Part shown: positions 1-64,000 of the stretch, in pieces
How positions within the stretch are numbered: position 1 is the first letter of the stretch
How the letters are laid out: the number at the start of each line of letters is the position of its first letter
Origin: Escherichia coli
GTDB taxonomy: Bacteria; Pseudomonadota; Gammaproteobacteria; Enterobacterales; Enterobacteriaceae
NCBI RefSeq assembly: GCF_029227855.1
Contig: NZ_CP074356.1
Length of the DNA stretch: 64,000 nucleotides
Reading direction: 5' to 3' (one strand)
Position numbers and translations under genes: made by a program
The notes under the pieces: generated by a model
What the model was told of the DNA's origin: nothing
Seen by the model: the letters and a program-made list of their open reading frames with translations, nothing else
Database searches by the model: none

Positions 1-1697
1 TCGCGGTGCACCGTCGTCACCTGACCAAAACGGTCATGGTCATAGCGGGTTACATAACCGGAACAGTCGGTAAAGCTCAGCAACTGACCGTAACGGCTCC
101 ACGTCATGGTTTTCCGGCTGCCGGTGGCATCTTCCGTTGCGCAGGGGAAGTCACTGTGTGGATTATCATAACGGTAGCGGGTGATATCGCCGTCAGGGGC
201 GGTTTCCTGAATCAGACGGCCGGATTCATCATATTCCCGGCGCAATTCCAGCCCGTCAGGCCCGGTGGCTGACGTTAACTGGTTGTGGTGGTTATAGTAA
301 AATGCCGATGCCCTGCCATCCGGTGTGGTGATGCGCGTGATGAGGCCCGTCACCACATCCGGGCTGTACTCAGTCGTCCGGCCTGCGGCATCCGTCTGTG
401 CCTTAAGCCCGCCCACCGCGTCAAACTGACTCTGCGTGACGCTGCCGTCCGCGTGTTCCTTTTTCACCATCCGCTTCAGCCCGCCTTCGCCCTGCGTGTG
501 CAGCACTTCACGGCGGTCCAGACTGTCGGTGATGGTGATGCGGTCTTTCTCATACTGATACGTGTAGCTTAAGCCTGCCGGGTTTAGCTGTTCTGTCACC
601 CGCCCGTCGCTGTCGTAACGGTAACGGATATCCGGCCGGCCCGTGTGACGGTGCGCCACCATCCGGCCCCGGTATTTATCATCGTAAGTAAAGCTGCGCA
701 CCTGTGTATTGCTGCGGTCATACACCGCCGCCAGTTCGCCGCGTGGCGTCCAGCCATAGCGCACCAGCGGCGCGGCAGGTAAATTCTCCGGGTATTCCGG
801 GTCGTGCGTCAGCCACACGGCAGACAGACGGATGCCGTTGTCCCGGCCATATTCGGTGTAACCCGGCAGGGTATCAGGAAAAACGGACGGTTCCGTCCCG
901 CCGGAAGAGGCCTGCTGCCGGGCTTCTTCTGCCCGCTGCGCCTGCGTGGTCAGTACCAGCCGGAAGTGACGCCCGGCACCATCCGTCACGCCGGTGATTT
1001 CGCCGCTGAATTCACCGGCGGCTTCGCGGTGGAACGTCTGTGTGCGCCCGAAGCGGTCCACCAGCCCGGTCAGTACCCGGTACGGCGGCAGCGGCGCGGG
1101 CAGCACCTCATCCGCTTCCGGCACCCGCTCACACCAGCCGAGCAGCCACCACGGCCCCTGCGGACTGTTTGTCGCCAGATAACGATGCGGACTTAAGCGG
1201 AGTTCTTCCGGCAGCGCCTGCCAGAGTGCGGCCAGCCGGTGACCTTCATCCAGTTTCAGGACACCGCCGCGCACCAGCCAGAGTGACTCGCTGCGGCTGT
1301 AACCGTCCTCACCGGGAAACAGGTGCTCAAAATACAGGCTTCTGCCGCCGTTATCACTGAGTATCAGTGTGTTATCGCGCAGCTGTAAGCGGATATCCGC
1401 AGGCATTTTCCAGCCGGGGCCGAGGCTCCCCACCGGCGCGGGCGTTTTTGTCCGGTAACTGCTGTAGGTGCGGGAGAGGATGAACGGCAGCGGGCCGGGC
1501 AGGGCAAGGTCGGTTTCGCCGGGAAGGACCTTCGCGCCGAGCAGCGGATTGACCGGATGGCCGGACGTCACCCCGCCGGGGCACACCGAACAGGCCACGC
1601 CGGTGGGGGCACCGATGCGCACCCCGGCTGAACCCTGGACAATGCTACCGCCATACTGCGTCATGTCGCCCTGACGCGCCGCCGGTTTTCCACTCAT
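1..1697 (-). CDS. rhsC: Rhs-family polymorphic toxin core protein, N-terminal ~565 codons; gene continues beyond window position 1
   Basis: Reverse-complement translation from the ATG at 1697-1695 reads MSGKPAARQGDMTQYGGSIVQGSAGVRIGAPTGVACSVCPGG... in one open frame to the window edge. Matches my recollection of the RhsC N-terminus. Absent from the ORF track because there is no stop codon inside the window. Confidence 0.85.
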   Translation of the reverse strand, partial: MSGKPAARQGDMTQYGGSIVQGSAGVRIGAPTGVACSVCPGGVTSGHPVNPLLGAKVLPGETDLALPGPLPFILSRTYSSYRTKTPAPVGSLGPGWKMPADIRLQLRDNTLILSDNGGRSLYFEHLFPGEDGYSRSESLWLVRGGVLKLDEGHRLAALWQALPEELRLSPHRYLATNSPQGPWWLLGWCERVPEADEVLPAPLPPYRVLTGLVDRFGRTQTFHREAAGEFSGEITGVTDGAGRHFRLVLTTQAQRAEEARQQASSGGTEPSVFPDTLPGYTEYGRDNGIRLSAVWLTHDPEYPENLPAAPLVRYGWTPRGELAAVYDRSNTQVRSFTYDDKYRGRMVAHRHTGRPDIRYRYDSDGRVTEQLNPAGLSYTYQYEKDRITITDSLDRREVLHTQGEGGLKRMVKKEHADGSVTQSQFDAVGGLKAQTDAAGRTTEYSPDVVTGLITRITTPDGRASAFYYNHHNQLTSATGPDGLELRREYDESGRLIQETAPDGDITRYRYDNPHSDFPCATEDATGSRKTMTWSRYGQLLSFTDCSGYVTRYDHDRFGQVTTVHR

Positions 1698-1883
1698 CTG
1701 CTCATCCTTGTTTTATCGGGTTATTTGTCTGCTGACAGGCGAAACCCTACAGATTTATAAGAAAGCCTTAAGTGAGATATCTGTCAGATAAGAACAATTA
1801 GGAAAATATTTATATATATTTCATGAATATATATTTCGGTTGGGTAATGCGATGTATAAATACTTACCTGAACGTCTTCCCGA

Positions 1884-1926
1884 CAAAAAAACCGCCAGCG
1901 TTTCCGCTGGCGGTTTTCTTTTCTTT
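1884..1926. terminator. Bidirectional intrinsic terminator between ybfA and rhsC
   Basis: Perfect 10-bp stem accgccagcg / cgctggcggt with loop tttc, flanked by an A-run upstream and a T-run downstream. Confidence 0.7.
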
Positions 1927-1944
1927 GAACGTAATATTTAGCAA

Positions 1945-2151
1945 TCAGTAAAAATCACCAGTTGCCTTTTCTGCCTGATCCATCCACACCGGTTTCTCGC
2001 TGGTTTTCGACCAGACGCGGTGCAGGTAGCTGTAAAAGCGGGCGCGGTCTTTCCAGAAAAGCATGAAAGGCAGCGCCAGAACGCCCGCTGCAACCGCATA
2101 AGTACGGCGTAAAAAGATAAGCCATGCAGGATATTCTCTGTAGAGTTCCAT
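1945..2151 (-). CDS. ybfA: Small membrane protein YbfA (68 aa)
   Basis: ORF track 68 aa [23 protein letters not shown]...; position next to kdp and rhsC as in E. coli. Confidence 0.85.
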
Positions 2152-2360
2152 ACTTTTCTCCCCCTTTTGTATCTACCCGGTGAATGGCACCGGAAAAATG
2201 AATTTGTTTATCTGATGAAAATAGTACCGCCTTTTGTGTAATTTTACTACTCATCCGACCACTTATTTTTGCTTATTGATGGTTTATTTACATTCATCGT
2301 GTAATTAAGTTACACAAAAGTTAAATTAATACTAACCATCAGTTAAATCATGGCTTTTGC

Positions 2361-2384
2361 CATTTTTATACTTTTTTTACATCC
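2361..2384 (+). promoter_or_regulatory. KdpE-binding site of the kdpFABC promoter
   Basis: Sequence catttttatactttttttacatcc, a T-rich element I recall as the KdpE operator upstream of kdpF. Confidence 0.6.
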
Positions 2385-2463
2385 CGCCCGAAGATTTTTG
2401 CGAAATCTTTGCAGCCAGAATTCTACCCTTCCGGTATCACTTTTAGGCCACTGGAGGTGCACT

Positions 2464-2553
2464 GTGAGTGCAGGCGTGATAGCCGGCGTGTTGCTGGTGT
2501 TTTTATTACTGGGTTATCTGGTTTATGCCCTGATCAATGCGGAGGCGTTCTGA
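2464..2553 (+). CDS. kdpF: KdpF, 29-aa stabilising subunit of the Kdp K+-ATPase
   Basis: GTG start at 2464; translation [29 protein letters not shown]; stop TGA overlaps the kdpA ATG (tgATGg). Confidence 0.85.
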
Positions 2554-4226
2554 TGGCTGCGCAAGGGTTCTTACTGATTGCCACGTTTTTACTGGTGTTA
2601 ATGGTGCTGGCACGTCCTTTAGGCAGCGGGCTGGCGCGGCTGATTAATGACATACCTCTTCCCGGTACAGCGGGTGTTGAACGCGTACTTTTTCGTTTAC
2701 CTGGCGTCTCTGACAGTGAGATGAACTGGAAGCAGTATCTCTGTGCCATTCTCGGCCTGAACATGCTGGGGCTGGCGGTGCTGTTTTTTATGTTGCTCGG
2801 TCAGCGCTATCTGCCGCTTAATCCACAGCAGTTGCCAGGGCTGTCATGGGATCTGGCGCTGAATACCGCCGTCAGCTTTGTCACCAATACCAACTGGCAA
2901 TCTTATAACGGTGAAACCACGTTGAGCTATTTCAGCCAGATGGCGGGCTTAACGGTGCAAAACTTTCTTTCTGCCGCCAGCGGGATTGCGGTGATTTTTG
3001 CCCTCATTCGTGCATTTACCCGCCAGAGCATGAGCACACTCGGGAATGCCTGGGTCGATCTGCTACGCATCACGTTATGGGTGCTAGTCCCTGTGGCGTT
3101 GTTGATCGCACTGTTTTTTATTCAACAAGGTGCACTGCAAAACTTTCTGCCCTATCAGGCGGTGAATACCGTTGAAGGAGCGAAACAGCTGTTACCAATG
3201 GGTCCGGTGGCTTCTCAGGACGCGATCAAGATGCTCGGCACTAACGGCGGTGGTTTCTTTAATGCCAACTCGTCGCATCCGTTTGAAAACCCAACCGCAC
3301 TGACCAACTTCGTGCAGATGCTGGCGATCTTCTTGATCCCAACAGCGCTGTGCTTTGCCTTTGGTGAAGTGGCGGGCGATCGCCGCCAGGGGCGCATGTT
3401 GCTGTGGGCGATGTCAGTGATTTTTGTCATCTGCGTAGGCGTGGTGATGTGGGCAGAAGTTCAGGGTAATCCTCATCTGCTGGCACTGGGCGCGGACAGC
3501 AGCATCAATATGGAAGGTAAAGAGAGCCGTTTCGGCGTGCTGGTCAGTAGCCTGTTTGCGGTCGTGACTACGGCGGCTTCCTGTGGCGCGGTGATTGCGA
3601 TGCATGATTCGTTTACCGCTCTCGGTGGCATGGTGCCGATGTGGCTGATGCAAATTGGTGAAGTGGTGTTCGGCGGTGTCGGTTCTGGTCTTTACGGCAT
3701 GATGCTGTTTGTCCTGCTGGCGGTGTTTATTGCCGGGCTGATGATTGGTCGTACACCGGAATATCTGGGTAAAAAAATCGACGTACGTGAGATGAAACTG
3801 ACTGCACTGGCGATTCTGGTTACTCCAACACTTGTGCTGATGGGCGCGGCGTTGGCGATGATGACCGACGCCGGACGTAGCGCCATGCTCAACCCTGGCC
3901 CGCATGGTTTTAGCGAAGTGCTGTACGCCGTGTCATCCGCCGCTAACAACAACGGAAGCGCCTTTGCCGGATTAAGCGCCAACTCTCCATTCTGGAACTG
4001 TTTACTGGCGTTCTGCATGTTTGTCGGTCGCTTCGGGGTGATTATCCCGGTGATGGCAATTGCCGGTTCGCTGGTGAGTAAAAAGAGCCAACCCGCCAGC
4101 TCCGGCACGCTGCCAACGCACGGCCCGCTGTTTGTTGGCCTGTTAATCGGCACCGTATTGCTGGTTGGCGCACTGACCTTTATCCCTGCCCTGGCGCTTG
4201 GTCCGGTGGCGGAATATCTCTCCTGA
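2553..4226 (+). CDS. kdpA: Potassium-transporting ATPase subunit A (557 aa)
   Basis: In-frame ATG at 2553 within ORF 2409..4226; [33 protein letters not shown]... matches KdpA; K-12 length 557 aa. Confidence 0.95.
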
Positions 4227-4248
4227 TGATATTGAGTGAGCACTGAAT

Positions 4249-6297
4249 ATGAGTCGTAAACAACTGGCGCTATTCGAACCAACACTTGTCGTTCAGGCGC
4301 TGAAAGAAGCGGTGAAAAAATTAAACCCGCAGGCGCAATGGCGCAATCCGGTGATGTTTATCGTCTGGATCGGCAGTCTGTTAACCACCTTTATTAGCAT
4401 CGCGATGGCAAGCGGTGCGATGCCTGGCAATGCGCTGTTTAGCGCGGCAATTAGCGGCTGGCTGTGGGTCACCGTACTGTTCGCTAATTTCGCCGAGGCG
4501 CTGGCAGAAGGCCGCAGTAAAGCGCAGGCCAACAGTCTGAAAGGGGTGAAAAAAACTGCCTTTGCCCGCAAGCTTCGTGAGCCGAAATATGGCGCTGCGG
4601 CGGACAAAGTTCCTGCCGATCAACTGCGTAAAGGCGATATCGTACTGGTAGAAGCTGGCGATATTATCCCCTGCGATGGTGAAGTCATTGAAGGGGGCGC
4701 ATCGGTCGATGAAAGCGCCATCACCGGGGAATCGGCACCGGTGATCCGTGAATCCGGCGGCGATTTTGCCTCCGTCACTGGCGGCACGCGTATTCTTTCT
4801 GACTGGCTGGTGATTGAGTGCAGCGTTAACCCCGGCGAGACATTTCTGGATCGAATGATCGCGATGGTGGAAGGCGCGCAGCGACGCAAAACGCCGAACG
4901 AGATTGCCCTGACCATCCTGCTGATTGCCCTGACTATCGTCTTTTTACTGGCAACCGCCACGCTGTGGCCGTTTTCCGCGTGGGGCGGTAATGCAGTCAG
5001 TGTAACGGTACTGGTGGCGCTGCTGGTCTGTCTGATCCCAACCACTATTGGCGGCCTGTTGTCAGCGATCGGCGTCGCCGGGATGAGTCGGATGCTGGGC
5101 GCGAATGTGATTGCCACCAGCGGACGTGCAGTTGAAGCAGCGGGTGACGTTGACGTCCTGCTACTGGATAAAACCGGCACCATCACACTCGGTAACCGTC
5201 AGGCATCGGAGTTTATCCCCGCGCAGGGCGTGGATGAAAAAACGCTGGCTGACGCCGCACAACTGGCTTCGCTGGCTGATGAAACGCCGGAAGGTCGCAG
5301 TATTGTGATCCTCGCCAAGCAACGTTTTAACCTGCGCGAGCGCGATGTGCAGTCGCTCCATGCCACCTTTGTACCGTTTACTGCGCAAAGCCGGATGAGC
5401 GGGATCAACATCGACAACCGCATGATCCGTAAAGGTTCTGTCGATGCCATTCGCCGCCATGTTGAGGCTAATGGTGGTCACTTCCCTGCCGACGTCGATC
5501 AAAAAGTCGATCAAGTAGCACGCCTGGGGGCAACACCGCTGGTCGTGGTGGAAGGTTCCCGCGTGTTGGGCGTTATTGCGCTAAAAGATATCGTCAAAGG
5601 CGGTATTAAAGAGCGCTTCGCCCAACTGCGCAAAATGGGCATTAAAACGGTGATGATTACCGGCGATAACCGTCTGACTGCCGCCGCCATTGCTGCGGAA
5701 GCGGGCGTCGATGATTTCCTCGCCGAAGCGACACCAGAAGCCAAGCTGGCATTGATTCGTCAGTATCAGGCAGAAGGCCGTTTAGTGGCGATGACCGGCG
5801 ATGGCACCAACGATGCTCCGGCGCTGGCGCAGGCAGATGTCGCGGTGGCGATGAACTCCGGTACTCAGGCGGCGAAAGAAGCGGGCAATATGGTGGATCT
5901 CGACTCTAACCCGACCAAGTTGATCGAGGTGGTACATATTGGCAAACAGATGCTGATGACCCGTGGCTCGCTGACCACCTTCAGCATTGCCAACGATGTG
6001 GCGAAATACTTCGCCATTATTCCGGCGGCGTTCGCGGCAACGTATCCACAGTTAAATGCGCTGAACATCATGCGCCTGCATTCGCCCGACTCCGCAATCC
6101 TCAGTGCGGTGATTTTCAACGCCTTGATTATCGTCTTTTTGATTCCCCTAGCGTTAAAAGGCGTGAGTTATAAACCGCTTACCGCTTCTGCCATGTTGCG
6201 CCGTAACTTATGGATTTACGGTCTGGGTGGGCTGCTGGTGCCGTTTATCGGTATCAAAGTCATTGATTTACTGCTGACCGTTTGCGGTCTGGTGTGA
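4249..6297 (+). CDS. kdpB: Potassium-transporting P-type ATPase subunit B (682 aa)
   Basis: ORF track 682 aa with P-type ATPase motifs DKTGTIT and [12 protein letters not shown]. Confidence 0.95.
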
Positions 6298-6305
6298 GGT
6301 TTACC

Positions 6306-6878
6306 ATGCGTGGATTACGTCCGACATTATCGACATTTCTCTTTCTGTTATTGATTACTGGCGGCGTTTACCCGCTGCTAACCACCGTGCTGGGGCAATG
6401 GTGGTTTCCCTGGCAGGCCAACGGTTCGTTGATTCGTGAAGGTGATACGGTGCGCGGTTCGGCATTAATCGGGCAGAATTTTACCGGCAACGGCTATTTT
6501 CAGGGTCGCCCGTCGGCAACGGCAGAAATGCCCTATAATCCACAGGCTTCTGGCGGGAGCAACCTGGCGGTCAGTAACCCTGAGCTGGATAAACTAATAG
6601 CCGCACGCGTTGCTGCATTACGGGCCGCTAACCCGGATGCCAGCGCGAACGTTCCGGTTGAACTGGTGACGGCATCGGCAAGCGGGCTGGACAATAACAT
6701 CACCCCGCAAGCGGCAGCCTGGCAGATCCCACGCGTGGCGAAAGCGCGCAATCTCAGCGTTGAACAGCTCACGCAGCTGATCGCAAAATACAGCCAACAA
6801 CCGCTGGTGAAATATATCGGCCAGCCGGTCGTCAACATTGTCGAACTCAATCTGGCGCTGGATAAACTTGATGAATAA
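6306..6878 (+). CDS. kdpC: Potassium-transporting ATPase subunit C (190 aa)
   Basis: Second ATG of ORF 6282..6878 gives the 190-aa K-12 length ([25 protein letters not shown]...); the upstream ATG at 6282 is an alternative start. Confidence 0.85.
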
Positions 6879-9555
6879 CGAACCTTTACGTCCCGACCCC
6901 GATCGTCTGCTGGAACAAACTGCCGCGCCGCATCGGGGGAAGCTGAAAGTTTTCTTCGGTGCCTGCGCAGGCGTCGGAAAGACCTGGGCGATGCTGGCAG
7001 AGGCCCAGCGACTGCGGGCGCAAGGGCTGGATATTGTGGTTGGCGTGGTTGAAACCCACGGGCGGAAAGATACCGCCGCAATGCTGGAAGGGCTGGCTGT
7101 TCTGCCGCCCAAACGCCAGGCGTACCGTGGGCGGCATATCAGCGAGTTTGATCTCGATGCCGCCCTCGCCCGCCGTCCGGCGCTGATCTTAATGGACGAA
7201 CTGGCGCACAGTAATGCGCCAGGTTCTCGTCATCCTAAACGCTGGCAGGACATCGAAGAACTGCTGGAAGCGGGCATTGATGTTTTCACTACCGTCAACG
7301 TTCAGCATCTGGAAAGCCTGAATGATGTGGTCAGTGGCGTCACCGGAATTCAGGTACGAGAAACCGTGCCCGATCCTTTTTTCGATGCCGCCGACGACGT
7401 GGTGCTGGTGGACTTGCCCCCGGACGATCTGCGTCAACGGCTGAAAGAAGGTAAAGTCTATATTGCCGGGCAGGCGGAACGCGCCATTGAACATTTTTTT
7501 CGTAAAGGTAATCTGATCGCCCTGCGCGAATTGGCACTGCGCCGTACTGCCGATCGCGTAGATGAGCAAATGCGCGCCTGGCGGGGGCATCCTGGCGAAG
7601 AGAAAGTCTGGCACACGCGCGACGCGATCCTTTTATGCATCGGCCATAACACTGGTAGTGAGAAACTGGTCCGCGCGGCGGCGCGGCTGGCGTCACGGCT
7701 GGGTAGCGTCTGGCACGCGGTGTATGTTGAAACCCCTACCCTGCATCGCTTACCGGAGAAAAAACGTCGGGCAATTCTCAGCGCCTTACGTCTGGCGCAG
7801 GAGCTGGGCGCAGAGACGGCAACACTTTCTGATCCAGCGGAAGAGAAAGCGGTAGTGCGTTATGCCCGTGAACATAATCTCGGCAAGATTATTCTCGGTC
7901 GCCCAGCCTCGCGCCGCTGGTGGCGTCGGGAAACGTTTGCTGACCGACTGGCGCGCATCGCCCCCGATCTCGATCAGGTGCTGGTCGCGCTTGATGAACC
8001 ACCCGCTCGCACGATTAACAACGCGCCGGATAGCCGCTCTTTTAAAGACAAGTGGCGGGTACAGATTCAGGGATGCGTGGTTGCCGCCGCGTTATGCGCC
8101 GTTATCACCTTAATTGCCATGCAGTGGCTGATGGCGTTTGATGCCGCCAACCTGGTGATGCTGTATCTGCTTGGCGTGGTGGTGGTGGCACTGTTTTATG
8201 GGCGCTGGCCTTCGGTGGTCGCCACCGTCATTAATGTGGTGAGTTTCGATCTCTTTTTTATCGCCCCACGCGGCACGCTTGCCGTCTCTGATGTGCAATA
8301 TCTGCTGACCTTCGCGGTGATGTTAACCGTCGGGCTGGTGATCGGGAACCTTACTGCGGGCGTGCGTTATCAGGCGCGGGTAGCCCGTTACCGCGAGCAA
8401 CGCACACGGCACTTATATGAAATGTCGAAAGCTCTGGCGGTGGGCCGCAGTCCGCAGGACATCGCCGCCACCAGCGAACAGTTTATTGCCTCCACGTTTC
8501 ATGCCCGCAGTCAGGTGCTGTTACCCGATGACAACGGTAAATTGCAGCCGTTAACACATCCGCAAGGAATGACCCCGTGGGACGATGCCATCGCGCAGTG
8601 GAGTTTTGATAAAGGCCTGCCTGCGGGCGCGGGCACCGACACGTTACCCGGTGTACCGTACCAGATTTTGCCGCTAAAAAGCGGCGAGAAAACCTACGGA
8701 CTGGTGGTGGTGGAACCGGGGAATCTGCGCCAGTTGATGATCCCGGAACAGCAGCGCCTGCTGGAGACATTTACGTTGTTAGTCGCCAATGCCCTTGAGC
8801 GGCTGACACTGACCGCCAGCGAAGAACAGGCGCGGATGGCAAGCGAACGTGAACAGATCCGCAACGCCCTGCTGGCGGCGCTTTCGCATGATTTACGCAC
8901 TCCGCTCACGGTGCTGTTCGGTCAGGCAGAAATCTTAACGCTCGATCTGGCGAGCGAAGGATCGCCCCACGCCCGCCAGGCCAGCGAGATTCGTCAGCAT
9001 GTGCTGAACACCACCCGACTGGTGAATAATCTACTGGATATGGCACGAATTCAGTCCGGCGGCTTTAATTTGAAGAAAGAGTGGTTAACGCTGGAAGAAG
9101 TGGTCGGCAGCGCGCTGCAAATGCTGGAACCGGGTTTATCGTCGACCATCAATCTTTCTCTGCCAGAACCGCTGACCTTAATCCACGTTGACGGGCCACT
9201 CTTTGAACGGGTGCTGATTAATCTGCTGGAGAACGCGGTGAAATACGCGGGGGCGCAGGCCGAAATTGGTATCAATGCCCACGTTGAGGGCGAAAATCTA
9301 CAACTGGATGTCTGGGATAACGGCCCCGGTCTTCCACCAGGCCAGGAGCAGACGATATTTGATAAGTTTGCTCGCGGGAATAAAGAGTCGGCGGTACCGG
9401 GTGTAGGGCTTGGGTTGGCAATTTGTCGGGCGATAGTGGATGTACACGGCGGCACCATTACCGCATTCAACCGACCGGAAGGTGGTGCCTGTTTTCGTGT
9501 TACACTTCCCCAGCAAACAGCCCCTGAACTTGAAGAATTTCATGAGGATATGTGA
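6871..9555 (+). CDS. kdpD: Sensor histidine kinase KdpD (894 aa)
   Basis: ATG at 6871 inside ORF 6838..9555 gives [16 protein letters not shown]... (894 aa as in K-12); C-terminal HisKA/HATPase region; 5' end overlaps kdpC stop. Confidence 0.95.
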
Positions 9556-10229
9556 CAAACGTTCTGATTGTTGAAGATGAACAGGCTATTCGTCGCTTTC
9601 TGCGCACGGCGCTGGAGGGCGACGGGATGCGCGTCTATGAGGCCGAAACGCTGCAACGCGGCTTGCTGGAAGCGGCTACCCGTAAGCCAGATTTGATTAT
9701 TCTCGATCTCGGCCTGCCCGATGGTGATGGGATTGAGTTTATCCGCGACCTGCGCCAGTGGAGCGCAGTGCCAGTGATTGTGCTTTCCGCACGCAGCGAA
9801 GAGAGCGACAAAATCGCCGCGCTGGATGCCGGAGCGGATGATTACCTGAGTAAGCCGTTTGGCATTGGCGAATTGCAGGCCCGTCTGCGCGTCGCTTTAC
9901 GCCGCCACTCCGCCACCACCGCGCCCGATCCGCTGGTGAAATTTTCCGATGTTACCGTCGATTTAGCAGCTCGTGTGATCCATCGCGGTGAGGAAGAGGT
10001 GCATCTCACCCCGATTGAGTTCCGCCTGCTGGCGGTGCTGCTGAATAACGCCGGGAAAGTGCTCACCCAGCGCCAGCTCCTTAACCAAGTGTGGGGGCCA
10101 AACGCGGTCGAACACAGTCATTATTTGCGTATTTATATGGGACATCTGCGACAAAAACTGGAGCAAGATCCCGCCCGCCCCCGCCACTTCATTACTGAAA
10201 CCGGTATTGGGTATCGGTTTATGCTTTAG
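9552..10229 (+). CDS. kdpE: Response regulator KdpE (225 aa)
   Basis: ORF track 225 aa [17 protein letters not shown]... OmpR-family; start overlaps kdpD stop (ATGA). Confidence 0.95.
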   Translation: MTNVLIVEDEQAIRRFLRTALEGDGMRVYEAETLQRGLLEAATRKPDLIILDLGLPDGDGIEFIRDLRQWSAVPVIVLSARSEESDKIAALDAGADDYLSKPFGIGELQARLRVALRRHSATTAPDPLVKFSDVTVDLAARVIHRGEEEVHLTPIEFRLLAVLLNNAGKVLTQRQLLNQVWGPNAVEHSHYLRIYMGHLRQKLEQDPARPRHFITETGIGYRFML

Positions 10230-10242
10230 GCGGTTAAATGCT

Positions 10243-10328
10243 GGATCCGGCATGAACGCCTTATCCGACCTACACATCGTCCCGTAGGCATGATAAGACG
10301 CGTCAGCGTCGCATCAGGCATGGCACTC
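10243..10328. repeat. REP/BIME-type palindromic repeats in the kdpE-ybfP spacer
   Basis: ggatccggcatgaacgccttatccgacctaca and gtaggcatgataagacgcgtcagcgtcgcatcaggca are typical REP units. Confidence 0.65.
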
Positions 10329-10340
10329 ATCGCGATATGT

Positions 10341-10835
10341 TTAATGCGTATTTATCTGTTTCAACTCTTGCTGGCATTTTTCTGACTGGCAGCGTCGCAA
10401 CTCGATAATCCCGACATGCATCATCGAGCCAAAAAATCCGCTTTCGCTGACATAATCCTCATTAACAATCGGTCGAGTGCCAGGCTTGCCCTGGCAAACC
10501 CGCATAAAAAATGAGGTGTAGCACTGCCAGCCACGATTTAAACTGCTCTTTTCTTGTGGTGACATATCGTGAAGATAAGTAAGTTCTTTTTCGTTCCCGC
10601 CTGACAACTGCCAGCGGCGGGTATTATCAGGTAAGTTATCGCCACGGCAATTTGTCTTACACCGGGAAGGCGCAATATTTACCGCAATGCTACCCGTTAA
10701 TCCTCTGGTTTTATCTTTAGGGGTCAGTAACCAGTCACCAGCTAATGATGATTGTTCAGGTTGGGCGCATGCTGTCAGCAGTAGTGTGGCGGTAATTAAT
10801 GCCACTCTGACGACCAGACTCCTTTTGGTCTTCAT
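10341..10835 (-). CDS. ybfP: Lipoprotein YbfP (about 164 aa)
   Basis: ORF 10341..10886; likely start at internal MKTKRSLVVRVALITATLLLTAC (signal peptide with lipobox LTAC); matches recalled YbfP. Confidence 0.75.
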   Translation of the reverse strand: MKTKRSLVVRVALITATLLLTACAQPEQSSLAGDWLLTPKDKTRGLTGSIAVNIAPSRCKTNCRGDNLPDNTRRWQLSGGNEKELTYLHDMSPQEKSSLNRGWQCYTSFFMRVCQGKPGTRPIVNEDYVSESGFFGSMMHVGIIELRRCQSEKCQQELKQINTH

Positions 10836-10883
10836 TTTGAATTCCCTTGAGCTATTCAGTTTGTTGGCAAAGTGCTCGTTGTT

Positions 10884-10992
10884 CATGCCGGATGCAGCGT
10901 GAACGCCTTATCCGGCCTACAAAATAGCGCAAATTCAATATATTGCACCATCTTCCCAGGCCTGATAAGCGTAGCGCATCAGGCAGTCATAA
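10884..10992. repeat. REP/BIME repeats between ybfP and pgm
   Basis: gccggatgcagcgtgaacgccttatccggcctaca ... ggcctgataagcgtagcgcatcaggca. Confidence 0.65.
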
Positions 10993-11039
10993 GCAAAAAA
11001 GGGCGATCTTCCGACCGCCCTTTTTCTTATTAAATGTGT

Positions 11040-12680
11040 TTACGCGTTTTTCAGAACTTCGCTAACAATCTCAACCGCTTCTTTCTCAATTTGCTTGCGA
11101 TGTTCTTCCCCAAGGAAGCTTTCACAATAGATCTTATAGGCGTCTTCCGTGCCTGACGGACGCGCGGCGAACCAGCCGTTGTCAGTCATCACTTTCAGAC
11201 CGCCGATAGAAGCACCATTGCCCGGTGCCGCAGTCAGGCGCGCGGTGATCGGGTCACCTGCCAGGGTGCTGGCGCTCACCATTTCCGGAGACAGCTTAGA
11301 CAACGCCGCTTTTTGTGCGGAAGTCGCAGCTGCCTGCAAACGGTTGTAGCTCGGCGCACCAAAGCGTTTTGCCAGTTCGTTGTAGTGTTCCTGCGGGTTC
11401 TTACCGGTGACAGCGGTGATTTCCGCCGCCAGCAGACACATGATGATGCCGTCTTTGTCGGTGGACCACGGCGTGCCGTCGAAACGCAGGAAGGAAGCCC
11501 CTGCGCTCTCTTCGCCGCCAAAGCCGAAGCTGCCGTCGAACAGACCATCAACAAACCATTTGAAACCTACCGGTACTTCTACCAGCTTACGGCCCAAATC
11601 ATTGACCACACGGTCGATCATCGCAGATGAAACCAGCGTTTTACCGACAGCAACATCTTTGCCCCACTGCGGACGGTGCTGGAACAGGTAGTTGATCGCC
11701 ACCGCCAGGTAGTGGTTCGGATTCATCAAACCTGCCGGAGTGACGATACCGTGACGGTCATAATCCGGGTCGTTAGCAAACGCCAGATCGAACTTATCAC
11801 GCAGTGCCAGCAGACCCGCCATCGCACACTCGGAGGAGCAGTCCATACGGATCGCACCGTCTTTATCTAGGTGCATAAAGCGGAAGGTTTGATCGACCTG
11901 ATCGTTAACGATGGTCAGGTTGAGATTGTAATACTCGCCAATACGCTTCCAGTATTCGATACCGGAACCGCCCAGCGGATCAACGCCAAGCGTCAGGCCC
12001 GCTTTCTGAATCGCCGCCATATCAACGATATCGGCCAGCCCTTCCACGAACGGCTGCACCAGATCCTGCTCTTTCACATGACCGGATGCCATCGCTTCGT
12101 CGAGGGAGATACGCTTCACACCTTTCAGGCCATCGGCCATCAGTGCGTTGGCCCTGTCTTCCACCACTTTGGTGACGTTGGTATCAGCCGGGCCACCATT
12201 TGGCGGGTTGTACTTGATACCACCATCTTCCGGCGGGTTATGGGACGGTGTAATCACGATACCGTCTGCCAGCGGGCCACCTTTTTTATTGTGAACCAGG
12301 ATGGCATTGGAAACGGCAGGCGTTGGAGTGAAGCCATTGTTTTCCTGCACAATAACATCAACGCCGTTCGCTGCCAGCACTTCCAGAACGGAAATGAACG
12401 CAGGCTCGGACAGGGCGTGAGTATCTTTACCCACATAGCAAGGGCCAGTGATGCCGTTTTTCGCACGTTCTTCAGCAATTGCCTGAGCGATCGCCAGAAT
12501 GTGCGGCTCGTTAAAGCTGTGGCGCGCTGCACTGCCACGGTGACCGGAAGTACCGAATTTCACCGCGTGCTCCGCATTCCCTGCTTCTGGTTTCAGTACA
12601 TAATATTGCGCCGTCAGTTGGGCGACGTTAATCAAATCACTCTGTTGTGCAGGTTGGCCTGCACGATTGTGGATTGCCAT
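11040..12680 (-). CDS. pgm: Phosphoglucomutase (546 aa)
   Basis: ORF 11040..12731; internal start [21 protein letters not shown]... gives the 546-aa K-12 length; phosphoserine motif [11 protein letters not shown]. Confidence 0.95.
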
Positions 12681-12705
12681 TGCTTTGTCCTTTGTCTGCA
12701 ACGTT

Positions 12706-13251
12706 TTAGATAGTTCCGCAAACCTTCTCAATCAATTCCGCCGGGAATTGCATCGACTGCATGATGTGTTCGATCATGCTGCATTTACGGCCGGTGTTGG
12801 TGTTGGTGATCACCCAATACGGCGTGCCAGGCACATGTTTCGGCTTGGTCTGATTACCATTTTTCAGCAGCGTTTGTTCATCTGCCGCAAAGTAAACGCG
12901 TGTACGACCGTGCAACGATTCCGTTGCCTCGGCAAACGCCTGGGCGTCAAGAGAATATAGTGTAGACAACAGCAGCATAAAGCGATTGACCGCTCGCTTT
13001 TGCTCTGCGTATTCATCCGAAAGCAGAAGTTCACGCATTGCGCGAACCTTGTCTTTAATCGTTTTGACCGGCTTCGCTTCGACGATAGCAGGTGACGCAA
13101 CGCGAACCTCTTTCGTCACCGGAGCAGCAGGCTGTGATGCGGCGGAAAATTTCAACATACGCCGTAAAATGTCGGATGCGCTCTCGCCGATATGCTTAGT
13201 GTGGCTGGCAATATAGCTGTAGAGTTCATCATCAACTTCAATCGTTTTCAT
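12706..13251 (-). CDS. seqA: Replication-initiation negative regulator SeqA (181 aa)
   Basis: ORF 12706..13386; start at [35 protein letters not shown]... matches SeqA; directly upstream of pgm (seqA-pgm operon). Confidence 0.95.
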
Positions 13252-13435
13252 CTTAATCCAGTGCAGTGTCTTAGCTGAATACAAGTCGCCAGGAGTATAT
13301 GAATAAATCCCGGCAGCGGATAGCGTCAAGCCTGGCTTGCAGAAAAACTCGGAATAAACCTTATTTGTTGCAGCCCTGTGGCACAATGGTCAACATAATA
13401 CCCTAACCCGACAACGCGAAAAAAAGAACTTTGCC

Positions 13436-14200
13436 ATGAAATTGAATATCCGCGCGCAAACTGCACAAAACCAGCACAATAATTCTCCCATCGTTCTTGT
13501 CCATGGTCTGTTTGGCAGCCTCGACAACCTTGGCGTACTGGCTCGCGATCTGGTAAACGATCACAATATCATCCAGGTTGATATGCGTAACCACGGTCTT
13601 TCACCGAGAGATCCGGTGATGAATTACCCGTCGATGGCGCAGGATCTTGTTGATACTCTGGATGCACTGCAGATCGATAAAGCAACATTTATCGGTCACT
13701 CCATGGGCGGTAAAGCGGTAATGGCACTTACTGCACTGGCCCCCGATCGCATCGATAAACTGGTGGCGATCGATATCGCACCGGTCGACTATCACGTACG
13801 CCGTCATGATGAGATTTTCGCGGCCATCAACGCAGTCAGTGAATCGGACGCACAAACTCGCCAGCAAGCAGCAGCAATAATGCGCCAGCATCTTAATGAA
13901 GAAGGGGTGATTCAGTTTCTGCTGAAATCTTTTGTTGACGGGGAGTGGCGCTTTAACGTGCCGGTATTGTGGGAACAGTATCCGCATATTGTGGGTTGGG
14001 AGAAAATCCCGGCATGGGATCACCCTGCCCTTTTTATCCCAGGCGGCAATTCTCCGTATGTTAGCGAGCAGTATCGTGATGATTTACTGGCGCAATTTCC
14101 ACAGGCGCGGGCACATGTGATTGCAGGCGCGGGTCACTGGGTCCATGCTGAAAAACCGGATGCGGTATTACGCGCTATCCGTCGCTATCTCAATGATTAA
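13436..14200 (+). CDS. ybfF: Esterase YbfF, alpha/beta hydrolase (254 aa)
   Basis: ORF track 254 aa with GHSMGG nucleophile-elbow motif; matches YbfF. Confidence 0.9.
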   Translation: MKLNIRAQTAQNQHNNSPIVLVHGLFGSLDNLGVLARDLVNDHNIIQVDMRNHGLSPRDPVMNYPSMAQDLVDTLDALQIDKATFIGHSMGGKAVMALTALAPDRIDKLVAIDIAPVDYHVRRHDEIFAAINAVSESDAQTRQQAAAIMRQHLNEEGVIQFLLKSFVDGEWRFNVPVLWEQYPHIVGWEKIPAWDHPALFIPGGNSPYVSEQYRDDLLAQFPQARAHVIAGAGHWVHAEKPDAVLRAIRRYLND

Positions 14201-14339
14201 CGCAACTGATTAAAAACCCAGCGTCCGCGTCGCTTTCCGCGCGCGGGCGTTGGCGTGACTCATCGCGCTGATGTATTATGGCGCGCTATCCATCCGGGCA
14301 GAGGCCTGGCTGATTGTTTCCCCCGAAGTCACCAAGATC

Positions 14340-14633
14340 ATGGCCAAAGAACAAACGGACCGTACGACATTAGATCTGTTCGCGCACGAGCGTCGACCGG
14401 GACGACCGAAAACTAATCCGCTTTCGCGCGATGAACAGCTGCGTATTAATAAACGCAACCAGCTAAAACGCGACAAAGTACGTGGCCTTAAGCGTGTCGA
14501 ACTGAAGCTGAACGCGGAAGCTGTCGAGGCGCTGAACGAGCTGGCGGAGTCGCGCAATATGAGCCGTAGCGAACTGATCGAAGAGATGTTAATGCAGCAA
14601 CTGGCGGCGCTGCGTAGTCAGGGCATCGTTTAA
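14340..14633 (+). CDS. ybfE: Small protein YbfE (97 aa, CopG/RHH-like)
   Basis: ORF 14271..14633; start at [26 protein letters not shown]... gives 97 aa as recalled for ybfE. Confidence 0.8.
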
Positions 14634-14772
14634 ATTTCCACTTTCATGTAGCACAGTGTGCAGTCCTGCTCGTTTGCTGATTCCGCAAGACTGCCTGTTC
14701 TGCTATGATTGCCTTTATCCGTGGGCAATTTTCCACCCCCATTTCAATAAGTTTCAAGAGGTTATTTCACTC

Positions 14773-15303
14773 ATGGCTATCACTGGCATCTTTTTCGGCA
14801 GCGACACCGGTAATACCGAAAATATCGCAAAAATGATTCAAAAACAGCTTGGTAAAGACGTTGCCGATGTCCATGACATTGCAAAAAGCAGCAAAGAAGA
14901 TCTGGAAGCTTATGACATTCTGCTGCTGGGCATCCCAACCTGGTATTACGGCGAAGCGCAGTGTGACTGGGATGACTTCTTCCCGACTCTCGAAGAGATT
15001 GATTTCAATGGCAAACTGGTTGCGCTGTTTGGCTGTGGCGACCAGGAAGATTACGCCGAATATTTCTGCGACGCCTTAGGCACCATCCGCGACATCATTG
15101 AACCGCGCGGTGCAACCATCGTTGGTCACTGGCCAACCGCGGGCTACCACTTCGAAGCGTCAAAAGGTCTGGCTGATGATGACCACTTTGTCGGTCTGGC
15201 TATCGACGAAGACCGTCAGCCGGAACTGACCGCTGAACGTGTAGAAAAATGGGTTAAACAGATTTCTGAAGAGTTGCATCTCGACGAAATTCTCAATGCC
15301 TGA
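14773..15303 (+). CDS. fldA: Flavodoxin 1 (176 aa)
   Basis: ORF 14656..15303; start at [23 protein letters not shown]... matches FldA. Confidence 0.95.
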
Positions 15304-15508
15304 TGTGATGCGGCGTAGACTCATGTCTACGCCGTATTAATAGATAATGCCAATCAAAATAATTGCTACAAATTTGTAACTTTTGCTGTTGTACCTGTAC
15401 AATGTCCCAGTGTTCAAGTGGCCTTGCCGTTGTAAATGTAAGCAGTGCCACGTTTTTATTAACAATATTTGCCAGGGACTTGTGGTTTTCATTTAGGCGT
15501 GGCAATTC

Positions 15509-15527
15509 TATAATGATACGCATTATC
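15509..15527 (+). promoter_or_regulatory. Fur box in the fur promoter/leader
   Basis: tataatgatacgcattatc matches the 19-bp Fur consensus GATAATGATAATCATTATC at 16 of 19 positions. Confidence 0.7.
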
Positions 15528-15599
15528 TCAAGAGCAAATTCTGTCACTTCTCCTAATGAAGTGAACCGCTTAGTAACAGGACAGATTCCGCATGACTGA
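15513..15599 (+). CDS. uof: Uof, 28-codon leader peptide translationally coupled to fur
   Basis: ATG at 15513 to TGA at 15597-15599 (MIRIISRANSVTSPNEVNRLVTGQIPHD); overlaps the fur start by 8 nt. Confidence 0.75.
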   Translation: MIRIISRANSVTSPNEVNRLVTGQIPHD

Positions 15600-16038
15600 T
15601 AACAATACCGCCCTAAAGAAAGCTGGCCTGAAAGTAACACTTCCTCGCTTGAAAATCCTGGAAGTTCTTCAGGAGCCGGACAACCATCACGTCAGTGCGG
15701 AAGATTTATACAAACGTCTGATCGATATGGGTGAAGAAATTGGTCTGGCTACGGTATATCGCGTACTGAACCAGTTTGACGACGCTGGTATCGTCACCCG
15801 CCACAATTTTGAAGGCGGTAAATCCGTATTTGAACTGACACAGCAACATCACCACGATCACCTGATCTGCCTCGACTGCGGCAAGGTAATCGAATTTAGT
15901 GATGATTCCATCGAAGCGCGTCAGCGTGAAATTGCCGCAAAACATGGCATTCGCCTGACTAACCACAGTCTCTATCTTTACGGTCACTGTGCCGAAGGCG
16001 ATTGCCGCGAAGATGAGCACGCGCACGAAGGCAAATAA
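15592..16038 (+). CDS. fur: Ferric uptake regulator Fur (148 aa)
   Basis: ORF track 148 aa MTDNNTALKKAGLKVTLPRLKILEVLQEPDNHHVSAEDLY... identical in form to E. coli Fur. Confidence 0.97.
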   Translation: MTDNNTALKKAGLKVTLPRLKILEVLQEPDNHHVSAEDLYKRLIDMGEEIGLATVYRVLNQFDDAGIVTRHNFEGGKSVFELTQQHHHDHLICLDCGKVIEFSDDSIEARQREIAAKHGIRLTNHSLYLYGHCAEGDCREDEHAHEGK

Positions 16039-16056
16039 GCCAGCCGGAACGAGAAA

Positions 16057-16082
16057 AGCCAACCTGCGGGTTGGCTTTTTTA
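16057..16082 (+). terminator. fur intrinsic terminator
   Basis: Stem gccaacc / ggttggc with loop tgcg, followed by a T-run. Confidence 0.75.
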
Positions 16083-16094
16083 TACACGGGAAAT

Positions 16095-16812
16095 AATAAA
16101 TATCCTCCGGCATAGCCGGAGGTTTTTCAAATGCGCCTATAAGGCTCTCTTACCAGCCGCGCCCTAACAGGCGCACACGATCTGACATTTGCATCCAACT
16201 TCGTTACTTACGGCCCGTAAACGGGCTGCCCGGATAGGGAATCGATAACTGCTCTCCCATTTTATCCTCTTCAAGCTGGTGCTTTATGTAATCCTGTATC
16301 TTCGCCGTGTTCTTACCCACCGTATCGACGTAGTACCCTCTGCACCAGAACTCCCTGTTCCTGTATTTGAATTTCAAATCACCAAACTGCTCGTAAAGCA
16401 TCAGACTGCTTTTCCCTTTCAGATATCCCATAAAGCCGGATACGCTCATTTTGGGCGGGATCTCCACAAGCATATGGATATGATCTGCACAGCATTCAGC
16501 TTCCAGAATCCGTACACTTTTCCACTCACACAGCTTTCTCAAAATACTGCCTATTGCTCTACGCTTCTCTCTGTAGAACACCTGTCTTCGGTATTTTGGC
16601 GCAAAAACTATGTGATATTTACAGTTCCATCGGGTGTGCGCTAAGCTCTTTTCGTTCCCCATTGGGACCCCCTTTTGATTTCTTGTTTGACACTTGCAGT
16701 TGCCAGACCGCAAGGTGTTTTAACAAATCAAAAGGGGTTTTAATAACTGGCTTAAAGCTGAAAGCTTTCCGGAACCCCCAGCCTAGCTGGGGGTTTTCTG
16801 TGCACAAGAAAA
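16095..16812 (-). mobile_element. IS200: IS200 insertion sequence (about 0.71 kb; IS200/IS605 family), boundaries +/- 15 bp
   Basis: Contains the 152-aa HUH/Y1 transposase gene, a perfect subterminal palindrome cccccagc-cta-gctggggg (16775-16793) upstream of tnpA, and a second hairpin cctccggc-ata-gccggagg (16104-16122) near the other end. The fur-chiQ spacer is about 0.7 kb longer than I recall for K-12. Confidence 0.85.
16204..16662 (-). CDS. tnpA: IS200 transposase TnpA (152 aa)
   Basis: ORF 16204..16713; start at MGNEKSLAHTRWNCKYHIVFAPKYRR...; HUH motif HIHMLVEI and catalytic-Tyr region YYVDTVG. Confidence 0.92.
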   Translation of the reverse strand: MGNEKSLAHTRWNCKYHIVFAPKYRRQVFYREKRRAIGSILRKLCEWKSVRILEAECCADHIHMLVEIPPKMSVSGFMGYLKGKSSLMLYEQFGDLKFKYRNREFWCRGYYVDTVGKNTAKIQDYIKHQLEEDKMGEQLSIPYPGSPFTGRK

Positions 16813-16832
16813 GCGAGAGTTACAGCTCTCAC

Positions 16833-17159
16833 TTATTTGTTATTACTGCGAATTTCCTGCCAGACCTTATCACAGTCGGCTTTTACCGCCTGATCATTTC
16901 CGGTTTGCGTTGCGCGCAGACACTGCTGATAATCCAGTACGCGGACACTTTCCTGATCGGCAAACTGCTGATGTTGTTTCTCTTTCTTCAGCACGTTTAA
17001 CACGCTCTGGCAGGCTTCAATTTTTTCTGGCGAACCTTGTGCGGTGTTGATACAGGCGCTGTATGCCTCTTTCAGACGGCTGTCTTCCTGTGGCGCGGTT
17101 GATTGCGCACAAGCCACCAGCCCCGATGCCATCATGGCGATGAGAATCAGTTTTTTCAT
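16833..17159 (-). CDS. chiQ: Lipoprotein ChiQ (108 aa)
   Basis: ORF track 108 aa MKKLILIAMMASGLVACAQ...; downstream of chiP in the chiPQ operon. Confidence 0.9.
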   Translation of the reverse strand: MKKLILIAMMASGLVACAQSTAPQEDSRLKEAYSACINTAQGSPEKIEACQSVLNVLKKEKQHQQFADQESVRVLDYQQCLRATQTGNDQAVKADCDKVWQEIRSNNK

Positions 17160-17208
17160 AGCAAATTCCTCAAACGTGCGGCAGGCACAAAACCTGCCGC
17201 GTCGGGCA

Positions 17209-18615
17209 TCAGAAGATGGTGAATGGTGCGATTACCATAAATTTCACGTCACGCTCATCCTGGAAGATGTTGCCGTAACCACCGCCCCAGCTTGGGATGT
17301 CGGAGTGGTTGTCGTATTCGGTGAAGTGCAGTTTGAACATCGTGCCTTTGGCGCGGCCGTCCTGAATGGTGTAAACCGCATCCAGGCTATATGCAGACTC
17401 TTCAATAGTCCGGTTCTTGTCGTAGTACGCATCCGGATTGCTCTGCCAGGTAGCGGGTTTAGCATCCCATGCGTAAACGTAGGAAGCGCCGATGGCGAAG
17501 CCTGGAAGATTCCAGTTTTTCAGGTCATACATCGCACCGAAGAAGACCGCTTTTTCGCCGTTAGCGTTGAAGTCGGAACGGTTATCCCACCAGATATCCA
17601 GGCGGCCGTTGGAGGAAGCGTAGGTTGGAGTCATACGTTGCAGGAAGTATCCCTGCTGACCGTCGGCTTTAACCCAGGTGCCTTCCAGACGCAAATCCAC
17701 TACGTCAGCCGCCCGGTAACCAAAGGTCAACGCTTGCAGCCAGGCGGTGCCGTCATAAAGATCGTTGACGCTGCGATCGTCAACTTTATCGCGCGTACCA
17801 TAGAACTGGTAGCTGGTGGTTAACGGGCTACCGGCGATATCAAATTTGTAGCTGGCTTTGGCAAAATATTGATCGATATACCCTTCCGCCTGACCAAATG
17901 CCGCTTCCAGTACGAAGTTATTTTTGAAGTCGTATTTCGCACCGATGGAGTGAAGATAATCAACTTTGGTGGTTTTATCGTTCTGATAAAACTCATCCAT
18001 TTCCAGATGCCACGGTGCTTTGTATTCGTTGGTCCACATGTAGGAGAAACTCAACGCACCAGCATCGCCGTAATCAAAATTCGCCCCGGCTTCCGCCCCC
18101 TGATAAGTACCCGGCATAAAGCTCCAGTGCGGCGCTAACAGCGTTTGACCAGTTGGCTGAATGTAACCTGCCCTCGCCCACACCGGACCGTATTTAAATT
18201 TGGCCGCTGCTTTATACAGGCTTATACCGCTTTTGTCGCCGGACCAGTCTTCGTCATAGGCTTTATTACTTTTTGAAAACGCGATTTCGTTCGGGTGAGA
18301 GCTGTCGCCGTTTTCCGCCATTTCAATCGCCGTAAACGCAGCAATATCAAGGCCGAACATATCAGCAGCATAACCAGACTGAAAATCGAGGTTGGCGTTC
18401 CAGGTGGAGTGAGAAAGGTTGGTTTTGTATTTGTCGCCGTCGGTAACATCTTTACGGTCGCGTTCACGCTGCCAGTAATGGATACCGCCGGTTAAGGTTG
18501 AATCGTCGATGAATCCTTCGGCGCGAGCCTCCGGCATTGCCATAAAGCCCGACATTGCTGTAACACCGGCGATAGCCAGCGCCAGCGTACTACGTTTGCC
18601 ACTAAACGTACGCAT
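17209..18615 (-). CDS. chiP: Chitoporin ChiP, OprD-family outer membrane porin (468 aa)
   Basis: ORF track 468 aa [32 protein letters not shown]... ending in a C-terminal Phe. Confidence 0.93.
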
Positions 18616-18723
18616 GGGTTAATCCTCTTTGACGTATAAATTGCTGCACCAAAGGTGAACAGCGAAAAAAATAAAAATTAAAAAAGTAGCGTTGAGAAAA
18701 GTCTCGCTGACTACAGGAACAGA

Positions 18724-18746
18724 CTATTTTTCGCGACGCGAATTAT
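18724..18746. promoter_or_regulatory. Candidate NagC operator in the chiP promoter region
   Basis: Near-palindrome ctatttttcgcgacgcgaattat resembling the NagC operator; chiP is a known NagC target. Confidence 0.5.
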
Positions 18747-18969
18747 CAATCTCTTTCTGTAACCAGAATGTAAGAACATGAGCAACCGCACATATTTTGA
18801 TGATTTTTGTTACAAGGCTTAAGTTTGCAGTTGAAAGGCTTGCAGAAGAATAAAAGCGTGAATTTCCAGCAAGATGAAAACGGTTACATTTTATTTAATT
18901 ATGGTTTGTGATTTTAAATTTGTTTTATGGATAAATTGCGAAGCGGAATTAATTCGCGAAGAAAAGCAG

Positions 18970-18999
18970 AAAAAAACGCCGCAGAGCGCGGCGTTTTGG
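18970..18999. terminator. Bidirectional terminator downstream of glnS
   Basis: aaaaaaacgccgc-agagc-gcggcgtttt; stem acgccgc / gcggcgt flanked by A and T runs. Confidence 0.65.
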
Positions 19000-19007
19000 A
19001 TTGTTTG

Positions 19008-19055
19008 CATGTTTCATGCCGGATGCGGCGTAAACGCCTCACCCGGCCTGGTAGA
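19008..19055. repeat. REP element
   Basis: catgccggatgcggcgtaaacgcctcacccggcctggta. Confidence 0.6.
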
Positions 19056-19063
19056 ACTTAAAA

Positions 19064-20728
19064 TTACTCGCCTACTTTCGCCCAGGTATCACGCAGCCCA
19101 ACGGTGCGATTAAATACCGGTTTTTCCGCCGTAGAATGGCGGCTGTCGAGGCAGAAATAACCTTCACGCTCAAACTGGAATGCTTTACCCGCTACCGCGT
19201 CTTTCAGAGACGGTTCAGCAAAGCCCTGTTTGATCACCAGCGATTCCGGGTTAATCACCGACAGGAAATCATCCGCAGCACCTGGGTTCGGCACGCTGAA
19301 CAGACGATCGTACAGGCGGATTTCAACCGGCAGCGCATGTGCCGCGCTCACCCAGTGGATAACACCTTTCACTTTACGACCATCTGCCGGATCTTTGCTT
19401 AAGGTGTCGGCGTCATAAGTACAGAAGATGGTGGTGATATTGCCTTCGGCATCTTTCTCCACGCGTTCTGCCTTAATGACGTAAGCATTACGCAGACGCA
19501 CTTCTTTACCCAGCACCAGACGCTTGTACTGCTTGTTAGCTTCTTCGCGGAAATCGGCGCGATCGATCCAAATCTCACCGCTAAACGGCACCTGGCGGCT
19601 GCCCATTTCCGGTTTGTTCGGATGGTTCGGCATAGTGACCATTTCGCCTTCGCCCTGATAGTTTTCGATAACCAGTTTCACCGGATCGATAACCGCCATT
19701 GCGCGCGGCGCATTTTCGTTGAGATCTTCACGGATGCAGGATTCCAGCGACGCCATCTCAATGGTGTTGTCCTGCTTGGTCACGCCGATGCGTTTGCAGA
19801 ACTCACGAATAGAAGCCGCAGTGTAACCACGACGACGCAGACCGGAAATGGTCGGCATACGCGGGTCATCCCAGCCTTCAACGTGCTTGTCGGTCACCAG
19901 TAGGTTCAGCTTACGCTTGGACATCACAGTGTATTCCAGATTCAGGCGCGAGAATTCGTACTGGCGCGGGTGAACAGGAATGGTGATGTTGTCCAGCACC
20001 CAGTCGTACAGGCGACGGTTGTCCTGGAACTCAAGCGTACACAGAGAGTGCGTAATACCTTCCAGCGCATCGCTGATGCAATGGGTGAAGTCGTACATCG
20101 GGTAGATGCACCACTTGTTGCCAGTCTGGTGGTGTTCAGCAAATTTAATGCGGTACAGCACCGGATCGCGCATTACGATAAATGGCGACGCCATGTCGAT
20201 TTTCGCACGCAGGCAGGCTTTACCTTCTTCAAAACCACCGGTACGCATTTTTTCGAACAGCGCCAGGTTCTCTTCAACGCTGCGGTCGCGGTACGGGCTG
20301 TTTTTACCCGGCTGCGTCAGGGTGCCGCGGTATTCGCGGATCTGTTCCGGTGTCAGTTCATCAACGTACGCCAGGCCTTTATTGATCAGTTCGATCGCAT
20401 AGGCGTGGAGCTGATCAAAATAATCGGAGGAGTAACGGACGTTACCAGACCAGTGAAAACCTAACCACTCAACGTCGTTTTTGATCGACTCAACATACTC
20501 GATATCTTCTTTTACCGGGTTAGTGTCGTCGAAACGCAGGTTGCACTGGCCTTTATAGTCCTGGGCGATCCCGAAGTTCAGGCAGATAGATTTCGCATGG
20601 CCAATATGCAGATAGCCATTCGGCTCCGGCGGGAAACGGGTGTGTACTGTGGTGTGCTTACCACTGGCCAGATCTTCATCGATGATCTGACGAATAAAGT
20701 TAGTCGGGCGGGCTTCTGCCTCACTCAT
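19064..20728 (-). CDS. glnS: Glutaminyl-tRNA synthetase (554 aa)
   Basis: ORF track 554 aa [47 protein letters not shown]... with HIGH and VMSKR motifs. Confidence 0.97.
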
Positions 20729-20884
20729 CGTGGATTCCTCAAAGCGTAAACAACGTATAACGGCGTATGATCTTATAAGCGGGACAGGCTGACAACTGTT
20801 AGTTAGTGAAAATCGAAAATCTCACTGAGATTATGGGGATGATTGATGAAAAAAAAAGCGGCAGAGAAGATCTCCACCGCTTGT

Positions 20885-20925
20885 CATTGTTGGATGCGAC
20901 GCTCAAGCGTCGCATCAGGCATAAA
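20885..20925. repeat. REP element
   Basis: tggatgcgacgctcaagcgtcgcatcaggca. Confidence 0.6.
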
Positions 20926-20930
20926 GCAGA

Positions 20931-22877
20931 TTACTTTTTGATTTCATACAGCGGTGTTTGACCCGCCATGACATGGCCCTGAGCTTTAATGATCAAGCCG
21001 CTGAAATCGTCGATATTGCTGCAAACCACCGGGCTAATCATCGAACGGGCGTTAGCGTTCAGGTAATCCAGATCCATTTCCAGAATCGGTTGCCCTGCGC
21101 TTACTTGCGCGCCCTCTTCCACCAGACGTTTAAAACCTTTACCTTCCAGCGCTACGGTGTCGATACCCATATGGACGACGATCTCCGCGCCTTTTTCGGT
21201 TTCCAGGCAGAACGCGTGGTTGGTATTGAAGATTTTCACGATTGTCCCTGCGGCTGGTGATACGACGATTTTATCTGTCGGTTTCACCGCCACACCGTCA
21301 CCCACCGCTTTGCTGGCGAATGCTTCGTCAGGAACCTGATCCAGTGCCACAACATCACCGGTAATCGGCGATACCAGCTCCGCGATAGACACCGCGTTTG
21401 GTACAGCCTGCGGTTTTGCTACAGGAGCGGCAGTTGCCGGAGTTGCTTCAGCTGACGCAGCTGCTACCGGACCTCGGGCAACAACTTTCTTCATTGCATC
21501 GCCGATGGATTCTGCTTTCGCGCCAACAATTACCTGGATAGTCTGTTTGTTCAGTTTCACAACCCCAGAAGCACCCAGACGTTTACACATCGTATCGTTT
21601 ACGCGTGCAGAGTCAGCCACTGTAAGGCGCAGACGGGTGATACAGGCGTCAATTGCTTTCAGGTTGTCAGTGCCACCAACCGCAGCAATATAGTTGGTCG
21701 CCAGTTGATTGAGGCCTTCTTCAGTGTTGCTGTTGGCTTCTTCAGTAACGATCTCATCTTCTTTATCTTCACGACCCGGCGTTTTCAGGTTGAACATGCG
21801 GATAACCAAACTGAACACCACGAAGTAGATAGCGAAGAAGACAACACCCATCACCAGCAGCATCCAGACGTTCTGGCTGGCGGCCGGCAGGTTATACATC
21901 AACGCGTAGTCGATAGCCCCCGCAGAGAAGGAGAAGCCCGCGTGGATACCCAGCAGCGTTGCCACAAACAGGCTGATACCGGTCAGCAGTGCGTGCAGGA
22001 GGTACAGCAGCGGCGCAAGGAACATGAACAGGAATTCCAGCGGCTCAGTCACACCGGTCAGGAACGCAGTAACAGCAACAGAAAGCAGCATCCCGCCAAC
22101 CATCGGACGACGCTCTTTCGGTGCTGCGAAGTACATCGCCAGCGCCGCACCTGGCAGACCGAACATCATAATCGGGAAGAAGCCGGACATGAACATCCCC
22201 GCGGTGCCGTCACCGGCATAGAAGCGGTTGATATCACCGTGGAAAACCGTTCCCGCCGCGTTGGTGAATTCACCAATCTGGAACCAGGCGATGGTGTTCA
22301 GCACCTGATGCAGACCGGTTGGGATCAGCAGACGGTTGATGAAACCAAAGATACCGGAACCCAGCGCGCCCGCAGAAACGATCCACTCGCCGCCTGCATG
22401 GATAGCGTGCTGTACCGGCGGCCAGACGTAACCAAAAATGGCCGCCAGCACCAGACAGAAGAAGCCGGTGGCGATCGGCACAAAGCGTTTGCCGCCGAAG
22501 AAGCTCAGGAAGTCCGGCAGTTTAATATCGGACCAACGGTTATAGGCTGCGCCACCAACCAGACCGGTAATGATACCCGCCAGTACACCCATGTTAATTT
22601 CTGGGTTGATGGTCACCATCGCTTTGGTTAACACAAAGTAACCTACCGCACCCGCCAGTGCCGCCGCACCTGCGCTGTCTTTCGACCAGCTGGATGCCAC
22701 GCCGATGGCGAAGATTAATGCGAGGTTATCAAAAATCGCACCGCCCGCCTGGGCAATAAACGCAACGTTAAGTAAATCTGGCTGACCGAATCGCAGCAAC
22801 AGCGCCGCCACCGGCAGCACCGCGATAGGGAGCTGTAACGCCCTACCGAGTCGCTGGAAAAAACCTAAAATATTCAT
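20931..22877 (-). CDS. nagE: PTS N-acetylglucosamine-specific EIICBA component (648 aa)
   Basis: ORF track 648 aa MNILGFFQRLGRALQLPIAVLP...; length matches E. coli NagE. Confidence 0.95.
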   Translation of the reverse strand: MNILGFFQRLGRALQLPIAVLPVAALLLRFGQPDLLNVAFIAQAGGAIFDNLALIFAIGVASSWSKDSAGAAALAGAVGYFVLTKAMVTINPEINMGVLAGIITGLVGGAAYNRWSDIKLPDFLSFFGGKRFVPIATGFFCLVLAAIFGYVWPPVQHAIHAGGEWIVSAGALGSGIFGFINRLLIPTGLHQVLNTIAWFQIGEFTNAAGTVFHGDINRFYAGDGTAGMFMSGFFPIMMFGLPGAALAMYFAAPKERRPMVGGMLLSVAVTAFLTGVTEPLEFLFMFLAPLLYLLHALLTGISLFVATLLGIHAGFSFSAGAIDYALMYNLPAASQNVWMLLVMGVVFFAIYFVVFSLVIRMFNLKTPGREDKEDEIVTEEANSNTEEGLNQLATNYIAAVGGTDNLKAIDACITRLRLTVADSARVNDTMCKRLGASGVVKLNKQTIQVIVGAKAESIGDAMKKVVARGPVAAASAEATPATAAPVAKPQAVPNAVSIAELVSPITGDVVALDQVPDEAFASKAVGDGVAVKPTDKIVVSPAAGTIVKIFNTNHAFCLETEKGAEIVVHMGIDTVALEGKGFKRLVEEGAQVSAGQPILEMDLDYLNANARSMISPVVCSNIDDFSGLIIKAQGHVMAGQTPLYEIKK

Positions 22878-22989
22878 CTTATTCCCCCTACGAGAACCCT
22901 AATTGGCTCGTTTAAAGCCGTATTTTTATTTTGCTGCAAATTGTACTGCCGATGTTCTGTAATCAGATTGTTAGATCATCTGCTACAGA

Positions 22990-23120
22990 GTGTGTGAAAA
23001 TTTAATTCGTATCGCAAATTAAACGCGTGTCTTTTGTGAGTTTTGTCACCAAATATCGTTATCATCACTCCCTTTTACTGGCTAAACCAGAAAACTTATT
23101 TTATCATTCAAAAAATCAGG
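22990..23120. promoter_or_regulatory. Divergent nagE / nagBACD control region with a CAP site (23034-23049) and NagC operator-like palindromes
   Basis: tgtgagttttgtcacc matches CAP consensus TGTGA-N6-TCACA; flanking palindrome tttaattcgtatcgcaaattaaa resembles a NagC operator. Confidence 0.6.
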
Positions 23121-23209
23121 TCGGATTGACGCCTGTCTGCGCAAATCCAGGTTACGCTTAAAGATGCCTAATCCGCCAACGGCTTACATTTTACTTATTG
23201 AGGTGAATA

Positions 23210-25218
<2,009 letters not shown>

Positions 25219-25226
25219 GAGAAAGT

Positions 25227-26447
25227 ATGACACCAGGCGGACAAGCTCAGATAGGTAATGTTGATCTCGTAAAACAGCTTAACAGCGCGGCGGTTTATCG
25301 CCTGATTGACCAGTATGGGCCAATCTCGCGGATTCAGATTGCCGAGCAAAGCCAGCTTGCCCCCGCCAGCGTAACCAAAATTACGCGTCAGCTTATCGAA
25401 CGCGGGCTGATCAAAGAAGTTGATCAGCAGGCCTCCACCGGGGGCCGCCGCGCTATCTCTATCGTCACCGAAACCCGCAATTTCCACGCAATCGGTGTAC
25501 GGCTTGGTCGTCACGACGCCACCATTACTCTGTTCGATCTCAGTAGCAAAGTGCTGGCAGAAGAACATTACCCGCTACCGGAACGTACCCAGCAGACGCT
25601 GGAACATGCCCTGCTGAATGCCATTGCTCAGTTTATTGATAGCTACCAGCGCAAGCTGCGCGAGCTGATTGCTATTTCCGTGATCCTGCCAGGGCTTGTT
25701 GACCCGGACAGCGGCAAAATTCATTACATGCCGCATATTCAGGTAGAAAACTGGGGGCTGGTAGAAGCACTGGAAGAGCGTTTTAAAGTGACCTGTTTTG
25801 TCGGCCACGATATCCGTAGTCTGGCGCTGGCAGAGCACTACTTCGGTGCAAGTCAGGATTGCGAAGACTCCATTTTAGTGCGTGTCCATCGCGGGACCGG
25901 GGCAGGGATTATCTCTAACGGGCGCATTTTTATTGGCCGCAACGGTAACGTCGGTGAAATTGGCCATATTCAGGTCGAACCGCTGGGTGAACGCTGCCAC
26001 TGCGGCAACTTTGGCTGCCTGGAAACTATTGCTGCCAACGCTGCTATTGAACAACGGGTGTTGAATCTGTTAAAGCAGGGCTACCAGAGCCGCGTGCCGC
26101 TGGACGACTGCACCATAAAAACTATCTGCAAAGCTGCGAACAAAGGCGATAGCCTGGCGTCGGAAGTGATTGAGTATGTGGGTCGTCATCTGGGCAAAAC
26201 CATCGCCATTGCGATCAACTTATTTAATCCGCAAAAAATTGTTATTGCCGGTGAAATCACCGAAGCCGATAAAGTGCTGCTCCCTGCTATTGAAAGCTGC
26301 ATTAATACCCAGGCGCTGAAGGCGTTTCGTACTAATCTGCCGGTGGTACGTTCTGAGCTGGATCACCGCTCGGCAATCGGCGCTTTTGCGCTGGTAAAAC
26401 GCGCCATGCTCAACGGTATTTTGCTCCAGCATTTGCTGGAAAATTAA
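25227..26447 (+). CDS. nagC: ROK-family transcriptional regulator NagC (406 aa)
   Basis: ORF track 406 aa MTPGGQAQIGNVDLVKQLNSAAVYRLIDQYGPISRIQIAEQSQLAPASVTKITRQL... Confidence 0.97.
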   Translation: MTPGGQAQIGNVDLVKQLNSAAVYRLIDQYGPISRIQIAEQSQLAPASVTKITRQLIERGLIKEVDQQASTGGRRAISIVTETRNFHAIGVRLGRHDATITLFDLSSKVLAEEHYPLPERTQQTLEHALLNAIAQFIDSYQRKLRELIAISVILPGLVDPDSGKIHYMPHIQVENWGLVEALEERFKVTCFVGHDIRSLALAEHYFGASQDCEDSILVRVHRGTGAGIISNGRIFIGRNGNVGEIGHIQVEPLGERCHCGNFGCLETIAANAAIEQRVLNLLKQGYQSRVPLDDCTIKTICKAANKGDSLASEVIEYVGRHLGKTIAIAINLFNPQKIVIAGEITEADKVLLPAIESCINTQALKAFRTNLPVVRSELDHRSAIGAFALVKRAMLNGILLQHLLEN

Positions 26448-26494
26448 TGTGCTTTTATAGTGGCGCTTATTGTTGTCAATATTCTGGGTAGTCC

Positions 26495-27247
26495 ATGACC
26501 ATTAAAAATGTAATTTGCGATATCGACGGCGTGCTGATGCACGATAACGTCGCCGTACCGGGTGCAGCGGAATTTTTGCACGGGATTATGGATAAAGGCC
26601 TGCCGCTGGTGTTGCTGACCAACTATCCTTCACAGACCGGGCAAGATCTGGCGAATCGCTTTGCCACTGCGGGTGTCGATGTGCCGGACAGCGTGTTTTA
26701 TACCTCCGCGATGGCAACCGCCGATTTCCTGCGTCGCCAGGAAGGCAAGAAAGCATATGTGGTGGGCGAAGGCGCACTGATTCATGAACTGTACAAAGCC
26801 GGTTTCACTATTACCGATGTGAACCCTGATTTTGTGATTGTTGGCGAAACGCGTTCCTACAACTGGGACATGATGCATAAAGCAGCCTATTTCGTCGCTA
26901 ACGGTGCACGCTTTATCGCCACCAACCCGGACACCCACGGGCGCGGTTTTTATCCGGCCTGTGGCGCGCTATGCGCGGGGATCGAAAAAATCTCCGGACG
27001 TAAACCGTTCTATGTTGGTAAGCCGAGTCCGTGGATCATCCGCGCAGCATTAAACAAAATGCAGGCGCATTCGGAAGAAACGGTGATTGTTGGCGATAAC
27101 CTGCGTACCGATATTCTGGCGGGCTTCCAGGCCGGTCTGGAGACGATTCTGGTACTCTCCGGTGTTTCGTCGCTCGACGATATCGACAGTATGCCATTCC
27201 GCCCCAGCTGGATTTACCCATCGGTCGCCGAAATCGACGTTATCTGA
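26495..27247 (+). CDS. nagD: UMP phosphatase NagD/UmpH, HAD superfamily (250 aa)
   Basis: ORF track 250 aa MTIKNVICDIDGVLMHDN... with HAD motif DxDGV. Confidence 0.95.
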   Translation: MTIKNVICDIDGVLMHDNVAVPGAAEFLHGIMDKGLPLVLLTNYPSQTGQDLANRFATAGVDVPDSVFYTSAMATADFLRRQEGKKAYVVGEGALIHELYKAGFTITDVNPDFVIVGETRSYNWDMMHKAAYFVANGARFIATNPDTHGRGFYPACGALCAGIEKISGRKPFYVGKPSPWIIRAALNKMQAHSEETVIVGDNLRTDILAGFQAGLETILVLSGVSSLDDIDSMPFRPSWIYPSVAEIDVI

Positions 27248-27253
27248 ATAGCA

Positions 27254-27285
27254 ACCACGCCTCAGGGCGTGGTTTCTTATTTTTA
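27254..27285 (+). terminator. nagD intrinsic terminator
   Basis: accacgcc-tcag-ggcgtggt followed by ttcttattttt. Confidence 0.65.
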
Positions 27286-27503
27286 CCCATCACTAAAATT
27301 CGCCCATTCAATAAAACCCGCCAAAAATTATCGATTCATCAATAAATACACCTCCACACCCTACCCTTTTTCATTAATCAGCAATCACCATTACGTTTTT
27401 TATTTACCCCCTGCCAAATCGCTTGCGCACAGTGCTGCTTTGCGGCATTTTTTTAAACAAGCAAACACAACAAGCAACAAATACCAGGTTAACGGAGAAG
27501 GTT

Positions 27504-29168
27504 ATGTGTTCAATTTTTGGCGTATTCGATATCAAAACAGACGCAGTTGAGCTGCGCAAGAAAGCACTCGAGCTGTCACGCCTGATGCGTCATCGTGGCC
27601 CGGACTGGTCCGGTATTTATGCCAGCGATAACGCCATTCTCGCCCACGAACGTCTGTCCATTGTTGACGTTAACGCGGGGGCGCAACCTCTCTACAACCA
27701 ACAAAAAACCCACGTGCTGGCAGTAAACGGTGAAATCTACAACCACCAGGCATTGCGCGCTGAATATGGCGATCGTTACCAGTTCCAGACCGGGTCTGAC
27801 TGTGAAGTTATCCTCGCGCTGTATCAGGAAAAAGGGCCGGAATTTCTTGACGACTTGCAGGGCATGTTTGCCTTTGCCCTGTACGACAGCGAAAAAGATG
27901 CCTACCTGATTGGTCGCGACCATCTGGGGATCATCCCACTGTATATGGGCTATGACGAACATGGTCAGCTGTATGTGGCCTCAGAAATGAAAGCCCTGGT
28001 GCCGGTATGCCGCACGATTAAAGAGTTCCCGGCGGGGAGCTATTTGTGGAGTCAGGACGGCGAAATCCGTTCTTATTATCACCGCGACTGGTTCGACTTT
28101 GATGCAGTGAAAGATAACGTGACCGACAAAAACGAGCTGCGTCAGGCACTGGAAGATTCCGTTAAAAGCCATCTGATGTCTGATGTGCCTTACGGTGTGC
28201 TGCTTTCTGGTGGTCTGGATTCCTCAATTATTTCCGCGATCACCAAGAAATACGCCGCCCGTCGCGTGGAAGATCAGGAACGTTCTGAAGCCTGGTGGCC
28301 GCAGTTACACTCCTTTGCTGTAGGTCTGCCGGGTTCACCAGATCTGAAAGCAGCCCAGGAAGTGGCAAACCATCTGGGTACGGTGCATCACGAAATTCAC
28401 TTCACTGTACAGGAAGGTCTGGACGCCATCCGCGACGTGATTTACCACATCGAAACCTATGATGTGACCACTATTCGCGCTTCAACACCGATGTATTTAA
28501 TGTCGCGTAAGATCAAAGCGATGGGCATTAAAATGGTGCTGTCCGGTGAAGGTTCTGATGAAGTGTTTGGCGGTTATCTTTACTTCCACAAAGCACCGAA
28601 TGCCAAAGAACTGCATGAAGAGACGGTGCGTAAACTGCTGGCCCTGCATATGTATGACTGCGCGCGTGCCAACAAAGCGATGTCAGCCTGGGGCGTGGAA
28701 GCACGCGTTCCGTTCCTCGACAAAAAATTCCTTGATGTGGCGATGCGTATTAACCCACAGGATAAAATGTGCGGTAACGGCAAGATGGAAAAACACATCC
28801 TGCGTGAATGTTTTGAGTCATACCTGCCTGCAAGTGTTGCCTGGCGGCAGAAAGAGCAGTTCTCCGATGGCGTCGGTTACAGTTGGATCGACACCCTGAA
28901 AGAAGTGGCGGCGCAGCAGGTTTCTGATCAACAGCTGGAAACTGCCCGCTTCCGCTTCCCGTACAACACGCCGACGTCCAAAGAAGCGTATCTGTACCGG
29001 GAGATCTTTGAAGAACTGTTCCCGCTTCCGAGCGCCGCTGAGTGCGTGCCGGGCGGCCCTTCCGTCGCGTGTTCTTCCGCTAAAGCGATCGAATGGGATG
29101 AAGCGTTCAAAAAAATGGACGATCCATCTGGTCGTGCGGTTGGTGTTCACCAGTCGGCATATAAATAA
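27504..29168 (+). CDS. asnB: Asparagine synthetase B, glutamine-hydrolysing (554 aa)
   Basis: ORF 27423..29168; start at MCSIFGVFDIKTDAVELRKKALELSRLMRHRGPDWSGIY... (N-terminal Cys nucleophile after Met) gives 554 aa. Confidence 0.96.
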   Translation: MCSIFGVFDIKTDAVELRKKALELSRLMRHRGPDWSGIYASDNAILAHERLSIVDVNAGAQPLYNQQKTHVLAVNGEIYNHQALRAEYGDRYQFQTGSDCEVILALYQEKGPEFLDDLQGMFAFALYDSEKDAYLIGRDHLGIIPLYMGYDEHGQLYVASEMKALVPVCRTIKEFPAGSYLWSQDGEIRSYYHRDWFDFDAVKDNVTDKNELRQALEDSVKSHLMSDVPYGVLLSGGLDSSIISAITKKYAARRVEDQERSEAWWPQLHSFAVGLPGSPDLKAAQEVANHLGTVHHEIHFTVQEGLDAIRDVIYHIETYDVTTIRASTPMYLMSRKIKAMGIKMVLSGEGSDEVFGGYLYFHKAPNAKELHEETVRKLLALHMYDCARANKAMSAWGVEARVPFLDKKFLDVAMRINPQDKMCGNGKMEKHILRECFESYLPASVAWRQKEQFSDGVGYSWIDTLKEVAAQQVSDQQLETARFRFPYNTPTSKEAYLYREIFEELFPLPSAAECVPGGPSVACSSAKAIEWDEAFKKMDDPSGRAVGVHQSAYK

Positions 29169-29179
29169 GACGTATAATA

Positions 29180-29207
29180 TTGCCCCGGAGAAATCCGGGG
29201 CAATTTC
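29180..29207 (+). terminator. asnB intrinsic terminator
   Basis: ttgccccgga-gaaa-tccggggcaa followed by tttc. Confidence 0.65.
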
Positions 29208-29479
29208 AGTTACTGGGGCGCTTGTTGATTCTGATATGCAGTAAGGAAATGTTCCGGGTTTGCCACATCGCTGTTTGACAATTCATCACTGTAGGCCAGT
29301 ACTTCATAGATTAATTTCCCACCACTATTGTTGAATTCCGAATTTCATCCTGTATGACAAAAGAATGGCTGTAGGGTGGGGAAAAAACACAAAGTAAACA
29401 ATAATTGACGAATATAGCGCCATGCTGTTCGCAACCTAACCAAACAGTCACTTTCGAGCAATTTTCCTTGAAAAAGAGG

Positions 29480-29515
29480 TTGACGCTGCAAGGCTCTATA
29501 CGCATAATGCGCCCC
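29480..29515 (+). promoter_or_regulatory. Promoter of the metT tRNA operon (-35 TTGACG, 17-bp spacer, -10 CATAAT, GC-rich discriminator)
   Basis: ttgacg at 29480-29485, cataat at 29503-29508, then gcgcccc; A-rich UP-like stretch upstream; 34 bp before the first tRNA. Confidence 0.6.
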
Positions 29516-29548
29516 GCAACGCCGATAAGGTATCGCGAAAAAAAAGAT

Positions 29549-29625
29549 GGCTACGTAGCTCAGTTGGTTAGAGCACATCACTCATAATGATGGGGTCACA
29601 GGTTCGAATCCCGTCGTAGCCACCA
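29549..29625 (+). tRNA. metT: tRNA-Met (CAU), elongator
   Basis: ggctacgtagctcagttggttagagcacatcactcataatgatggggtcacaggttcgaatcccgtcgtagccacca; cloverleaf with CAU anticodon and CCA end. Confidence 0.95.
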
Positions 29626-29633
29626 TCTTTTTT

Positions 29634-29718
29634 GCGGGAGTGGCGAAATTGGTAGACGCACCAGATTTAGGTTCTGGCGCCGCAAGGTGTGCGAGTTCAA
29701 GTCTCGCCTCCCGCACCA
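29634..29718 (+). tRNA. leuW: tRNA-Leu (UAG)
   Basis: gcgggagtggcgaaattggtagacgcaccagatttaggttctggcg...cccgcacca; long variable arm, anticodon UAG. Confidence 0.93.
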
Positions 29719-29741
29719 TTCACCAGAAAGCGTTGTACGGA

Positions 29742-29816
29742 TGGGGTATCGCCAAGCGGTAAGGCACCGGTTTTTGATACCGGCATTCCCTGGTTCGAAT
29801 CCAGGTACCCCAGCCA
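29742..29816 (+). tRNA. glnU: tRNA-Gln (UUG)
   Basis: tggggtatcgccaagcggtaaggcaccggtttttgataccggcattccctggttcgaatccaggtaccccagcca. Confidence 0.93.
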
Positions 29817-29850
29817 TCTTCTTCGAGTAAGCGGTTCACCGCCCGGTTAT

Positions 29851-29925
29851 TGGGGTATCGCCAAGCGGTAAGGCACCGGTTTTTGATACCGGCATTCCCT
29901 GGTTCGAATCCAGGTACCCCAGCCA
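29851..29925 (+). tRNA. glnW: tRNA-Gln (UUG), second copy
   Basis: Identical 75-nt sequence to glnU. Confidence 0.93.
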
Positions 29926-29940
29926 TCGAAGAAACAATCT

Positions 29941-30017
29941 GGCTACGTAGCTCAGTTGGTTAGAGCACATCACTCATAATGATGGGGTCACAGGTTCGAA
30001 TCCCGTCGTAGCCACCA
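29941..30017 (+). tRNA. metU: tRNA-Met (CAU), elongator, second copy
   Basis: Identical 77-nt sequence to metT. Confidence 0.95.
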
Positions 30018-30064
30018 AATTCTGAATGTGTCGAATATGTTCGGCAAATTCAAAAACCAATTTG

Positions 30065-30139
30065 TTGGGGTATCGCCAAGCGGTAAGGCACCGGATTCTG
30101 ATTCCGGCATTCCGAGGTTCGAATCCTCGTACCCCAGCC
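30065..30139 (+). tRNA. glnV: tRNA-Gln (CUG)
   Basis: tggggtatcgccaagcggtaaggcaccggattctgattccggcattccgaggttcgaatcctcgtaccccagcca. Confidence 0.93.
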
Positions 30140-30176
30140 AATTTATTCAAGACGCTGACCTTGTAAGTGCACCCAG

Positions 30177-30251
30177 TTGGGGTATCGCCAAGCGGTAAGG
30201 CACCGGATTCTGATTCCGGCATTCCGAGGTTCGAATCCTCGTACCCCAGCC
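30177..30251 (+). tRNA. glnX: tRNA-Gln (CUG), second copy
   Basis: Identical 75-nt sequence to glnV. Confidence 0.93.
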
Positions 30252-30254
30252 ACA

Positions 30255-30285
30255 TTAAAAAAGCTCGCTTCGGCGAGCTTTTTGC
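30255..30285 (+). terminator. tRNA operon intrinsic terminator
   Basis: aaaaaagctcgc-ttcg-gcgagcttttt. Confidence 0.8.
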
Positions 30286-30304
30286 TTTTCTGCGTATATT
30301 CAAT

Positions 30305-30400
30305 GTCGAATGCGATGTTGACACGTCTTATCCTTCAAAGTCGGATGCGACGCTGACGCGTCTTATCCGACCTACGGTTGGCATGCATCCGGCAATGTTG
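30305..30400. repeat. REP/BIME repeats between the tRNA operon and ubiF
   Basis: gacacgtcttatccttcaaagtcggatgcgacgctgacgcgtcttatccgacctac... and gcatgcatccggca. Confidence 0.6.
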
Positions 30401-30405
30401 TAAGG

Positions 30406-31581
30406 CTACAACCCTAACGCATATTTCAGCGCCTGACGTTTCAACACGCCAGCACGCTCCGCCGCCATCAAACCAAGATTACGCACAAAACGCAGTGGCG
30501 GGAGATTATTGCTGAATCCGGCATAAAACAGATCCATACCGCTCTGCATAATGAAGTTATCCGCCATGCGCCGCATCTGGTAACGCTTGAGGATCGGATA
30601 ACTGGCCCACGCTTCGCCATAGCTGCGAGCGTTGACCAGAACGTCAATCAGGGCATCGACATCACGATAACCAAGATTCACTCCCTGCCCCGCCAGCGGA
30701 TGGATGGTATGCGCGGCATCGCCCACCAGAGCAAGCCCTGGTTGCACATACTGCAACGCATGGCGACGTATCAGCGGAAACGCACCAGCGGCAAGCGGTG
30801 TCACGTAACCCAGACGCGACGGGAAATGCTTCGCGATTTCCGCCTGTAACTGCGCCATATTCATATTCTGCAACTGGCGAATGCGTGCCGGAGAGTCATA
30901 CCACACCAGCGATGCCCAGTTATCAAACAACGGCAGAAACGCACGAGGTCCATCCGGGGTAAATTGCTGCCAGGTGCTGTCGCCGGGATCGTTCTCACAC
31001 TGTACGCTAATCAACATACACGACTGTGCATACTGCCAGGCATGAACGCCAATTCCCGCCATCTGCCGCACCTGCGAATTTGCGCCGTCGGCACCAATCA
31101 CCAGCTTCGCGAGGATCGTTTCACCGCCCTTCAGTTCCAGCTCCTGAAGATCATTATGGCGATGCAGTGCAATCAGCGAGGTTGGCACACGTAACGTTAC
31201 TTTCGGATGCGCTTCCAGCGCCTGCCACAACGCCTGTTGCAGGACAGTGTTTTCCACCATGTAGCCAAGCAACGGTAGCTTAAGTTCAGCGGCGTCAAAC
31301 ACGACATGCGCCGTTTCCCACTCCCACGTTTCTAGTCTGCGGTAAGGATGGCAACGCATAGCCTGTACTGCATCCCAGACCCCTAACCCTTTAAGCAATG
31401 ATACCGAAGCCGCGCTGATCGCCGAGATCCGCACGTCCGGTTGGCTGTCAGCGACAAACGGCGCAGGTTCTGCGTGCTCGATCACCGTTACCGCAAATCC
31501 GTGCTGTGCCAGCCCCAGCGCCAGTGCGCCGCCGACCATTCCTCCGCCGACAATGGCAATTTCCGTTGGTTGATTTGTCAT
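30406..31581 (-). CDS. ubiF: 2-octaprenyl-3-methyl-6-methoxy-1,4-benzoquinol hydroxylase (391 aa)
   Basis: ORF 30406..31587 (MTMTNQPTEIAIVGGGMVGGALALGLAQHGF...); FAD-binding GGGMVG motif; start placed at the third codon to match the 391-aa K-12 length (31587 is an alternative). Confidence 0.92.
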   Translation of the reverse strand: MTNQPTEIAIVGGGMVGGALALGLAQHGFAVTVIEHAEPAPFVADSQPDVRISAISAASVSLLKGLGVWDAVQAMRCHPYRRLETWEWETAHVVFDAAELKLPLLGYMVENTVLQQALWQALEAHPKVTLRVPTSLIALHRHNDLQELELKGGETILAKLVIGADGANSQVRQMAGIGVHAWQYAQSCMLISVQCENDPGDSTWQQFTPDGPRAFLPLFDNWASLVWYDSPARIRQLQNMNMAQLQAEIAKHFPSRLGYVTPLAAGAFPLIRRHALQYVQPGLALVGDAAHTIHPLAGQGVNLGYRDVDALIDVLVNARSYGEAWASYPILKRYQMRRMADNFIMQSGMDLFYAGFSNNLPPLRFVRNLGLMAAERAGVLKRQALKYALGL

Positions 31582-31726
31582 GGTCAATCATCCTGTTAGC
31601 AATGTGCTTTAAGTTTACAGGATTTTTACCCCCAAGGGCTGATAACGCTCATACTGGTCACAACGGCAGCAAAGCATTACACTATGCGCCCTGCATTCCT
31701 GGCTACTATTTCGCAAGAGCAAGTCG

Positions 31727-33151
31727 ATGACCAAAAAACTCCATATTAAAACCTGGGGCTGTCAGATGAACGAGTACGATTCATCGAAGATGGCCGATCT
31801 GCTGGATGCCACCCACGGCTATCAACTGACCGACGTGGCGGAAGAAGCGGATGTGCTGCTGCTGAACACCTGCTCAATCCGCGAGAAGGCTCAGGAAAAA
31901 GTCTTCCATCAGTTGGGTCGCTGGAAACTGTTAAAAGAGAAGAATCCAGACCTGATTATCGGCGTCGGCGGCTGCGTGGCATCGCAAGAAGGCGAGCACA
32001 TTCGCCAGCGCGCCCACTATGTCGATATTATTTTTGGGCCGCAAACGCTGCACCGTCTGCCGGAGATGATCAACTCCGTGCGCGGCGACCGCAGCCCGGT
32101 TGTAGATATCAGCTTCCCGGAAATCGAGAAGTTTGACCGTCTGCCGGAACCGCGTGCCGAAGGGCCGACCGCGTTTGTCTCCATCATGGAAGGCTGCAAT
32201 AAATATTGCACCTACTGCGTAGTGCCTTACACCCGTGGTGAAGAGGTAAGCCGTCCGTCCGACGATATTCTGTTTGAGATCGCCCAGCTTGCGGCTCAGG
32301 GCGTGCGTGAAGTCAACCTGCTCGGTCAGAACGTGAACGCCTGGCGTGGTGAAAACTACGACGGCACCACCGGATCGTTTGCCGATCTGCTGCGTCTGGT
32401 TGCTGCGATCGACGGGATCGATCGTATTCGCTTTACCACCAGCCATCCGATCGAATTCACCGACGATATCATCGAAGTGTACCGCGACACGCCGGAGCTG
32501 GTGAGCTTCCTGCATCTGCCGGTACAGAGCGGTTCCGATCGCATTCTGAACCTGATGGGACGTACCCATACAGCGCTGGAGTACAAAGCGATCATCCGTA
32601 AACTGCGTGCGGCGCGTCCGGATATTCAGATCAGTTCTGACTTCATCGTTGGCTTCCCTGGCGAAACCACCGAAGACTTCGAGAAAACGATGAAGCTGAT
32701 TGCCGACGTCAATTTCGACATGAGCTACAGCTTTATCTTCTCTGCACGTCCGGGTACGCCAGCCGCCGATATGGTTGATGATGTTCCGGAAGAAGAGAAG
32801 AAGCAGCGTCTGTATATTCTACAAGAACGTATTAATCAGCAAGCGATGGCATGGAGCCGCCGGATGCTCGGCACCACCCAGCGTATTCTGGTAGAAGGTA
32901 CATCGCGTAAGAGCATCATGGAGCTTTCCGGTCGCACTGAAAATAACCGCGTGGTCAACTTCGAGGGCACACCGGATATGATCGGTAAATTCGTCGATGT
33001 AGAAATTACCGACGTCTACCCGAACTCTCTGCGCGGTAAAGTGGTGCGAACTGAAGATGAAATGGGTCTGCGCGTGGCAGAAACACCGGAATCGGTCATT
33101 GCCCGTACCCGCAAAGAAAACGACCTTGGCGTGGGTTATTATCAGCCATAA
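31727..33151 (+). CDS. miaB: tRNA-i6A37 methylthiotransferase, radical SAM (474 aa)
   Basis: ORF track 474 aa [26 protein letters not shown]... with radical-SAM CxxxCxxC (CNKYCTYC). Confidence 0.96.
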
Positions 33152-33156
33152 TTCTC

Positions 33157-33187
33157 AGGCCCGCCGTTCCGGTGGGCCTTGTTTTTT
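33157..33187 (+). terminator. miaB intrinsic terminator
   Basis: aggcccgccg-ttc-cggtgggcct followed by tgttttttc. Confidence 0.65.
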
Positions 33188-33303
33188 CTCTCTTTATCCC
33201 CATCTTTATCGCAATGCTTGCGCCTTTTTCCTGTGGCGTGAATAATTTCCTTATAGGCCGGTGAATGTTCAGCTTCCGGCGGCATACAGATAAGAGGAAC
33301 GGT

Positions 33304-34344
33304 TTGAACATAGACACTCGCGAAATCACCCTGGAGCCAGCAGACAATGCGCGTCTGTTGAGCCTGTGCGGCCCGTTTGATGACAACATCAAACAGCTCG
33401 AACGCCGTCTCGGCATCGAGATCAATCGCCGCGATAACCACTTTAAACTGACCGGCCGTCCGATTTGCGTCACCGCTGCGGCAGACATTCTGCGTAGCCT
33501 GTATGTCGATACAGCCCCGATGCGCGGTCAGATTCAGGATATCGAACCGGAACAGATCCACCTTGCGATTAAAGAAGCGCGGGTACTGGAGCAAAGCGCG
33601 GAGAGCGTGCCGGAGTACGGCAAAGCGGTCAATATCAAAACCAAACGCGGCGTAATCAAGCCGCGCACGCCAAACCAGGCGCAGTACATTGCCAATATTC
33701 TCGACCATGACATCACCTTCGGCGTTGGCCCGGCGGGTACGGGTAAAACCTACCTGGCAGTGGCTGCGGCAGTTGATGCCCTGGAGCGTCAGGAAATTCG
33801 CCGTATTCTGCTGACTCGTCCGGCGGTCGAAGCCGGTGAGAAACTGGGCTTCCTGCCTGGCGATTTAAGCCAGAAAGTAGACCCGTATCTGCGCCCACTG
33901 TACGACGCGCTGTTTGAAATGCTGGGCTTTGAGAAAGTCGAGAAACTGATTGAGCGCAACGTTATTGAAGTCGCGCCGCTGGCCTATATGCGTGGTCGTA
34001 CGCTGAACGACGCGTTTATCATTCTCGATGAGAGCCAGAACACCACCATCGAACAGATGAAGATGTTCCTGACCCGTATCGGTTTTAACTCAAAAGCGGT
34101 TATCACCGGCGACGTCACACAGATCGACCTGCCGCGTAATACCAAGTCAGGCTTGCGTCACGCCATCGAAGTGCTGGCTGACGTCGAAGAGATCAGCTTT
34201 AACTTCTTCCACAGCGAAGACGTGGTTCGTCACCCGGTGGTGGCGCGTATCGTTAACGCTTATGAAGCCTGGGAAGAAGCAGAACAAAAACGTAAAGCGG
34301 CGCTGGCAGCAGAACGCAAGCGCGAAGAACAGGAACAAAAATGA
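33304..34344 (+). CDS. ybeZ: PhoH-like ATPase YbeZ (346 aa), TTG start
   Basis: ORF 33265..34344; TTG at 33304 preceded by RBS aagagg gives [28 protein letters not shown]... and the 346-aa K-12 length; Walker A GPAGTGKT. Confidence 0.9.
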
Positions 34345-34808
34345 GTCAGGTGATCCTCGATTTACAACTGGCATGTGAAGATAATTCCGGGTTACCGGAA
34401 GAGAGCCAGTTTCAAACATGGCTGAATGCGGTGATCCCGCAGTTTCAGGAAGAGTCGGAAGTGACTATTCGCGTGGTCGATACCGCCGAAAGCCACAGTC
34501 TGAATCTGACCTATCGCGGTAAGGATAAGCCGACCAACGTGCTCTCCTTCCCGTTTGAAGTGCCGCCTGGAATGGAGATGTCGCTACTGGGCGATCTGGT
34601 TATCTGCCGTCAGGTGGTTGAGAAGGAAGCACAGGAGCAAGGCAAACCACTGGAGGCGCACTGGGCGCATATGGTGGTGCACGGCAGTCTGCATTTGTTA
34701 GGTTACGATCACATCGAAGATGACGAAGCAGAAGAAATGGAAGCCCTCGAAACAGAGATTATGCTTGCTCTGGGCTATGAGGATCCGTACATTGCCGAGA
34801 AAGAATAA
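34341..34808 (+). CDS. ybeY: Endoribonuclease YbeY, 16S rRNA maturation (155 aa)
   Basis: ORF track 155 aa with metal-binding [11 protein letters not shown] motif; start overlaps ybeZ stop. Confidence 0.96.
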
Positions 34809-34897
34809 TTTGCCAGGCATTTGACTGGCAGATGTCCCCGCCGTTGGTGATTAACGACGGCGTTTTGATTAACTAACATGAGAACCCATACGACGCC

Positions 34898-35776
34898 ATG
34901 AGCGACGACAATTCACACAGTAGTGACACGATAAGCAACAAGAAGGGATTTTTCTCCCTGTTACTCAGCCAACTTTTCCACGGTGAACCGAAAAACCGTG
35001 ACGAACTGCTGGCGCTGATCCGTGATTCCGGGCAGAACGACCTTATCGACGAAGATACGCGCGATATGCTCGAAGGGGTGATGGACATCGCAGACCAACG
35101 CGTTCGCGACATCATGATCCCCCGCTCCCAGATGATTACCCTGAAACGCAACCAGACGCTGGACGAATGCCTTGATGTCATCATCGAGTCCGCCCACTCA
35201 CGTTTCCCGGTGATTAGCGAAGACAAAGATCACATTGAAGGGATTCTGATGGCGAAAGACTTGCTGCCGTTTATGCGCAGCGATGCTGAAGCCTTCAGCA
35301 TGGACAAAGTGTTACGTCAGGCGGTTGTCGTTCCTGAAAGTAAGCGCGTAGACCGGATGCTGAAAGAGTTTCGCTCTCAGCGTTACCACATGGCGATCGT
35401 CATTGACGAATTCGGTGGGGTTTCCGGTCTGGTGACCATTGAAGACATCCTGGAACTGATTGTTGGTGAGATTGAAGACGAGTATGACGAAGAAGATGAT
35501 ATCGACTTCCGTCAGCTGAGTCGTCATACCTGGACCGTGCGCGCACTGGCTTCCATTGAAGACTTCAACGAAGCGTTCGGCACCCACTTTAGCGATGAAG
35601 AGGTTGACACTATCGGTGGTCTGGTGATGCAGGCATTTGGGCATCTTCCGGCGCGTGGCGAAACCATCGACATCGACGGTTACCAGTTCAAAGTGGCGAT
35701 GGCTGACAGTCGGCGTATTATTCAGGTTCATGTCAAAATCCCGGATGACTCACCCCAGCCGAAGCTGGATGAATAA
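34898..35776 (+). CDS. corC: Mg2+/Co2+ efflux-associated CBS-domain protein CorC (292 aa)
   Basis: ORF track 292 aa [43 protein letters not shown]... Confidence 0.93.
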
Positions 35777-35800
35777 AACCGAAACTGGATAGATAACTAC

Positions 35801-37339
35801 ATGGCTTTTGCCTCATTAATTGAACGCCAGCGCATTCGCCTGCTGCTGGCGTTATTATTCGGTGCCTGCGGAACGCTGGCCTTCTCTCCTTACGACGTCT
35901 GGTCTGCGGCGATTATTTCGCTGATGGGGCTTCAGGCGCTGACCTTTAACCGCCGTCCACTCCAGTCTGCCGCTATTGGCTTTTGCTGGGGATTTGGCCT
36001 CTTTGGCAGCGGTATTAACTGGGTCTATGTCAGCATCGCGACTTTTGGCGGAATGCCTGGCCCGGTTAACATCTTCCTGGTGGTACTGCTGGCGGCGTAT
36101 TTGTCGCTGTATACCGGATTATTTGCTGGCGTGCTGTCGCGTCTGTGGCCGAAAACCACCTGGCTGCGCGTGGCTATTGCCGCCCCTGCTCTCTGGCAAG
36201 TGACCGAGTTTCTGCGCGGTTGGGTGCTGACTGGTTTCCCGTGGTTACAGTTCGGCTATAGCCAGATTGATGGCCCGTTAAAAGGGCTGGCACCGATAAT
36301 GGGCGTGGAAGCCATTAACTTCCTGCTAATGATGGTTAGCGGCCTGCTGGCACTGGCGTTGGTCAAACGCAACTGGCGTCCGATGGTGGTGGCCGTCGTG
36401 CTGTTCGCCCTTCCCTTCCCGCTGCGTTACATCCAGTGGTTTACCCCGCAACCGGAGAAAACCATTCAGGTTTCGATGGTTCAGGGCGATATTCCGCAAT
36501 CGCTGAAGTGGGACGAAAGCCAGCTTCTTAATACGCTGAAAATTTATTACAACGCGACGGCACCGCTGATGGGCAAATCGTCGCTGATTATCTGGCCGGA
36601 GTCGGCGATAACCGATCTGGAAATTAATCAGCAACCGTTCCTCAAAGCACTGGACGGTGAGTTGCGCGATAAAGGTAGCTCGCTGGTCACCGGGATTGTC
36701 GACGCGCGTCTCAATAAGCAGAACCGCTACGATACCTACAACACCATCATCACGCTGGGGAAAGGTGCGCCGTACAGCTACGAATCAGCCGATCGCTATA
36801 ACAAAAACCATCTGGTGCCGTTTGGCGAGTTTGTCCCGCTGGAGTCGATTCTGCGTCCGTTAGCGCCGTTCTTTGATCTGCCGATGTCGTCGTTCAGCCG
36901 TGGGCCATATATCCAGCCGCTGCTGTCGGTAAACGGTATTGAGCTTACTGCGGCTATTTGCTACGAGATCATTCTTGGCGAGCAAGTGCGTGATAACTTC
37001 CGCCCGGATACCGACTACCTGCTGACTATCTCCAACGATGCGTGGTTTGGTAAATCTATTGGTCCATGGCAACACTTCCAGATGGCGCGAATGCGTGCGC
37101 TGGAGTTGGCGCGCCCGCTACTGCGCAGCACCAATAACGGCATTACGGCGGTGATTGGCCCGCAGGGTGAGATTCAGGCGATGATCCCGCAATTCACCCG
37201 CGAAGTATTAACCACTAACGTGACGCCGACTACCGGACTCACACCGTACGCACGTACCGGCAACTGGCCGCTGTGGGTACTGACGGCATTGTTTGGTTTT
37301 GCTGCTGTGCTGATGAGCCTGCGTCAACGACGTAAATAA
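35801..37339 (+). CDS. lnt: Apolipoprotein N-acyltransferase (512 aa)
   Basis: ORF track 512 aa [34 protein letters not shown]... Confidence 0.95.
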
Positions 37340-37349
37340 TCCCTTCTTA

Positions 37350-37412
37350 TCGTGCCGGAATACATCCCGTATTTCGGCACGCTCACCGGATGCGGCATCA
37401 GTGCGTTATCCG
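37350..37412. repeat. REP-like palindromic element downstream of lnt
   Basis: gtgccggaatacatcccgtatttcggcac hairpin followed by ccggatgcggcatcagtgcgttatccgg. Confidence 0.5.
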
Positions 37413-37735
37413 GATAACAAAATTCCCCTATCCAACTTTGGCACATCTATTGCTTTGTTATACAAGGCAAAGCTTGAACCAGCATCAGTACAACCCGGTT
37501 GCACCACAGCAATCCACGGGTAGCACCAAAAGAGTGCATTTTAAGAATTTTGCTTCGGAATGGTGCGGCGCATCTCGCAAAAACAAACAATAAAACAGCA
37601 ATATCTTTACATTTAACCAAACTAAATGTTACCTAACAGGCACAACACTGCACAATAAAGTTGCAGACGATAACAACACAAACACTCACAACAGGTATCC
37701 ATGCGTTCTTAACGCAGAAGATAAAGGAGTTGGAT

Positions 37736-38644
37736 ATGCAATTACGTAAACCTGCCACAGCAATCCTCGCCCTGGCGCTTTCCGCAGGACTGGCACAGGC
37801 AGATGACGCCGTCCCGGCAGCAGGCAGTACGCTGGACAAAATCGCCAAAAACGGCGTGATTGTCGTCGGTCACCGTGAATCTTCAGTACCTTTCTCTTAT
37901 TACGACAATCAGCAAAAAGTGGTGGGTTACTCGCAGGATTACTCCAACGCCATTGTTGAAGCAGTGAAAAAGAAACTCAACAAACCGGACTTGCAGGTAA
38001 AACTGATTCCGATTACCTCACAAAACCGTATTCCACTGCTGCAAAACGGCACTTTCGATTTTGAATGTGGTTCTACCACCAACAACGTCGAACGCCAAAA
38101 ACAGGCGGCTTTCTCTGACACTATTTTCGTGGTCGGTACGCGCCTGCTGACCAAAAAGGGCGGCGATATCAAAGATTTCGCCGATCTGAAAGGTAAAGCC
38201 GTAGTCGTCACTTCCGGCACTACCTCTGAAGTTTTGCTCAACAAACTGAATGAAGAGCAAAAAATGAATATGCGAATTATCAGCGCCAAAGATCACGGTG
38301 ACTCTTTCCGCACCCTGGAAAGCGGTCGTGCCGTTGCCTTTATGATGGATGATGCTCTGCTGGCTGGTGAACGTGCGAAAGCGAAGAAACCAGACAACTG
38401 GGAAATCGTCGGCAAGCCGCAGTCTCAGGAAGCCTACGGTTGCATGTTGCGTAAAGACGATCCGCAGTTCAAAAAGCTGATGGATGACACTATCGCTCAG
38501 GTGCAGACCTCCGGTGAAGCGGAAAAATGGTTTGATAAATGGTTCAAAAACCCAATTCCGCCGAAAAACCTGAACATGAATTTCGAACTGTCAGACGAAA
38601 TGAAAGCACTGTTCAAAGAACCGAATGACAAGGCACTGAACTAA
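37736..38644 (+). CDS. gltI: Glutamate/aspartate ABC transporter periplasmic binding protein (302 aa)
   Basis: ORF 37661..38644; start at MQLRKPATAILALALSAGLAQA (signal peptide) with RBS aaggag. Confidence 0.95.
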   Translation: MQLRKPATAILALALSAGLAQADDAVPAAGSTLDKIAKNGVIVVGHRESSVPFSYYDNQQKVVGYSQDYSNAIVEAVKKKLNKPDLQVKLIPITSQNRIPLLQNGTFDFECGSTTNNVERQKQAAFSDTIFVVGTRLLTKKGGDIKDFADLKGKAVVVTSGTTSEVLLNKLNEEQKMNMRIISAKDHGDSFRTLESGRAVAFMMDDALLAGERAKAKKPDNWEIVGKPQSQEAYGCMLRKDDPQFKKLMDDTIAQVQTSGEAEKWFDKWFKNPIPPKNLNMNFELSDEMKALFKEPNDKALN

Positions 38645-38800
38645 TTACAAGAACCAGGGGCGGAAATTCCAGCCCTCTCGATTGTTACGTAGCACGGACA
38701 GACTATACGCCTGATGGTCGTTCCCCATCGGGCCTGAAAACCGCAATACGCTGGGTAACAATCTTCGAGGGTAGCAGTTAACGCTGCTACCCTCTTTTTT
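38640..38800 (+). ncRNA. sroC: SroC small RNA, processed from the gltIJKL transcript (GcvB sponge); ends approximate
   Basis: About 160-nt gltI-gltJ spacer ending in an intrinsic terminator gagggtagcag-ttaacg-ctgctaccctc-tttttt at 38767-38800; this is where I recall sroC lying. Confidence 0.6.
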
Positions 38801-38813
38801 CTGGAGTAGATTT

Positions 38814-39554
38814 ATGTCTATAGACTGGAACTGGGGTATTTTTTTACAACAAGCCCCGTTCGGCAACACCACCTATCTTGGTTGGATCTGGAGTGGTTTT
38901 CAGGTGACGATCGCTTTGTCGATCTGCGCCTGGATTATCGCTTTCCTCGTCGGTTCATTTTTCGGCATTTTACGTACCGTTCCAAACCGTTTTCTCTCCG
39001 GTCTGGGTACGTTGTATGTCGAACTGTTCCGCAACGTGCCGTTGATTGTGCAATTCTTTACCTGGTATCTGGTGATCCCGGAGCTGTTGCCGGAGAAAAT
39101 CGGCATGTGGTTTAAGGCCGAGCTGGATCCCAATATTCAGTTTTTCCTTTCATCCATGCTTTGCCTGGGGCTGTTTACCGCCGCCCGTGTTTGCGAACAG
39201 GTACGCGCCGCGATCCAGTCGCTGCCGCGTGGGCAGAAGAATGCCGCGCTGGCGATGGGTCTGACGCTGCCGCAGGCTTACCGCTATGTACTGTTGCCTA
39301 ATGCTTATCGCGTTATCGTCCCGCCGATGACCTCCGAGATGATGAACCTGGTGAAAAACTCCGCCATCGCCTCGACCATCGGTCTGGTGGATATGGCAGC
39401 GCAGGCCGGTAAATTGCTTGATTACTCAGCCCACGCCTGGGAGTCGTTTACCGCCATTACGCTTGCGTATGTGTTGATTAACGCTTTTATCATGCTGGTG
39501 ATGACGCTGGTTGAACGTAAAGTTCGCCTGCCCGGCAACATGGGGGGCAAATAA
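38814..39554 (+). CDS. gltJ: Glutamate/aspartate ABC transporter permease (246 aa)
   Basis: ORF track 246 aa [29 protein letters not shown]... Confidence 0.95.
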
Positions 39555-40228
39555 TGTACGAGTTTGACTGGAGTTCCATTGTCCCTTCCCTGCCATATCT
39601 GCTGGATGGGCTGGTGATCACCCTGAAAATCACCGTCACGGCAGTCGTGATTGGTATTTTGTGGGGCACCATGCTGGCGGTGATGCGCTTGTCCAGCTTT
39701 GCGCCCGTAGCGTGGTTTGCCAAAGCCTACGTTAACGTATTCCGCTCGATTCCTTTAGTTATGGTTTTGCTGTGGTTTTACCTGATTGTGCCGGGTTTTC
39801 TGCAAAACGTGCTGGGATTATCGCCAAAAAATGATATCCGTTTAATTTCGGCAATGGTGGCGTTTTCGATGTTTGAAGCGGCCTACTATTCAGAGATTAT
39901 CCGTGCCGGTATTCAAAGTATTTCCCGTGGTCAGTCGAGCGCCGCGCTGGCGTTGGGAATGACTCACTGGCAGTCGATGAAACTGATTATTCTGCCGCAG
40001 GCTTTCCGCGCGATGGTGCCGCTGCTGCTCACTCAGGGCATCGTACTGTTCCAGGATACCTCGCTGGTGTATGTGTTATCTCTGGCCGATTTCTTCCGTA
40101 CCGCCTCAACCATTGGTGAGCGTGATGGTACGCAGGTTGAGATGATCCTGTTTGCCGGATTTGTTTATTTCGTTATTAGCCTTAGCGCGTCGTTGTTGGT
40201 CAGCTACTTGAAAAGAAGGACAGCATAA
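39554..40228 (+). CDS. gltK: Glutamate/aspartate ABC transporter permease (224 aa)
   Basis: ORF track 224 aa; start overlaps gltJ stop. Confidence 0.95.
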
Positions 40229-40953
40229 TGATTACCCTGAAAAATGTTTCAAAATGGTATGGTCACTTTCAGGTGCTGACCGACTGCTCAACCGAAGTGA
40301 AAAAAGGCGAAGTGGTGGTGGTTTGCGGCCCGTCTGGTTCCGGTAAATCAACGCTGATTAAAACCGTCAACGGCCTCGAACCGGTGCAGCAAGGTGAAAT
40401 CACCGTCGATGGTATCGTGGTTAACGATAAGAAAACCGATCTGGCAAAGCTGCGTTCCCGCGTCGGGATGGTGTTCCAGCATTTCGAGTTGTTCCCCCAT
40501 TTGTCGATTATTGAAAACCTGACCCTGGCGCAGGTGAAAGTGCTAAAACGCGATAAAGCACCCGCTCGTGAAAAAGCATTGAAATTGCTGGAGCGCGTCG
40601 GGCTTTCCGCTCATGCCAATAAGTTTCCGGCGCAGCTTTCCGGCGGTCAGCAGCAGCGTGTGGCGATCGCTCGCGCATTGTGCATGGATCCTATTGCCAT
40701 GCTGTTCGACGAACCGACATCGGCGCTGGATCCGGAGATGATCAACGAAGTGCTGGACGTAATGGTCGAACTGGCGAATGAAGGAATGACCATGATGGTG
40801 GTGACCCACGAAATGGGCTTTGCCCGTAAAGTGGCGAATCGGGTGATCTTTATGGACGAGGGTAAAATTGTCGAAGACTCGCCGAAAGACGCTTTCTTCG
40901 ATGATCCGAAATCGGACCGCGCAAAAGACTTCCTCGCGAAAATCCTGCATTAA
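40228..40953 (+). CDS. gltL: Glutamate/aspartate ABC transporter ATP-binding protein (241 aa)
   Basis: ORF track 241 aa with Walker [10 protein letters not shown] and signature LSGGQQQR; start overlaps gltK stop. Confidence 0.95.
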
Positions 40954-41070
40954 TCACTCTGGCGCGCATACCCAATTGCGCGCCATCTCACGCTTTATCG
41001 TTTCGCCCCTCGTATCTGTTACATCCTGGCGTTACCCTTGTCGCAAAGAAGCACACAACAAGGAGCAACA

Positions 41071-42006
41071 ATGGCACTGCCAATTCTGTTAGATTGCGAC
41101 CCAGGTCATGACGACGCTATCGCAATAGTTCTTGCCCTCGCCTCACCAGAGCTTGATATCAAAGCAATTACGTCTTCCGCCGGAAACCAGACTCCAGAAA
41201 AAACCTTACGCAATGTTCTGCGTATGCTGACCTTGCTTAATCGCACCGATATTCCGGTGGCAGGCGGCGCGGTAAAACCGTTAATGCGTGAGTTGATTAT
41301 CGCGGACAATGTGCACGGTGAAAGCGGTCTCGACGGCCCGGCATTACCGGAACCGACGTTCGCACCGCAAAACTGTACGGCGGTAGAGCTGATGGCGAAA
41401 ACGCTGCGTGAAAGTGCGGAACCTGTCACGATTGTTTCTACCGGGCCGCAAACTAACGTTGCCTTGCTGCTCAATAGCCATCCGGAACTGCATAGCAAAA
41501 TTGCCCGTATCGTGATTATGGGCGGCGCAATGGGGCTTGGTAACTGGACGCCTGCGGCTGAATTTAATATTTACGTTGACCCGGAAGCGGCAGAAATTGT
41601 CTTCCAGTCAAGGATCCCGGTGGTGATGGCCGGTCTGGATGTTACTCATAAAGCGCAAATCCACGTTGAAGACACCGAGCGTTTCCGCGCGATTGGCAAC
41701 CCTGTTTCAACCATTGTTGCCGAACTGCTGGATTTCTTCCTCGAATATCATAAAGACGAAAAATGGGGCTTTGTCGGCGCACCGCTGCATGACCCATGCA
41801 CCATCGCCTGGCTGTTAAAACCGGAGTTGTTTACCACTGTTGAGCGCTGGGTTGGCGTGGAAACACAAGGGAAATATACCCAGGGTATGACGGTTGTTGA
41901 TTATTATTATCTGACCGGCAATAAACCGAATGCCTCTGTAATGGTCGATGTTGATCGTCAGGGCTTTGTTGATTTACTGGCTGATCGTCTGAAATTTTAC
42001 GCTTAA
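41071..42006 (+). CDS. rihA: Pyrimidine-specific ribonucleoside hydrolase RihA (311 aa)
   Basis: ORF 41038..42006; start at [22 protein letters not shown] (DxDxxxDD nucleoside hydrolase motif) with RBS aggag. Confidence 0.93.
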
Positions 42007-42050
42007 TCACTCGCCGGATGACATCACGCCATCCGGCACCACTCATTTCA

Positions 42051-42533
42051 TTAAGGCTCGAACGGGCGTCTCTGGAACTGGTCATGACCACATTTCGGGC
42101 ATAGCGTCAGCACTTCCGGTGTATAGATCGGGAGATGGAAATGACATTTCTCGCAGACCAGATTACCCAGCCCTACCACTTCTCCGCTGTGATAAACCCC
42201 GTGATGATTGAGGTCCTGGAAAACTTCGCGCCATTCAAGCTGCGTTTTATCGGTGATGTCTGCCAGTTCCTGCCACAAGCTTTCTTTAATCACCCGCATA
42301 AAGACGCTGTCAGACTCTTCTTTCAGGCTCTCTTCATAGCTCATGGCGAACTCTTCCAGGTCACGTCTGACAGCTCGCGTCAGCTCATCGACTTCGGTTC
42401 GCGTTAACTCCCCTGTTTTTATTACGCGCTCGCGCGCCTGTTCCACCAGTGCGTCGATATCACGTTCGCCATTGCGCAGGCGTTCGCTCAGTGACGCGAC
42501 CAGTTCACGGTAATATTGAGCAACCTTGTTCAT
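42051..42533 (-). CDS. ybeL: DUF1451 zinc-ribbon protein YbeL (160 aa)
   Basis: ORF track 160 aa MNKVAQYYRELVASLSERLRNGERDIDALVEQARERV...; C-terminal CxxC...CxxC. Confidence 0.88.
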   Translation of the reverse strand: MNKVAQYYRELVASLSERLRNGERDIDALVEQARERVIKTGELTRTEVDELTRAVRRDLEEFAMSYEESLKEESDSVFMRVIKESLWQELADITDKTQLEWREVFQDLNHHGVYHSGEVVGLGNLVCEKCHFHLPIYTPEVLTLCPKCGHDQFQRRPFEP

Positions 42534-42767
42534 CGTTTCATCTCCCGGGTCGTTAACTGACTATAATAATAGACGTTCTTTGTTCCTTGCTTTGCTAATA
42601 CGCCCACAAACTCTGTAAATTAATGTATGAATAATCCGGGCATCATTTCAACGTCGAATGCGCGAAAGGCTGTTTTGACGCGGACGTTTGGGCTATGCTA
42701 TGCGGATCTGAAAAACCACCTCAACGCTACATTTGTAGCCGTATTGAAAACAGGACCACTGGCTGCC

Positions 42768-45350
42768 ATGCAAGAGCAATACCGCCCGGAAGAGATAGAA
42801 TCCAAAGTACAGCTTCATTGGGATGAGAAGCGCACATTTGAAGTAACCGAAGACGAGAGCAAAGAGAAGTATTACTGCCTGTCTATGCTTCCCTATCCTT
42901 CTGGTCGACTACACATGGGCCACGTACGTAACTACACCATTGGTGACGTGATCGCCCGCTACCAGCGTATGCTGGGCAAAAACGTCCTGCAGCCGATCGG
43001 CTGGGACGCGTTTGGTCTGCCTGCGGAAGGCGCGGCGGTGAAAAACAACACCGCACCGGCACCGTGGACGTACGACAACATCGCGTACATGAAAAACCAG
43101 CTCAAAATGCTGGGCTTTGGTTATGACTGGAGCCGCGAGCTGGCAACCTGTACACCGGAATACTACCGTTGGGAACAGAAATTCTTCACCGAGCTGTATA
43201 AAAAAGGCCTGGTATATAAGAAGACTTCTGCAGTCAACTGGTGCCCGAACGACCAGACCGTACTGGCGAACGAACAAGTTATCGACGGCTGCTGCTGGCG
43301 CTGCGATACCAAAGTTGAGCGTAAAGAGATCCCGCAATGGTTTATCAAAATCACCGCTTACGCTGACGAGCTGCTCAACGATCTGGATAAACTGGATCAC
43401 TGGCCAGACACCGTTAAAACCATGCAGCGTAACTGGATCGGTCGTTCCGAAGGCGTGGAAATCACCTTCAACGTTAACGACTATGACAACACGCTGACCG
43501 TTTACACTACCCGCCCGGACACCTTTATGGGTTGTACCTACCTGGCGGTAGCGGCGGGTCATCCGCTGGCGCAGAAAGCGGCGGAAAATAATCCTGAACT
43601 GGCGGCCTTTATTGACGAATGCCGTAACACCAAAGTTGCCGAAGCTGAAATGGCAACGATGGAGAAAAAAGGCGTCGATACTGGCTTTAAAGCGGTTCAC
43701 CCATTAACGGGCGAAGAAATTCCCGTTTGGGCAGCAAACTTCGTATTGATGGAGTACGGCACGGGCGCAGTTATGGCGGTTCCGGGTCACGACCAGCGCG
43801 ACTACGAGTTTGCCTCTAAATACGGCCTGAACATCAAACCGGTTATCCTGGCAGCTGACGGCTCTGAGCCAGATCTTTCTCAGCAAGCCCTGACTGAAAA
43901 AGGCGTTCTGTTCAACTCTGGCGAGTTCAACGGTCTTGACCATGAAGCGGCCTTCAACGCTATCGCCGATAAACTGACTGCGATGGGCGTTGGCGAGCGT
44001 AAAGTGAACTACCGTCTGCGCGACTGGGGTGTTTCCCGTCAACGTTACTGGGGCGCGCCGATTCCGATGGTGACGCTGGAAGACGGTACCGTAATGCCGA
44101 CCCCGGACGACCAGCTGCCGGTGATCCTGCCGGAAGATGTGGTGATGGACGGCATTACCAGCCCGATTAAAGCAGATCCGGAGTGGGCAAAAACTACCGT
44201 TAACGGTATGCCAGCACTGCGTGAAACCGACACTTTCGACACCTTTATGGAGTCCTCCTGGTACTATGCGCGCTACACTTGCCCGGAGTACAAAGAAGGT
44301 ATGCTGGATTCCAAAGCGGCTAACTACTGGCTGCCGGTGGATATCTACATTGGTGGTATCGAACACGCCATTATGCACCTGCTCTACTTCCGCTTCTTCC
44401 ACAAACTGATGCGTGATGCAGGTATGGTGAACTCTGACGAACCAGCGAAACAGTTGCTGTGTCAGGGTATGGTGCTGGCAGATGCCTTCTACTATGTTGG
44501 CGAAAACGGCGAACGTAACTGGGTTTCCCCGGTTGATGCTATCGTTGAACGTGACGAGAAAGGCCGTATCGTGAAAGCGAAAGATGCGGCTGGCCATGAA
44601 CTGGTTTATACCGGCATGAGCAAAATGTCCAAGTCGAAGAACAACGGTATCGACCCGCAGGTGATGGTTGAACGTTACGGCGCGGACACCGTTCGTCTGT
44701 TTATGATGTTTGCTTCTCCGGCTGATATGACTCTCGAATGGCAGGAATCCGGCGTGGAAGGGGCTAACCGCTTCCTGAAACGTGTCTGGAAACTGGTTTA
44801 CGAGCACACAGCGAAAGGTGATGTTGCGGCACTGAACGTTGATGCGCTGACTGAAGATCAGAAAGCGCTGCGTCGCGATGTGCATAAAACGATCGCTAAA
44901 GTGACCGATGATATCGGCCGTCGTCAGACCTTCAACACCGCAATTGCGGCGATTATGGAGCTGATGAACAAACTGGCGAAAGCACCGACCGATGGCGAGC
45001 AGGACCGCGCCCTGATGCAGGAAGCGCTGCTGGCGGTAGTCCGTATGCTTAACCCGTTCACCCCGCACATCTGCTTCACGCTGTGGCAGGAACTGAAAGG
45101 CGAAGGCGATATCGACAACGCACCGTGGCCGGTTGCTGACGAAAAAGCGATGGTGGAAGACTCCACGCTGGTCGTGGTGCAGGTTAACGGTAAAGTCCGT
45201 GCAAAAATCACCGTTCCGGTGGACGCAACGGAAGAACAGGTTCGCGAACGTGCTGGCCAGGAACATCTGGTAGCAAAATATCTTGATGGCGTTACCGTGC
45301 GTAAAGTGATTTACGTACCCGGTAAACTCCTCAATCTGGTCGTTGGCTAA
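42768..45350 (+). CDS. leuS: Leucyl-tRNA synthetase (860 aa)
   Basis: ORF 42627..45350; start at [26 protein letters not shown]...; HMGH and KMSKS motifs present. Confidence 0.97.
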
Positions 45351-45364
45351 GCGCGGGAGGAAGC

Positions 45365-45946
45365 GTGCGATATCTGGCAACATTGTTGTTATCTCTGGCG
45401 GTGTTAATCACCGCCGGGTGTGGCTGGCATCTGCGTGATACCACGCAGGTTCCTTCCACTATGAAGGTCATGATCCTGGACTCAGGCGATCCGAACGGGC
45501 CATTAAGCCGTGCGGTGCGTAACCAGTTACGTCTGAATGGTGTCGAGTTGCTTGATAAAGAAACCACGCGTAAGGACGTTCCATCCCTGCGTTTGGGTAA
45601 AGTGAGCATCGCGAAAGATACCGCATCGGTATTCCGTAACGGTCAAACAGCAGAGTATCAGATGATCATGACGGTCAATGCGACCGTGTTGATCCCCGGC
45701 CGTGACATCTACCCGATTAGCGCCAAAGTCTTCCGTTCGTTCTTCGATAACCCGCAAATGGCGTTAGCGAAAGATAACGAACAAGACATGATCGTAAAAG
45801 AGATGTACGACCGTGCTGCCGAACAGCTGATTCGTAAGCTGCCAAGCATCCGTGCTGCGGATATTCGTTCCGACGAAGAACAGACGTCGACCACAACGGA
45901 TACTCCGGCAACGCCTGCACGCGTCTCTACCACGCTGGGTAACTGA
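45365..45946 (+). CDS. lptE: LPS-assembly lipoprotein LptE (193 aa), GTG start
   Basis: ORF track 193 aa [23 protein letters not shown]... with lipobox. Confidence 0.95.
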
Positions 45947-46977
45947 TGATTCGGTTGTACCCGGAACAACTCCGCGCGCAGCTCAATGAAGGGCTGCGCG
46001 CGGCGTATCTTTTACTTGGTAACGATCCTCTGTTATTGCAGGAAAGCCAGGACGCTATTCGTCAGGTCGCTGCGGCGCAAGGGTTCGAAGAACACCACAC
46101 TTTTTCCATTGATCCCAACACTGACTGGAATGCGATCTTTTCGTTATGCCAGGCCATGAGTCTGTTTGCCAGTCGACAAACGCTATTGCTGTTGTTACCC
46201 GAAAACGGACCGAATGCGGCGATCAATGAACAACTTCTCACACTCACCGGACTTCTGCATGACGACCTGCTGTTGATCGTCCGCGGTAATAAATTAAGCA
46301 AAGCGCAAGAAAATGCCGCCTGGTTTACTGCTCTTGCGAATCGCAGCGTGCAGGTGACCTGTCAGACACCGGAGCAGGCTCAGCTTCCCCGCTGGGTTGC
46401 TGCGCGTGCAAAACAGCTCAACTTAGAACTGGATGACGCTGCAAACCAAGTGCTCTGCTACTGTTATGAAGGTAACCTGCTGGCGCTGGCCCAGGCACTG
46501 GAGCGTTTATCGCTGCTCTGGCCAGACGGCAAACTGACATTACCGCGCGTTGAACAGGCGGTGAATGATGCCGCGCATTTCACCCCTTTTCATTGGGTTG
46601 ATGCTTTGTTGATGGGAAAAAGTAAGCGCGCGTTGCATATTCTTCAGCAACTTCGTCTGGAAGGCAGCGAACCGGTTATTTTGTTGCGCACATTACAACG
46701 TGAACTGTTGTTACTGGTTAACCTGAAACGCCAGTCTGCCCATACGCCACTGCGTGCATTGTTTGATAAGCATCGGGTATGGCAGAACCGCCGGGGCATG
46801 ATGGGCGAGGCGTTAAATCGCTTAAGCCAGCCGCAGTTACGTCAGGCCGTGCAACTCCTGACACGAACGGAACTCACCCTCAAACAAGATTACGGTCAGT
46901 CAGTGTGGGCAGAGCTGGAAGGGTTATCTCTTCTGTTGTGCCATAAACCTCTGGCGGACGTATTTATCGACGGTTGA
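45946..46977 (+). CDS. holA: DNA polymerase III delta subunit (343 aa)
   Basis: ORF track 343 aa [39 protein letters not shown]...; start overlaps lptE stop. Confidence 0.96.
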
Positions 46978-46978
46978 T

Positions 46979-47620
46979 ATGAAATCTTTACAGGCTCTGT
47001 TTGGCGGCACCTTTGATCCGGTGCACTATGGACATCTTAAACCCGTGGAAACGCTGGCGAATTTGATTGGTCTGACGCGGGTCACAATCATCCCTAATAA
47101 TGTTCCTCCGCATCGTCCCCAGCCGGAAGCGAACAGCGTGCAGCGTAAACACATGCTTGAACTGGCGATTGCCGACAAGCCATTATTTACTCTTGATGAA
47201 CGCGAGCTAAAGCGCAATGCCCCCTCTTACACTGCGCAAACACTGAAAGAGTGGCGGCAGGAACAAGGGCCAGACGTGCCGCTGGCGTTTATTATTGGTC
47301 AGGATTCACTGCTGACCTTTCCGACCTGGTACGAATACGAAACGATACTCGACAATGCACATTTGATCGTCTGTCGGCGTCCAGGTTACCCACTTGAAAT
47401 GGCGCAACCGCAATACCAGCAATGGCTGGAAGATCATTTGACACATAACCCGGAAGATCTTCACCTTCAGCCTGCCGGTAAAATTTATCTGGCTGAAACG
47501 CCGTGGTTTAACATCTCGGCGACCATCATCCGCGAACGTTTGCAAAACGGTGAATCGTGTGAGGATTTATTGCCGGAACCGGTACTGACTTACATTAACC
47601 AACAAGGCTTGTATCGCTGA
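46979..47620 (+). CDS. nadD: Nicotinate-nucleotide adenylyltransferase (213 aa)
   Basis: ORF track 213 aa [20 protein letters not shown]... Confidence 0.96.
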
Positions 47621-47643
47621 TACCTGTCGTTACGGAGGGCATG

Positions 47644-48255
47644 ATGCGACTGTGGTTAATTCGTCATGGCGAAACGCAAGCGAATATCGATGGTCTGTAC
47701 AGCGGTCATGCTCCCACACCCCTGACTGCGCGCGGTATTGAGCAAGCGCAAAATCTGCATACGCTGCTACATGGTGTTTCCTTTGACCTGGTTTTATGCA
47801 GTGAACTGGAACGGGCACAGCATACCGCGCGACGGGTTCTCAGTGATCGCCAGCTTCCCGTGCAAATCATCCCTGAACTCAACGAAATGTTTTTTGGCGA
47901 CTGGGAGATGCGACATCATCGCGACCTCATGCAAGAAGATGCCGAAAACTATAGCGCGTGGTGCAATGACTGGCAGCATGCTATCCCCACGAACGGTGAA
48001 GGATTTCAGGCATTTTCACAACGAGTGGAACGGTTTATCGCAAGGCTTAGTGAATTTCAGCACTATCAGAATATTTTAGTCGTCAGCCATCAGGGTGTAC
48101 TGAGTCTGTTAATCGCCCGTTTAATTGGTATGCCTGCCGAAGCTATGTGGCATTTTCGCGTTGACCAGGGGTGTTGGAGCGCCATTGATATCAACCAAAA
48201 ATTCGCGACGCTACGCGTCCTCAATAGCCGTGCCATCGGGGTCGAGAATGCATGA
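47644..48255 (+). CDS. cobC: Adenosylcobalamin/alpha-ribazole phosphatase, histidine phosphatase family (203 aa)
   Basis: ORF 47641..48255 (MMRLWLIRHGETQAN...); RHGE catalytic motif; second ATG gives the 203-aa length. Confidence 0.9.
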   Translation: MRLWLIRHGETQANIDGLYSGHAPTPLTARGIEQAQNLHTLLHGVSFDLVLCSELERAQHTARRVLSDRQLPVQIIPELNEMFFGDWEMRHHRDLMQEDAENYSAWCNDWQHAIPTNGEGFQAFSQRVERFIARLSEFQHYQNILVVSHQGVLSLLIARLIGMPAEAMWHFRVDQGCWSAIDINQKFATLRVLNSRAIGVENA

Positions 48256-48496
48256 CTTTTCTGTTTTTTTACGGGTAAGCCGCAACGACCATTGACAGCC
48301 CCGGGCAGGCTGATATTCTCCGCAGCCAGACTTTTTTCGCCAGACACGACTTTGTAGAAATTGTTTTACAAAAATGGCGATGCAATCTGCGGCGCGGGGT
48401 GGGATGATAGCCCACTTTCGAAAGCCGATTCGGCGACAATTGTCCCGAAATCGCCTCTGGTTCAGGTATACTGACAGACCATTTTTATCTATTTGA

Positions 48497-48832
<336 letters not shown>

Positions 48833-48835
48833 TGC

Positions 48836-49303
48836 GTGAAGCTGCAACTTGTCGCCGTGGGAACGAAAATGCCGGACTGGGTACAAACCGGTTTTACCGA
48901 GTACCTGCGTCGTTTTCCGAAAGATATGCCCTTCGAGCTGATTGAAATTCCGGCCGGAAAACGCGGCAAGAATGCGGACATCAAGCGCATACTCGACAAA
49001 GAGGGTGAGCAGATGTTGGCGGCCGCAGGCAAAAACCGCATTGTCACCCTCGATATTCCAGGCAAGCCCTGGGATACGCCGCAGTTAGCCGCTGAGCTGG
49101 AACGCTGGAAGCTGGATGGTCGCGACGTCAGTCTACTGATTGGCGGGCCTGAAGGGTTGTCGCCTGCCTGTAAAGCGGCGGCGGAGCAGAGCTGGTCGCT
49201 GTCGGCGCTTACCCTCCCCCATCCGTTGGTTCGCGTGCTGGTCGCAGAGAGTCTGTACCGGGCGTGGAGCATCACCACCAACCATCCTTATCACCGTGAG
49301 TGA
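48836..49303 (+). CDS. rlmH: 23S rRNA m3-pseudouridine1915 methyltransferase RlmH (155 aa), GTG start
   Basis: ORF track 155 aa [28 protein letters not shown]... Confidence 0.95.
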
Positions 49304-49333
49304 TAAGGGAGCTTTGAGTAGAAAACGCAGCGG

Positions 49334-51235
49334 ATGAAACTACAGAACTCTTTTCGCGACTATACGGCAGAGTCCGCGCTGTTTGTGCGCCGGGCGCTGG
49401 TCGCCTTTTTGGGGATTTTGCTGCTGACCGGCGTGCTTATCGCCAACCTGTATAATCTGCAAATTGTTCGCTATACCGATTACCAGACCCGCTCTAATGA
49501 AAACCGCATTAAGCTGGTGCCTATCGCGCCCAGCCGCGGCATTATCTACGACCGTAACGGTATCCCTCTGGCCCTCAACCGCACTATCTACCAGATAGAA
49601 ATGATGCCGGAGAAAGTCGATAACGTGCAGCAAACGCTGGACGCTTTGCGCAGCGTGGTTGATCTGACCGATGACGATATTGCTGCATTCCGAAAAGAGC
49701 GCGCACGTTCACACCGTTTCACCTCCATTCCGGTGAAAACTAACCTGACCGAAGTACAAGTAGCTCGCTTTGCCGTCAATCAGTACCGTTTTCCGGGTGT
49801 TGAAGTTAAAGGCTATAAACGTCGTTACTATCCTTACGGTTCGGCGTTGACCCACGTCATCGGCTATGTGTCGAAAATCAACGATAAAGACGTCGAACGC
49901 CTGAATAATGACGGCAAACTGGCCAACTATGCGGCAACGCATGATATCGGTAAGCTGGGCATTGAGCGTTACTATGAAGACGTGCTGCACGGTCAGACCG
50001 GTTATGAAGAGGTTGAAGTTAACAACCGTGGGCGTGTTATCCGCCAGTTAAAAGAAGTGCCACCGCAAGCCGGACACGATATTTACCTGACGCTGGATCT
50101 CAAACTCCAGCAATATATTGAAACGCTGCTGGCGGGTAGCCGCGCAGCGGTGGTAGTCACCGATCCGCGTACAGGTGGGGTGCTGGCGCTGGTTTCCACG
50201 CCTAGTTATGACCCAAACCTATTTGTTGACGGTATCTCCAGCAAAGATTATTCCGCCTTGCTGAACGACCCGAATACACCGCTGGTGAACCGCGCCACAC
50301 AGGGGGTTTATCCTCCCGCGTCTACAGTTAAACCCTATGTGGCGGTTTCGGCATTGAGCGCCGGAGTGATCACGCGCAATACGACGCTGTTTGACCCAGG
50401 CTGGTGGCAACTGCCAGGTTCGGAAAAACGTTATCGTGACTGGAAAAAATGGGGCCACGGGCGTCTGAATGTCACAAGATCGCTGGAAGAATCTGCGGAT
50501 ACCTTCTTCTATCAGGTGGCCTACGATATGGGAATCGATCGCCTCTCCGAATGGATGGGTAAATTCGGTTATGGTCATTACACCGGTATCGACCTGGCGG
50601 AAGAACGTTCCGGCAACATGCCTACCCGCGAATGGAAACAGAAACGCTTTAAAAAACCGTGGTATCAGGGTGACACCATTCCGGTTGGTATCGGTCAGGG
50701 TTACTGGACAGCGACCCCAATCCAGATGAGTAAGGCACTGATGATCCTGATTAATGACGGTATCGTGAAGGTTCCGCATTTGCTGATGAGCACCGCCGAA
50801 GACGGCAAACAGGTGCCATGGGTACAACCGCATGAACCGCCCGTCGGCGATATTCATTCCGGTTACTGGGAGCTGGCAAAAGACGGTATGTACGGTGTTG
50901 CTAACCGCCCTAACGGTACGGCGCATAAATACTTTGCCAGCGCACCGTACAAAATTGCGGCGAAATCTGGTACAGCTCAGGTCTTCGGTCTGAAAGCGAA
51001 CGAAACCTATAATGCGCACAAAATTGCCGAGCGTTTACGTGACCACAAACTGATGACTGCCTTTGCGCCATACAACAATCCGCAAGTGGCTGTCGCCATG
51101 ATTCTGGAGAACGGTGGCGCGGGTCCAGCGGTTGGTACGCTGATGCGCCAGATCCTCGACCACATTATGCTGGGTGATAACAACACCGATCTGCCTGCGG
51201 AAAATCCAGCGGTTGCCGCAGCGGAGGACCATTAA
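49334..51235 (+). CDS. mrdA: Penicillin-binding protein 2, elongasome transpeptidase (633 aa)
   Basis: ORF track 633 aa [33 protein letters not shown]...; STVK active-site motif. Confidence 0.97.
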
Positions 51236-51237
51236 TC

Positions 51238-52350
51238 ATGACGGATAATCCGAATAAAAAAACATTCTGGGATAAAGTCCATCTCGATCCCACAATGCTG
51301 CTGATCTTACTGGCATTGCTGGTTTACAGCGCCCTGGTTATCTGGAGCGCCAGCGGTCAGGATATTGGCATGATGGAGCGTAAAATCGGCCAAATCGCGA
51401 TGGGTCTGGTCATCATGGTGGTGATGGCGCAAATTCCTCCACGCGTTTATGAAGGCTGGGCCCCCTATCTCTATATCATCTGTATTATTTTGCTGGTGGC
51501 AGTAGATGCTTTTGGTGCCATCTCTAAAGGCGCTCAACGCTGGCTGGACCTCGGTATCGTTCGTTTTCAGCCGTCGGAAATTGCCAAAATAGCCGTACCA
51601 CTGATGGTAGCGCGCTTTATCAACCGCGACGTTTGCCCGCCATCGTTGAAGAACACTGGCATCGCGCTGGTGCTGATATTTATGCCCACGCTGCTGGTGG
51701 CTGCACAGCCTGACCTGGGAACATCAATCCTCGTTGCGCTTTCCGGTCTGTTTGTACTGTTCCTCTCTGGCCTTAGCTGGCGTCTGATTGGCGTCGCAGT
51801 AGTGCTGGTAGCGGCGTTCATTCCGATTCTGTGGTTCTTCCTGATGCATGATTACCAGCGCCAGCGCGTAATGATGCTCCTGGACCCGGAATCAGACCCA
51901 CTCGGCGCGGGCTATCACATTATTCAGTCTAAAATTGCTATTGGCTCCGGCGGATTACGCGGCAAAGGCTGGCTGCACGGCACTCAGTCACAACTTGAAT
52001 TTCTCCCCGAACGCCATACCGACTTTATCTTCGCGGTACTGGCGGAAGAGCTGGGATTAGTGGGCATTTTGATTCTGCTCGCTCTCTACATTCTGCTGAT
52101 CATGCGCGGGCTGTGGATAGCCGCCAGAGCGCAAACCACCTTTGGTCGCGTCATGGCTGGCGGCTTAATGCTGATATTATTCGTTTATGTCTTCGTAAAT
52201 ATTGGTATGGTAAGCGGTATTCTGCCGGTTGTAGGGGTTCCGCTCCCACTGGTCAGTTATGGAGGATCGGCGCTAATTGTGCTGATGGCTGGGTTCGGGA
52301 TTGTAATGTCAATCCACACCCACAGGAAAATGTTGTCGAAAAGCGTGTAA
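51238..52350 (+). CDS. mrdB: Peptidoglycan glycosyltransferase RodA, SEDS family (370 aa)
   Basis: ORF track 370 aa [39 protein letters not shown]... Confidence 0.97.
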
Positions 52351-52360
52351 GAGGTGCGCA

Positions 52361-53449
52361 ATGCGTAAGCAGTGGCTCGGGATCTGCATCGCGGCAGGAA
52401 TGCTCGCGGCATGTACAAGCGATGATGGTCAGCAACAGACGGTAAGTGTACCGCAGCCTGCGGTATGTAACGGCCCCATAGTTGAAATTAGCGGGGCGGA
52501 CCCGCGTTTCGAACCACTGAACGCGACGGCAAATCAGGATTACCAGCGCGACGGTAAAAGCTACAAAATCGTGCAGGATCCGTCTCGATTTAGCCAGGCG
52601 GGACTGGCGGCAATCTATGATGCCGAACCCGGCAGTAACCTGACGGCCTCTGGCGAAGCATTCGATCCGACACAGTTGACGGCGGCCCATCCAACGCTTC
52701 CGATCCCCAGCTACGCCAGAATCACTAACCTGGCTAACGGGCGAATGATCGTGGTGCGCATTAATGATCGCGGTCCTTACGGCAACGACCGCGTTATTTC
52801 GCTTTCTCGCGCGGCAGCTGACCGTCTTAACACGTCAAACAACACCAAAGTTCGTATCGATCCGATTATTGTCGCCCAGGATGGTTCGCTTTCTGGTCCT
52901 GGTATGGCTTGTACCACAGTTGCCAAACAGACTTACGCCCTGCCTGCACCTCCCGATTTAAGCGGTGGCGCGGGAACAAGTTCAGTGTCTGGCCCGCAGG
53001 GTGACATTCTTCCGGTCAGTAATTCGACGCTAAAAAGCGAAGATCCGACCGGCGCGCCGGTAACCAGCAGCGGTTTCCTCGGTGCACCAACGACGTTAGC
53101 GCCTGGTGTGCTGGAAGGCAGCGAACCAACACCTGCGCCACAGCCCGTTGTTACAGCCCCCTCGACAACGCCTGCAACCTCGCCTGCAATGGTGACACCG
53201 CAAGCCGACTCACAAAGCGCCAGCGGCAACTTTATGGTGCAAGTCGGGGCCGTTAGCGATCAGGCTCGTGCGCAACAGTACCAACAGCAACTGGGACAGA
53301 AGTTCGGCGTCCCCGGTCGCGTAACTCAAAATGGCGCGGTCTGGCGGATCCAGCTTGGCCCATTCGCCAGCAAAGCCGAAGCCAGTACCTTGCAGCAACG
53401 TTTGCAAACCGAAGCCCAATTACAGTCATTTATTACCACCGCGCAGTAG
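52361..53449 (+). CDS. rlpA: Septal ring lytic transglycosylase lipoprotein RlpA with SPOR domain (362 aa)
   Basis: ORF track 362 aa MRKQWLGICIAAGMLAACTSDD... with lipobox. Confidence 0.95.
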   Translation: MRKQWLGICIAAGMLAACTSDDGQQQTVSVPQPAVCNGPIVEISGADPRFEPLNATANQDYQRDGKSYKIVQDPSRFSQAGLAAIYDAEPGSNLTASGEAFDPTQLTAAHPTLPIPSYARITNLANGRMIVVRINDRGPYGNDRVISLSRAAADRLNTSNNTKVRIDPIIVAQDGSLSGPGMACTTVAKQTYALPAPPDLSGGAGTSSVSGPQGDILPVSNSTLKSEDPTGAPVTSSGFLGAPTTLAPGVLEGSEPTPAPQPVVTAPSTTPATSPAMVTPQADSQSASGNFMVQVGAVSDQARAQQYQQQLGQKFGVPGRVTQNGAVWRIQLGPFASKAEASTLQQRLQTEAQLQSFITTAQ

Positions 53450-53588
53450 CGTAAAGCAGGCATCTGATGTGTCAATTTCTGTAAATGACGTTAACAAAGT
53501 CACGCGGAAAGTCAGATGCCTGCCGGTAGTGCATTTGCTATAGTAGGGCACTTTTTTTAATTCCATCACGGATGTCGTAGTTCAGACC

Positions 53589-54800
53589 ATGAATACCATT
53601 TTTTCCGCTCGTATCATGAAGCGCCTGGCGCTCACCACGGCTCTTTGCACAGCCTTTATCTCTGCTGCACATGCCGATGACCTGAATATCAAAACTATGA
53701 TCCCGGGTGTACCGCAGATCGATGCGGAGTCCTACATCCTGATTGACTATAACTCCGGCAAAGTGCTCGCCGAACAGAACGCAGATGTCCGCCGCGATCC
53801 TGCCAGCCTGACCAAAATGATGACCAGTTACGTTATCGGCCAGGCAATGAAAGCCGGTAAATTTAAAGAAACTGATTTAGTCACTATCGGCAACGACGCA
53901 TGGGCCACCGGTAACCCGGTGTTTAAAGGCTCTTCACTGATGTTCCTCAAACCGGGCATGCAGGTTCCGGTTTCTCAGCTGATCCGCGGTATTAACCTGC
54001 AATCGGGTAACGATGCTTGTGTCGCCATGGCCGATTTTGCCGCTGGTAGCCAGGACGCTTTTGTTGGCTTGATGAACAGCTACGTTAACGCCCTGGGCCT
54101 GAAAAATACCCACTTCCAGACGGTACATGGTCTGGATGCTGATGGTCAGTACAGCTCCGCGCGAGATATGGCGCTGATCGGCCAGGCGTTGATCCGTGAC
54201 GTACCGAATGAATACTCGATCTATAAAGAAAAAGAATTTACGTTTAACGGTATTCGCCAGCTGAACCGTAACGGTCTGTTATGGGATAACAGCCTGAATG
54301 TCGACGGCATCAAAACCGGACACACTGACAAAGCAGGTTACAACCTTGTTGCTTCTGCGACTGAAGGCCAGATGCGCTTGATCTCTGCGGTGATGGGCGG
54401 ACGTACTTTTAAAGGCCGTGAAGCCGAAAGTAAAAAACTGCTGACCTGGGGCTTCCGTTTCTTCGAAACCGTTAACCCACTGAAAGTAGGTAAAGAGTTC
54501 GCCTCTGAACCGGTTTGGTTTGGTGATTCTGATCGCGCTTCGTTAGGTGTTGATAAAGACGTGTATCTGACCATTCCGCGTGGCCGCATGAAAGATCTGA
54601 AAGCCAGCTATGTGCTGAACAGCAGTGAATTGCATGCGCCGCTGCAAAAGAATCAGGTCGTCGGTACTATCAACTTCCAGCTTGATGGCAAAACGATCGA
54701 ACAACGCCCGCTGGTTGTGCTGCAAGAAATCCCGGAAGGCAACTTCTTCGGCAAAGTCATTGATTACATTAAATTAATGTTCCATCACTGGTTTGGTTAA
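53589..54800 (+). CDS. dacA: D-alanyl-D-alanine carboxypeptidase PBP5 (403 aa)
   Basis: ORF track 403 aa; SLTK active site; C-terminal amphipathic anchor. Confidence 0.97.
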
Positions 54801-54852
54801 AAATCGAACACTTGAAAGTGTAATTTCCGTCCCCATATACTAAGCATCAGTA

Positions 54853-54885
54853 AAAAACTCCCGCCTTCTGGCGGGAGTTGCTATT
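54853..54885 (+). terminator. dacA intrinsic terminator
   Basis: aaaaaactcccgcc-ttct-ggcgggagt followed by tgctattt. Confidence 0.65.
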
Positions 54886-54909
54886 TAATTACGTTACGCC
54901 GGAGCTGAC

Positions 54910-55173
54910 ATGAAAACCAAACTTAACGAACTGCTTGAATTCCCTACTCCTTTTACTTACAAAGTTATGGGGCAGGCGTTACCTGAGCTGGTTGATCAGG
55001 TGGTTGAAGTGGTACAGCGCCATGCGCCAGGTGACTACACCCCAACGGTAAAACCAAGCAGCAAAGGCAACTACCACTCGGTATCTATCACTATCAACGC
55101 TACTCATATCGAGCAGGTTGAAACACTGTATGAAGAACTGGGCAAAATCGATATTGTCCGCATGGTTCTGTAA
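54910..55173 (+). CDS. ybeD: UPF0250 protein YbeD (87 aa)
   Basis: ORF track 87 aa [43 protein letters not shown]... Confidence 0.93.
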
Positions 55174-55273
55174 CTCGCTTCTCCGTTACCCGGCTCCTGG
55201 TCGGGTAACTCCCCTCTCCTCGCTGTGATATACTTTTCCCCCACTTTTACTCATTCTCCACGGAGATGCCGTT

Positions 55274-55915
55274 TTGTATCAGGATAAAATTCTTGTCCGC
55301 CAGCTCGGTCTTCAGCCTTACGAGCCAATTTCCCAGGCTATGCATGAATTCACCGATACCCGCGATGATAGTACCCTTGATGAAATCTGGCTGGTCGAGC
55401 ACTATCCGGTATTCACCCAAGGGCAGGCAGGAAAAGCGGAGCACATTTTAATGCCGGGTGATATTCCGGTGATTCAGAGCGATCGCGGTGGGCAGGTGAC
55501 TTATCACGGGCCGGGGCAACAGGTGATGTATGTGTTGCTTAACCTGAAACGCCGTAAACTCGGTGTGCGTGAACTGGTGACCTTGCTTGAGCAAACAGTG
55601 GTGAATACCCTGGCTGAACTGGGTATAGAAGCGCATCCTCGGGCTGACGCGCCTGGTGTCTATGTCGGGGAAAAGAAAATTTGCTCACTGGGTTTACGTA
55701 TTCGACGCGGTTGTTCATTCCACGGTCTGGCATTAAACGTCAATATGGATCTTTCACCATTTTTACGTATTAATCCTTGTGGGTATGCCGGAATGGAAAT
55801 GGCTAAAATATCACAATGGAAACCCGAAGCGACGACTAATAATATTGCACCGCGTTTACTGGAAAATATTTTAGCGCTACTAAACAATCCTGACTTCGAA
55901 TATATTACCGCTTAA
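55274..55915 (+). CDS. lipB: Octanoyltransferase LipB (213 aa), TTG start
   Basis: ORF track 213 aa [32 protein letters not shown]...; the start codon in the sequence is TTG. Confidence 0.95.
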
Positions 55916-56174
55916 TTGCATACCTCAATGGCCCAATTTACACTGGGTCATTACTCATAATACCTGCTAATGCTTTACATCTCCTTCGCGTTTGTATATT
56001 TTCTTTATCACTTGCAGAAATGCGATGCTACGCCTTGCTCCGTAACTCACCCCATTGATTAACTTATTGAAATAGTTGATTATGGTGAGCAAAAGCGTTC
56101 CGTTCCAATTAGACATAAGATTATTGTAATTTTTTTAAATATTATTTTTCCATGAATAAAATTGGAGTAAGTGC

Positions 56175-57128
56175 GTGGATAGTAATAATCAAATTGAAAC
56201 CTGTTTAAGCAGAAAGTCGTCAGAAGGTAAACCACAAATATTTACAACCTTACGAAATATTGATCTTAACCTTCTGACTATTTTTGAAGCTGTATATGTA
56301 CATAAAGGGATCGTTAATGCAGCGAAAGTGCTTAATCTGACACCCTCGGCAATCAGTCAGTCTATTCAGAAACTGCGCGTTATATTCCCTGACCCATTGT
56401 TTATTCGCAAAGGCCAGGGTGTCACTCCTACCGCATTTGCGATGCATCTACATGAGTATATCAGTCAGGGCCTTGAGTCCATTCTTGGCGCGCTGGATAT
56501 CGAAGGAAGCTATGATAAGCAACGAACGATAACTATTGCGACCACCCCCTCGGTCGGAGCCCTGGTCCTTCCTGTCATCTATCGGGCGATTAAATCTCAC
56601 TATCCGCAGCTTTTACTGCGCAACCCCCCCATCAGCGACGCGGAAAACCAACTCAGTCAGTTTCAAACCGATCTCATCATCGATAACATGTTTTGCACCA
56701 ATCGTACGGTGCAACATCATGTTCTGTTCACCGACAATATGGTGTTAATTTTCCGCGAGGGAAATCCACTACTCTCTTTAGAAGATGACAGGGAGACTAT
56801 CGACAACGCTGCGCATATACTCCTGTTACCGGAAGGGCAAAATTTCAGCGGTCTGCGGCAGAGAGTTCAAGAGATGTTTCCGGACCGGCAAATCAGTTTC
56901 ACCAGCTACAACATTTTGACAATCGCTGCACTGGTTGCCAACAGTGACATGTTAGCGATTATTCCCAGCCGTTTTTATAACCTGTTTAGCCGTTGCTGGC
57001 CGCTGGAAAAACTGCCTTTTCCGTCCTTAAATGATGAGCAAATAGATTTCTCTATCCACTACAACAAATTCAGCCTGCGTGATCCCATCCTGCACGGGGT
57101 AATAGATGTTATCCGTAATGCATTTTGA
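56175..57128 (+). CDS. ybeF: LysR-family transcriptional regulator YbeF (317 aa), GTG start
   Basis: ORF track 317 aa with an N-terminal helix-turn-helix; located between lipB and lipA as in E. coli. Confidence 0.85.
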   Translation: MDSNNQIETCLSRKSSEGKPQIFTTLRNIDLNLLTIFEAVYVHKGIVNAAKVLNLTPSAISQSIQKLRVIFPDPLFIRKGQGVTPTAFAMHLHEYISQGLESILGALDIEGSYDKQRTITIATTPSVGALVLPVIYRAIKSHYPQLLLRNPPISDAENQLSQFQTDLIIDNMFCTNRTVQHHVLFTDNMVLIFREGNPLLSLEDDRETIDNAAHILLLPEGQNFSGLRQRVQEMFPDRQISFTSYNILTIAALVANSDMLAIIPSRFYNLFSRCWPLEKLPFPSLNDEQIDFSIHYNKFSLRDPILHGVIDVIRNAF

Positions 57129-57336
57129 AAAAGTATTGTTACAGCCAGATCACAGCGAAGAACGAAAAAATGGCACAATCCAACAACAATTTTACATTTT
57201 CGCGACCGCTTTGGCTGCTTTCAGGTCCGTTTCAATGATATACTGCCAGTCGTTAATTCAAAAATAGTTGATAATTACAACAATCTATTGAATTGAAACG
57301 CTTTCCTTCGTAATTCGCAACTGGAACACGCACGCT

Positions 57337-58302
57337 ATGAGTAAACCCATTGTGATGGAACGCGGTGTTAAATACCGCGATGCCGATAAGATGGCCCTTA
57401 TCCCGGTTAAAAACGTGGCAACAGAGCGCGAAGCCCTGCTGCGCAAGCCGGAATGGATGAAAATCAAGCTTCCAGCGGACTCTACACGTATCCAGGGCAT
57501 CAAAGCGGCAATGCGCAAAAATGGCCTGCATTCTGTCTGCGAGGAAGCCTCCTGCCCTAACCTGGCGGAATGCTTCAACCACGGCACAGCAACGTTTATG
57601 ATCCTCGGCGCTATTTGTACCCGCCGTTGTCCGTTCTGTGACGTTGCCCACGGTCGCCCGGTAGCTCCGGATGCCAATGAACCAGTGAAACTGGCGCAGA
57701 CCATTGCCGATATGGCGCTGCGTTATGTGGTTATCACCTCCGTTGACCGTGATGACCTGCGCGATGGCGGTGCCCAGCACTTTGCGGATTGCATTACTGC
57801 CATTCGGGAAAAAAGCCCGCAAATCAAAATTGAAACTCTGGTGCCGGATTTCCGCGGTCGTATGGATCGTGCTCTGGATATTCTAACCGCCACACCACCA
57901 GATGTGTTCAACCATAACCTGGAAAACGTACCGCGTATTTACCGTCAGGTACGGCCTGGTGCAGATTACAACTGGTCGCTGAAGCTGCTGGAACGCTTTA
58001 AAGAAGCGCATCCGGAAATCCCGACCAAGTCTGGTCTGATGGTGGGTCTGGGTGAAACCAATGAAGAAATTATTGAGGTAATGCGCGACCTGCGCCGTCA
58101 TGGTGTGACGATGTTAACGCTGGGGCAATATTTGCAGCCAAGCCGCCATCACCTGCCGGTTCAACGTTACGTTAGCCCGGATGAGTTCGACGAAATGAAA
58201 GCCGAAGCGCTGGCGATGGGCTTTACCCATGCTGCATGCGGTCCGTTTGTCCGCTCGTCTTACCACGCCGATTTGCAGGCGAAAGGGATGGAAGTTAAGT
58301 AA
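57337..58302 (+). CDS. lipA: Lipoyl synthase, radical SAM (321 aa)
   Basis: ORF track 321 aa [26 protein letters not shown]...; cysteine motifs CPNLAEC and CTRRCPFC. Confidence 0.97.
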
Positions 58303-58332
58303 TCCTGTAATAATTACTTACATCTGTCTGAT

Positions 58333-58364
58333 AAAAAACCCGCTTTTTGAAGCGGGTTTTTTTG
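58333..58364. terminator. Bidirectional terminator between convergent lipA and tatE
   Basis: aaaaaacccgct-ttttgaa-gcgggttttttt. Confidence 0.75.
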
Positions 58365-58403
58365 TATCGAACAAGATATTGAGGGAGCGTCCTGCTCGCC
58401 ACG

Positions 58404-58607
58404 TCACTCTTTATGAGAGAGCTTTTCAGCCTGAAGATCAACGTCTGCGCCTTTTTTCGCCGCAGCATCGTCATCATTCATCGCCTTCTTGAACCCTTTA
58501 ATGGCCGCTCCAAGGTCTCCGCCCAGCGTACGTAACTTCTTAGTCCCAAACAGCAGAACGACCAGCGCCGCAACTACCAGCAGTTTGGTAATACTAATCT
58601 CACCCAT
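58404..58607 (-). CDS. tatE: Sec-independent translocase component TatE (67 aa)
   Basis: ORF track 67 aa [43 protein letters not shown]... Confidence 0.95.
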
Positions 58608-58735
58608 AGATACCTTCTTGACATATAACCGGCAACAGAACGCGCCTTAAAAACCAGAGAATATTAACGGTCATTCGACGCGCGCACACAATAGCAATCT
58701 GTAACAAGGTGAATCAAGCGCCGAGTAAAAAAACA

Positions 58736-59530
58736 TCATAATAATTGCGGCGGCGCAAAGCGACGGTTGTTTAAGACGGGCAGTTGCGCGCGCACCTGAC
58801 GCACACGTTCGGGCGTCACTTCCGCCATAATGAGTGCAGGCATTTCTGACGCTGCCGCAATGGTGACGCCAAAGGGATCTATAATCCGGCTTTGCCCGAT
58901 ATTTTTGTTCCCGCACTCCCCCGCCGCCACCATATAACAGGTGGTATCCAGCGCACGAGCGGCAAGCAACGTTGACCAGTGATGCTCTTTGAGCGGCCCA
59001 CGAACCCAGGCGGCAGGAAGTACCAGGATTTCAGCTCCCTGTAATGCCTGTGCCAGCGCCAGCTCTGGAAAGCGTAAGTCATAACAGGTCATCAGACCGA
59101 CCTTCATCCCTTCCACCTCCAGTAACGGAGCTATTTCATTACCAGCATCAACATGGCGTGATTCCTGAATGGCAAATGCATCATAGAGATGCAGTTTGGC
59201 ATAACGGGCGACGATGTTTCCTGCCTGTAGCGCCACCAGCATATTCCATGCGCGCCCCGGCGTTGAAGGAACATGAATCGTCAGAATTGTCGTCATCATG
59301 TTACGTTTACTTTCTCGCCGTAAACGTCCGAGGAATTCGCCTTCCAGCAGCTGTGCTGATTTAACCGATAGATCTGCATCATGATCATCACGCGCCAACA
59401 ATGCTTCCGGCAGGACAAACAGCGAAACGTCGTTTTCCGCCGCCTGCGCCATCAACGAGGCACAAATCTCAGCGTTCTTTTCCCACACAGATGTAACAGC
59501 AAACTGTCCTGCAGCAACCAGCATTGCCAC
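58736..59530 (-). CDS. ybeM: Carbon-nitrogen hydrolase (nitrilase superfamily, omega-amidase-like) YbeM; intact 264-aa reading frame
   Basis: ORF track 264 aa [33 protein letters not shown]...; lies between tatE and crcB. Confidence 0.8.
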
Positions 59531-59616
59531 CTCCTGTCAGAGTCGTAAAATTCGCCAACGACGATTATTCGGCGTTACACTTATCACTCATACAAATCAA
59601 ATAGCAGGATTTTGCA

Positions 59617-60000
59617 GTGTTACAACTTCTTTTAGCAGTTTTTATTGGCGGTGGTACGGGAAGCGTGGCGAGATGGCTGTTAAGTATGCGATTTAACCCG
59701 CTGCATCAGGCGATTCCGTTGGGGACGCTGGCTGCAAACCTGATTGGGGCATTCATCATAGGAATGGGATTCGCCTGGTTTAGCAGGATGACGAACATTG
59801 ATCCAGTGTGGAAAGTATTAATCACCACCGGATTTTGTGGCGGTCTAACAACCTTCTCAACATTTTCGGCAGAAGTAGTGTTTTTGTTACAAGAGGGCCG
59901 CTTAGGCTGGGCGTTACTGAACGTTTTCGTCAACCTTTTGGGGTCTTTTGCCATGACCGCACTGGCTTTCTGGCTGTTTTCCGCCTCAACCGCACACTAA
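59617..60000 (+). CDS. crcB: Fluoride channel Fluc/CrcB (127 aa)
   Basis: ORF track 127 aa [29 protein letters not shown]...; two TM-hairpin halves with [10 protein letters not shown]. Confidence 0.95.
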
Positions 60001-60004
60001 AGAC

Positions 60005-60036
60005 CAAAAAAAACCCGCTGATTAAGCGGGTTTTGA
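60005..60036. terminator. Bidirectional terminator between convergent crcB and cspE
   Basis: aaaaaaaacccgct-gattaa-gcgggtttt. Confidence 0.75.
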
Positions 60037-60053
60037 ATTCTTGCTGACGTATC

Positions 60054-60263
60054 TTACAGAGCGATTACGTTTGCAGCAGAAGGGCCTTTGGCACCGTTAG
60101 TGATTTCGAACTCTACGCGCTGACCTTCAGCAAGAGTTTTAAAACCATTAGTCTGGATTGCAGAGAAGTGTACAAACACGTCTTTGCTGCCGTCTTCCGG
60201 AGTAATGAAACCGAATCCTTTGGACTCATTAAACCACTTAACGTTACCTTTAATCTTAGACAT
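60054..60263 (-). CDS. cspE: Cold-shock-domain protein CspE (69 aa)
   Basis: ORF 60054..60347; start at [37 protein letters not shown]... (RNP1/RNP2 motifs). Confidence 0.96.
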
Positions 60264-60437
60264 CAAAATTACCTTTACATGAAAAATAGACACAAATGCT
60301 GTGTCGGTTACCAGTACACCAATTGTGGTACGCTTTGTCCAGTGCAACTTTACTAAAAAGTGATAAAAGTCGCGTTATTTTTGATGTTAATTATTTTACC
60401 CATTGATTTTAAAGAGTTTACTAAAATTTCATTTGTC

Positions 60438-60998
60438 TCAAAACTGAAAGCGCATCCAGGCAAAGTACACATTGCCATTGTTATAGGTACCCGGAATGTA
60501 GGTCATCTGAAAAGTCACTGGACCATAACCCACAGAGGCCAATGGCAGTAGAACCGGGAGAGGGATGTAATTCCAGTTATCGCGTGCCGTTACGCCAGCG
60601 GTGAATCCCAGTCCTAAATGAAAATTTTCATCCGCCAGCGGTCGCCAGGTACTTTCCCATCCGTATCCGGCAATCGGTTCCCATTTGTTCCACGAGTCCT
60701 TAAATGCCATGGCATACAGGCCATGCCAGTTTCCTTTTTCATCCCAACGCGACTGACCAAAACCGCCACCCCACAGTCGCTCGTTATAGCGATCGGTTTT
60801 TTCTTTGTCGTAAGCGAAACGAGCATGCCAGGTGATGGCAGGAATATATAAATCATAATGTTCAGGCTGTTGCCAGGTTTGTGTAATATTTTCTCCAAAC
60901 GTTGTCATCCACTCATCTGCGTTAGCAAAAACTTTACCAACGCTGATTAACTGAATAAAAACAAAGGAAAAGATAGCGACATATTTACTCACGTTCAT
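60438..60998 (-). CDS. pagP: Lipid A palmitoyltransferase PagP (186 aa)
   Basis: ORF 60438..61022; start at [27 protein letters not shown]...; ends in C-terminal Phe. Confidence 0.94.
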
Positions 60999-61483
60999 TT
61001 GTGACCATAAAACATTTATCAAAAATCTACTACTAGCATAGCAAAGCTACAATTAACATAACCTTAATAGCCCCAACATAAAGAACAATCTGAATAGCTG
61101 CTCTATTTATTTCCGCTTGTTTAAGTTAAATATTTCCGCGCATCGATTAAAGATGATGTATCGTTTTCTGCGATGGGAATAGTCAAAAAAGAAAAACCAA
61201 GTATTTTTTGATGACAAAATGCAACCAAGGAAAAATTTCTTTATTTTTTAATTGGATACAAAAATCACCTTAACGAAGAATATAATATATATCGTCAACC
61301 CATGCTCATGGCAGATTATTTTCTGAGCACGCAACCGCAGCTAACACCATTGCTATTAACAAATTTGCATCAATCCGCCATCAATTTACACACATTATTA
61401 TGTGGTAATTGCCAAACGCTAAATATGCGTTTTGTTATCTATGTATAAAAACAGCAACTTCAATGTCTTAATGGCAGTTTTTC

Positions 61484-61497
61484 TTGATTTTAATCAG
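61484..61497. promoter_or_regulatory. Candidate FNR site upstream of dcuC
   Basis: ttgattttaatcag against FNR consensus TTGAT-N4-ATCAA (one mismatch), about 90 bp before the dcuC start; dcuC is anaerobically induced. Confidence 0.45.
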
Positions 61498-61586
61498 CAT
61501 TCACCGCCAATTTATTGGGCATATTTTTTCCTTAAGTTTTAGGAATTTTTTATTATTTACTTTGGGGCCTGGAGACAGGAAAAATT

Positions 61587-62972
61587 ATGCTGACATTCAT
61601 TGAACTCCTTATTGGGGTTGTGGTTATTGTGGGTGTGGCTCGCTACATCATTAAAGGGTATTCCGCCACTGGCGTGTTATTTGTCGGTGGCCTGTTATTG
61701 CTGATTATCAGTGCCATTATGGGGCACAAAGTGTTACCGTCCAGCCAGGCTTCAACAGGCTACAGCGCCACGGATATCGTTGAATACGTTAAAATATTGC
61801 TAATGAGCCGCGGCGGCGACCTCGGCATGATGATTATGATGCTGTGTGGCTTTGCCGCTTACATGACCCATATCGGCGCGAATGATATGGTGGTCAAGCT
61901 GGCGTCAAAACCATTGCAGTATATTAACTCCCCTTACCTGCTGATGATTGCCGCCTATTTTGTCGCCTGTCTGATGTCTCTGGCCGTCTCTTCCGCGACC
62001 GGTCTGGGTGTTTTGCTGATGGCAACCCTGTTTCCGGTGATGGTAAACGTTGGTATCAGCCGTGGTGCAGCTGCTGCTATTTGTGCCTCCCCGGCGGCGA
62101 TTATTCTCGCACCGACTTCAGGGGATGTGGTGCTGGCGGCGCAGGCTTCCGAAATGTCGCTGATTGACTTCGCCTTCAAAACGACGCTGCCTATCTCAAT
62201 TGCTGCAATTATCGGCATGGCGATCGCCCACTTCTTCTGGCAACGTTATCTGGATAAAAAAGAGCACATCTCTCATGAAATGTTAGATGTCAGTGAAATC
62301 ACCACCACTGCTCCTGCGTTTTATGCCATTTTGCCGTTCACGCCGATCATCGGAGTGCTGATTTTTGACGGCAAATGGGGTCCGCAATTACACATCATCA
62401 CTATTCTGGTGATTTGTATGCTGATTGCCTCCATTCTGGAGTTCATCCGCAGCTTTAATACCCAGAAAGTTTTCTCTGGTCTGGAAGTGGCTTATCGCGG
62501 GATGGCAGATGCGTTTGCTAACGTGGTGATGCTGCTGGTTGCCGCTGGGGTATTCGCTCAGGGGCTTAGCACCATCGGCTTTATTCAAAGTCTGATTTCT
62601 ATCGCCACCTCGTTTGGTTCGGCGAGTATCATCCTGATGCTGGTATTAGTGATCCTGACAATGCTGGCGGCAGTCACGACCGGTTCAGGCAATGCGCCGT
62701 TTTATGCGTTTGTTGAGATGATCCCGAAACTGGCGCACTCTTCCGGCATTAACCCGGCGTATTTGACTATCCCAATGCTGCAGGCGTCAAACCTCGGTCG
62801 TACCCTGTCACCCGTTTCTGGCGTAGTCGTTGCGGTTGCCGGGATGGCGAAAATCTCACCATTTGAAGTCGTAAAACGCACCTCGGTGCCGGTGCTTGTT
62901 GGTTTGGTGATTGTTATCGTTGCTACAGAGCTGATGGTGCCAGGAACGGCAGCCGCGGTCACAGGCAAGTAA
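61587..62972 (+). CDS. dcuC: Anaerobic C4-dicarboxylate transporter DcuC (461 aa)
   Basis: ORF track 461 aa MLTFIELLIGVVVIVGVARYIIKGYSATGVLFVGG... Confidence 0.95.
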   Translation: MLTFIELLIGVVVIVGVARYIIKGYSATGVLFVGGLLLLIISAIMGHKVLPSSQASTGYSATDIVEYVKILLMSRGGDLGMMIMMLCGFAAYMTHIGANDMVVKLASKPLQYINSPYLLMIAAYFVACLMSLAVSSATGLGVLLMATLFPVMVNVGISRGAAAAICASPAAIILAPTSGDVVLAAQASEMSLIDFAFKTTLPISIAAIIGMAIAHFFWQRYLDKKEHISHEMLDVSEITTTAPAFYAILPFTPIIGVLIFDGKWGPQLHIITILVICMLIASILEFIRSFNTQKVFSGLEVAYRGMADAFANVVMLLVAAGVFAQGLSTIGFIQSLISIATSFGSASIILMLVLVILTMLAAVTTGSGNAPFYAFVEMIPKLAHSSGINPAYLTIPMLQASNLGRTLSPVSGVVVAVAGMAKISPFEVVKRTSVPVLVGLVIVIVATELMVPGTAAAVTGK

Positions 62973-63012
62973 ATAGTCATGCCGGAGGCAAGTTTCCTCC
63001 GGCTTTATCATG

Positions 63013-63693
63013 TCACCCACTGTGGTATATGCGTTGCGGTCTGCCAACTTTGCCGTGAACAATTTCAGCAATAATCAGATGGCGGCTGGCGCAATATTCA
63101 AGATAACGTCTGGCAGTGGTGCGGCTGATAGTCAGTGCCTGCGCCACCGTTTCTGCCGTATGTTGCACACCAGGCTCTTTAAACAGTTTTCGCACTGCGT
63201 TTAGCGTCAAGGGGTCAATGCCGGTCGGCAGTTCGTCTTTGGGTTCACCGCGAGCATAGGCATTAAACATCTCATCAATTTGCTTCTGGCTGGCGCTATC
63301 AATACTTTCCAGCATATGTTTACGCTGGCGGAAACGGGTTAGCGTTTGCCCCAGACGTTCATAGGCAATTGGCTTAATGAGATAATCAAATACACCACAA
63401 CGTACGGCTTCAGACACCGTTTCCATATCACTGGCTGCAGTGGTAAACACCACGTCGCCGGGATAATGCGCCTGCACCAGTTCATGCAGTAAATTAATCC
63501 CTCTACCGTCAGGAAGATAGTTATCGAGCAAGATTAGCCCCGGCTTAAAACGCTCGATCATCATTCGGGCCTGCGCCAGGTTTCCCGCCAGTAATATCTG
63601 ACTGAATCCGGGAATGTGACGAATATATTCCGCATGCATCTCTGCCAGCGGCGTTTCGTCCTCAACGATCAATAGGGTTAATGGAGCTGTCAT
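63013..63693 (-). CDS. dpiA: Two-component response regulator DpiA/CitB (226 aa)
   Basis: ORF track 226 aa MTAPLTLLIVEDETPLAEMHAEYIRHIPGF...; receiver domain plus C-terminal HTH. Confidence 0.93.
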   Translation of the reverse strand: MTAPLTLLIVEDETPLAEMHAEYIRHIPGFSQILLAGNLAQARMMIERFKPGLILLDNYLPDGRGINLLHELVQAHYPGDVVFTTAASDMETVSEAVRCGVFDYLIKPIAYERLGQTLTRFRQRKHMLESIDSASQKQIDEMFNAYARGEPKDELPTGIDPLTLNAVRKLFKEPGVQHTAETVAQALTISRTTARRYLEYCASRHLIIAEIVHGKVGRPQRIYHSG

Positions 63694-64000
63694 TAGGTTT
63701 CACTTTCGGAATATAGATTGAAAATAAGGTACCGCAGGGATCATTATCTTCGAGAGTGATAACACCACCGCAGCGCGTTACGTAGCTGGCAATCAAGTAC
63801 AACCCAATGCCATGTTCACCGGGCTCGTCAGCACGCGTACTGACACCCTGCTCAAATATTTTGTCTCGTAGAGACTCTGGAACGCCGCAGCCCTGATCGG
63901 CGACTTCAATCACCACATCATCGCCTTCATCGCTGAGGAATAATTCAACGATCTTGTTTCCTTCATCGCTACGTAGGCTGGCTTCGAAGGCGTTATCAAG
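63662..64000 (-). CDS. dpiB: Sensor histidine kinase DpiB/CitA, C-terminal portion; gene continues beyond the window end
   Basis: Reverse-strand frame ending at 63662 encodes an HATPase_c-like tail (...ADQGCGVPESLRDKIFEQGVSTRADEPGEHGIGLYLIASYV...); overlaps the dpiA start. Confidence 0.8.
   Translation of the reverse strand, partial: LDNAFEASLRSDEGNKIVELFLSDEGDDVVIEVADQGCGVPESLRDKIFEQGVSTRADEPGEHGIGLYLIASYVTRCGGVITLEDNDPCGTLFSIYIPKVKPNDSSINPIDR

What the first reader, a model, noticed from the sequence alone, without database searches (positions are those of the whole stretch)
1..1697. Rhs polymorphic-toxin gene enters the window; its variable tip and immunity gene lie off-window
The N-terminus MSGKPAARQGD... 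belongs to an Rhs core protein (contact-dependent antagonism), and the first residues contain a PAAR-like motif. The biologically variable part, the C-terminal toxin domain and its immunity gene, is upstream of position 1 and cannot be assessed here. The 1700-1880 leader is AT-rich.
Basis: partly seen in the sequence, partly recalled or inferred. Interest (0 to 1): 0.35.

Follow-up and report, generated by a model that had tools for sequence, protein, structure and literature searches.

The report
Start of E. coli rhsC toxin gene
This is the first 565 codons of the well-known rhsC-locus Rhs toxin gene of E. coli, running off the window edge; it is ordinary, apart from a patchy stretch apparently copied from a sister rhs gene.

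Summary
Window 1-1697 (minus strand) is an open frame of 565 codons starting MSGKPAARQGD at the ATG at 1697-1695. It leaves the window with no stop codon. It is the 5' 41% of an E. coli clade-I (RhsA-B-C subfamily) Rhs core gene at the classical rhsC position, next to ybfA and kdpFABCDE.

It is 96.7-97.2% identical to K-12 rhsA/B/C and 76% to rhsD. It carries a DUF6531 plug, YD repeats, and a GC-rich core (63%) behind an AT-rich leader (34%).

"PAAR-like motif" is literally right. However, it is a single PAAR repeat (aa 2-29), below Pfam's threshold, and not a PAAR domain. The layout matches the solved effector Tse5: a 47-residue N-terminal piece, then Pro48, then the plug.

The toxin tip and immunity gene are off-window and cannot be read. 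The closest genome (JNEC-KY178) has an intact 1383-aa gene with an Ntox16 tip at this locus.

One addition: the window differs from KY178 at 4 other sites in about 62 kb, but at 42 sites within rhs 243-1388. Of those 42, 41 carry the allele of KY178's rhsA paralogue. That indicates recent inter-paralogue gene conversion, or an assembly or polishing artefact.

The finding is already known and of low interest.

The parts
1..1697 (-). 5' 565 codons (about 41%) of the rhsC-locus Rhs core gene; open to the window edge
   Evidence: no stop; NF041261 positions 1-573/1261; 97.2/96.8/96.7% nt identity to K-12 rhsC/A/B, 76.0% to rhsD
1611..1694 (-). aa 2-29: single PAAR-like repeat (SGKPAARQGDMTQYGGSIVQGSAGVRIG)
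   Evidence: PF05488, 17.4 bits, below the cut-off of 27; matches profile 51-69/70; aligns to the last repeat of PAAR chains 9rce_c, 4jiv_D, 4jiw_D, 8gra_J
1554..1559 (-). His47-Pro48: position homologous to the N-terminal autocleavage sites of Tse5 (K47|P48) and P. protegens RhsA (H304|P305)
   Evidence: Tse5 chain 8cp6_B starts at PVNPMLGSK, aligned to query aa 48 PVNPLLGAK; RhsA 7q97 'STHPV' aligned to query 'SGHPV'; cleavage sites taken from PMC10684867 and PMC8765631. Cleavage here is inferred, not shown
1329..1562 (-). aa 46-123: DUF6531, the N-terminal plug of the Rhs cocoon
   Evidence: E 9.8e-19; role as plug taken from PMC10684867
1..842 (-). aa ~286-565: start of the YD-repeat shell (continues off-window)
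   Evidence: 4 RHS_repeat stretches, best aa 534-564; aligned to the Tse5 shell 189-469; YD_repeat_2x
243..1388 (.). Interval holding 42 of the 46 substitutions that separate the window from its closest genome. Patches 243-1032 and 1269-1388 are rhsA-like; 1116-1263 is rhsC-like
1698..1815 (-). Conserved ~118-nt rhs leader including the SD (AGGA at 1705-1708). Shared by rhsA and rhsC loci of K-12 and KY178, but not by rhsB or rhsD
1816..1887 (-). AT-rich, locus-specific spacer between the ybfA terminator and the conserved leader (GC about 30% for 1760-1880). No sigma-70 consensus found
1888..1917 (-). Stem-loop terminator after ybfA (13-bp stem with T-run). It separates ybfA from rhs transcription
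   Evidence: sequence
1945..2151 (-). ybfA (DUF2517), the flanking gene that identifies this as the rhsC position
   Evidence: PF10725, E 1.2e-33; annotation in EFF60, KY178, K-12

Best explanation
Window 1-1697 (minus strand) is the promoter-proximal 565 codons of the Rhs polymorphic-toxin gene at the rhsC position of an E. coli chromosome (ybfA-rhs, beside kdpFABCDE). The in-window part encodes four elements in order: a 45-47 residue N-terminal piece carrying one PAAR-like repeat; a His47-Pro48 junction homologous to the N-terminal autocleavage sites of Tse5 and P. protegens RhsA; the DUF6531 plug; and the first YD repeats of the cocoon. By homology with solved Rhs effectors, the full protein would encapsulate a C-terminal toxin, cleave it off with the DPxGL aspartyl protease, and be loaded on a T6SS VgrG spike through the N-terminal piece. 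A downstream immunity gene would protect the producer. All of this part lies off-window and is inferred. The closest genome has an Ntox16 tip plus a 167-aa downstream ORF there. Relative to that near-identical genome, the rhs core in the window is a patchwork that matches the rhsA paralogue. The best explanation is recent non-reciprocal recombination (gene conversion) between rhs paralogues.
For: Open frame and start.
Domains.
Subfamily.
Synteny: 3,517 of 5,426 complete E. coli genomes hold at least 80% of window 1-2400, and those listed are annotated 'RHS element core protein | ybfA'. The annotated loci agree.
Tse5-type architecture: with PMC10684867 and PMC8765631.
PAAR-like repeat.
Proxy for the tip: KY178 and EFF60 rhsC are 1383 aa with DPIGL...DPQGL, an identical 136-aa tip matching Pfam Ntox16 (E 2.5e-11), and a 167-aa ORF overlapping by 4 bp.
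Mosaic: window versus KY178 has 42 differences in 243-1388 and 4 elsewhere in about 62 kb. The Poisson probability of at least 42 is about 2e-99. Of the 42, 41 equal KY178's rhsA allele.
Best match: across 5,426 genomes, the best match to 1-1697 is an rhsB-locus copy at 99.1%, not a syntenic rhsC copy.
Against: The toxin tip, immunity gene, C-terminal protease motif and intactness of the remaining ~59% of the gene are unseen. No vgrG or T6SS gene is in the window; the colinear KY178 annotation shows none. No promoter consensus was found, so expression and delivery are unproven. The PAAR model is below threshold. The mosaic is patchy: switches occur within 6 bp at 1263/1269, and site 1170 matches neither KY178 copy. 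It cannot be reduced to one clean tract. It could also arise from read mis-mapping or polishing across 97-99% identical paralogues. rhsA/rhsC mis-assemblies are documented for EDL933 (PMC7216683).
Confidence: 0.9

Rival explanations
1. The gene is a dead remnant. The off-window part may be truncated, frameshifted or IS-disrupted, so that only the N-terminal core is left and no toxin is made.
For: Truncated clade-I Rhs proteins are very common in databases. Most of the top hits to the 565-aa fragment are forms of 645-947 aa. Orphan and pseudogene rhs fragments and ISAs1 remnants lie downstream in related loci.
Against: The 565 in-window codons are intact. The two closest syntenic genomes have an intact 1383-aa gene. 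The window is otherwise nearly identical to KY178.
Confidence: 0.1
2. The rhsA-like patches in 243-1388 are not biology. They are a consensus or polishing artefact, in this assembly or in KY178, caused by reads from 97-99% identical rhs paralogues being mixed.
For: The pattern is patchy at a scale below 100 bp, with allele switches 6 bp apart at 1263/1269. The donor alleles all exist in the same genome. Different EDL933 assemblies disagree at rhsA and rhsC, as checked by PCR in PMC7216683. No other genome among 5,426 has this exact allele; the best is 99.1%.
Against: Complete genomes also show mosaic rhs cores. KY178 rhsC shares rhsB alleles at 591-711 and 1018-1026, and EFF60 rhsC is a third mosaic. 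Heteroduplex repair gives patchy tracts naturally. The reading frame is preserved with no indels.
Confidence: 0.3
3. The protein is not a T6SS-delivered interbacterial weapon in this strain. It may act inside the producer as a toxin-antitoxin-like module, or have a cell-envelope role.
For: This clade is not linked to vgrG, and its carrier is unknown (PMC7216683). Salmonella Rhs elements were reported to act as type II TA-like modules (PMC7043789, title and abstract). An RhsA link to capsule export is cited in PMC2935791. From my own knowledge, E. coli K-12 keeps rhsA-D without a T6SS.
Against: The N-terminal piece, plug and cocoon are homologous to T6SS effectors with solved structures, whose PAAR-like N-terminus is needed for secretion. 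The tip in relatives is a polymorphic-toxin domain followed by a candidate immunity ORF.
Confidence: 0.25

Closest known systems
E. coli K-12 RhsC (b0700) and the RhsA-B-C(-F) subfamily / clade I Rhs elements (Hill and co-workers; Jackson et al. 2009, PMC2935791)
   Same: Same chromosomal position (ybfA-rhs beside kdp). Nucleotide identity over 1697 nt is 97.2%, and amino-acid identity is 97.3%. The first 60 residues are identical. Both have a GC-rich core, and the ~118-nt leader is conserved.
   Different: The core here is closer to rhsA- and rhsB-locus copies of related strains (98.8-99.1%) than to any syntenic rhsC (at most 97.8%). In the nearest relatives the tip is Ntox16, unrelated to the K-12 RhsA-D tips. 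The tip of this copy is unseen.
Pseudomonas aeruginosa Tse5 (PA2684; PDB 8CP6)
   Same: Best solved homologue (E 6e-62). Both have a short N-terminal PAAR-like fragment of ~47 aa, then Pro48-Val-Asn-Pro, then the DUF6531 plug, then the YD shell.
   Different: Residue 47 is His here and Lys in Tse5. Tse5 is encoded next to its vgrG, whereas this gene is an orphan. The Tse5 tip is a pore-former. Cleavage and secretion are not tested here.
Canonical PAAR domain proteins (PF05488; PDB 4JIV, 4JIW)
   Same: aa 2-29 align with the last PAAR repeat (PAARxGD...GG.I..GS..V.IG).
   Different: There is one repeat instead of three, and it is below the Pfam threshold. A monomer of this size cannot form the three-fold cone.
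prePAAR/PAAR Rhs effectors (P. protegens RhsA, PDB 7Q97)
   Same: The 'HPV' cleavage-site motif and plug are homologous.
   Different: There is no transmembrane domain, no full PAAR domain and no Eag chaperone gene nearby. The N-terminal region is ~47 aa instead of ~300 aa.

Membership tests
E. coli Rhs element core protein, RhsA-B-C subfamily (NCBIfam NF041261) | Conserved N-terminal core sequence with YD/RHS repeats | tested here: met
   NF041261 aligns aa 1-565 to positions 1-573/1261 at 1163.6 bits. The full-length cut-off of 2000 is out of reach for a 41% fragment; the intact KY178 gene scores 2621.7. Pfam RHS_repeat E 2.6e-31.
E. coli Rhs element core protein, RhsA-B-C subfamily (NCBIfam NF041261) | Subfamily-level identity (a few % divergence within RhsA-B-C; more than 20% from RhsD-E) | tested here: met
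   96.7-97.2% nt identity to K-12 rhsA/B/C and 76.0% to rhsD
E. coli Rhs element core protein, RhsA-B-C subfamily (NCBIfam NF041261) | GC-rich core in a ~51% GC genome | tested here: met
   63.0% against 51.7%
E. coli Rhs element core protein, RhsA-B-C subfamily (NCBIfam NF041261) | rhsC chromosomal position (between ybfA and ybgA/phr) | tested here: met
   The ybfA side is seen in the window. The ybgA/phr side is seen only in relatives.
E. coli Rhs element core protein, RhsA-B-C subfamily (NCBIfam NF041261) | Core ends in the RHS-associated core domain with DPxGL-(x18)-DPxGL, followed by a variable tip and an immunity gene | not testable with these tools
   Off-window. Present in the proxies KY178 and EFF60.
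PAAR domain (Pfam PF05488) | Score at or above the Pfam gathering threshold | tested here: not met
   17.4 bits against 27; E 0.0053 on the 69-aa N-terminus; no hit at E<=0.01 on the 565-aa fragment
PAAR domain (Pfam PF05488) | Three PAAR repeats (~70-95 aa) forming the cone that caps VgrG | tested here: not met
   Only 45 aa precede DUF6531. Only the last repeat aligns.
Tse5-type T6SS Rhs effector | ~47-aa PAAR-like N-terminal fragment, X47|Pro48 junction, DUF6531 plug, YD cocoon | tested here: met
   Alignment to 8cp6_B starting at P48; architecture from PMC10684867
Tse5-type T6SS Rhs effector | Genetic linkage to a cognate vgrG / T6SS | tested here: not met
   There is no vgrG or T6SS gene in the 64-kb window, according to the annotation of the colinear KY178 region, which differs at only 4 sites outside the rhs tract plus the IS200 insertion. 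The rest of the genome is unseen.
Tse5-type T6SS Rhs effector | N- and C-terminal autoproteolysis and T6SS-dependent secretion | not testable with these tools
   Needs experiment

The most novel reading that the evidence does not exclude
The mosaic is real. In that case clade-I rhs cores at different chromosomal loci (rhsA to rhsC) exchange sequence by patchy gene conversion, on a timescale at which the flanking ~62 kb has accumulated only about 4 substitutions. This runs against the inference of Jackson et al. [quoted passage not shown] Positional rhs 'orthologues' would then not be orthologous along their length. Conversion tracts reaching the 3' end could also move toxin tips between loci.
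Probability: 0.55. Interest if true: 0.3.

Novelty: already known. Interest (0 to 1): 0.1.

Why it matters
It matters little by itself. The locus is a textbook E. coli Rhs element, and the variable part lies outside the window. The practical points are as follows.

1. The N-terminal 'PAAR' should not be annotated as a PAAR domain.
2. rhs cores cannot safely be treated as positional orthologues or as SNP-typing targets. This copy differs from an otherwise near-identical strain about 570-fold more densely than its surroundings.
3. The toxin type at this locus cannot be guessed from the core. K-12 and the nearest relatives carry unrelated tips at the same position.

Tried and rejected
Extending off-window. 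No complete E. coli genome holds this allele; the best match to 1-1697 is 99.1%, at an rhsB locus. A protein search with the 565-aa fragment returned matches of at most 97% identity, mostly truncated Rhs forms, because the candidate cap favoured short proteins. So the true tip could not be recovered. I did not run the metagenome or GTDB scans. An exact match to a strain-specific ~500-bp mosaic was unlikely, and GTDB holds one genome per species.

Full PAAR domain: rejected.

Promoter: the sigma-70 consensus scan of 1600-2500 found none, against 1.8 expected by chance.

RNA elements: Rfam at gathering threshold found nothing in 1-2400.

Plus-strand ORFs inside 1-1697 (up to 130 aa): treated as GC-rich antisense artefacts. 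Annotated relatives list only the RHS CDS there.

A single clean conversion tract: rejected. 1116-1263 stays rhsC-like, site 1170 matches neither KY178 copy, and KY178's own rhsC carries rhsB-like patches. The direction and number of events cannot be resolved with these sequences.

Locating the 3' end of the tract: impossible even in principle from KY178. Its rhsA and rhsC differ at only one site (gene position 1710) between gene positions 1456 and 2684.

Full report
**1. What is there**

On the minus strand, an ATG at 1697-1695 is preceded by AGGA 7 nt upstream. It opens a frame that stays open for 565 codons until the window ends at base 1. The product begins MSGKPAARQGDMTQYGGSIVQGSAGVRIGAPTGVACSVCPGGVTSGHPVNPLLGAK.

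- Pfam finds DUF6531 at aa 46-123 (E 9.8e-19) and four RHS repeats (E 2.6e-31).
- The NCBIfam equivalog model 'RHS element core protein' (NF041261) aligns the whole fragment to its positions 1-573 of 1261.
- Upstream lie an AT-rich leader, a strong stem-loop terminator at 1888-1917, and ybfA at 1945-2151 (DUF2517, E 1.2e-33), followed by kdpFABCDE on the other strand.
- GC is 33.7% for 1700-1880, 63.0% for the gene and 51.7% for the whole window.

**2. Which gene it is**

Of 5,426 complete E. coli genomes, 3,517 hold at least 80% of window 1-2400, and the listed ones annotate it as 'RHS element core protein | ybfA'. In K-12 this position is rhsC (b0700).

Over the 1697 nt the window is 97.2%, 96.8% and 96.7% identical to K-12 rhsC, rhsA and rhsB, but only 76.0% to rhsD. 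It therefore belongs to the RhsA-B-C(-F) subfamily, which is clade I of Jackson et al. 2009 (PMC2935791).

About 118 nt of leader (1698-1815) are conserved between rhsA and rhsC loci of both K-12 and KY178, but not with rhsB or rhsD. The repeated 'element' thus starts about 118 nt before the ATG. A consensus scan found no sigma-70 promoter, and Rfam found nothing in 1-2400.

**3. The PAAR claim**

The letters PAAR occur at residues 5-8.

- On the 69-residue N-terminus, Pfam PAAR_motif gives 17.4 bits against a cut-off of 27. Residues 2-20 match only the last part of the profile (51-69 of 70).
- On the 565-aa fragment the family does not appear at E<=0.01.
- Against solved structures, residues 2-29 align with the last of the three repeats of PAAR proteins: 9rce_c (E 9e-4), 4jiv_D (0.011), 4jiw_D (0.27) and 8gra_J (0.84).
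- Only 45 residues precede DUF6531.

So 'PAAR-like motif' is right, but 'PAAR domain' would be wrong. It is a single repeat.

**4. How it most likely works**

The best solved homologue is P. aeruginosa Tse5 (8cp6, E 6e-62). The Tse5 shell chain starts at Pro48 (PVNPMLGSK), which aligns with Pro48 of this protein (PVNPLLGAK).

Tse5 is cut between Lys47 and Pro48. [quoted passage not shown] P. protegens RhsA is cut at His304|Pro305 (PMC8765631). Its 'STHPV' aligns with 'SGHPV' here.

By homology, I infer the following.
- The in-window part encodes the spike-loading piece, a probable autocleavage junction (His47|Pro48; window 1554-1559), the plug and the first YD repeats.
- The off-window part would supply the rest of the cocoon, the DPxGL aspartyl protease, the toxin and the immunity gene.

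What is shown is the sequence homology and architecture. Cleavage, loading on VgrG, secretion and toxicity are inferred.

One fact counts against a simple T6SS story. No vgrG or T6SS gene is in the window. The literature also notes that the rhsA/B/C clade is not vgrG-linked, and that it is unclear which VgrG, if any, carries it (PMC7216683).

**5. The off-window tip**

The tip cannot be read. As a proxy, the closest genome (E. coli JNEC-KY178) and EFF60 have an intact 1383-aa gene at this locus. That gene has:
- DPIGL-x17-DPQGL;
- an identical 136-aa tip matching Pfam Ntox16 (E 2.5e-11);
- a 167-aa ORF overlapping by 4 bp (weak DUF6714, E 1e-4, below cut-off).

An orphan Rhs C-terminal fragment and an ISAs1 (ybfD) remnant follow. 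This tip has no BLASTP similarity to the tips of K-12 RhsA-D. The same locus therefore carries different toxins in different strains.

A protein search with the fragment did not find the same allele (at most 97% identity, mostly truncated forms).

**6. An addition: a conversion-like mosaic**

The whole window is colinear with KY178. From 16806 to 64000 there are 3 substitutions in 47,195 bp. From 1 to 16100 there are 43, of which 42 lie in rhs between 243 and 1388. At the background rate, 0.07 differences are expected in that interval (Poisson P about 2e-99).

At 41 of the 42 sites the window carries the allele of KY178's own rhsA paralogue.
- The window equals rhsA at 243-1032 (except site 345) and at 1269-1388.
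- It equals rhsC at 1116-1263 and 1518-1692.
- Site 1170 matches neither copy.

KY178's rhsC itself shares rhsB alleles at 591-711 and 1018-1026, and EFF60's rhsC is a third mosaic. Across all complete genomes, the best match to 1-1697 is an rhsB-locus copy (KE55, 99.1%). Within KY178, the best match is the rhsA-locus copy (98.8%), not the syntenic rhsC copy (97.5%).

The simplest reading is recent patchy gene conversion between rhs paralogues, which fits the name 'rearrangement hot spot'. [quoted passage not shown]

The alternative is consensus or polishing error across near-identical repeats, which I cannot exclude without reads. rhsA/rhsC assembly discrepancies are documented for EDL933.

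Because KY178 rhsA and rhsC are almost identical from gene position 1456 to 2684, the far end of the tract cannot be located. It could extend off-window.

**7. Verdict**

This is a known gene at a known locus, and the informative end is missing. Interest is low. The only mildly interesting point is the dense rhsA-like mosaic in an otherwise near-identical background.

The confidence of 0.9 applies to the identity and architecture of the in-window part. My confidence in T6SS delivery is about 0.6, and in real gene conversion about 0.55-0.65.

Noticed in passing
window 16101-16805 (minus strand): An IS200 copy lies between fur (15592-16038) and chiQ (16833-17159). It is absent from the otherwise near-identical genome JNEC-KY178. 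The tnpA ORF at 16204-16662 matches Pfam Y1_Tnp (E 3.8e-38). Rfam STnc490 (the IS200 5' UTR sRNA) matches 16672-16795. The insertion sits just after the fur terminator hairpin.
   Followed up: partly
window ~10230-11040: The speFL-speF-potE operon, found after kdpE in K-12 and EFF60, is absent here and in KY178. In its place is a 164-aa ORF (10341-10835, minus strand) with no Pfam match, annotated 'hypothetical protein' in KY178.
   Followed up: partly
window 1698-1815: About 118 nt upstream of the rhs ATG are conserved between rhsA and rhsC loci (K-12 and KY178), but not rhsB or rhsD. The repeated Rhs element therefore includes its own leader. No promoter consensus was detected in it.
   Followed up: partly
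window 41158, 56563, 61637 and 16097: These are the only substitutions relative to KY178 outside rhs, across about 62 kb. The site at 16097 abuts the IS200 junction and may be an alignment-edge effect.
   Followed up: no
L002 7046-7549 and 6376-6960 (KY178, off-window proxy): Downstream of the Ntox16-tipped rhsC is a 167-aa candidate immunity ORF (weak DUF6714, below cut-off). After it come an orphan Rhs C-terminal fragment that retains the RHS core motif, and an ISAs1 (ybfD) remnant.
   Followed up: partly
window 29549-30249; 38640-38802; 60006-60364: Ordinary RNA features: a seven-tRNA array (Met-Leu-Gln-Gln-Met-Gln-Gln), the sRNA sroC in the gltI-gltJ region, and a cspA-type 5' UTR upstream of cspE.
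   Followed up: no
one search hit list (not in window): Very many E. coli genomes encode truncated 645-718-aa clade-I Rhs proteins. Many of these carry a DUF4329 (PF14220) domain and cover about 89% of this N-terminal fragment. This suggests a common, conserved truncated or alternative Rhs form.
   Followed up: no

Follow-up and report, generated by a model that had tools for sequence, protein, structure and literature searches.

We consider the following account very likely as a whole: the window (the entire stretch of Escherichia coli DNA analysed here, 64,000 nucleotides) carries a canonical, intact kdpFABCDE operon with the gene junctions of K-12, ribosomes probably reinitiate at its three overlaps, the kdpF/kdpA and kdpD/kdpE arrangements appear selected, and the kdpC/kdpD junction is labile. 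The product of kdpFABC is the high-affinity K+-importing P-type ATPase, and kdpDE encode the sensor kinase and response regulator for kdpFABC. The junctions themselves are ordinary biology that has been described before.

Gene content and start sites

The locus has 100% identity to strain JNEC-KY178 (NZ_AP045174.1), and of the 5426 E. coli genomes in a sequence search, 5414 cover 80% or more of the query. In RefSeq, the annotation of the identical genome (locus = window + 301) gives every gene the coordinates found here, with all five junction distances unchanged, and four further diverse E. coli have the same coordinates and junction strings. KdpA, KdpB and KdpC follow one another in the order A-B-C without internal stops, in agreement with the RefSeq gene names. 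Both regulatory genes lie 3' of kdpC: first the sensor kinase KdpD, with the GACAGVGKT motif (used as a search pattern) at its N-terminus, then KdpE, an OmpR-type regulator. An earlier note on this DNA had identified the same genes and called them known biology, in line with RefSeq, K-12, Pfam and solved structures. Its five junction distances (-1, +22, +8, -8, -4) are all correct against RefSeq and K-12, including the 1-nt TGATG overlap, the two short gaps and the 8-nt kdpC/kdpD overlap, and its description of kdpF as a 29-codon micro-ORF with a GTG start agrees with RefSeq and with conservation.

Table 1 Positions in the window of the kdp genes, their ribosome-binding (SD) motifs and their junctions.
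Feature	Position	Strand	Details
kdpF SD	2453..2457	+	GGAGG, 6 nt 5' of GTG start
kdpF	2464..2553	+	29 codons, GTG start, TGA stop; RefSeq CDS
kdpA SD	2541..2545	+	GGAGG, within last kdpF codons (GCG GAG G), 7 nt 5' of ATG
kdpF stop/kdpA start overlap	2551..2555	+	TGATG, 1 nt common to both, distance -1
kdpA	2553..4226	+	557 aa
kdpA-kdpB spacer	4227..4248	+	22 nt, second in-frame TGA first (tandem stop TGATGA, 4224-4229)
kdpB	4249..6297	+	682 aa
Rejected kdpC starts	6282..6296	+	TTG 6282-6284 and GTG 6294-6296, both within kdpB 3' end
kdpC SD	6296..6299	+	GAGG, overlaps kdpB stop (TGAGG), 6 nt 5' of ATG, -6.3 kcal/mol
kdpC	6306..6878	+	190 aa, ATG start, TAA stop; kdpB-kdpC distance +8
kdpC/kdpD overlap	6871..6878	+	ATGAATAA, 8 nt, distance -8
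kdpD	6871..9555	+	894 aa, ATG start, weak SD (GGA, -3.1 kcal/mol)
kdpE SD	9544..9548	+	GAGGA, within last kdpD codons
kdpD/kdpE overlap	9552..9555	+	GTGA, 4 nt, distance -4, inside ATGTGA 9550-9555
kdpE	9552..10229	+	225 aa, GTG start, TAG stop

KdpF, the small hydrophobic peptide encoded directly 5' of kdpA, matches Pfam PF09604 at 27.8 bits, above the cutoff of 21.2, and solved KdpFABC structures contain a 29-aa KdpF chain that matches the one encoded here. The anti-SD duplex energy at its start is -10.6 kcal/mol. Among the matches listed, the GTG start and the 29-aa length are kept across Enterobacterales, and 22 of 23 Enterobacterales species have an SD of comparable strength (-7.4 to -11.6 kcal/mol); the sole exception, Edwardsiella hoshinae, is called at a longer ATG start. 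We also considered ATG 2350, which opens a 67-aa ORF in the kdpF frame, and rejected it as a start: it has no SD, and the conserved form is the 29-aa one begun at GTG. The T-rich KdpE operator region known from K-12 would also lie 3' of this ATG.

On the evidence of its SD and of sequence comparison, kdpC starts at ATG 6306, which settles a choice between 6306 and 6282 that the earlier note had left ambiguous. A second in-frame upstream candidate, GTG 6294, was absent from that note. A start at TTG 6282 (198 aa) or GTG 6294 (194 aa), overlapping kdpB by 16 or 4 nt, is extremely improbable. Escherichia and Citrobacter have an open frame over the 13 codons 5' of the ATG, and TTG and GTG can both legally serve as starts; however, neither has an SD, and the TTG is confined to Escherichia among the matches listed. 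In 14 of the 26 Enterobacteriaceae species among those matches an in-frame kdpB stop lies 4 codons 5' of the ATG, so an N-terminal extension is excluded in species with the 12-nt kdpB-kdpC gap. The homologous ATG is exactly in place in 25 of these 26 species, and at the homologous position or a few codons off in nearly all relatives among the matches listed; the protein sequence is conserved from this ATG onwards, beginning M-x-x-L-R-P/S. Across Enterobacterales, the matches listed also show the same device at the end of kdpB, a stop codon within the SD (TGAGG / TAAGAGG / TAAGGA). KdpC scores 232.5 bits against Pfam PF02669, profile positions 2-182 corresponding to residues 5-187 of the 190-aa form, and the ATG is the start used in RefSeq and K-12 and for the Protein Data Bank KdpC chains, which begin at its Met.

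The start of kdpE is GTG 9552. The kdpD/kdpE overlap had been given as ATGA: its length of 4 nt was right, its motif is GTGA, and the start codon is hereby corrected to GTG. KdpE aligns over its full length, from residue 1, to Protein Data Bank chains 4kny and 4kfc. Read in the kdpD frame, the junction is GAG GAT ATG TGA, in which ATG 9550-9552 is the last sense codon of kdpD (Met894), in a different frame from kdpE. A survey of such atGTG-type (AUGUG) starts counts kdpE among 18 E. coli genes with an annotated GTG start inside ATGTG (PMC9841429); its Table 2 lists the SD as GAGG with an aligned spacing (DtoStart) of 12, and start-site ambiguity is not predicted there for kdpE. A competing AUG at this junction would encode only Met-stop, because UGA comes directly after it. 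This ATG is conserved only in Escherichia, Citrobacter and Pseudocitrobacter among the matches listed, and the AUG-UGA "start-stop" lying over the GUG might make kdpE initiation less efficient in Escherichia and Citrobacter, a minor effect that we think rather improbable.

Scans of the region for other signals added little. Rfam families were absent from 1900-11100. We looked for a promoter of kdpDE within kdpC by a sigma-70 consensus scan, which gave no plus-strand match inside the operon (2 matches overall against 5.6 expected), and a weak promoter is possible. Terminator-like hairpins, one of them inside kdpF (2482-2498), numbered 8 against 9.9 expected, which is chance level, and we discarded them.

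Conservation of the junctions

We compared the junctions across at least 120 species or loci. Outside Enterobacterales the automatic choice of start codon is less reliable and gene order is rearranged in a few loci, such as L113 and L114, so we rely mainly on the Enterobacterales counts. Conservation proved unequal: among the matches listed, kdpF/kdpA and kdpD/kdpE are conserved well beyond the labile kdpC/kdpD in the same genomes.

At kdpF/kdpA, the distance among the matches listed is -4 to +1 in 32 of 33 loci and -1 to +1 throughout the 23 Enterobacterales species, 17 of which have TGATG and the remainder 0 or +1. Among these matches, 22 of 23 Enterobacterales species keep the GCGGAGG that holds the kdpA SD unaltered at its synonymous positions, and neighbouring synonymous sites vary. 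At kdpD/kdpE, all 19 Enterobacteriaceae species among the matches listed have the -4 overlap in its GTGA form, and 17 of the 19 keep the GAGG of the kdpE SD. From these sequence patterns, both arrangements look selected. The kdpA-kdpB spacer is the same in five other E. coli, and this gap is mostly 10-22 nt in the Enterobacteriaceae species among the matches listed.

The kdpC/kdpD junction behaves differently. Its 8-nt overlap is invariant in E. coli and E. albertii, and the other sampled genera among the matches listed are without it: distances in other Enterobacteriaceae run from -4 to +12 nt, most with an AAGGA-type SD and a short gap (the Enterobacter-type junction is AAGGATAACTAAGCCATG), and in 14 of 40 other Enterobacterales species the gap exceeds 20 nt, with Serratia, Erwinia and Pectobacterium extending it to hundreds of nt. 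Because the overlap is found only in Escherichia among these matches and gaps vary elsewhere, it is not a conserved requirement. The exact overlap is, as judged by this comparison, a lineage-specific state of an evolutionarily labile, usually tight junction. Of the three overlaps, then, kdpF/kdpA and kdpD/kdpE are evolutionarily conserved among the matches listed and kdpC/kdpD is not; such conservation would support coupling without defining it.

Probable reinitiation at the overlaps and its alternatives

Translational coupling at the kdp overlaps is plausible, given their geometry and published tests on other E. coli pairs. The commonest distances between same-strand genes in prokaryotes are -4, -1 and -8 (PMC10666635), so the kdp values are typical of operons and not special. 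Coupling has been described as a general mechanism at stop-to-start distances of -8 to +10 nt (PMC6728339, PMC10666635), a range that takes in kdpF/kdpA, kdpB-kdpC, kdpC/kdpD and kdpD/kdpE and leaves out kdpA-kdpB at +22. Each downstream cistron has a purine-rich ribosome-binding motif inside or abutting the upstream gene; this motif is strong at kdpA, weak at kdpD and moderate at the other three, kdpB, kdpC and kdpE. As others have established, kdpDE are induced together with kdpFABC, on a polycistronic mRNA made by read-through (PMC7657598; PMC5716572, citing Polarek 1992).

Ribosomes ending the upstream gene would probably reinitiate locally at the -1, -8 and -4 overlaps (termination-reinitiation), helped by the internal SD sequences, and this would tie KdpA output to KdpF, KdpD to KdpC and KdpE to KdpD. 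Initiation at kdpB is probably largely de novo, and that at kdpC may be de novo or weakly coupled. The earlier note held that the kdpC-kdpD and kdpD-kdpE overlaps imply coupling of the structural and regulatory genes; "imply" is too strong, since one of five tested 4-nt overlaps proved uncoupled. Moreover, kdpC/kdpD, the junction that links the structural to the regulatory genes, has its overlap only in Escherichia among the matches listed. Response regulators are usually in excess of their kinases, and strict 1:1 reinitiation would not give an excess; such an excess would count against strict reinitiation at kdpD/kdpE. KdpD:KdpE synthesis ratios are absent from a quantitative Kdp paper (PMC3938482), and we searched the literature for experiments that test kdp coupling directly and found none.

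The overlaps might instead have arisen neutrally as the genome compacted and stop and start codons drifted, with each gene initiated at its own SD and no functional coupling. Independent initiation is possible at most downstream starts, because all but kdpD have a usable SD (-9.5 kcal/mol at kdpA, -5.6 at kdpE); the drift of kdpC/kdpD between -8 and +12 in a single family, and to its far wider gaps beyond, also fits, as does the uncoupled bioBF overlap (PMC6728339). Against this stand the constancy of kdpF/kdpA and kdpD/kdpE where kdpC/kdpD drifts, the weak kdpD SD of Escherichia, and the tests on native E. coli overlaps, four of five of which were coupled: of five 4-nt-overlap pairs assayed with reporters, three were strictly coupled, one about 60% and one, bioBF, uncoupled (PMC6728339). 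We regard neutrality as fairly unlikely. Coupling by RNA unfolding, in which each downstream ribosome-binding site is buried and opened only by a ribosome that translates the upstream gene, has been documented for other operons (review PMC12548453), but it is very unlikely here. For positions -15 to +3 of the kdp starts, the prediction gives unpaired probabilities of 0.28-0.37, inside the range that randomly chosen positions of this operon cover (percentile ranks 0.13-0.42); a sequestering structure was not predicted at any kdp start, which favours reinitiation over unfolding. With overlaps of 1-8 nt, moreover, a ribosome in the act of terminating would stand in the way of a new 30S subunit, as argued in PMC12548453.

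Reinitiation may carry a further consequence at kdpC/kdpD, although we think it rather improbable: in Escherichia, a shift from the AAGGA-type SD and short gap to an 8-nt overlap and a weak SD would have made KdpD synthesis from the induced polycistronic mRNA dependent on ribosomes terminating at kdpC, and so scaled with the pump. KdpD is also the serine kinase that switches KdpB off (PMC11018627), and such dependence, if true, would tie the KdpB-inactivating kinase to pump synthesis. Since one and the same operon holds an overlap that is conserved, another confined to one lineage, and two short gaps, kdp would be a convenient natural case for comparing these directly in experiments on coupling.

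Comparison with known systems

The operon shares with kdpFABCDE of K-12 MG1655 (b4513, b0698-b0694) its six genes, their order, their start codons, all five junction distances and the protein lengths of 29, 557, 682, 190, 894 and 225 aa. The Kdp proteins are 97-99% identical between the two, and the differences amount to ~3% nucleotide divergence with few substitutions, such as KdpF T7A and KdpC S2R/A7T. From this near-identity to a characterised system we infer K+ transport and induction by K+ limitation. The speFL-speF-potE genes, 3' of kdpE in K-12 MG1655, are missing from the window strain. The comparison confirms that the operon of this strain is intact and conventionally organised, and carries little weight beyond correct annotation.

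Histidine kinase and response regulator gene pairs with 4-nt overlaps are a known arrangement. Like these, kdpD/kdpE has a conserved distance of -4, here with the kinase first and the regulator second. The set of pairs in which Huber et al. 2019 and 2023 tested coupling (PMC6728339, PMC10666635) does not include those of kdp, whose coupling is putative. The kdp pairs resemble the coupled ones in having -4, -1 and -8 overlaps with an SD inside the upstream gene, and in that their products either belong to one heteromeric complex (KdpF/KdpA) or interact as partners (KdpD/KdpE).

Geometry of the kdp genes in the window

We inspected the open reading frames and the raw junction sequence, and then recomputed all six kdp genes; internal stops were absent from all six recomputed reading frames. 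The resulting distances from stop to start, -1 nt for kdpF/kdpA (TGATG), +22 for kdpA-kdpB, +8 for kdpB-kdpC, -8 for kdpC/kdpD (ATGAATAA) and -4 for kdpD/kdpE, are the five values that an earlier note had read from the sequence. Its ATGA at kdpD/kdpE has to be corrected: the tetranucleotide in common is GTGA, embedded in ATGTGA (9550-9555). Two in-frame stops in tandem, TGA TGA (4224-4229), end kdpA, as in every E. coli examined.

Coordinates of the kdp genes and their neighbors
Feature	Position	Strand	Description
ybfA and end of RHS element core protein gene	about 1-1697 and 1945-2151	-	upstream of kdp promoter
kdpF	2464-2553	+	GTG start, TGA stop, 29 codons
kdpA	2553-4226	+	ATG start, TGA stop, 557 aa
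kdpB	4249-6297	+	ATG start, TGA stop, 682 aa
kdpC	6306-6878	+	ATG start, TAA stop, 190 aa
kdpD	6871-9555	+	ATG start, TGA stop, 894 aa
kdpE	9552-10229	+	GTG start, TAG stop, 225 aa
164-aa ORF	10341-10835	-	annotated hypothetical or lipoprotein; followed by pgm

E. coli JNEC-KY178 matches the 8.2-kb region at 100% identity, and in the RefSeq annotation of the identical genome the kdp coordinates are exactly those tabulated. Among 5426 complete E. coli genomes, 5414 carry at least 80% of the region, with an identity that is mostly 95-99%. The same annotated geometry was found in four E. coli chosen across 96.1-97.1% identity, whose junction strings are near-identical (two single positions differ, both outside the overlap motifs). 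KdpF and KdpC are matched by Pfam, the protein starts are those in the solved KdpFABC and KdpE structures, and an Rfam scan returned no families in the kdp region. This is the organization of a textbook, well-studied operon; the earlier note's view of it as known biology is borne out. The annotation of K-12 MG1655 has the same five distances.

The kdpC start and the kdpC/kdpD junction in relatives

To compare species, one genome of each was searched with the KdpD N-terminal motif GACAGVGKT, which gave at least 120 loci, ~70 from Enterobacterales and the remainder mostly from beta- and alphaproteobacteria. Genes in relatives were found by tblastn, stops were read from the frame, and starts were placed where homology projected them, with Shine-Dalgarno pairing energy and the type of codon as weights.

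The earlier note had left the kdpC start ambiguous between 6306 and 6282. A GAGG lies ahead of ATG 6306 at 6-nt spacing (-6.3 kcal/mol). The two other candidates in frame, TTG 6282 and GTG 6294 (the latter unmentioned in that note), were rejected: both lack a Shine-Dalgarno motif, and the upstream TTG occurs only in Escherichia among the matches listed. Among the 26 Enterobacteriaceae species listed, the ATG lies exactly at the homologous position in 25, and in all 26 the kdpB-kdpC distance is +7 to +13, with the kdpB stop forming part of the Shine-Dalgarno sequence for kdpC (TGAGG, TAAGAGG or TAAGGA). The gap is 12 nt in 14 of these 26 listed species; there an N-terminal extension is impossible because the kdpB stop falls in the kdpC frame, four codons upstream of the ATG. 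Almost all relatives listed have this ATG at the homologous position or a few codons off, the conserved N-terminus from it reads M-x-x-L-R-P/S, and the second position of the Pfam KdpC profile falls on residue 5 of the 190-aa protein. Given the GAGG, the conserved ATG, the in-frame kdpB stops, the Escherichia-only TTG and the Pfam alignment, we regard the start as settled at ATG 6306; sequence comparison suffices for the choice, and experimental confirmation would be welcome.

In 26 of the 30 Enterobacteriaceae species listed the kdpC/kdpD distance is between -8 and +10, and the spacer is at most 12 nt in most of the family. The distance is +10 or -1 in Citrobacter, and 0, +2, +3 or -4 in Enterobacter and its relatives. 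Among the other Enterobacterales species listed, 14 of 40 have gaps above 20 nt, as long as about 50-300 nt in Serratia, Erwinia, Dickeya and Pectobacterium. At seven Serratia, Pectobacterium and Erwinia loci the spacer is 73-301 nt, a length that could accommodate a separate promoter or regulatory element. The kdpD Shine-Dalgarno sequence is weak in Escherichia (GGA, -3.1 kcal/mol); in most other Enterobacteriaceae listed, the variable tail of KdpC carries a motif of the AAGGA type. KdpD was recently shown to phosphorylate KdpB-S162 directly, and the authors argue that expressing the kinase domain by read-through, behind the pump genes, is important for a sufficient supply of inhibitor (PMC11018627). 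This offers a rationale, as argument rather than test, for keeping kdpD tight behind kdpC.

Translational coupling and the kdpD/kdpE overlap

A purine-rich motif precedes each downstream start, inside or abutting the preceding gene: strong for kdpA, moderate for kdpB, kdpC and kdpE, and weak for kdpD. The clearest, GCGGAGG (2539-2545, + strand), sits in the last kdpF codons, on the Ala-Glu pair of NAEAF, the conserved C-terminus of KdpF. At synonymous positions it is constant in 22 of the 23 Enterobacterales species listed whereas neighboring synonymous sites vary, which suggests a dual constraint from the KdpF peptide and the kdpA ribosome-binding site. Among the matches listed, kdpF/kdpA is TGATG in 17 of 23 Enterobacterales species (0 or +1 in the others), mostly ATGA in betaproteobacteria, and between -4 and +1 in 32 of 33 loci overall; most Enterobacterales keep the kdpF GTG start and 29-codon length, and the kdpA-kdpB gap is mostly +10 to +22 in Enterobacteriaceae.

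kdpD ends in the frame GAG GAT ATG TGA, so the ATG of ATGTGA is its final Met codon, in a different frame from the kdpE GTG (9552-9554). kdpE is one of 18 E. coli genes annotated with a GTG start inside ATGTG, listed with SD GAGG, aligned spacing 12 and start-site ambiguity not predicted (PMC9841429). AUG initiation here would yield Met-stop only; ATG TGA is a potential minimal 'start-stop' overlapping the kdpE start. Among the matches listed, kdpD/kdpE is -4 and always GTGA in 19 of 19 Enterobacteriaceae species, with GAGG ~4 nt upstream in 17, and the ATG is confined to Escherichia, Citrobacter and Pseudocitrobacter, with TTGTGA, CTGTGA or similar in the other genera. On this comparison, it is the GTG that is conserved. 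At four loci (Providencia vermicola and three Sphingomonas/Burkholderiaceae loci with one identical junction string), kdpD and kdpE seemed to overlap by 29 nt under automatic start choice, an overlap that may be real or a start-assignment artefact.

Among 2.66 million prokaryotic gene pairs the three most frequent distances are -4, -1 and -8, and reinitiation efficiency drops by 40-80% at +14 nt and is all but lost at +38 nt (PMC10666635). In tests of five native E. coli pairs that overlap by 4 nt, coupling was strict in three, ~60% in one and absent from the last (PMC6728339). Induction of kdpFABC extends to kdpDE by way of a read-through transcript (PMC7657598; likewise a passage of PMC5716572 citing Polarek 1992), and our literature search found no kdp-specific coupling experiment. 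Given this general evidence from other gene pairs, the overlaps make coupling likely, short of proof. The earlier reading that two of them (kdpC/kdpD and kdpD/kdpE) imply coupling is reasonable from the geometry, and overstated for kdpC/kdpD, where E. coli and E. albertii alone have the -8 overlap among the matches listed. RNA unfolding could in principle provide the coupling; because predicted accessibility at the kdp start regions is unremarkable, termination-reinitiation, in which a ribosome ending the upstream gene would reinitiate locally at the downstream start, would be the better candidate if coupling exists.

Flanking genes

K-12 and four other E. coli have speFL-speF-potE behind kdpE; these genes are absent downstream of kdpE in this strain (10230-11040), where at least 80% of the stretch is shared by ~2086 of 5426 genomes. 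The first ~100 nt after kdpE are repeated at a median of 20 sites in each genome, as would fit REP elements. The 164-aa ORF, without a Pfam match, is probably the YbfP homologue. Upstream, K-12 has the same arrangement, and its RHS element core protein gene is rhsC.

Follow-up and report, generated by a model that had tools for sequence, protein, structure and literature searches.

The interval between kdpE and pgm in the window (the whole 64-kb stretch of Escherichia coli DNA analysed here) is best read, with a probability of roughly 80%, as an established natural allele of this locus, from which the speFL-speF-potE module is missing and in which a BIME-ybfP-BIME arrangement stands in its place. 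The locus is an ordinary natural gene-content polymorphism and not a fresh deletion: its form is already present in the published genome of strain 042 and in 252 other complete genomes, and nothing at it departs from known biology. A literature search found no paper describing the four kdpE-pgm haplotypes set out below.

As described in a first-pass annotation of the window, kdpE and ybfP are separated only by REP palindromes; these are a Y-REP and an inverted Z-REP. The genes and repeats of the interval and its flanks are the following.

6871–9555, plus strand: kdpD, sensor kinase, left flank (ORF; annotation of the near-identical region in strain JNEC-KY178)
9552–10229, plus strand: kdpE, response regulator, with stop codon TAG at 10227–10229 (ORF; JNEC-KY178 annotation)
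10230–10340, no strand: kdpE-ybfP spacer, a degenerate BIME (Y-REP, 10-nt linker, inverted Z-REP, 21-nt tail)
10240–10273, plus strand: left Y-type REP, GCTGGATCCGGCATGAACGCCTTATCCGACCTAC (4 mismatches to the working consensus; first copy of a 37-nt direct repeat)
10284–10319, minus strand: inverted Z-type REP (1 mismatch to the working Z consensus; matched by 0 of 100 shuffles)
10341–10835, minus strand: ybfP, orphan lipoprotein of 164 aa (ORF; complement of the stop codon at 10341–10343)
10836–10886, no strand: ybfP upstream region (a similar 40-nt stretch is also found 5' of the kdpE relic ybfI in K-12)
10887–10920, plus strand: right Y-type REP (1 mismatch to the working Y consensus; matched by 0 of 100 shuffles; second copy of the direct repeat)
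10921–10955, no strand: A+T-rich 35-nt linker, as in BIME-1/RIP (delimited by alignment with the ybfP-less form, which shares it)
10956–10984, minus strand: inverted Z-REP of the right BIME, its GTAG end changed to CCAG (also present in the ybfP-less form)
10996–11025, no strand: G+C-rich hairpin between A and T runs, a bidirectional terminator (inverted repeat; common to all haplotypes)
11040–12680, minus strand: pgm, phosphoglucomutase, right flank (ORF; JNEC-KY178 annotation)

The positions of the kdpE stop codon and of the ybfP stop-codon complement give a spacer of 111 bp. Like ybfP and pgm, seqA is on the minus strand of the window. Read from kdpE, the spacer consists of a 10-nt linker, the Y-REP at 10240–10273, a further 10 nt, the inverted Z-REP at 10284–10319, and the 21-nt tail. 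Both BIMEs are extragenic, lying between genes, and both have alternating orientation: Y(+), 10 nt and Z(-) on the left, and Y(+), the 35-nt A+T-rich linker and Z(-) on the right. Mismatches were scored against working Y and Z consensus sequences, and by these we take 10240–10273 and 10887–10920 to be Y-type and 10284–10319 to be Z-type. Independent support for the spacer being made of dispersed repeats comes from two sources. A 1.6-kb query containing it matched at least five places per genome, with a median of 22, in 5,425 E. coli genomes, and a search of the spacer for structured RNA against Rfam gave only sub-threshold matches, to REP-derived families including naRNA4. The matches to naRNA4 (CssrE) and ES036 (CssrF) fall on the BIMEs, at 10233–10349 and 10881–10963, all below the gathering score, as is expected of REP-derived sequence; the ES036 match is on the linker/Z region of the right BIME (10921–10984). 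As in BIME-1, whose linker binds IHF, the right A+T-rich linker (10921–10955) is a putative IHF-binding site. The predicted fold of the left spacer barely beats shuffled sequences (z of -1.4 and -2.0), so no claim is made for the left BIME as a terminator. The terminator hairpin and right BIME folded together give z of -4.6 and -7.3.

Junction queries over 5,426 complete E. coli genomes distinguish four structural forms of the kdpE-pgm locus.

Form I: kdpE-speFL-speF-potE-terminator-pgm, without ybfP, ybfG or ybfI; found in NRG857C (B2), O103:H2 (B1) and E. albertii; 3,197 of 5,426 genomes (potE-terminator-pgm junction)
Form II: the K-12 form, with speF-potE plus ybfG'-ybfP; found in MG1655; 1,837 of 5,426
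Form III: the form in the window, kdpE-BIME-ybfP-BIME-terminator-pgm; found in strains 042 and A10; 253 of 5,426
Form 0: kdpE-BIME-terminator-pgm; found in TB06051, XH990 and JX21CE8; about 52 of 5,426

The count for form 0 is the difference between the 305 genomes matched by its query and the 253 of form III, which are inferred to be included in the 305 because the flanking pieces of form III are close enough together to join into one place. It agrees with an independent figure, the 299 genomes of the 5,426 with no speF match by megablast, which is near the sum of 253 and about 52. Some 87 genomes are matched by none of the junction queries for the four forms. Direct adjacency of kdpE and ybfP is thus neither the K-12 nor the majority state, being found in only about 5% of complete E. 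coli genomes (253 of 5,426); the operon occupies the kdpE-pgm site in 93% of E. coli.

Comparison of the window with the speF-carrying haplotypes places the loss of homology within a few bases of the kdpE stop codon, which is TAG in the window and TGA in both K-12 and the B2 strain NRG857C. Against K-12, homology ends at 10227, in the kdpE stop codon, and restarts at 10340, at the ybfP stop codon. Against form I (NRG857C and O103:H2) it ends at 10224 and restarts at 10991, so that 763 bp of BIME-ybfP-BIME sequence (10228–10990) replaces the operon module, exactly from the stop codon of kdpE up to the shared terminator. The hairpin at 10996–11025 sits after potE in the speF-carrying genomes, and it is there that homology to them resumes. 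The difference therefore runs from the stop codon of kdpE to the left foot of the pgm terminator, and the speFL-speF-potE module missing from the window amounts to about 3.9–4.2 kb.

The first-pass annotation had also noted the absence of speF-potE, and this holds for the full window. Neither speF, potE nor speFL was detected in its 64 kb by tBLASTn with K-12 SpeF, PotE and SpeFL or by BLASTN with the whole K-12 islet, and no genes for an ornithine decarboxylase of ~732 aa or an antiporter of ~439 aa occur downstream of kdpE within it. Nor did these searches detect any leftover piece of ybfG, ybfI, speF or potE there. The absence extends to the chromosome of JNEC-KY178, the nearest complete genome, to which the window is near-identical. 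A chimeric query joining 2.2 kb of the window (chiP-glnS) to 1.6 kb of speF ranked JNEC-KY178 first, with one matching place on its chromosome; chiP-glnS alone also gave one place, and the speF part therefore has no match on this chromosome. This bears out one of the two explanations offered in the annotation, that of a strain lacking the islet.

Between the window and JNEC-KY178 there are 42 SNPs within an rhs core gene, a single SNP at 16097 and, past 16806, three mismatches; the window also has an IS200 insertion of 705 bp. Of the 43 differences in the first 16.1 kb, 42 lie within 243–1388, in the 3' part of the RHS core gene, a variable toxin-tip region. The IS200-like element (16101–16805) is between fur and chiQ in the window and absent from JNEC-KY178; its ORF (16204–16662, minus strand) encodes a 152-aa Y1 transposase (Pfam Y1_Tnp, E 4e-38).

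A kdpE locus without speF need not mean a genome without speF. TB06051, a form 0 strain in which the native site is empty, has a complete speFL-speF-potE cassette elsewhere, on an island beside cdiA/cdiI and IS remnants (locus L096, 8235–12175; 888–892 kb). Its speF-potE is a third allele, 94% identical to that of form I and 92% to that of K-12, and the module as a whole has three alleles in E. coli, 6–8% apart, of which one is that on the island beside cdiA. Over the 5,426 genomes, speF shows a bimodal distribution of identity to the K-12 allele, at 99% or more in 1,412 and 90–95% in 3,095; this divergence is far above that of typical E. coli core genes, and the allele class roughly follows the form of the locus (II versus I). 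An extra place matching the speF query, from speF or from another gene, was also seen in A10, a form III strain. A widespread second speF was considered and rejected: the 81 genomes with matches at 60–80% identity appear to be cross-matches to speC (the row listed is speC, at 75%), although K-12 speC shares no 28-nt word with speF. The 720-aa proteins annotated as E. coli SpeF were likewise set aside as irrelevant to the window; they are on a mobile island and full-length in just six of the 5,426 complete genomes. One such region (locus L095, 10001–13589) encodes an ornithine decarboxylase of 720 aa, 90% identical to SpeF at the amino-acid level, together with an amino-acid permease of 443 aa, and its island neighbours are DUF3987, helicase, DprA-like and IstB genes. 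Across the E. coli pangenome, speF is reported to be often pseudogenised (PMC13322260).

The gene order that the first-pass annotation gave for K-12, with speF-potE and ybfG-family pseudogenes between kdpE and ybfP, matches the annotation of MG1655, in which the order is pgm, ybfP, ybfG (pseudogene), ybfI (pseudogene), potE, speF, speFL, kdpE, with 5,149 bp between ybfP and kdpE. K-12 and the window have the same neighbourhood around this interval, with kdpFABCDE on one side and pgm, seqA and ybfF on the other, and both carry ybfP and the pgm-proximal BIME; they differ in that the window is without speFL, speF (b0693 in K-12, with b4803 and b0692 for speFL and potE), potE, ybfG' and ybfI', while K-12 is without the kdpE-proximal BIME. 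Relative to form I, K-12 has an insert of 1,663 bp comprising a REP fragment, a kdpE relic, ybfG', ybfP and a BIME, flanked by a duplication of ~29 bp of the potE/pgm terminator. The relic is ybfI (locus L002, 6722–6885), a copy of the last 140–160 nt of kdpE including the stop codon, at 88–90% identity, which indicates that the ybfG-ybfP block was once directly downstream of a kdpE, an adjacency of the kind found in the window. Its source could not be narrowed by comparison with 15 kdpE 3' ends, since the E. coli alleles all lie at 88–90% identity to it and that of E. albertii at 85%. With ybfI on one side, the speFL-speF-potE module of K-12 lies between two directly repeated copies of the kdpE 3' end. 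A 39-nt REP-like fragment beyond potE is found in K-12 only. The K-12 form is thus composite; an intact kdpE-ybfG-ybfP-pgm haplotype was not found among the 80 species loci compared. For the kdpE-pgm locus K-12 is a minority composite and not a reference state, and naming gaps against it as "deletions" is misleading.

Outside E. coli, content of the interval is also variable. The operon lies between kdpE and pgm in most Enterobacteriaceae, including E. albertii, Salmonella, Kluyvera, and many Enterobacter and Citrobacter species. Several other Citrobacter and Enterobacter species and two non-coli Escherichia lineages (L007 and L008, both with kdpE-BIME-pgm) are without speF-potE there. Three loci have a SpeF-like gene at this position (80–82% amino-acid identity) with no adjoining potE: Pseudocitrobacter faecalis (L026), Enterobacter sp. 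kpr-6 (L036) and an Enterobacteriaceae MAG, UBA7338 (L039). No speF-potE is found at the site in Serratia, Pantoea, Dickeya, Pectobacterium, Yersinia or Rahnella, where kdpE either adjoins pgm or is separated from it by about 1–5 kb of other content. Close-spaced examples in Pantoea (L071) and Serratia (L067) have a terminator hairpin alone as the kdpE-pgm spacer. The kdpE-pgm interval is a small hot spot of gene-content variation in the Enterobacteriaceae. The simplest reading of this distribution is that the operon entered the site early in the family and was then lost repeatedly, and that the loss behind the allele in the window occurred within Escherichia, before this strain.

The main alternative is that this lineage never had speF-potE, so that the window would keep a pre-insertion state to which the BIMEs and ybfP were added later. 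It accounts for the empty sites of deep outgroups such as Serratia and Pantoea and for kdpE-BIME-pgm in L007 and L008, and the difference begins and ends exactly where the operon module does, which is the pattern expected of an insertion polymorphism. However, E. albertii, Salmonella, Kluyvera, many Enterobacter and Citrobacter species and the great majority of E. coli carry the operon at the same site, so an empty allele would have had to be retained as a very long-lived polymorphism from before the divergence of these genera, and the partial forms with speF but not potE (L026, L036 and L039) indicate that losses do occur there. A retained ancestral empty site is accordingly the weaker alternative to early entry and repeated loss, and is considered unlikely.

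A recent, strain-specific deletion, in which a K-12-like locus would have lost 5.1 kb by REP recombination and the REPs of the spacer would be the scar, was the second explanation put forward in the first-pass annotation. The spacer is indeed made of REPs, and recombination between REPs is an established route to rearrangements. However, in K-12 neither kdpE nor ybfP has a REP immediately downstream, and there is likewise none at the kdpE-proximal border of the operon in form I (NRG857C); with no kdpE-proximal REP in either form I or form II, a REP-REP deletion of speF-potE is without support. The window has no remnant of ybfG, ybfI or potE, its ybfP is 6% diverged from the K-12 copy, and the identical junction is present in the 253 form III genomes, strain 042 among them, as well as in two contigs with still more diverged ybfP (L089 and L090). 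Of the annotation's interpretation, therefore, the strain without the islet stands and the deletion scar falls, as very improbable; the REPs instead bracket a ybfP unit. An assembly artefact, by which collapse or misjoining at the REPs removed the operon, scarcely needs consideration even though repeats are classic sites of misassembly, as this stretch is found unbroken, with the same sequence, in 253 complete genomes produced by many laboratories; among the matches listed, 30 of 30 cover the full 1.6-kb query in one aligned piece, and one of these is at 100% identity.

The spread of the arrangement indicates that it is old and segregating and not a private deletion. Strain 042 shares the allele at 98.2% identity over 7.6 kb, and among form III genomes the flanks diverge by up to 2% and ybfP by about 12–17%. 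In L089 (E. coli) and L090 (a metagenome contig), where ybfP is only about 83–88% identical to that of the window, the left BIME and the junctions of the window are kept. The ybfP of the window is the orthologue of K-12 b0689, at 93.9% nucleotide identity. Comparison of four copies (window, 10341–10835; L002, 5413–5907; L089, 8001–8474; L090, 160–654) gives three allele classes with 83–94% nucleotide identity, whereas identity is about 97% in the genes on either side and almost complete in the neighbouring BIME. The L089 copy is frameshifted, with a shorter C-terminus, and encodes 157 aa. The YbfP N-terminus (MKTKRSLVVRVALITATLLLTAC) is a signal peptide with the lipobox LLLTAC. No Pfam family was matched, none of the 80 species loci retrieved by way of KdpE contains ybfP, and no homologue was found outside E. 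coli and metagenomes in a search of 5.8 billion proteins (27 of 27 homologues). From the alleles compared, this orphan lipoprotein may be under fast or diversifying evolution. It has been listed as an accessory gene (PMC11390585).

The relation between forms 0 and III is visible in the repeats. The two Y-REPs of the window are part of 37-nt direct repeats (10238–10274 and 10885–10921), 86% identical and 647 bp apart, which bracket a 647-bp unit consisting of the inverted Z-REP, ybfP and the second Y-REP. Alignment shows a single Y-REP at the matching position in TB06051, XH990 and the L007 strain, so form III equals form 0 plus one REP-bounded unit of 647 bp. The left REP of the window with its 10-nt linker (GCGGTTAAATGCTGGATCCGGCATGAACGCCTTATCCGACCTACA) is one mismatch from the single Y-REP of TB06051, and the REP variant of strain 042 is closest to that of XH990, also of form 0. 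As each form III variant has a close form 0 counterpart, the event either recurred or the flank was exchanged by recombination. The kdpE genes of ybfP-less E. coli strains are ~4.4% different from that of the window although the adjoining REP is nearly identical, and simple descent therefore fails to account for what must be a mosaic region. Tandem copies of a kdpE 3' fragment with a BIME (and terminator) were also seen in L008 (Escherichia sp., 9840–9900) and L090 (reverse complement, 380–470), which makes duplication joins recurrent at this site.

A history consistent with these comparisons can be proposed. The operon would have been lost in an older Escherichia lineage, before this strain, either deleted outright or exchanged for another allele via the conserved flanks in kdp and pgm; the borders hold no remnants or repeats that would tell one from the other. 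The ybfP gene would have been gained or lost by recombination between Y-REPs, integrating or excising the REP-bounded unit, and the allele would then have spread among strains by ordinary homologous recombination.

A more tentative extension, which we think possible but somewhat less probable than not, is that kdpE-pgm is a site at which the speFL-speF-potE module and the REP-bounded ybfP unit compete as cassettes. The K-12 form may then be a speF-potE haplotype joined to a ybfP haplotype, speFL-speF-potE may move as a unit, and the REPs may serve as portable sites for inserting and excising a gene. With or without competition between cassettes, the four haplotypes and the ybfP unit between its REPs neatly illustrate how such repeats can mark the edges of a gene-sized insertion or deletion.

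SpeF is the inducible ornithine decarboxylase and PotE the putrescine-ornithine antiporter, with speC encoding a constitutive decarboxylase. From these roles, the strain would be predicted to have neither an acid-inducible ornithine decarboxylase nor a putrescine-ornithine antiporter, and its putrescine would be expected to come from constitutive speC and from speA/speB. The outcome of an ornithine decarboxylase test, tolerance of mild acid, and the export of putrescine could be affected.

A close counterpart of the locus is that of the EAEC strain 042 (NC_017626), which has the same architecture and junctions and a ybfP 99.6% identical to that of the window, but differs in that its left REP and linker are another sequence variant and its kdp genes are ~2% different. 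At the level of process, the REP-mediated tandem duplications and deletions of enterobacteria make the same use of short dispersed REPs as portable homology at join points, whereas here the recombination is deduced by comparing alleles. The repeats themselves resemble the REP/BIME elements of E. coli (Y, Z1 and Z2; BIME-1/RIP) in being imperfect palindromes of 34–36 nt ending in CTAC/GTAG, in the opposite orientation of Y and Z, in their location between convergent genes, and in being multicopy in every E. coli genome. They depart from the typical arrangement in two respects: the left Y unit is degenerate, with four mismatches and a weak fold, and the two Y units form direct repeats around a protein-coding gene, so that ybfP behaves as a REP-bounded unit of insertion and deletion.

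Follow-up and report, generated by a model that had tools for sequence, protein, structure and literature searches.

In Escherichia coli K-12, the gene fur follows uof, which is counted among the leader peptides in EcoCyc (PMC7815308). According to PMC6191717, PMC11448259 and PMC11550727, Vecerek et al. 2007 described the translational coupling of uof and fur in K-12, with uof being translated and fur translation depending on it. RyhB nucleotides G44/C45 were needed for repression of both uof and fur in K-12, as stated in PMC6191717, and the uof UCA codon needs a MiaB-modified tRNA, as attributed to Vecerek 2007 in PMC11448259. In independent benchmarking, the published model of the RyhB-uof pairing was not recoverable by any prediction method (PMC3018821). 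At the level of transcription, a transcriptome study reported that ybfE-fldA-uof-fur is fed by three promoters (PMC4161252). Both starts of fur transcription in E. coli, a and b, have been placed within the uof ORF, with the Fur box on the -10 of Pfur-a and a separate uof start upstream (PMC7867234); Pfur is also described as "located within the uof ORF", with Puof upstream (PMC6191717).

In this study, we analyzed the corresponding region in an E. coli window (the whole stretch of DNA under analysis, 64,000 nucleotides; all positions are counted within it), starting from a preliminary description of a Fur box and of a coupled uof-fur pair. The K-12 work behind Fe(II)-Fur binding of the fur box is reportedly that of de Lorenzo in 1988, and the OxyR-dependent upstream fur/uof promoter is said to go back to Zheng et al. 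in 1999.

Results

Comparison of the locus with K-12

The gene order around the feature was ybfF, ybfE, fldA, a 292-bp spacer, fur and IS200, with chiQ and chiP on the opposite strand. An 821-nt query over the region had matches in 5,424 of 5,426 complete E. coli genomes, with at least 99% identity in 251 of them, and the annotation "uof: fur leader peptide" stood under the query match in all 15 matches listed for it, and in all 21 of the matches listed for the locus overall. In the nearest genome, JNEC-KY178 (99.9% identity), the uof CDS annotated in RefSeq corresponds exactly to window positions 15513-15599, and in K-12 MG1655 the same ORF is b4637, the "RyhB-regulated fur leader peptide" (RefSeq). 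Judged by its sequence, the region is the E. coli fldA-uof-fur locus, an ordinary and intact fur control region. Such a region is already described and annotated, and it is no discovery here.

We then compared the 292-bp fldA-fur spacer with that of K-12 MG1655 and found three substitutions, at 15410, 15445 and 15552, the first two of which lie upstream of the Fur box. The differences from K-12 spared the Fur box, both promoter-like sites, the uof start and stop, the UCA at codon 6, the GAGCAA motif and the fur start junction. The fur gene (15592-16038, + strand, 148 aa; Pfam FUR, E = 1e-49) carried six synonymous changes, and its protein was identical to K-12 Fur. The preliminary description had recognized the known arrangement for Fur autoregulation and RyhB control and had called it intact; the near-identity to K-12 and the RefSeq annotation of uof bear this out. 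The support for intactness and mechanism is sequence identity to K-12, where the mechanism was tested. A canonical, intact fur control region, with its proposed regulation at the DNA and RNA levels, is therefore in our view very probably the best explanation of the locus.

The Fur box and two promoter-like sites

To score the Fur box, we used the consensus with mismatches, shuffled sequences and the ryhB promoter as a positive control. The box TATAATGATACGCATTATC (15509-15527, + strand), identical in K-12, matched the 19-bp consensus GATAATGATAATCATTATC, which consists of three GATAAT-type hexamers, at 16 of 19 positions; its hexamers TATAAT, GATACG and inverted GATAAT matched at 5/6, 4/6 and 6/6 positions, respectively. 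It was the sole site with three or fewer mismatches on both strands of the 64-kb window, and none of 100 dinucleotide shuffles contained any such match. The best match in the K-12 ryhB promoter also reached 16/19. The box is clearly beyond chance expectation, and the 16/19 match given in the preliminary description was confirmed. The start of the feature had been placed at 15506, which is 3 nt too early, whereas the overlap of the box with the uof ATG was correct. The full tally of the window comprised one 16/19 site and two 15/19 sites. One of the latter is the same box (15509-15527) read on the other strand, and the other, at 41893-41911, was dismissed as chance since it lies within a 322-aa ORF. 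Because the sequence is identical, binding of Fe(II)-Fur at the box would carry over from the K-12 work.

A consensus scan identified a proximal fur promoter-like site, TTTTCA-17-TATAAT, at 15486-15514 (+ strand, 10/12 matches). Its predicted start, at about 15521, lies inside uof and 3' of the uof ATG. The Fur box covers the -10 hexamer TATAAT of this site, and the uof ATG consists of the last two bases of that hexamer and the next G, which means that only transcripts started farther upstream can carry the uof ATG. The same scan revealed a distal promoter-like site, TTGTAA-18-TACAAT, at 15374-15403 (+ strand), with a predicted start at about 15410. The pattern GTTTTCATTT...TATAATGA of the proximal site was nearly invariant over Enterobacterales, with a variable spacer in between, while both hexamers of the distal site and a block just 5' of it were conserved across Enterobacteriaceae, again with a variable spacer. 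Constant hexamers with a variable spacer indicate promoter-like conservation. The distal site is probably the upstream OxyR-dependent "Puof" promoter, whose transcript contains the uof AUG, a reading based on PMC7867234 and on the promoter reportedly described by Zheng et al. 1999.

An overlap with the -10 of the proximal fur promoter is the best reading of the Fur box, with the uof ATG falling within it by geometry. The overlap between the Fur box and the uof start is thus a matter of geometry, without a functional link. Since fur transcription starts inside uof (PMC7867234, PMC6191717), the class of transcripts affected by Fur binding is not the one on which uof translation acts.

Another explanation is that the Fur box works chiefly on the long transcripts, those from the distal promoter and fldA, as a roadblock or operator, a mode of action that would link Fur directly to the mRNAs that carry uof. 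All long transcripts do include the box, which is about 100 bp downstream of the predicted distal start, and a second, weaker Fur-box-like site (14/19) at 15343-15361 adjoins the distal promoter. However, the center of the box falls on a near-consensus -10 whose -35, 17 bp away, is conserved, and the literature places it on the -10 of Pfur-a (PMC7867234). We consider the roadblock unlikely and retain the reading of the box as overlapping the proximal fur promoter.

Roadblock and occlusion of the proximal -10 are not mutually exclusive.

The uof frame, the fur start and the leader hairpin

The uof leader ORF (15513-15599, + strand; annotated as uof in RefSeq) begins with the ATG at 15513-15515, continues through 28 sense codons (MIRIISRANSVTSPNEVNRLVTGQIPHD) and ends with the TGA at 15597-15599. 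The fur ATG is located at 15592-15594, and the two frames share 8 nt (15592-15599). The preliminary description had given a 28-codon uof with its ATG in the Fur box and its stop overlapping the fur ATG by 8 nt, and the coordinates (15513-15599 against 15592) agree with this in every part. Compared with K-12, 86 of 87 nt were identical, the only change being TCT to CCT at 15552, which turns codon 14 from Ser into Pro. A species-representative E. coli has Phe at this codon; with Ser in K-12 and Pro in this strain, uof codon 14 is polymorphic within the species. The 59-nt stretch of uof codons 4-24 was identical in 393 of 5,424 E. coli genomes, and the rest differed at one or more positions.

The 8-nt overlap is no independent evidence, because the fur start ATGACTGA has TGA in both alternative frames (fur codons 2-3), so that whichever upstream frame is open reaches its stop on the fur start. 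The open 26-codon stretch alone is unremarkable. When the variable middle of related leaders was shuffled, a coupled ORF was retained in about one quarter of the shuffles.

When we ran the check on the ribosome-binding context of uof that the preliminary description had named, the result was weak and did not separate uof from background: the best anti-Shine-Dalgarno hybrid was -3.6 kcal/mol at a spacing of 9 nt, which 27% of random window positions equaled. For comparison, the hybrids were -4.0 kcal/mol for fur and -6.5 kcal/mol for fldA.

MFE folds predicted a weak stem, UUAGU/ACUGA with inner GGA/UCC, at 15570-15599 (+ strand), which encloses the fur Shine-Dalgarno-like AGGA and the AUG and has the uof stop in its 3' arm. 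RNAalifold on 38 leaders showed no covariation in this stem, because its 3' arm is fixed by fur coding. The stem around the fur start may play a role in coupling.

A predicted leader hairpin, UCACUUC-UCCUAAU-GAAGUGA (15544-15564, + strand; MFE -8.7 kcal/mol, z = -2.65), was located within uof codons 11-18, and the base changed in Ser14Pro lies in its 7-nt loop. In per-sequence folds, most other leaders had a hairpin at an equal distance from the fur ATG with different stems, namely ACUUCC/GGAAGU, CGCUCA/UGAGCG, GCUCC/GGAGC, GCCC/GGGC or UCCCC/GGGGA. The four core columns of the 3' arm were paired in the leader's own MFE fold in 63-75% of 88 distinct leaders, with 4-6 pair types per column, counts that were taken from folds of the individual sequences, with the distance to the fur ATG as the anchor, and that lean towards structure. 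Such predicted pairings are suggestive of covariation. RNAalifold on a MAFFT alignment of the 38 leaders returned only invariant GGA/UCC pairs and missed the hairpin, since differences in loop length misalign its 5' arm. With single-nucleotide indels in the loop, the hairpin persists and the uof frame is lost, Salmonella arizonae being an example.

Conservation of the leader across Enterobacterales

Using a degenerate pattern for the Fur N-terminus, we collected 120 loci from species-representative genomes, of which 112 had enough upstream sequence. The results showed that, across these 112 Enterobacterales loci, both promoters and the leader hairpin were conserved more widely than the uof frame. 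GTTTTCATTT, an 11-nt spacer and TATAATGA(G/T)ACGCA were kept from Escherichia to Serratia, Pantoea and Edwardsiella. A uof-type ORF of 28-29 codons ending in ATGACTGA was found in Escherichia, several Citrobacter, Enterobacter, Leclercia, Kosakonia, Phytobacter, Kluyvera, Pluralibacter and others. In Cedecea and Mangrovibacter, an ORF of 23-26 codons in another frame ended at ATGA on the fur start. The ORF ended after 16 codons, 30 nt ahead of fur, in Salmonella arizonae, Citrobacter sedlakii and C. amalonaticus, while the ORF starting at TATAATG had 14 codons in Klebsiella oxytoca and Raoultella and 4 codons in Serratia and Pantoea. In Buttiauxella, it ran in frame with fur without a stop. 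Variable columns in the 28-codon group were distributed as 11, 10 and 11 over the three codon positions, and the uof peptide is under no visible selection. This even variation fits a model in which the act of translation matters.

These data bear on the explanation that uof is an incidental open frame, with its ATG supplied by the TATAATG of the promoter and Fur box, its stop supplied by ATGACTGA and its middle open by chance. Several observations point in that direction: the conservation of TATAATGA(G/T)ACGCA reaches well past the taxa in which the ORF is retained, the Shine-Dalgarno context is weak, substitutions show no codon-position pattern, about 25% of shuffled leaders stay open, and the ORF has only 4-20 codons in many genera, with Y. 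enterocolitica reported to lack uof altogether (PMC7867234). Against it stand the K-12 experiments, which, as reported in PMC6191717 and PMC11448259, concern a sequence identical in the start region. In addition, a coupled ORF was present in 29 of 72 distinct leaders versus 18.1 expected from shuffling the variable middle, a modest enrichment among leaders that are not phylogenetically independent. The frame also survives 3-nt length changes (28 versus 29 codons), and the Cedecea and Mangrovibacter ORF, in its other frame, still ends on the fur start at ATGA. Taken together, an incidental origin of uof in this strain appears very improbable, and we keep to the reading of uof as part of a canonical fur control region.

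Predicted pairing with RyhB and the UCA codon

The longest exact complement to RyhB in the leader was the 6-nt GAGCAA at 15532-15537 (+ strand), identical in K-12, which pairs with RyhB nt 42-47 (UUGCUC), G44/C45 included. ryhB was absent from the 64-kb window, and the K-12 RyhB sequence was used. RNA duplex prediction on long sequences gave an unrealistic 180-nt interaction; windowed duplex scans with background controls were used instead. The best duplex over 15489-15545 was -24.9 kcal/mol with full RyhB and -16.6 kcal/mol with its single-stranded core. The preliminary description had named the pairing of RyhB with the uof region as a check, and on this count the energy did not stand out from background: with full RyhB, 71% of random 57-nt windows paired as well, with the core 46% did, and so did 12% of shuffles. 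Stronger duplexes were predicted at 15646-15677, inside fur, and at 15428-15459, upstream. Codon 6 of uof (15528-15530, + strand) is UCA (Ser), the codon reported in PMC11448259 to need a MiaB-modified tRNA.

The failed pairing energy weakens prediction as a test and leaves the experimental claim as strong as it was. Both the Shine-Dalgarno test and the RyhB-pairing test are uninformative here, as they would "refute" a mechanism established on the same sequence in K-12.

The fur terminator and the IS200 insertion

The intrinsic terminator of fur (AAAAGCCAACC...GGTTGGCTTTT and a T-run; 16052-16084, + strand) was identified by folding 16039-16096 (-24.8 kcal/mol). Its stem-loop (16052-16081) was intact and identical in K-12, and the only nearby differences from K-12 lay outside it: one (16046) precedes the stem, and two (16085 and 16088) follow the T-run. 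The consensus scan missed this terminator, and a stem extension absorbing the T-run is the suspected reason.

Empty-site comparison with two genomes (K-12 and JNEC-KY178) delimited a 711-bp IS200 copy (IS200C-type) at 16097-16807 on the - strand, with a 2-nt "AA" ambiguity at the junctions. It begins 58 nt past the last base of the fur stop codon (16038) and 11-13 nt past the terminator; the preliminary description, which had put it about 60 bp past the fur stop and beyond the terminator, was right, the terminator standing intact between the two. The element contains tnpA (16204-16662, - strand), encoding a 152-aa Y1 transposase (Pfam Y1_Tnp, E = 4e-38), a 5' leader with the left end (16672-16807, - strand; Rfam STnc490, 146 bits) and a GC-rich right-end hairpin at 16104-16122 with a T-run on the + strand. 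The size of about 0.7 kb, the single Y1 transposase gene and the structured 5' leader are those of IS200 (IS200/IS605 family), and a copy in strain PCN033 agrees with it at every one of the 711 positions except 2. The insertion lies in the T-tract of a terminator-like hairpin of the convergent chiP-chiQ operon (16811-16834, - strand; consensus scan and empty-site sequence), between the convergent fur and chiQ terminators. Not one of 5,426 complete E. coli genomes covered 80% or more of a 121-nt query over the fur-IS200 junction, indicating that the insertion is strain- or lineage-specific.

Similarity of the 20-nt flanks at other IS200 copies was set aside, as it came down to one shared locus and AT-rich ends, and only the terminal AATAAATATCC... 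was common to all.

That IS200 alters fur 3'-end formation or drives antisense transcription into fur, leaving the arrangement not intact, finds some encouragement in the unique junction and in a tnpA that points towards fur but is very improbable, since the fur terminator is unchanged and A/T-flanked on both sides, so that it could stop transcription either way, the right-end hairpin is GC-rich with a T-run on the + strand, and IS200 tnpA is generally poorly expressed. The IS200 copy is most likely without effect on fur, and both this unique insertion and the Ser14Pro change in the hairpin loop are probably neutral.

Discussion

The proposed mechanism of a canonical fur control region has two levels. 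At the DNA level, iron-loaded Fur would bind the box at 15509-15527, cover the proximal -10 TATAAT and repress its own transcription. At the RNA level, longer transcripts, arising from the distal promoter (15374-15403) and from fldA/ybfE read-through, would carry the uof AUG at 15513. Ribosomes translating the 28 uof codons would terminate at the UGA within fur codons 2-3, where they may open the weakly structured fur ribosome-binding region or reinitiate, and Fur synthesis would thereby depend on uof translation. Under low iron, the Fur-repressed RyhB would pair imperfectly over the uof start region, with GAGCAA facing G44/C45, and less Fur would be made. Low iron may also leave the iron-sulfur enzyme MiaB inactive, in which case the UCA at codon 6 would be poorly read and Fur would again decrease. 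Fur binding, uof translation, coupling and the effects of RyhB and MiaB are taken from the literature and would apply here through sequence identity, and we infer which promoter feeds uof.

The comparison across Enterobacterales suggests an evolutionary reading, to which we give somewhat less than an even chance. In this reading, uof would be a lineage-restricted, frame-flexible addition, and deep conservation in fur control would lie with both promoters, with the Fur box over the proximal -10, with the compensated leader hairpin and with the fur start region. The uof frame would be +2, ending in ATGACTGA, in Escherichia, Citrobacter, Enterobacter and Kluyvera, and +1, ending in ATGA, in Cedecea and Mangrovibacter; uof would have been shortened by 1-nt loop indels in Salmonella arizonae and would also be shortened in Klebsiella. 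If uof is lineage-restricted in this way, control by RyhB and MiaB through uof would have been added recently, and the older, uncharacterized element would be the hairpin. A conserved leader hairpin together with a frame-flexible or shortened uof in other genera may modestly interest researchers working on Fur outside E. coli.

For the strain itself, the results mean that it carries the textbook fur autoregulation and RyhB-uof circuit unchanged, which has small weight as a discovery. The locus also has some value for calibration. A validated sRNA target and leader ORF can fail in silico tests of pairing energy and of Shine-Dalgarno context, and such tests should therefore not be used to refute similar findings. 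In addition, the first codons of a downstream gene can by themselves impose an "overlapping stop", and a start codon can be conserved through lying inside a promoter element.

Among known systems, the closest is uof-fur of E. coli K-12 (b4637/b0683), with which the Fur box, the promoter-like sites, the uof start, the UCA at codon 6, GAGCAA, the stop/start overlap and the Fur protein are all identical. Unlike K-12, this strain has Ser14Pro in uof (15552), the changes at 15410 and 15445, six synonymous changes in fur and the downstream IS200. The leaders of other Enterobacterales, such as Salmonella arizonae, Klebsiella, Serratia and Pantoea, share with it the proximal -35/-10 with TATAATGA, the distal promoter, a hairpin whose distance from fur is fixed and an ACAGGAC...CCGCATGACTGA that does not vary. 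Their TATAATG ORF, in contrast, either terminates 18-75 nt ahead of fur, after 4-20 codons, or continues in frame into fur, and the 8-nt overlap is absent.

The Fur box resembles other boxes of the E. coli Fur regulon, such as that of the ryhB promoter, in that both follow the same 19-bp consensus, score 16/19 and overlap core promoter elements. Unlike the ryhB-promoter box, the fur box serves autoregulation of the gene for Fur itself, and from its -10 hexamer longer transcripts also obtain the start codon of an upstream ORF. The uof-fur junction is similar to classical stop/start coupling (ATGA and TGATG junctions), with the upstream stop within the downstream start region and a weak downstream ribosome-binding site. 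It differs from classical overlap coupling in that uof is a 28-codon leader with an unconserved peptide, and in that its inputs are an sRNA and a tRNA modification.

Termination of upstream reading frames at the fur start

At its start (15592-15599, ATGACTGA), fur carries a TGA in each of the two alternative frames, indicating that any upstream ORF left open in either of them terminates across the fur ATG. In Enterobacter asburiae (locus L025), fur codon 2 is ACA and the TGA is absent, and the ORF extends 49 codons into fur.

We compared the fate of the ORF initiated at TATAATG among fur loci of species-representative Enterobacterales genomes (L070, L085, L095, L058, L099, L030, and L111, among others). 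The results showed that this ORF ended upstream of fur after 16 codons in Salmonella arizonae, Citrobacter sedlakii, and C. amalonaticus, after 14 codons in Klebsiella and Raoultella, and after 4 codons in Serratia and Pantoea. In Cedecea and Mangrovibacter, it lay in the other frame and terminated at ATGA, and in Buttiauxella, Dryocola, and Cedecea colo it continued into fur in frame.

A predicted leader hairpin within uof

A hairpin is predicted inside uof, the fur leader ORF, at 15544-15564. Across the Enterobacterales leaders (loci L005-L123), the hairpin held a constant position relative to the fur ATG (-48 to -28), with diverse stem sequences; this variation resembles compensatory change. 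In related fur loci, 1-nt loop indels broke the uof frame and the hairpin was retained. Base 15552, in uof codon 14, is located in the loop; this codon reads CCT (Pro) in the window, compared with TCT (Ser) in K-12 and, in a further E. coli, TTT (Phe). A 59-nt segment around it (15524-15582) matched the window exactly in 393 of 5,424 complete genomes.

Other elements in the window

An IS200C-type element occupies 16097-16807; its insertion point is the T-tract that separates the convergent fur and chiQ terminators. A search of 5,426 complete E. coli genomes found its fur-side junction in none of them; many genomes have 10-20 IS200 copies elsewhere. At the Rfam gathering threshold, matches elsewhere in the window were sroC (38640-38802), a cspA-type thermoregulator leader (60006-60364), and seven clustered tRNA genes (29549-30249). 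A Fur-box-like palindrome (15/19) at 41893-41911 was judged a chance match; it sits within a 322-aa ORF, where it encodes VVDYYYL.

Fur box RNA, predicted RyhB pairing, and the distal promoter-like site

When transcribed as part of a long mRNA, the palindromic Fur box (15509-15527) is predicted to be able to form a small A/U-rich hairpin, AUAAUG/CAUUAU, containing the uof AUG. This structure may be relevant to the weak ribosome-binding context of uof and to RyhB/Hfq action. Predicted RyhB duplexes at 15646-15677 and 15428-15459 (-21 and -18.6 kcal/mol) surpassed in strength the duplex at the published uof site, and in one of them RyhB nt 55-61 pair with CUGGAAG near the beginning of the fur coding sequence; given the background distribution, both are probably due to chance.

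Further upstream, the distal promoter-like site, TTGTAA-18-TACAAT, and the block directly 5' of it, ATAG..AATAATTGCTACAAATTTGTAAC, together span 15344-15403 and are conserved throughout the Enterobacteriaceae. A Fur-box-like site (14/19) at 15343-15361 overlaps the block. The TTGTAA-18-TACAAT site is probably the OxyR-dependent/uof promoter.

Follow-up and report, generated by a model that had tools for sequence, protein, structure and literature searches.

A 711-bp segment lies between fur and chiQ in the window, as we call the whole 64-kb stretch of E. coli DNA that was analyzed. The two genes are convergent, with fur on the plus strand and chiQ on the minus strand, and both are confirmed by Pfam matches. 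The segment has the same orientation as chiPQ. The features at the locus are listed below by position.

15592-16038, plus strand: fur (Pfam FUR, 1e-49)
16054-16081, plus strand: native fur terminator, AAAAGCCAACC-TGCG-GGTTGGCTTTTTT (fold of -24.8 kcal/mol, z -5.5)
16095-16805, minus strand: IS200C element, 711 bp (alignment of empty and filled sites)
16104-16122, no strand assigned: right-end subterminal hairpin, CCTCCGGC-ATA-GCCGGAGG (terminator scan and fold)
16204-16662, minus strand: tnpA, coding for a 152-aa Y1 (HUH) transposase (Pfam PF01797, NCBIfam NF033573)
16672-16795, minus strand: structured tnpA 5'UTR (Rfam RF01405, STnc490)
16773-16795, no strand assigned: left-end subterminal palindrome, AACCCCCAGC-CTA-GCTGGGGGTT, with 10-bp perfect arms and a 3-nt loop (predicted hairpin fold)
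16806-16834, minus strand: native chiQ terminator-like hairpin, AAGTGAGAG-CTGTAA-CTCTCGCTT, with the T-tract TTCTT (terminator scan, fold, and junction mapping)
16833-17159, minus strand: chiQ (YbfN; Pfam YbfN, 1e-53)
17209-18615, minus strand: chiP (Pfam OprD, 7e-25)

In K-12 MG1655 the fur-chiQ spacer is 83 bp (710117-710199) and does not contain the 711-bp segment. In two further complete genomes, JNEC-KY178 and GMF054, the spacer is likewise 83 bp, and their fur-side flanks are 100% identical to the window. Compared base by base with the empty site (...GGGAAATAA|GAAAAGCGAGAG...), the window has exactly 711 additional bases, with the flank neither duplicated nor lost. The boundaries are ambiguous by 2 nt owing to the single TT in the empty site, and 16097-16807 fits as well as 16095-16805. 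Members of the IS200/IS605 family have their target 5' of the left end. That rule, together with the TT that other copies have next to both ends, favours the family-consistent junction TT|GTGCAC...TATTTATT| and hence 16095-16805; the right end can also be written ...GGAGGATATTTATT|. Position 16805 is then the left end and 16095 the right end, and the tnpA sense strand, which is the top strand, corresponds to the minus strand of the window. An earlier reading, made from the letters of the window without database searches (the sequence-only reading), had described the K-12 spacer as short and the genes as convergent, and placed the element at 16095-16812. The first two points hold, as does the start at 16095, while the end at 16812 is 5-7 nt too far, depending on whether 16805 or 16807 is taken.

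Over its full 711 bp the segment shows 100% identity to copies that RefSeq lists as 'IS200/IS605-like element IS200C', and we took the name from the RefSeq/PGAP annotation of these identical copies. Under the ISfinder convention an isoform has at least 95% nucleotide identity, a level exceeded here by the full identity to the RefSeq copies. We take IS200C to be the E. coli isoform of IS200, in the tnpA-only group of the IS200/IS605 family. Copies in strains 7/2, KY 1497, EC21, and others are identical in sequence but differ in chromosomal location. What is new is only where the copy sits, in one clone; the element itself is a known one, and its presence at fur-chiQ is a routine strain-specific polymorphism, not a novel element type.

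The anatomy of the segment is that of the family. Terminal inverted repeats are absent, the termini GTGCAC... and ...TATTTATT showing no inverted-repeat relationship, and subterminal hairpins are present at both ends. There is no target duplication (0 bp), and one TT of the empty site is kept 5' of the left end. As in the IS200 group, whose elements are about 0.7 kb long, tnpA is the sole ORF with a family match in the 711 bp and tnpB is missing. The right-end hairpin is terminator-like on both strands, being followed by TTTTT on the plus strand and by ATATTTATT on the minus strand, with folds of -15.5 and -15.9 kcal/mol (z -3.8 and -3.3). The left-end palindrome is presumed to be the TnpA-binding hairpin. 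In Salmonella IS200 the same palindrome acts as a bidirectional Rho-independent terminator against outside transcription (Ellis et al. 2015, 2017; PMC4513863, PMC5435999).

We also noted that a 24-nt form of the left-end palindrome, AACCCCCAGCTAGGCTGGGGGTTC, is exactly conserved across distant phyla while the neighbouring sequence on both sides differs. The loci include a Bacillota MAG, Mailhella, Oxalobacter, and Saccharibacteria MAGs, and in most of them the contig breaks off within the IS. Such conservation could come from an extreme constraint on the hairpin that TnpA is presumed to bind, from horizontal spread in recent times, or from MAG contamination.

TnpA matches the Y1_Tnp family (Pfam PF01797) at 3.8e-38 and 130.7 bits against a cut-off of 23, and the transpos_IS200 equivalog (NCBIfam NF033573) at 1.9e-43 and 147.7 bits against a cut-off of 55. 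Its HUH motif, H61-I62-H63, aligns to H64/H66 of IS608 TnpA, whose catalytic Y127 and Q131 correspond to Y125 and Q129. The whole catalytic core can be aligned to structures of Y1 transposases, namely 2ec2 and 2f5g from Sulfolobus, 2a6m of IS608 (3.9e-19), and 2xm3 of ISDra2 (1.9e-16). A list of ORFs gives a 169-aa version with a TTG start; identical copies are annotated with the 152-aa ATG start. The exact protein (WP_000526135.1, IS200C family transposase) is encoded on at least 1000 contigs. The complete IS200-type element, the 152-aa HUH transposase, and the perfect subterminal palindrome described by the sequence-only reading are all found again in these comparisons. Judged by its sequence, the fur-chiQ copy is presumably competent for transposition, and copies elsewhere with the identical sequence look active.

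The tnpA 5'UTR matches Rfam RF01405 (STnc490) over the full length of the model (1-124) with 146.1 bits, the gathering score being 56, and an E value of 6.5e-31. Besides the left-end hairpin it has a small hairpin and a long stem-loop (~16672-16734) in which the Shine-Dalgarno region is paired, and the RNA folds at -44.3 kcal/mol (z -3.6). In Salmonella an antisense sRNA, art200, is encoded opposite the tnpA 5'UTR, and the regulation known there for IS200 involves a weak promoter, sequestration of the Shine-Dalgarno region, art200 as an antisense RNA, Hfq, and a 5'UTR-derived sRNA that acts in trans (PMC4513863, PMC5435999). By conservation alone, the same regulation may carry over to the fur-chiQ copy. 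Our scan of 15900-17300 for sigma-70 promoters found none, in agreement with the weak, undefined tnpA promoter that has been reported. As a separate observation, RF01405 matches the sense strand of tnpA, left-end terminator included, whereas in Ellis et al. (2015) STnc490/art200 is the RNA antisense to the 5'UTR of tnpA (PMC4513863). The Rfam STnc490 model seems to stand for the 5'UTR strand and not for art200.

To place the copy among others, we surveyed 5426 complete E. coli genomes, and 2063 have an IS200C copy covering at least 80% of the element. The median number of places per genome is 1 among carriers, with up to 35 in some human isolates; an average of 2.9 is cited by Ellis et al. (2015; PMC4513863). 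A query made of flank plus IS finds 25 places in JNEC-KY178, equivalent to about 24 IS200C copies, and 4 places in GMF054. Copy number is thus widely spread, and some lineages are therefore undergoing IS200C expansion.

Two other spacers in this survey deserve mention. The nagE-glnS spacer, at ~20.7-21.0 kb of the window and about 4 kb from the fur-chiQ site, carries IS200C in the same orientation in other strains such as KY 1497; it has none in the window or in JNEC-KY178. The ydcL-ydcO spacer carries IS200C in M2021-10044802/2-E, and in K-12 it holds IS609 (1503161-1504908), which begins 36 bp past ydcL. IS609 is another member of the IS200/IS605 family, with a tnpB-type insQ and the tnpA pseudogene yncK, so one terminator region has been struck by two family members.

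The insertion at fur-chiQ was found in none of the 5426 complete genomes, when at least 80% coverage of a query spanning the junctions was required. The 64-kb window is collinear with JNEC-KY178, and IS200C is the only indel between them. To the right of the IS there are 3 SNPs in 47 kb (41158, 56563, and 61637), and these are the only SNPs in the ~62 kb that remain outside a cluster in an Rhs gene. No transposase or integrase is annotated in the JNEC-KY178 region syntenic to the window, which supports the claim of the sequence-only reading that the element is the only clear mobile element in the window. Absence from all complete genomes, together with its being the only indel relative to JNEC-KY178, means that the transposition was very recent. 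We are highly confident that the segment is an intact IS200C copy that moved into the fur-chiQ spacer very recently. The copy arose by transposition inside a clone rich in IS200C.

Two features of the same comparison lie apart from the element. To the left of the IS, all 42 mismatches with JNEC-KY178 fall in an Rhs core gene (243-1388, ~1.1 kb); the cluster looks like recombination or a variable-tip exchange in the Rhs element. The part of JNEC-KY178 syntenic to ~29.5-30.3 kb of the window has seven tRNA genes (Met-Leu-Gln-Gln-Met-Gln-Gln) with internal repeats, downstream of asnB.

Both native terminators can be traced around the element. The fur terminator is unchanged in sequence from the empty-site genomes, and the right end of the IS is 13 nt downstream of its T-tract. 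The sequence-only reading had put the IS hairpins beside the fur terminator, which is correct for the right end; it missed the more informative relation, that of the left end to the chiQ T-tract. On the top strand the junction reads AAGTGAGAG-CTGTAA-CTCTCGCTT-TTCTT|GTGCACAG, with the left end directly after the chiQ hairpin and its T-run (...TTTTCTT). The chiQ hairpin folds at -11.6 kcal/mol whether or not the IS is present. Of the chiQ U-tract, the first 7 nt are kept and the distal part changes from UUUUCUUAUUU to UUUUCUUGUGC (AUUU to GUGC). Across the region, a terminator scan gave 5 terminator-like sites against 1.3 expected, and read-through from either native terminator has an additional terminator-like IS hairpin in its path. 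Outside the element, at 18938-19048 between chiP and glnS, there is a pile-up of sub-threshold Rfam matches (naRNA4 at 36 bits, RefA9, STnc420, and isrK), and the sequence resembles a REP-type palindrome with a terminator-like hairpin after it.

Does the insertion matter to its neighbours? The left-end hairpin terminates ~85% of impinging transcripts in Salmonella (PMC5435999), and terminator-like hairpins at both ends probably insulate the element. Expression of fur and chiPQ should be essentially unchanged, because the hairpins at the IS ends insulate and those of fur and chiQ are intact. The opposite reading is that the insertion is functionally consequential or adaptive, by altering fur or chiPQ 3'-end formation or stability, by convergent interference, or by supplying a local regulatory RNA. 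A change in fur or chiPQ 3'-end formation had been offered as speculation in the sequence-only reading. The altered distal U-tract of chiQ, from which a small change in termination efficiency is conceivable, speaks for it, as do the direction of art200 transcription, which runs towards chiQ, and the regulation of host genes by an IS200 5'UTR-derived RNA in Salmonella (PMC5435999). The fur-chiQ copy would add one more source of IS200 5'UTR and art200 RNAs, but trans-acting IS200 RNAs already come from ~24 other copies. Moreover, the IS leaves both native terminator hairpins and the proximal part of the U-tract unaltered, the added hairpins should lower read-through rather than raise it, and an insertion in one clone only gives no sign of selection. 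We regard a functional consequence as improbable, though it is the least improbable of the alternatives to our main reading.

A repeat of this kind could also have been placed wrongly. The nearest relative has ~24 identical copies, repeats such as these break or mislead short-read assemblies, and many IS200 loci in public MAGs stop inside the IS. However, both junctions of the fur-chiQ copy are base-perfect without duplication or loss of flank, the target anatomy (hairpin, T-run, and TT) is canonical, and so is the orientation. A chimeric join is unlikely since it would have to reproduce junctions, anatomy, and orientation all by chance, and we consider an assembly artefact very improbable. 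Slightly less probable again is a dead relic, that is, a non-autonomous or inactivated remnant. IS200 transposes very rarely in the laboratory and is reputed to be nearly dormant (PMC4513863), and many partial copies are found in E. coli, but the copy here is full length with its ORF and catalytic residues intact, it is 100% identical to many other copies, and its absence from a near-identical genome implies recent movement. Finally, while K-12 by itself cannot give the polarity of the event, we give almost no credence to an ancestral segment deleted from K-12 and most strains, as none of the 5426 complete genomes has the segment at fur-chiQ, two genomes with 100%-identical flanks are without it, multi-copy IS200C at unrelated loci matches it at 100% identity, and its junctions are exactly the IS ends.

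Recent transposition of an intact IS200C copy thus remains our reading of the locus. The fur-chiQ copy can be used as a strain or clone marker. It also indicates that IS200C is still moving in a lineage already holding ~24 copies, despite its reputed dormancy.

We also examined where other copies are found. Like the copy in the window, all eight of the other E. coli IS200C copies examined are positioned after a hairpin plus T-run. These eight are at lacZ-lacY, nagE-glnS, ydcL-ydcO, yfeX-pbp4B, uhpT-adeD, plaP-tsuA, a prophage, and one further locus, and seven of them are 30-80 nt beyond the stop codon of a co-oriented gene. For a wider sample of left-end flanks, species-representative genomes were scanned with the 24-nt palindrome, which gave 120 loci in taxa including Yersinia, Vibrio, Brenneria, and Edwardsiella as well as Desulfovibrionaceae, Bacillota, and Oxalobacter MAGs. 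A flank was called terminator-like if its RNAfold MFE was -8 kcal/mol or lower, its last G-C pair was 2-11 nt from the junction, and T made up at least 4 of its last 6 nt. Among independent IS200-group left-end flanks from many taxa, 119 of 125 are terminator-like. Of the 448 control windows, which lie 200-500 nt upstream, 8 qualify, and of the 125 reverse complements 1 does. The most frequent spacing between the foot of the hairpin and the junction is 6-8 nt. TT precedes the left end in nearly all of the 125 flanks and follows the right end in all 60 independent flanks. A strict detector of perfect-stem terminators was dropped, as it found only 50 of the 119 flanks: A/T stem extensions swallowed the T-tail, which is also why the consensus terminator scan missed the obvious fur terminator.

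From these counts, terminator-shaped ssDNA is well supported as the target of the IS200 group, a conclusion that is partly novel, with the mechanism being inferred. Terminator-like stem-loops are said to have been proposed as IS1541 hot spots by Odaert and colleagues in 1998, in J Bacteriol 180:178. Our literature search for a published terminator-target rule yielded only a 2025-26 preprint, which finds terminator-like sequences over-represented immediately upstream of ISs and sees the strongest effect for IS200/IS605 (10.1101/2025.07.22.666184). The evidence for a hairpin requirement is a correlation. T-runs that follow hairpins may be nothing more than the most plentiful T-rich ssDNA within reach, and selection may also purge insertions made elsewhere.

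Y. pestis NCTC5923 has tandem IS1541 copies in which a right end (...GGAGGATATTTATT) abuts the next left end (GTGCCC...), in one case with a single extra T. The right end could have been used as a target, or the tandem could be an unresolved circle junction.

The strand of insertion may follow a rule as well. Elements of the IS200/IS605 family place their top strand in the lagging-strand template (PMC5027513). GC skew within the 64-kb window is too noisy to give the direction of replication, and K-12 map positions were used in its place. In K-12 oriC is at ~3.93 Mb and dif at ~1.59 Mb. There chiPQ is on the plus strand at 0.71 Mb in the clockwise replichore, making it co-directional with the fork and its sense strand the lagging-strand template. 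The IS200C top strand shares the chiPQ sense strand and is, assuming K-12 synteny, on that template. [quoted passage not shown] Among them chiQ, nagE, and ydcL are on the plus strand of the right replichore, and uhpT, yfeX, and plaP on the minus strand of the left. The lacZ-lacY copy, which is antisense to its neighbouring genes, has the same strand bias.

These observations suggest a route for the insertion. Following the IS608/ISDra2 paradigm, TnpA would have cut the top strand out of another copy in the form of a single-stranded circle. The chiQ terminator would then offer a target on the correct strand, chiPQ transcription being co-directional with replication, while the sense strand of the fur terminator would lie on the other template. 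The lagging-strand rule would explain why the chiQ terminator was used and not the fur terminator sense strand 15 bp away. On balance we favour targeting of terminator-shaped ssDNA on the lagging-strand template, with fair rather than strong confidence.

The target (a hairpin, then TTTNTT) resembles the element's own right end (a hairpin, then ATATTTATT), and the transposase probably reads the two likewise. IS200-group transposases may recognize the terminator shape as a mimic of their own right end, an idea we put forward tentatively. Equally tentative is the form of the proposed target, a GC-rich hairpin followed by a T-run of ~6-8 nt ending in TT, as ssDNA on the lagging-strand template. 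To our knowledge, neither right-end mimicry nor the strand rule has so far been demonstrated for the IS200 group. If mimicry is true, the terminators of genes co-directional with replication would be a genome-wide safe harbour, and this would explain how lineages hold 20-35 copies (over 50 in Y. pestis) without gene disruption. The way in which the group inserts is shown in textbook form at the fur-chiQ locus, with a hairpin and T-run, the top strand apparently on the lagging template, and flanking genes unharmed. Annotators should expect IS200-group elements at the 3' ends of co-directionally transcribed genes, and should not take their hairpins for native regulatory structure.

Apart from the identical IS200C copies, the closest known systems are the IS200 of Salmonella enterica (IS200F/G) and the IS1541 of Y. 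pestis. TnpA of IS200C is in the same 90%-identity cluster as that of IS200F, and IS1541 has 87% nucleotide and 94% amino-acid identity to IS200C. A terminator-like target is common to all of them. IS200F/G and IS1541 are different isoforms, however, with 10-15% nucleotide divergence from IS200C, and the regulatory roles of art200 and the 5'UTR sRNA have been shown in Salmonella only.

More distant are IS608 of H. pylori and ISDra2 of D. radiodurans, which share the Y1 HUH fold and catalytic residues with the IS200C TnpA. Like IS200C, both have subterminal hairpins, no inverted repeats, no target duplication, and a target 5' of the left end, and the orientation of IS200C is consistent with the lagging-strand template. 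Unlike IS200C, they also carry tnpB. Their targets are simple sequences of 4-5 nt (TTAC and TTGAT) with no evident hairpin requirement, whereas the IS200 group appears to need a hairpin together with a T-run whose last two bases are TT. A similar choice of site is known from group IIC (bacterial class C) introns, which home just downstream of the stem-loops of intrinsic terminators. As they are RNA-based retroelements unrelated in sequence and chemistry, their likeness to IS200C is an analogy of target choice only.

Follow-up and report, generated by a model that had tools for sequence, protein, structure and literature searches.

A NagC operator and a ChiX target in the chiP control region of an Escherichia coli chromosome are those described for K-12

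The chitoporin operon chiPQ (ybfMN) examined here lies in a stretch of 64,000 nucleotides of an Escherichia coli chromosome, called the window throughout, and an insertion sequence sits just downstream of its chiQ gene. The question that this locus raises is whether the DNA in front of chiP is still the native control region of the operon, working in the two layers described for K-12 and Salmonella, one transcriptional and the other mediated by the small RNA ChiX. We are highly confident that it is, and we found nothing in the evidence that contradicts this reading.

The window runs in reverse orientation relative to K-12, with the order nagB/nagE-glnS-chiP-chiQ-IS200C-fur; the glnS-chiP-chiQ order is the same as in K-12, and nagA is also among the nag genes of the window. 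The functional strand of the control region is the minus strand, as for chiP itself, a point absent from the initial annotation. The genes and boundaries that matter for the argument are as follows.

15592-16038, plus strand: fur
16095-16805, minus strand: IS200C, 711 bp, with tnpA at 16204-16662 (boundaries from the comparison with MG1655, uncertain by 2 nt)
16833-17159, minus strand: chiQ coding sequence, 108 amino acids, a YbfN lipoprotein according to Pfam, intact
17160-17208, minus strand: spacer between chiP and chiQ
17209-18615, minus strand: chiP coding sequence, 468 amino acids, an OprD-family chitoporin according to Pfam, intact
18973-18997, minus strand: intrinsic terminator of glnS, where the chiP control region has its upstream boundary
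19064-20728, minus strand: glnS
20931-22877, minus strand: nagE
23210-24010, plus strand: nagB
25227-26447, plus strand: nagC, encoding the cognate repressor (719 bits with NCBIfam equivalog NF047937, whose cutoff is 650)

The nagC gene is thus present and intact in the same window, 6.5 kb from the chiP control region. A 521-bp query covering the DNA upstream of chiP was matched in 5,413 of 5,426 complete E. coli genomes (at least 80% of its length, 90-100% identity), three of them at 100% identity. Compared with MG1655, the spacer between glnS and chiP lacks approximately 130 bp of REP/BIME repeats (19000-19063 in the window). One REP is left, and it produces a weak naRNA4 match at 18971-19048. 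We rejected this match (36 bits, where the gathering score is 59.5), along with a weak Rfam match to RefA9 in the same spacer, as REP or terminator sequence.

The initial annotation had pointed to a palindrome resembling a NagC operator, and the string that it gave, ctatttttcgcgacgcgaattat, is present at 18724-18746 on the plus strand. The canonical 23-bp operator lies one base off this string, and it proves to be the known NagC operator of chiP rather than a site that is merely NagC-like. It has a perfect TTCGCG-T-CGCGAA core flanked by AT-rich arms, with 8 of 11 arm positions symmetric, and it is letter-for-letter identical to the “ybfM proximal” site, which Table 1 of PMC3098098 (Oberto 2010) includes among experimentally known NagC sites and which the genome scan in that study also found as a top match for chiP. 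The operator and the promoter elements around it are listed below.

18725-18747, minus strand: proximal NagC operator of chiP, GATAATTCGCGTCGCGAAAAATA, from -33 to -11, centred at -22
18744-18749, minus strand: -35 hexamer TTGATA, 5/6 to consensus, with a 17-bp spacer, invariant across genera
18721-18726, minus strand: -10 hexamer TAGTCT, 3/6 to consensus, conserved as TANNCT (T-12, A-11 and T-7)

Scanning with a symmetrised, leave-one-out NagC matrix built from the nine other sites in the same Table 1, we observed a score of 22.1 bits for the chiP operator, which only the nagE operator at 23001-23023 (22.3 bits) exceeds in the 64-kb window; the best site outside that table reached 13.4 bits. 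Both nagE/nagB operators of the table (23001-23023 and 23095-23117) occur verbatim in the window, and they belong to the same 23-bp operator family and respond to the same repressor as the chiP site. The arrangement differs: nagE-nagB has two strong operators approximately 94 bp apart centre to centre, which act by looping, whereas the second NagC-like site of chiP is weak in E. coli and lies 223 bp off. Looping at chiP is a candidate only.

Placement of the promoter rests on K-12 annotation and on conservation. The start site, G at 18714, was transferred from K-12, where the first base of the RefSeq-annotated ChiZ RNA aligns to it. Relative to this base, TAGTCT occupies -12 to -7 and TTGATA -35 to -30, so that with the K-12 start as reference the operator overlaps both hexamers; its last two bases are the first two of TAGTCT. 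Operator, -35, -10 and the context of the start site are base-for-base those of the K-12 chiP (ybfM) promoter. A simple promoter scan of the sequence did not call the chiP promoter, because its -10 element matches consensus at only 3/6 positions; a site that the scan did propose, at 18917-18888, is of a kind that occurs at chance rate and was disregarded.

Since the operator spans -33 to -11, bound NagC would occlude RNA polymerase. For the identical K-12 sequence and for Salmonella, binding by NagC in vitro and repression that GlcNAc-6-P relieves in vivo are reported in the literature: NagC represses chiP and chb at low chitosugar levels (Plumbridge et al. 2014, summarised in PMC4098024), and in Salmonella a rho fusion driven by the chiP promoter required inactivation of nagC for adequate expression (bioRxiv 10.64898/2026.05.02.722398). 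The first layer of control would then consist of a sigma-70 promoter (TTGATA-17-TAGTCT, start 18714) with the NagC operator laid across its spacer and both hexamers. RNA polymerase would be excluded while NagC is bound, and chitosugars, through GlcNAc-6-P, would release the repressor.

The initial annotation also held that the 5' regulatory architecture is conserved, and at the species level this is borne out by the 61 bp from 18700 to 18760, which 5,355 of 5,426 complete E. coli genomes carry with 100% identity. The interval 18616-18870 comprises the leader, the core promoter with the operator, a conserved upstream block and approximately 55 bp of unconserved DNA. Aligned to MG1655, as the initial annotation had proposed, it differs at three positions only: two substitutions, at 18863 and at 18829, and an additional T in the T-run that ends at 18671. 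Operator, hexamers and ChiX site are all free of these differences. The two substitutions, the missing REP/BIME repeats and IS200C 3' of chiQ set the window apart from the K-12 chiP locus.

To look beyond the species, we scanned species-representative genomes with the pattern TTCGCGNCGCGAA-N75-105-CGTCAAAGAGGA and obtained 36 loci from Escherichia, Citrobacter, Enterobacter, Lelliottia, Leclercia, Silvania, Siccibacter, Shimwellia, Klebsiella indica and Entomohabitans. This set was preselected on the operator core and the ChiX site and therefore shows breadth, not universality; Salmonella is not matched by the exact pattern. In the alignment of the 36 loci from approximately ten enterobacterial genera we observed that TTGATAATTCGCG[T/A]CGCGAAAAATA is invariant, including 11 operator and -35 bases that lie outside the search pattern, while bases differ freely between loci at positions -6 to -2 and over most of the upstream DNA. 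As judged from this alignment, the invariant bases outside the pattern demonstrate selection on them. A separate observation concerns E. coli STEC388 (NZ_CP041425.1), in which homology to the chiP promoter breaks off exactly at the midpoint of the NagC operator and Mu-like prophage genes (com, mom and tail fibre) lie directly upstream of the break; a Mu-type prophage appears to have inserted in the operator of that strain.

Two other explanations of the palindrome have to be weighed against a NagC operator. One is that a CG core with AT-rich arms arose by chance in intergenic DNA and has no regulatory role. The intergenic DNA at chiP is indeed AT-rich, and a repeat search with arms of at least 10 nt did not list the palindrome. 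Among 20 million random 23-mers, however, none at window composition and one at AT-rich intergenic composition attained the leave-one-out score of 22.1 bits, and neither the invariance of the operator amid varying neighbouring bases nor its identity to a curated NagC operator (PMC3098098) is what a chance palindrome would give; the probability that we leave to it is negligible. The other is that the site serves mainly the paralogue Mlc, or both ROK repressors, rather than NagC specifically. NagC and Mlc have near-identical helix-turn-helix motifs and related 23-bp operators, and C-G pairs at positions +/-11 are typical of higher-affinity NagC sites (PMC4288165). At +11, where a C-G pair reportedly favours NagC, the chiP operator has A-T, but at -11 it does have a G-C pair. 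The site is moreover listed among NagC operators (PMC3098098), repression of chiP is ascribed to NagC (PMC4098024; bioRxiv 10.64898/2026.05.02.722398), and the logic of the regulon, from chitosugar to GlcNAc-6-P, fits NagC. We consider a role mainly or jointly for Mlc quite improbable, if somewhat less so than a chance origin, and retain the site as the NagC operator of chiP.

The second layer of control resides in the leader. The initial annotation had described a long leader, and its length can be set at 99 nt from the K-12 RefSeq annotation of ChiZ (b4808; 708236-708333 in MG1655, directly before chiP). The initial annotation did not mention that this leader is the annotated ChiX sponge ChiZ. 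The relevant features are the following.

18616-18714, minus strand: chiP 5' untranslated region, 99 nt, equal to K-12 ChiZ (b4808) plus one extra T
18665-18685, minus strand: U/A-rich tract UUUUUUAAUUUUUAUUUUUUU, 21 nt, upstream of the ChiX pairing site
18623-18634, minus strand: pairing site for ChiX, CGTCAAAGAGGA, which takes in the Shine-Dalgarno GAGG (18624-18627) located 8 nt ahead of the start codon

All 98 positions of K-12 ChiZ are identical in the leader, including the 12-nt ChiX target. The only difference is a U added to the U/A-rich tract, where the T-run at 18665-18671 (minus strand) has seven T residues versus six in K-12; the extra T is common to the three genomes that are 100% identical over the 521-bp query. 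The tract itself is likely the Hfq rim-binding region: a UA-rich region of this kind has been described in chiP mRNA, and we infer its match to the exact bases 18665-18685.

That this leader is a target of ChiX had been proposed in the initial annotation, and complementarity near the chiP ribosome-binding site was indeed found. We observed that CGTCAAAGAGGA, lying over the Shine-Dalgarno sequence, is a perfect 12-nt complement (12/12 Watson-Crick pairs) of UCCUCUUUGACG in K-12 ChiX, and that this complement occurs a single time in the window, both strands searched. In its predicted fold, ChiX of K-12 has a hairpin at the 5' end, a terminator and, between them, a single-stranded stretch. Duplexes computed with full-length ChiX against the leader were uninformative (an artefactual long-loop structure, with 9 of 500 shuffles as good) and were discarded; the scan was carried out instead with the single-stranded region of ChiX only. 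In that scan CGTCAAAGAGGA formed the best duplex in the window at -19.9 kcal/mol, the next being -16.5 kcal/mol (mean -5.3, standard deviation 2.4 kcal/mol over 25,588 windows). The pairing site is unpaired in the predicted fold of the leader, which shows no extra stability relative to shuffled sequences (z = -0.94). No intrinsic terminator was predicted within the leader, consistent with a Rho-dependent end of ChiZ.

The pairing of ChiX (also known as MicM, SroB or RybC) with chiP was reportedly described by Figueroa-Bossi and by Overgaard in 2009. It has been proven by compensatory mutations (PMC7815308, Adams 2021), and the leader fragment ChiZ, approximately 90 nt, accumulates in an Hfq-dependent manner, is ended by Rho and sponges ChiX (PMC7815308). 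When ChiX occupies the ribosome-binding site, an intragenic rut site becomes exposed and Rho terminates transcription within chiP, silencing chiQ (PMC6582626). The chiX gene was not found in the 64-kb window; 5,422 of 5,426 complete E. coli genomes have it, and chiX and the chb operon, both outside the window, are assumed from species-wide conservation to be present in this strain. With these elements the second layer would work through the 99-nt leader, its U/A-rich Hfq site and the 12-nt ChiX target over the Shine-Dalgarno sequence. The constitutively made ChiX would block translation of chiP, and blocked translation would lead to decay of the message and to Rho-dependent termination inside chiP, so that chiQ would be silenced as well. 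Two RNAs would in turn remove ChiX: the chbBC decoy, which chitobiose induces and which is encoded at another place in the genome, and ChiZ, the short transcript from the leader of chiP itself.

The location of this decoy is the one point on which the initial annotation has to be corrected. It had placed a chitosugar-induced anti-sRNA decoy in the spacer between chiP and chiQ, whereas in the literature the anti-ChiX decoy is the intergenic region between chbB and chbC in the chb operon mRNA (PMC7815308, PMC4098024). This “trap-mRNA” belongs to the same circuit and pairs with the same region of ChiX as the chiP leader; it lies in a different operon, outside the window. The spacer does contain a 9-nt match to ChiX, GAGGAATTT, centred on the Shine-Dalgarno sequence of chiQ and with a predicted duplex of -14.0 kcal/mol, which could be taken in favour of a decoy at 17160-17208. 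This value is weaker than those of all eight best ChiX sites in the window scan (-15.1 kcal/mol or stronger). The match is shorter in other Escherichia, reduced to a bare GAGGA in Citrobacter and gone in Enterobacter, and the silencing of chiQ is accounted for by Rho polarity (PMC6582626). A decoy in the chiP-chiQ spacer is thus very improbable, and we retain the chbBC region as the decoy. Pairing of ChiX at the chiQ ribosome-binding site was likewise rejected as a conserved feature, the match being unconserved beyond the Shine-Dalgarno sequence in other genera. The 9-nt complement is specific to the sequence of the window and some other E. coli.

Upstream of the core promoter, two further elements may contribute to transcription of chiP.

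18777-18792, minus strand: CRP-like site TGTGC-GGTTGC-TCATG, centred at -70.5, a candidate class I activator site
18948-18970, minus strand: candidate distal NagC-like site TCTGCTTTTCTTCGCGAATTAAT, centred at -245, 223 bp from the centre of the proximal operator and abutting the glnS terminator

By sequence match alone (7/10) the CRP-like site is not significant. Its TGTG and TCAT halves are kept at 90% or more across approximately ten genera, while the 6-bp spacer between them varies. CRP sites of class I, such as the one at malT, occupy this position. Together with the listing of ybfM as a CRP target in genomic SELEX (PMC3105977), the site suggests that cAMP-dependent activation probably acts on the promoter. 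A second CRP-like reading around -91, TGTAA-N6-TCATC, was rejected, its right half being unconserved.

The distal NagC-like site scores only 9.2 bits in the window with the leave-one-out NagC matrix. In the form ..TTCGCGATGCGAATTAAT it recurs 221-245 bp upstream of the proximal operator, at 10-19 bits, in Escherichia, Citrobacter, Leclercia, Silvania, Siccibacter, Shimwellia, Klebsiella indica and Entomohabitans; Enterobacter and Lelliottia have instead a nagB-type site, CTTATTTTT..AAAAAAGTTT, approximately 192 bp upstream. The position of the site is thus kept in many genera and its sequence is degenerate in E. coli. A candidate with a higher matrix score, at 18930-18952 (11.4 bits), is unconserved, and the positionally conserved site at 18948-18970 was preferred. 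The weak site at -245 may help repression by looping. The very label “proximal” in PMC3098098 suggests that a distal site is already known.

On the other side of the operon, the IS200 element that the initial annotation had noted just 3' of chiQ was confirmed as IS200C, its 5' leader matching Rfam STnc490 (146 bits) and its transposase Pfam Y1_Tnp, in agreement with the comparison to MG1655. Copies that are 100% identical are common elsewhere in E. coli. This one is inserted 27 nt past the stop codon of chiQ, between the small hairpin of chiQ and the fur-proximal terminator, and it leaves the chiP 5' control region untouched. It parts the chiQ hairpin from the terminator that chiQ reportedly shares with fur. 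At this place between chiQ and fur the insertion is private to the strain; none of the 5,426 complete RefSeq E. coli genomes has the chiQ-IS200C junction. An RNA from the chiQ 3' untranslated region has been proposed where IS200C sits (PMC10687069), and the insertion could change the 3' end of chiPQ or remove that RNA. We regard it as unlikely that either this effect of IS200C or a NagC loop of approximately 223 bp from the proximal operator to the degenerate distal site is at work; either may be already known or without consequence.

The chiP control region is real but already known, and it is essentially identical to that of K-12. It carries little weight as a discovery, and its analysis corrects the placement of the decoy. 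The full operator and promoter are frozen across approximately ten enterobacterial genera, the CRP-like and distal NagC-like sites are to be included in any dissection of chiP transcription, and the private IS200C insertion at the chiQ/fur terminator region is to be flagged. Regulation by NagC and ChiX makes chiP a textbook case of chitosugar uptake governed at the levels of both transcription and sRNA, and this regulation is unchanged in the strain.
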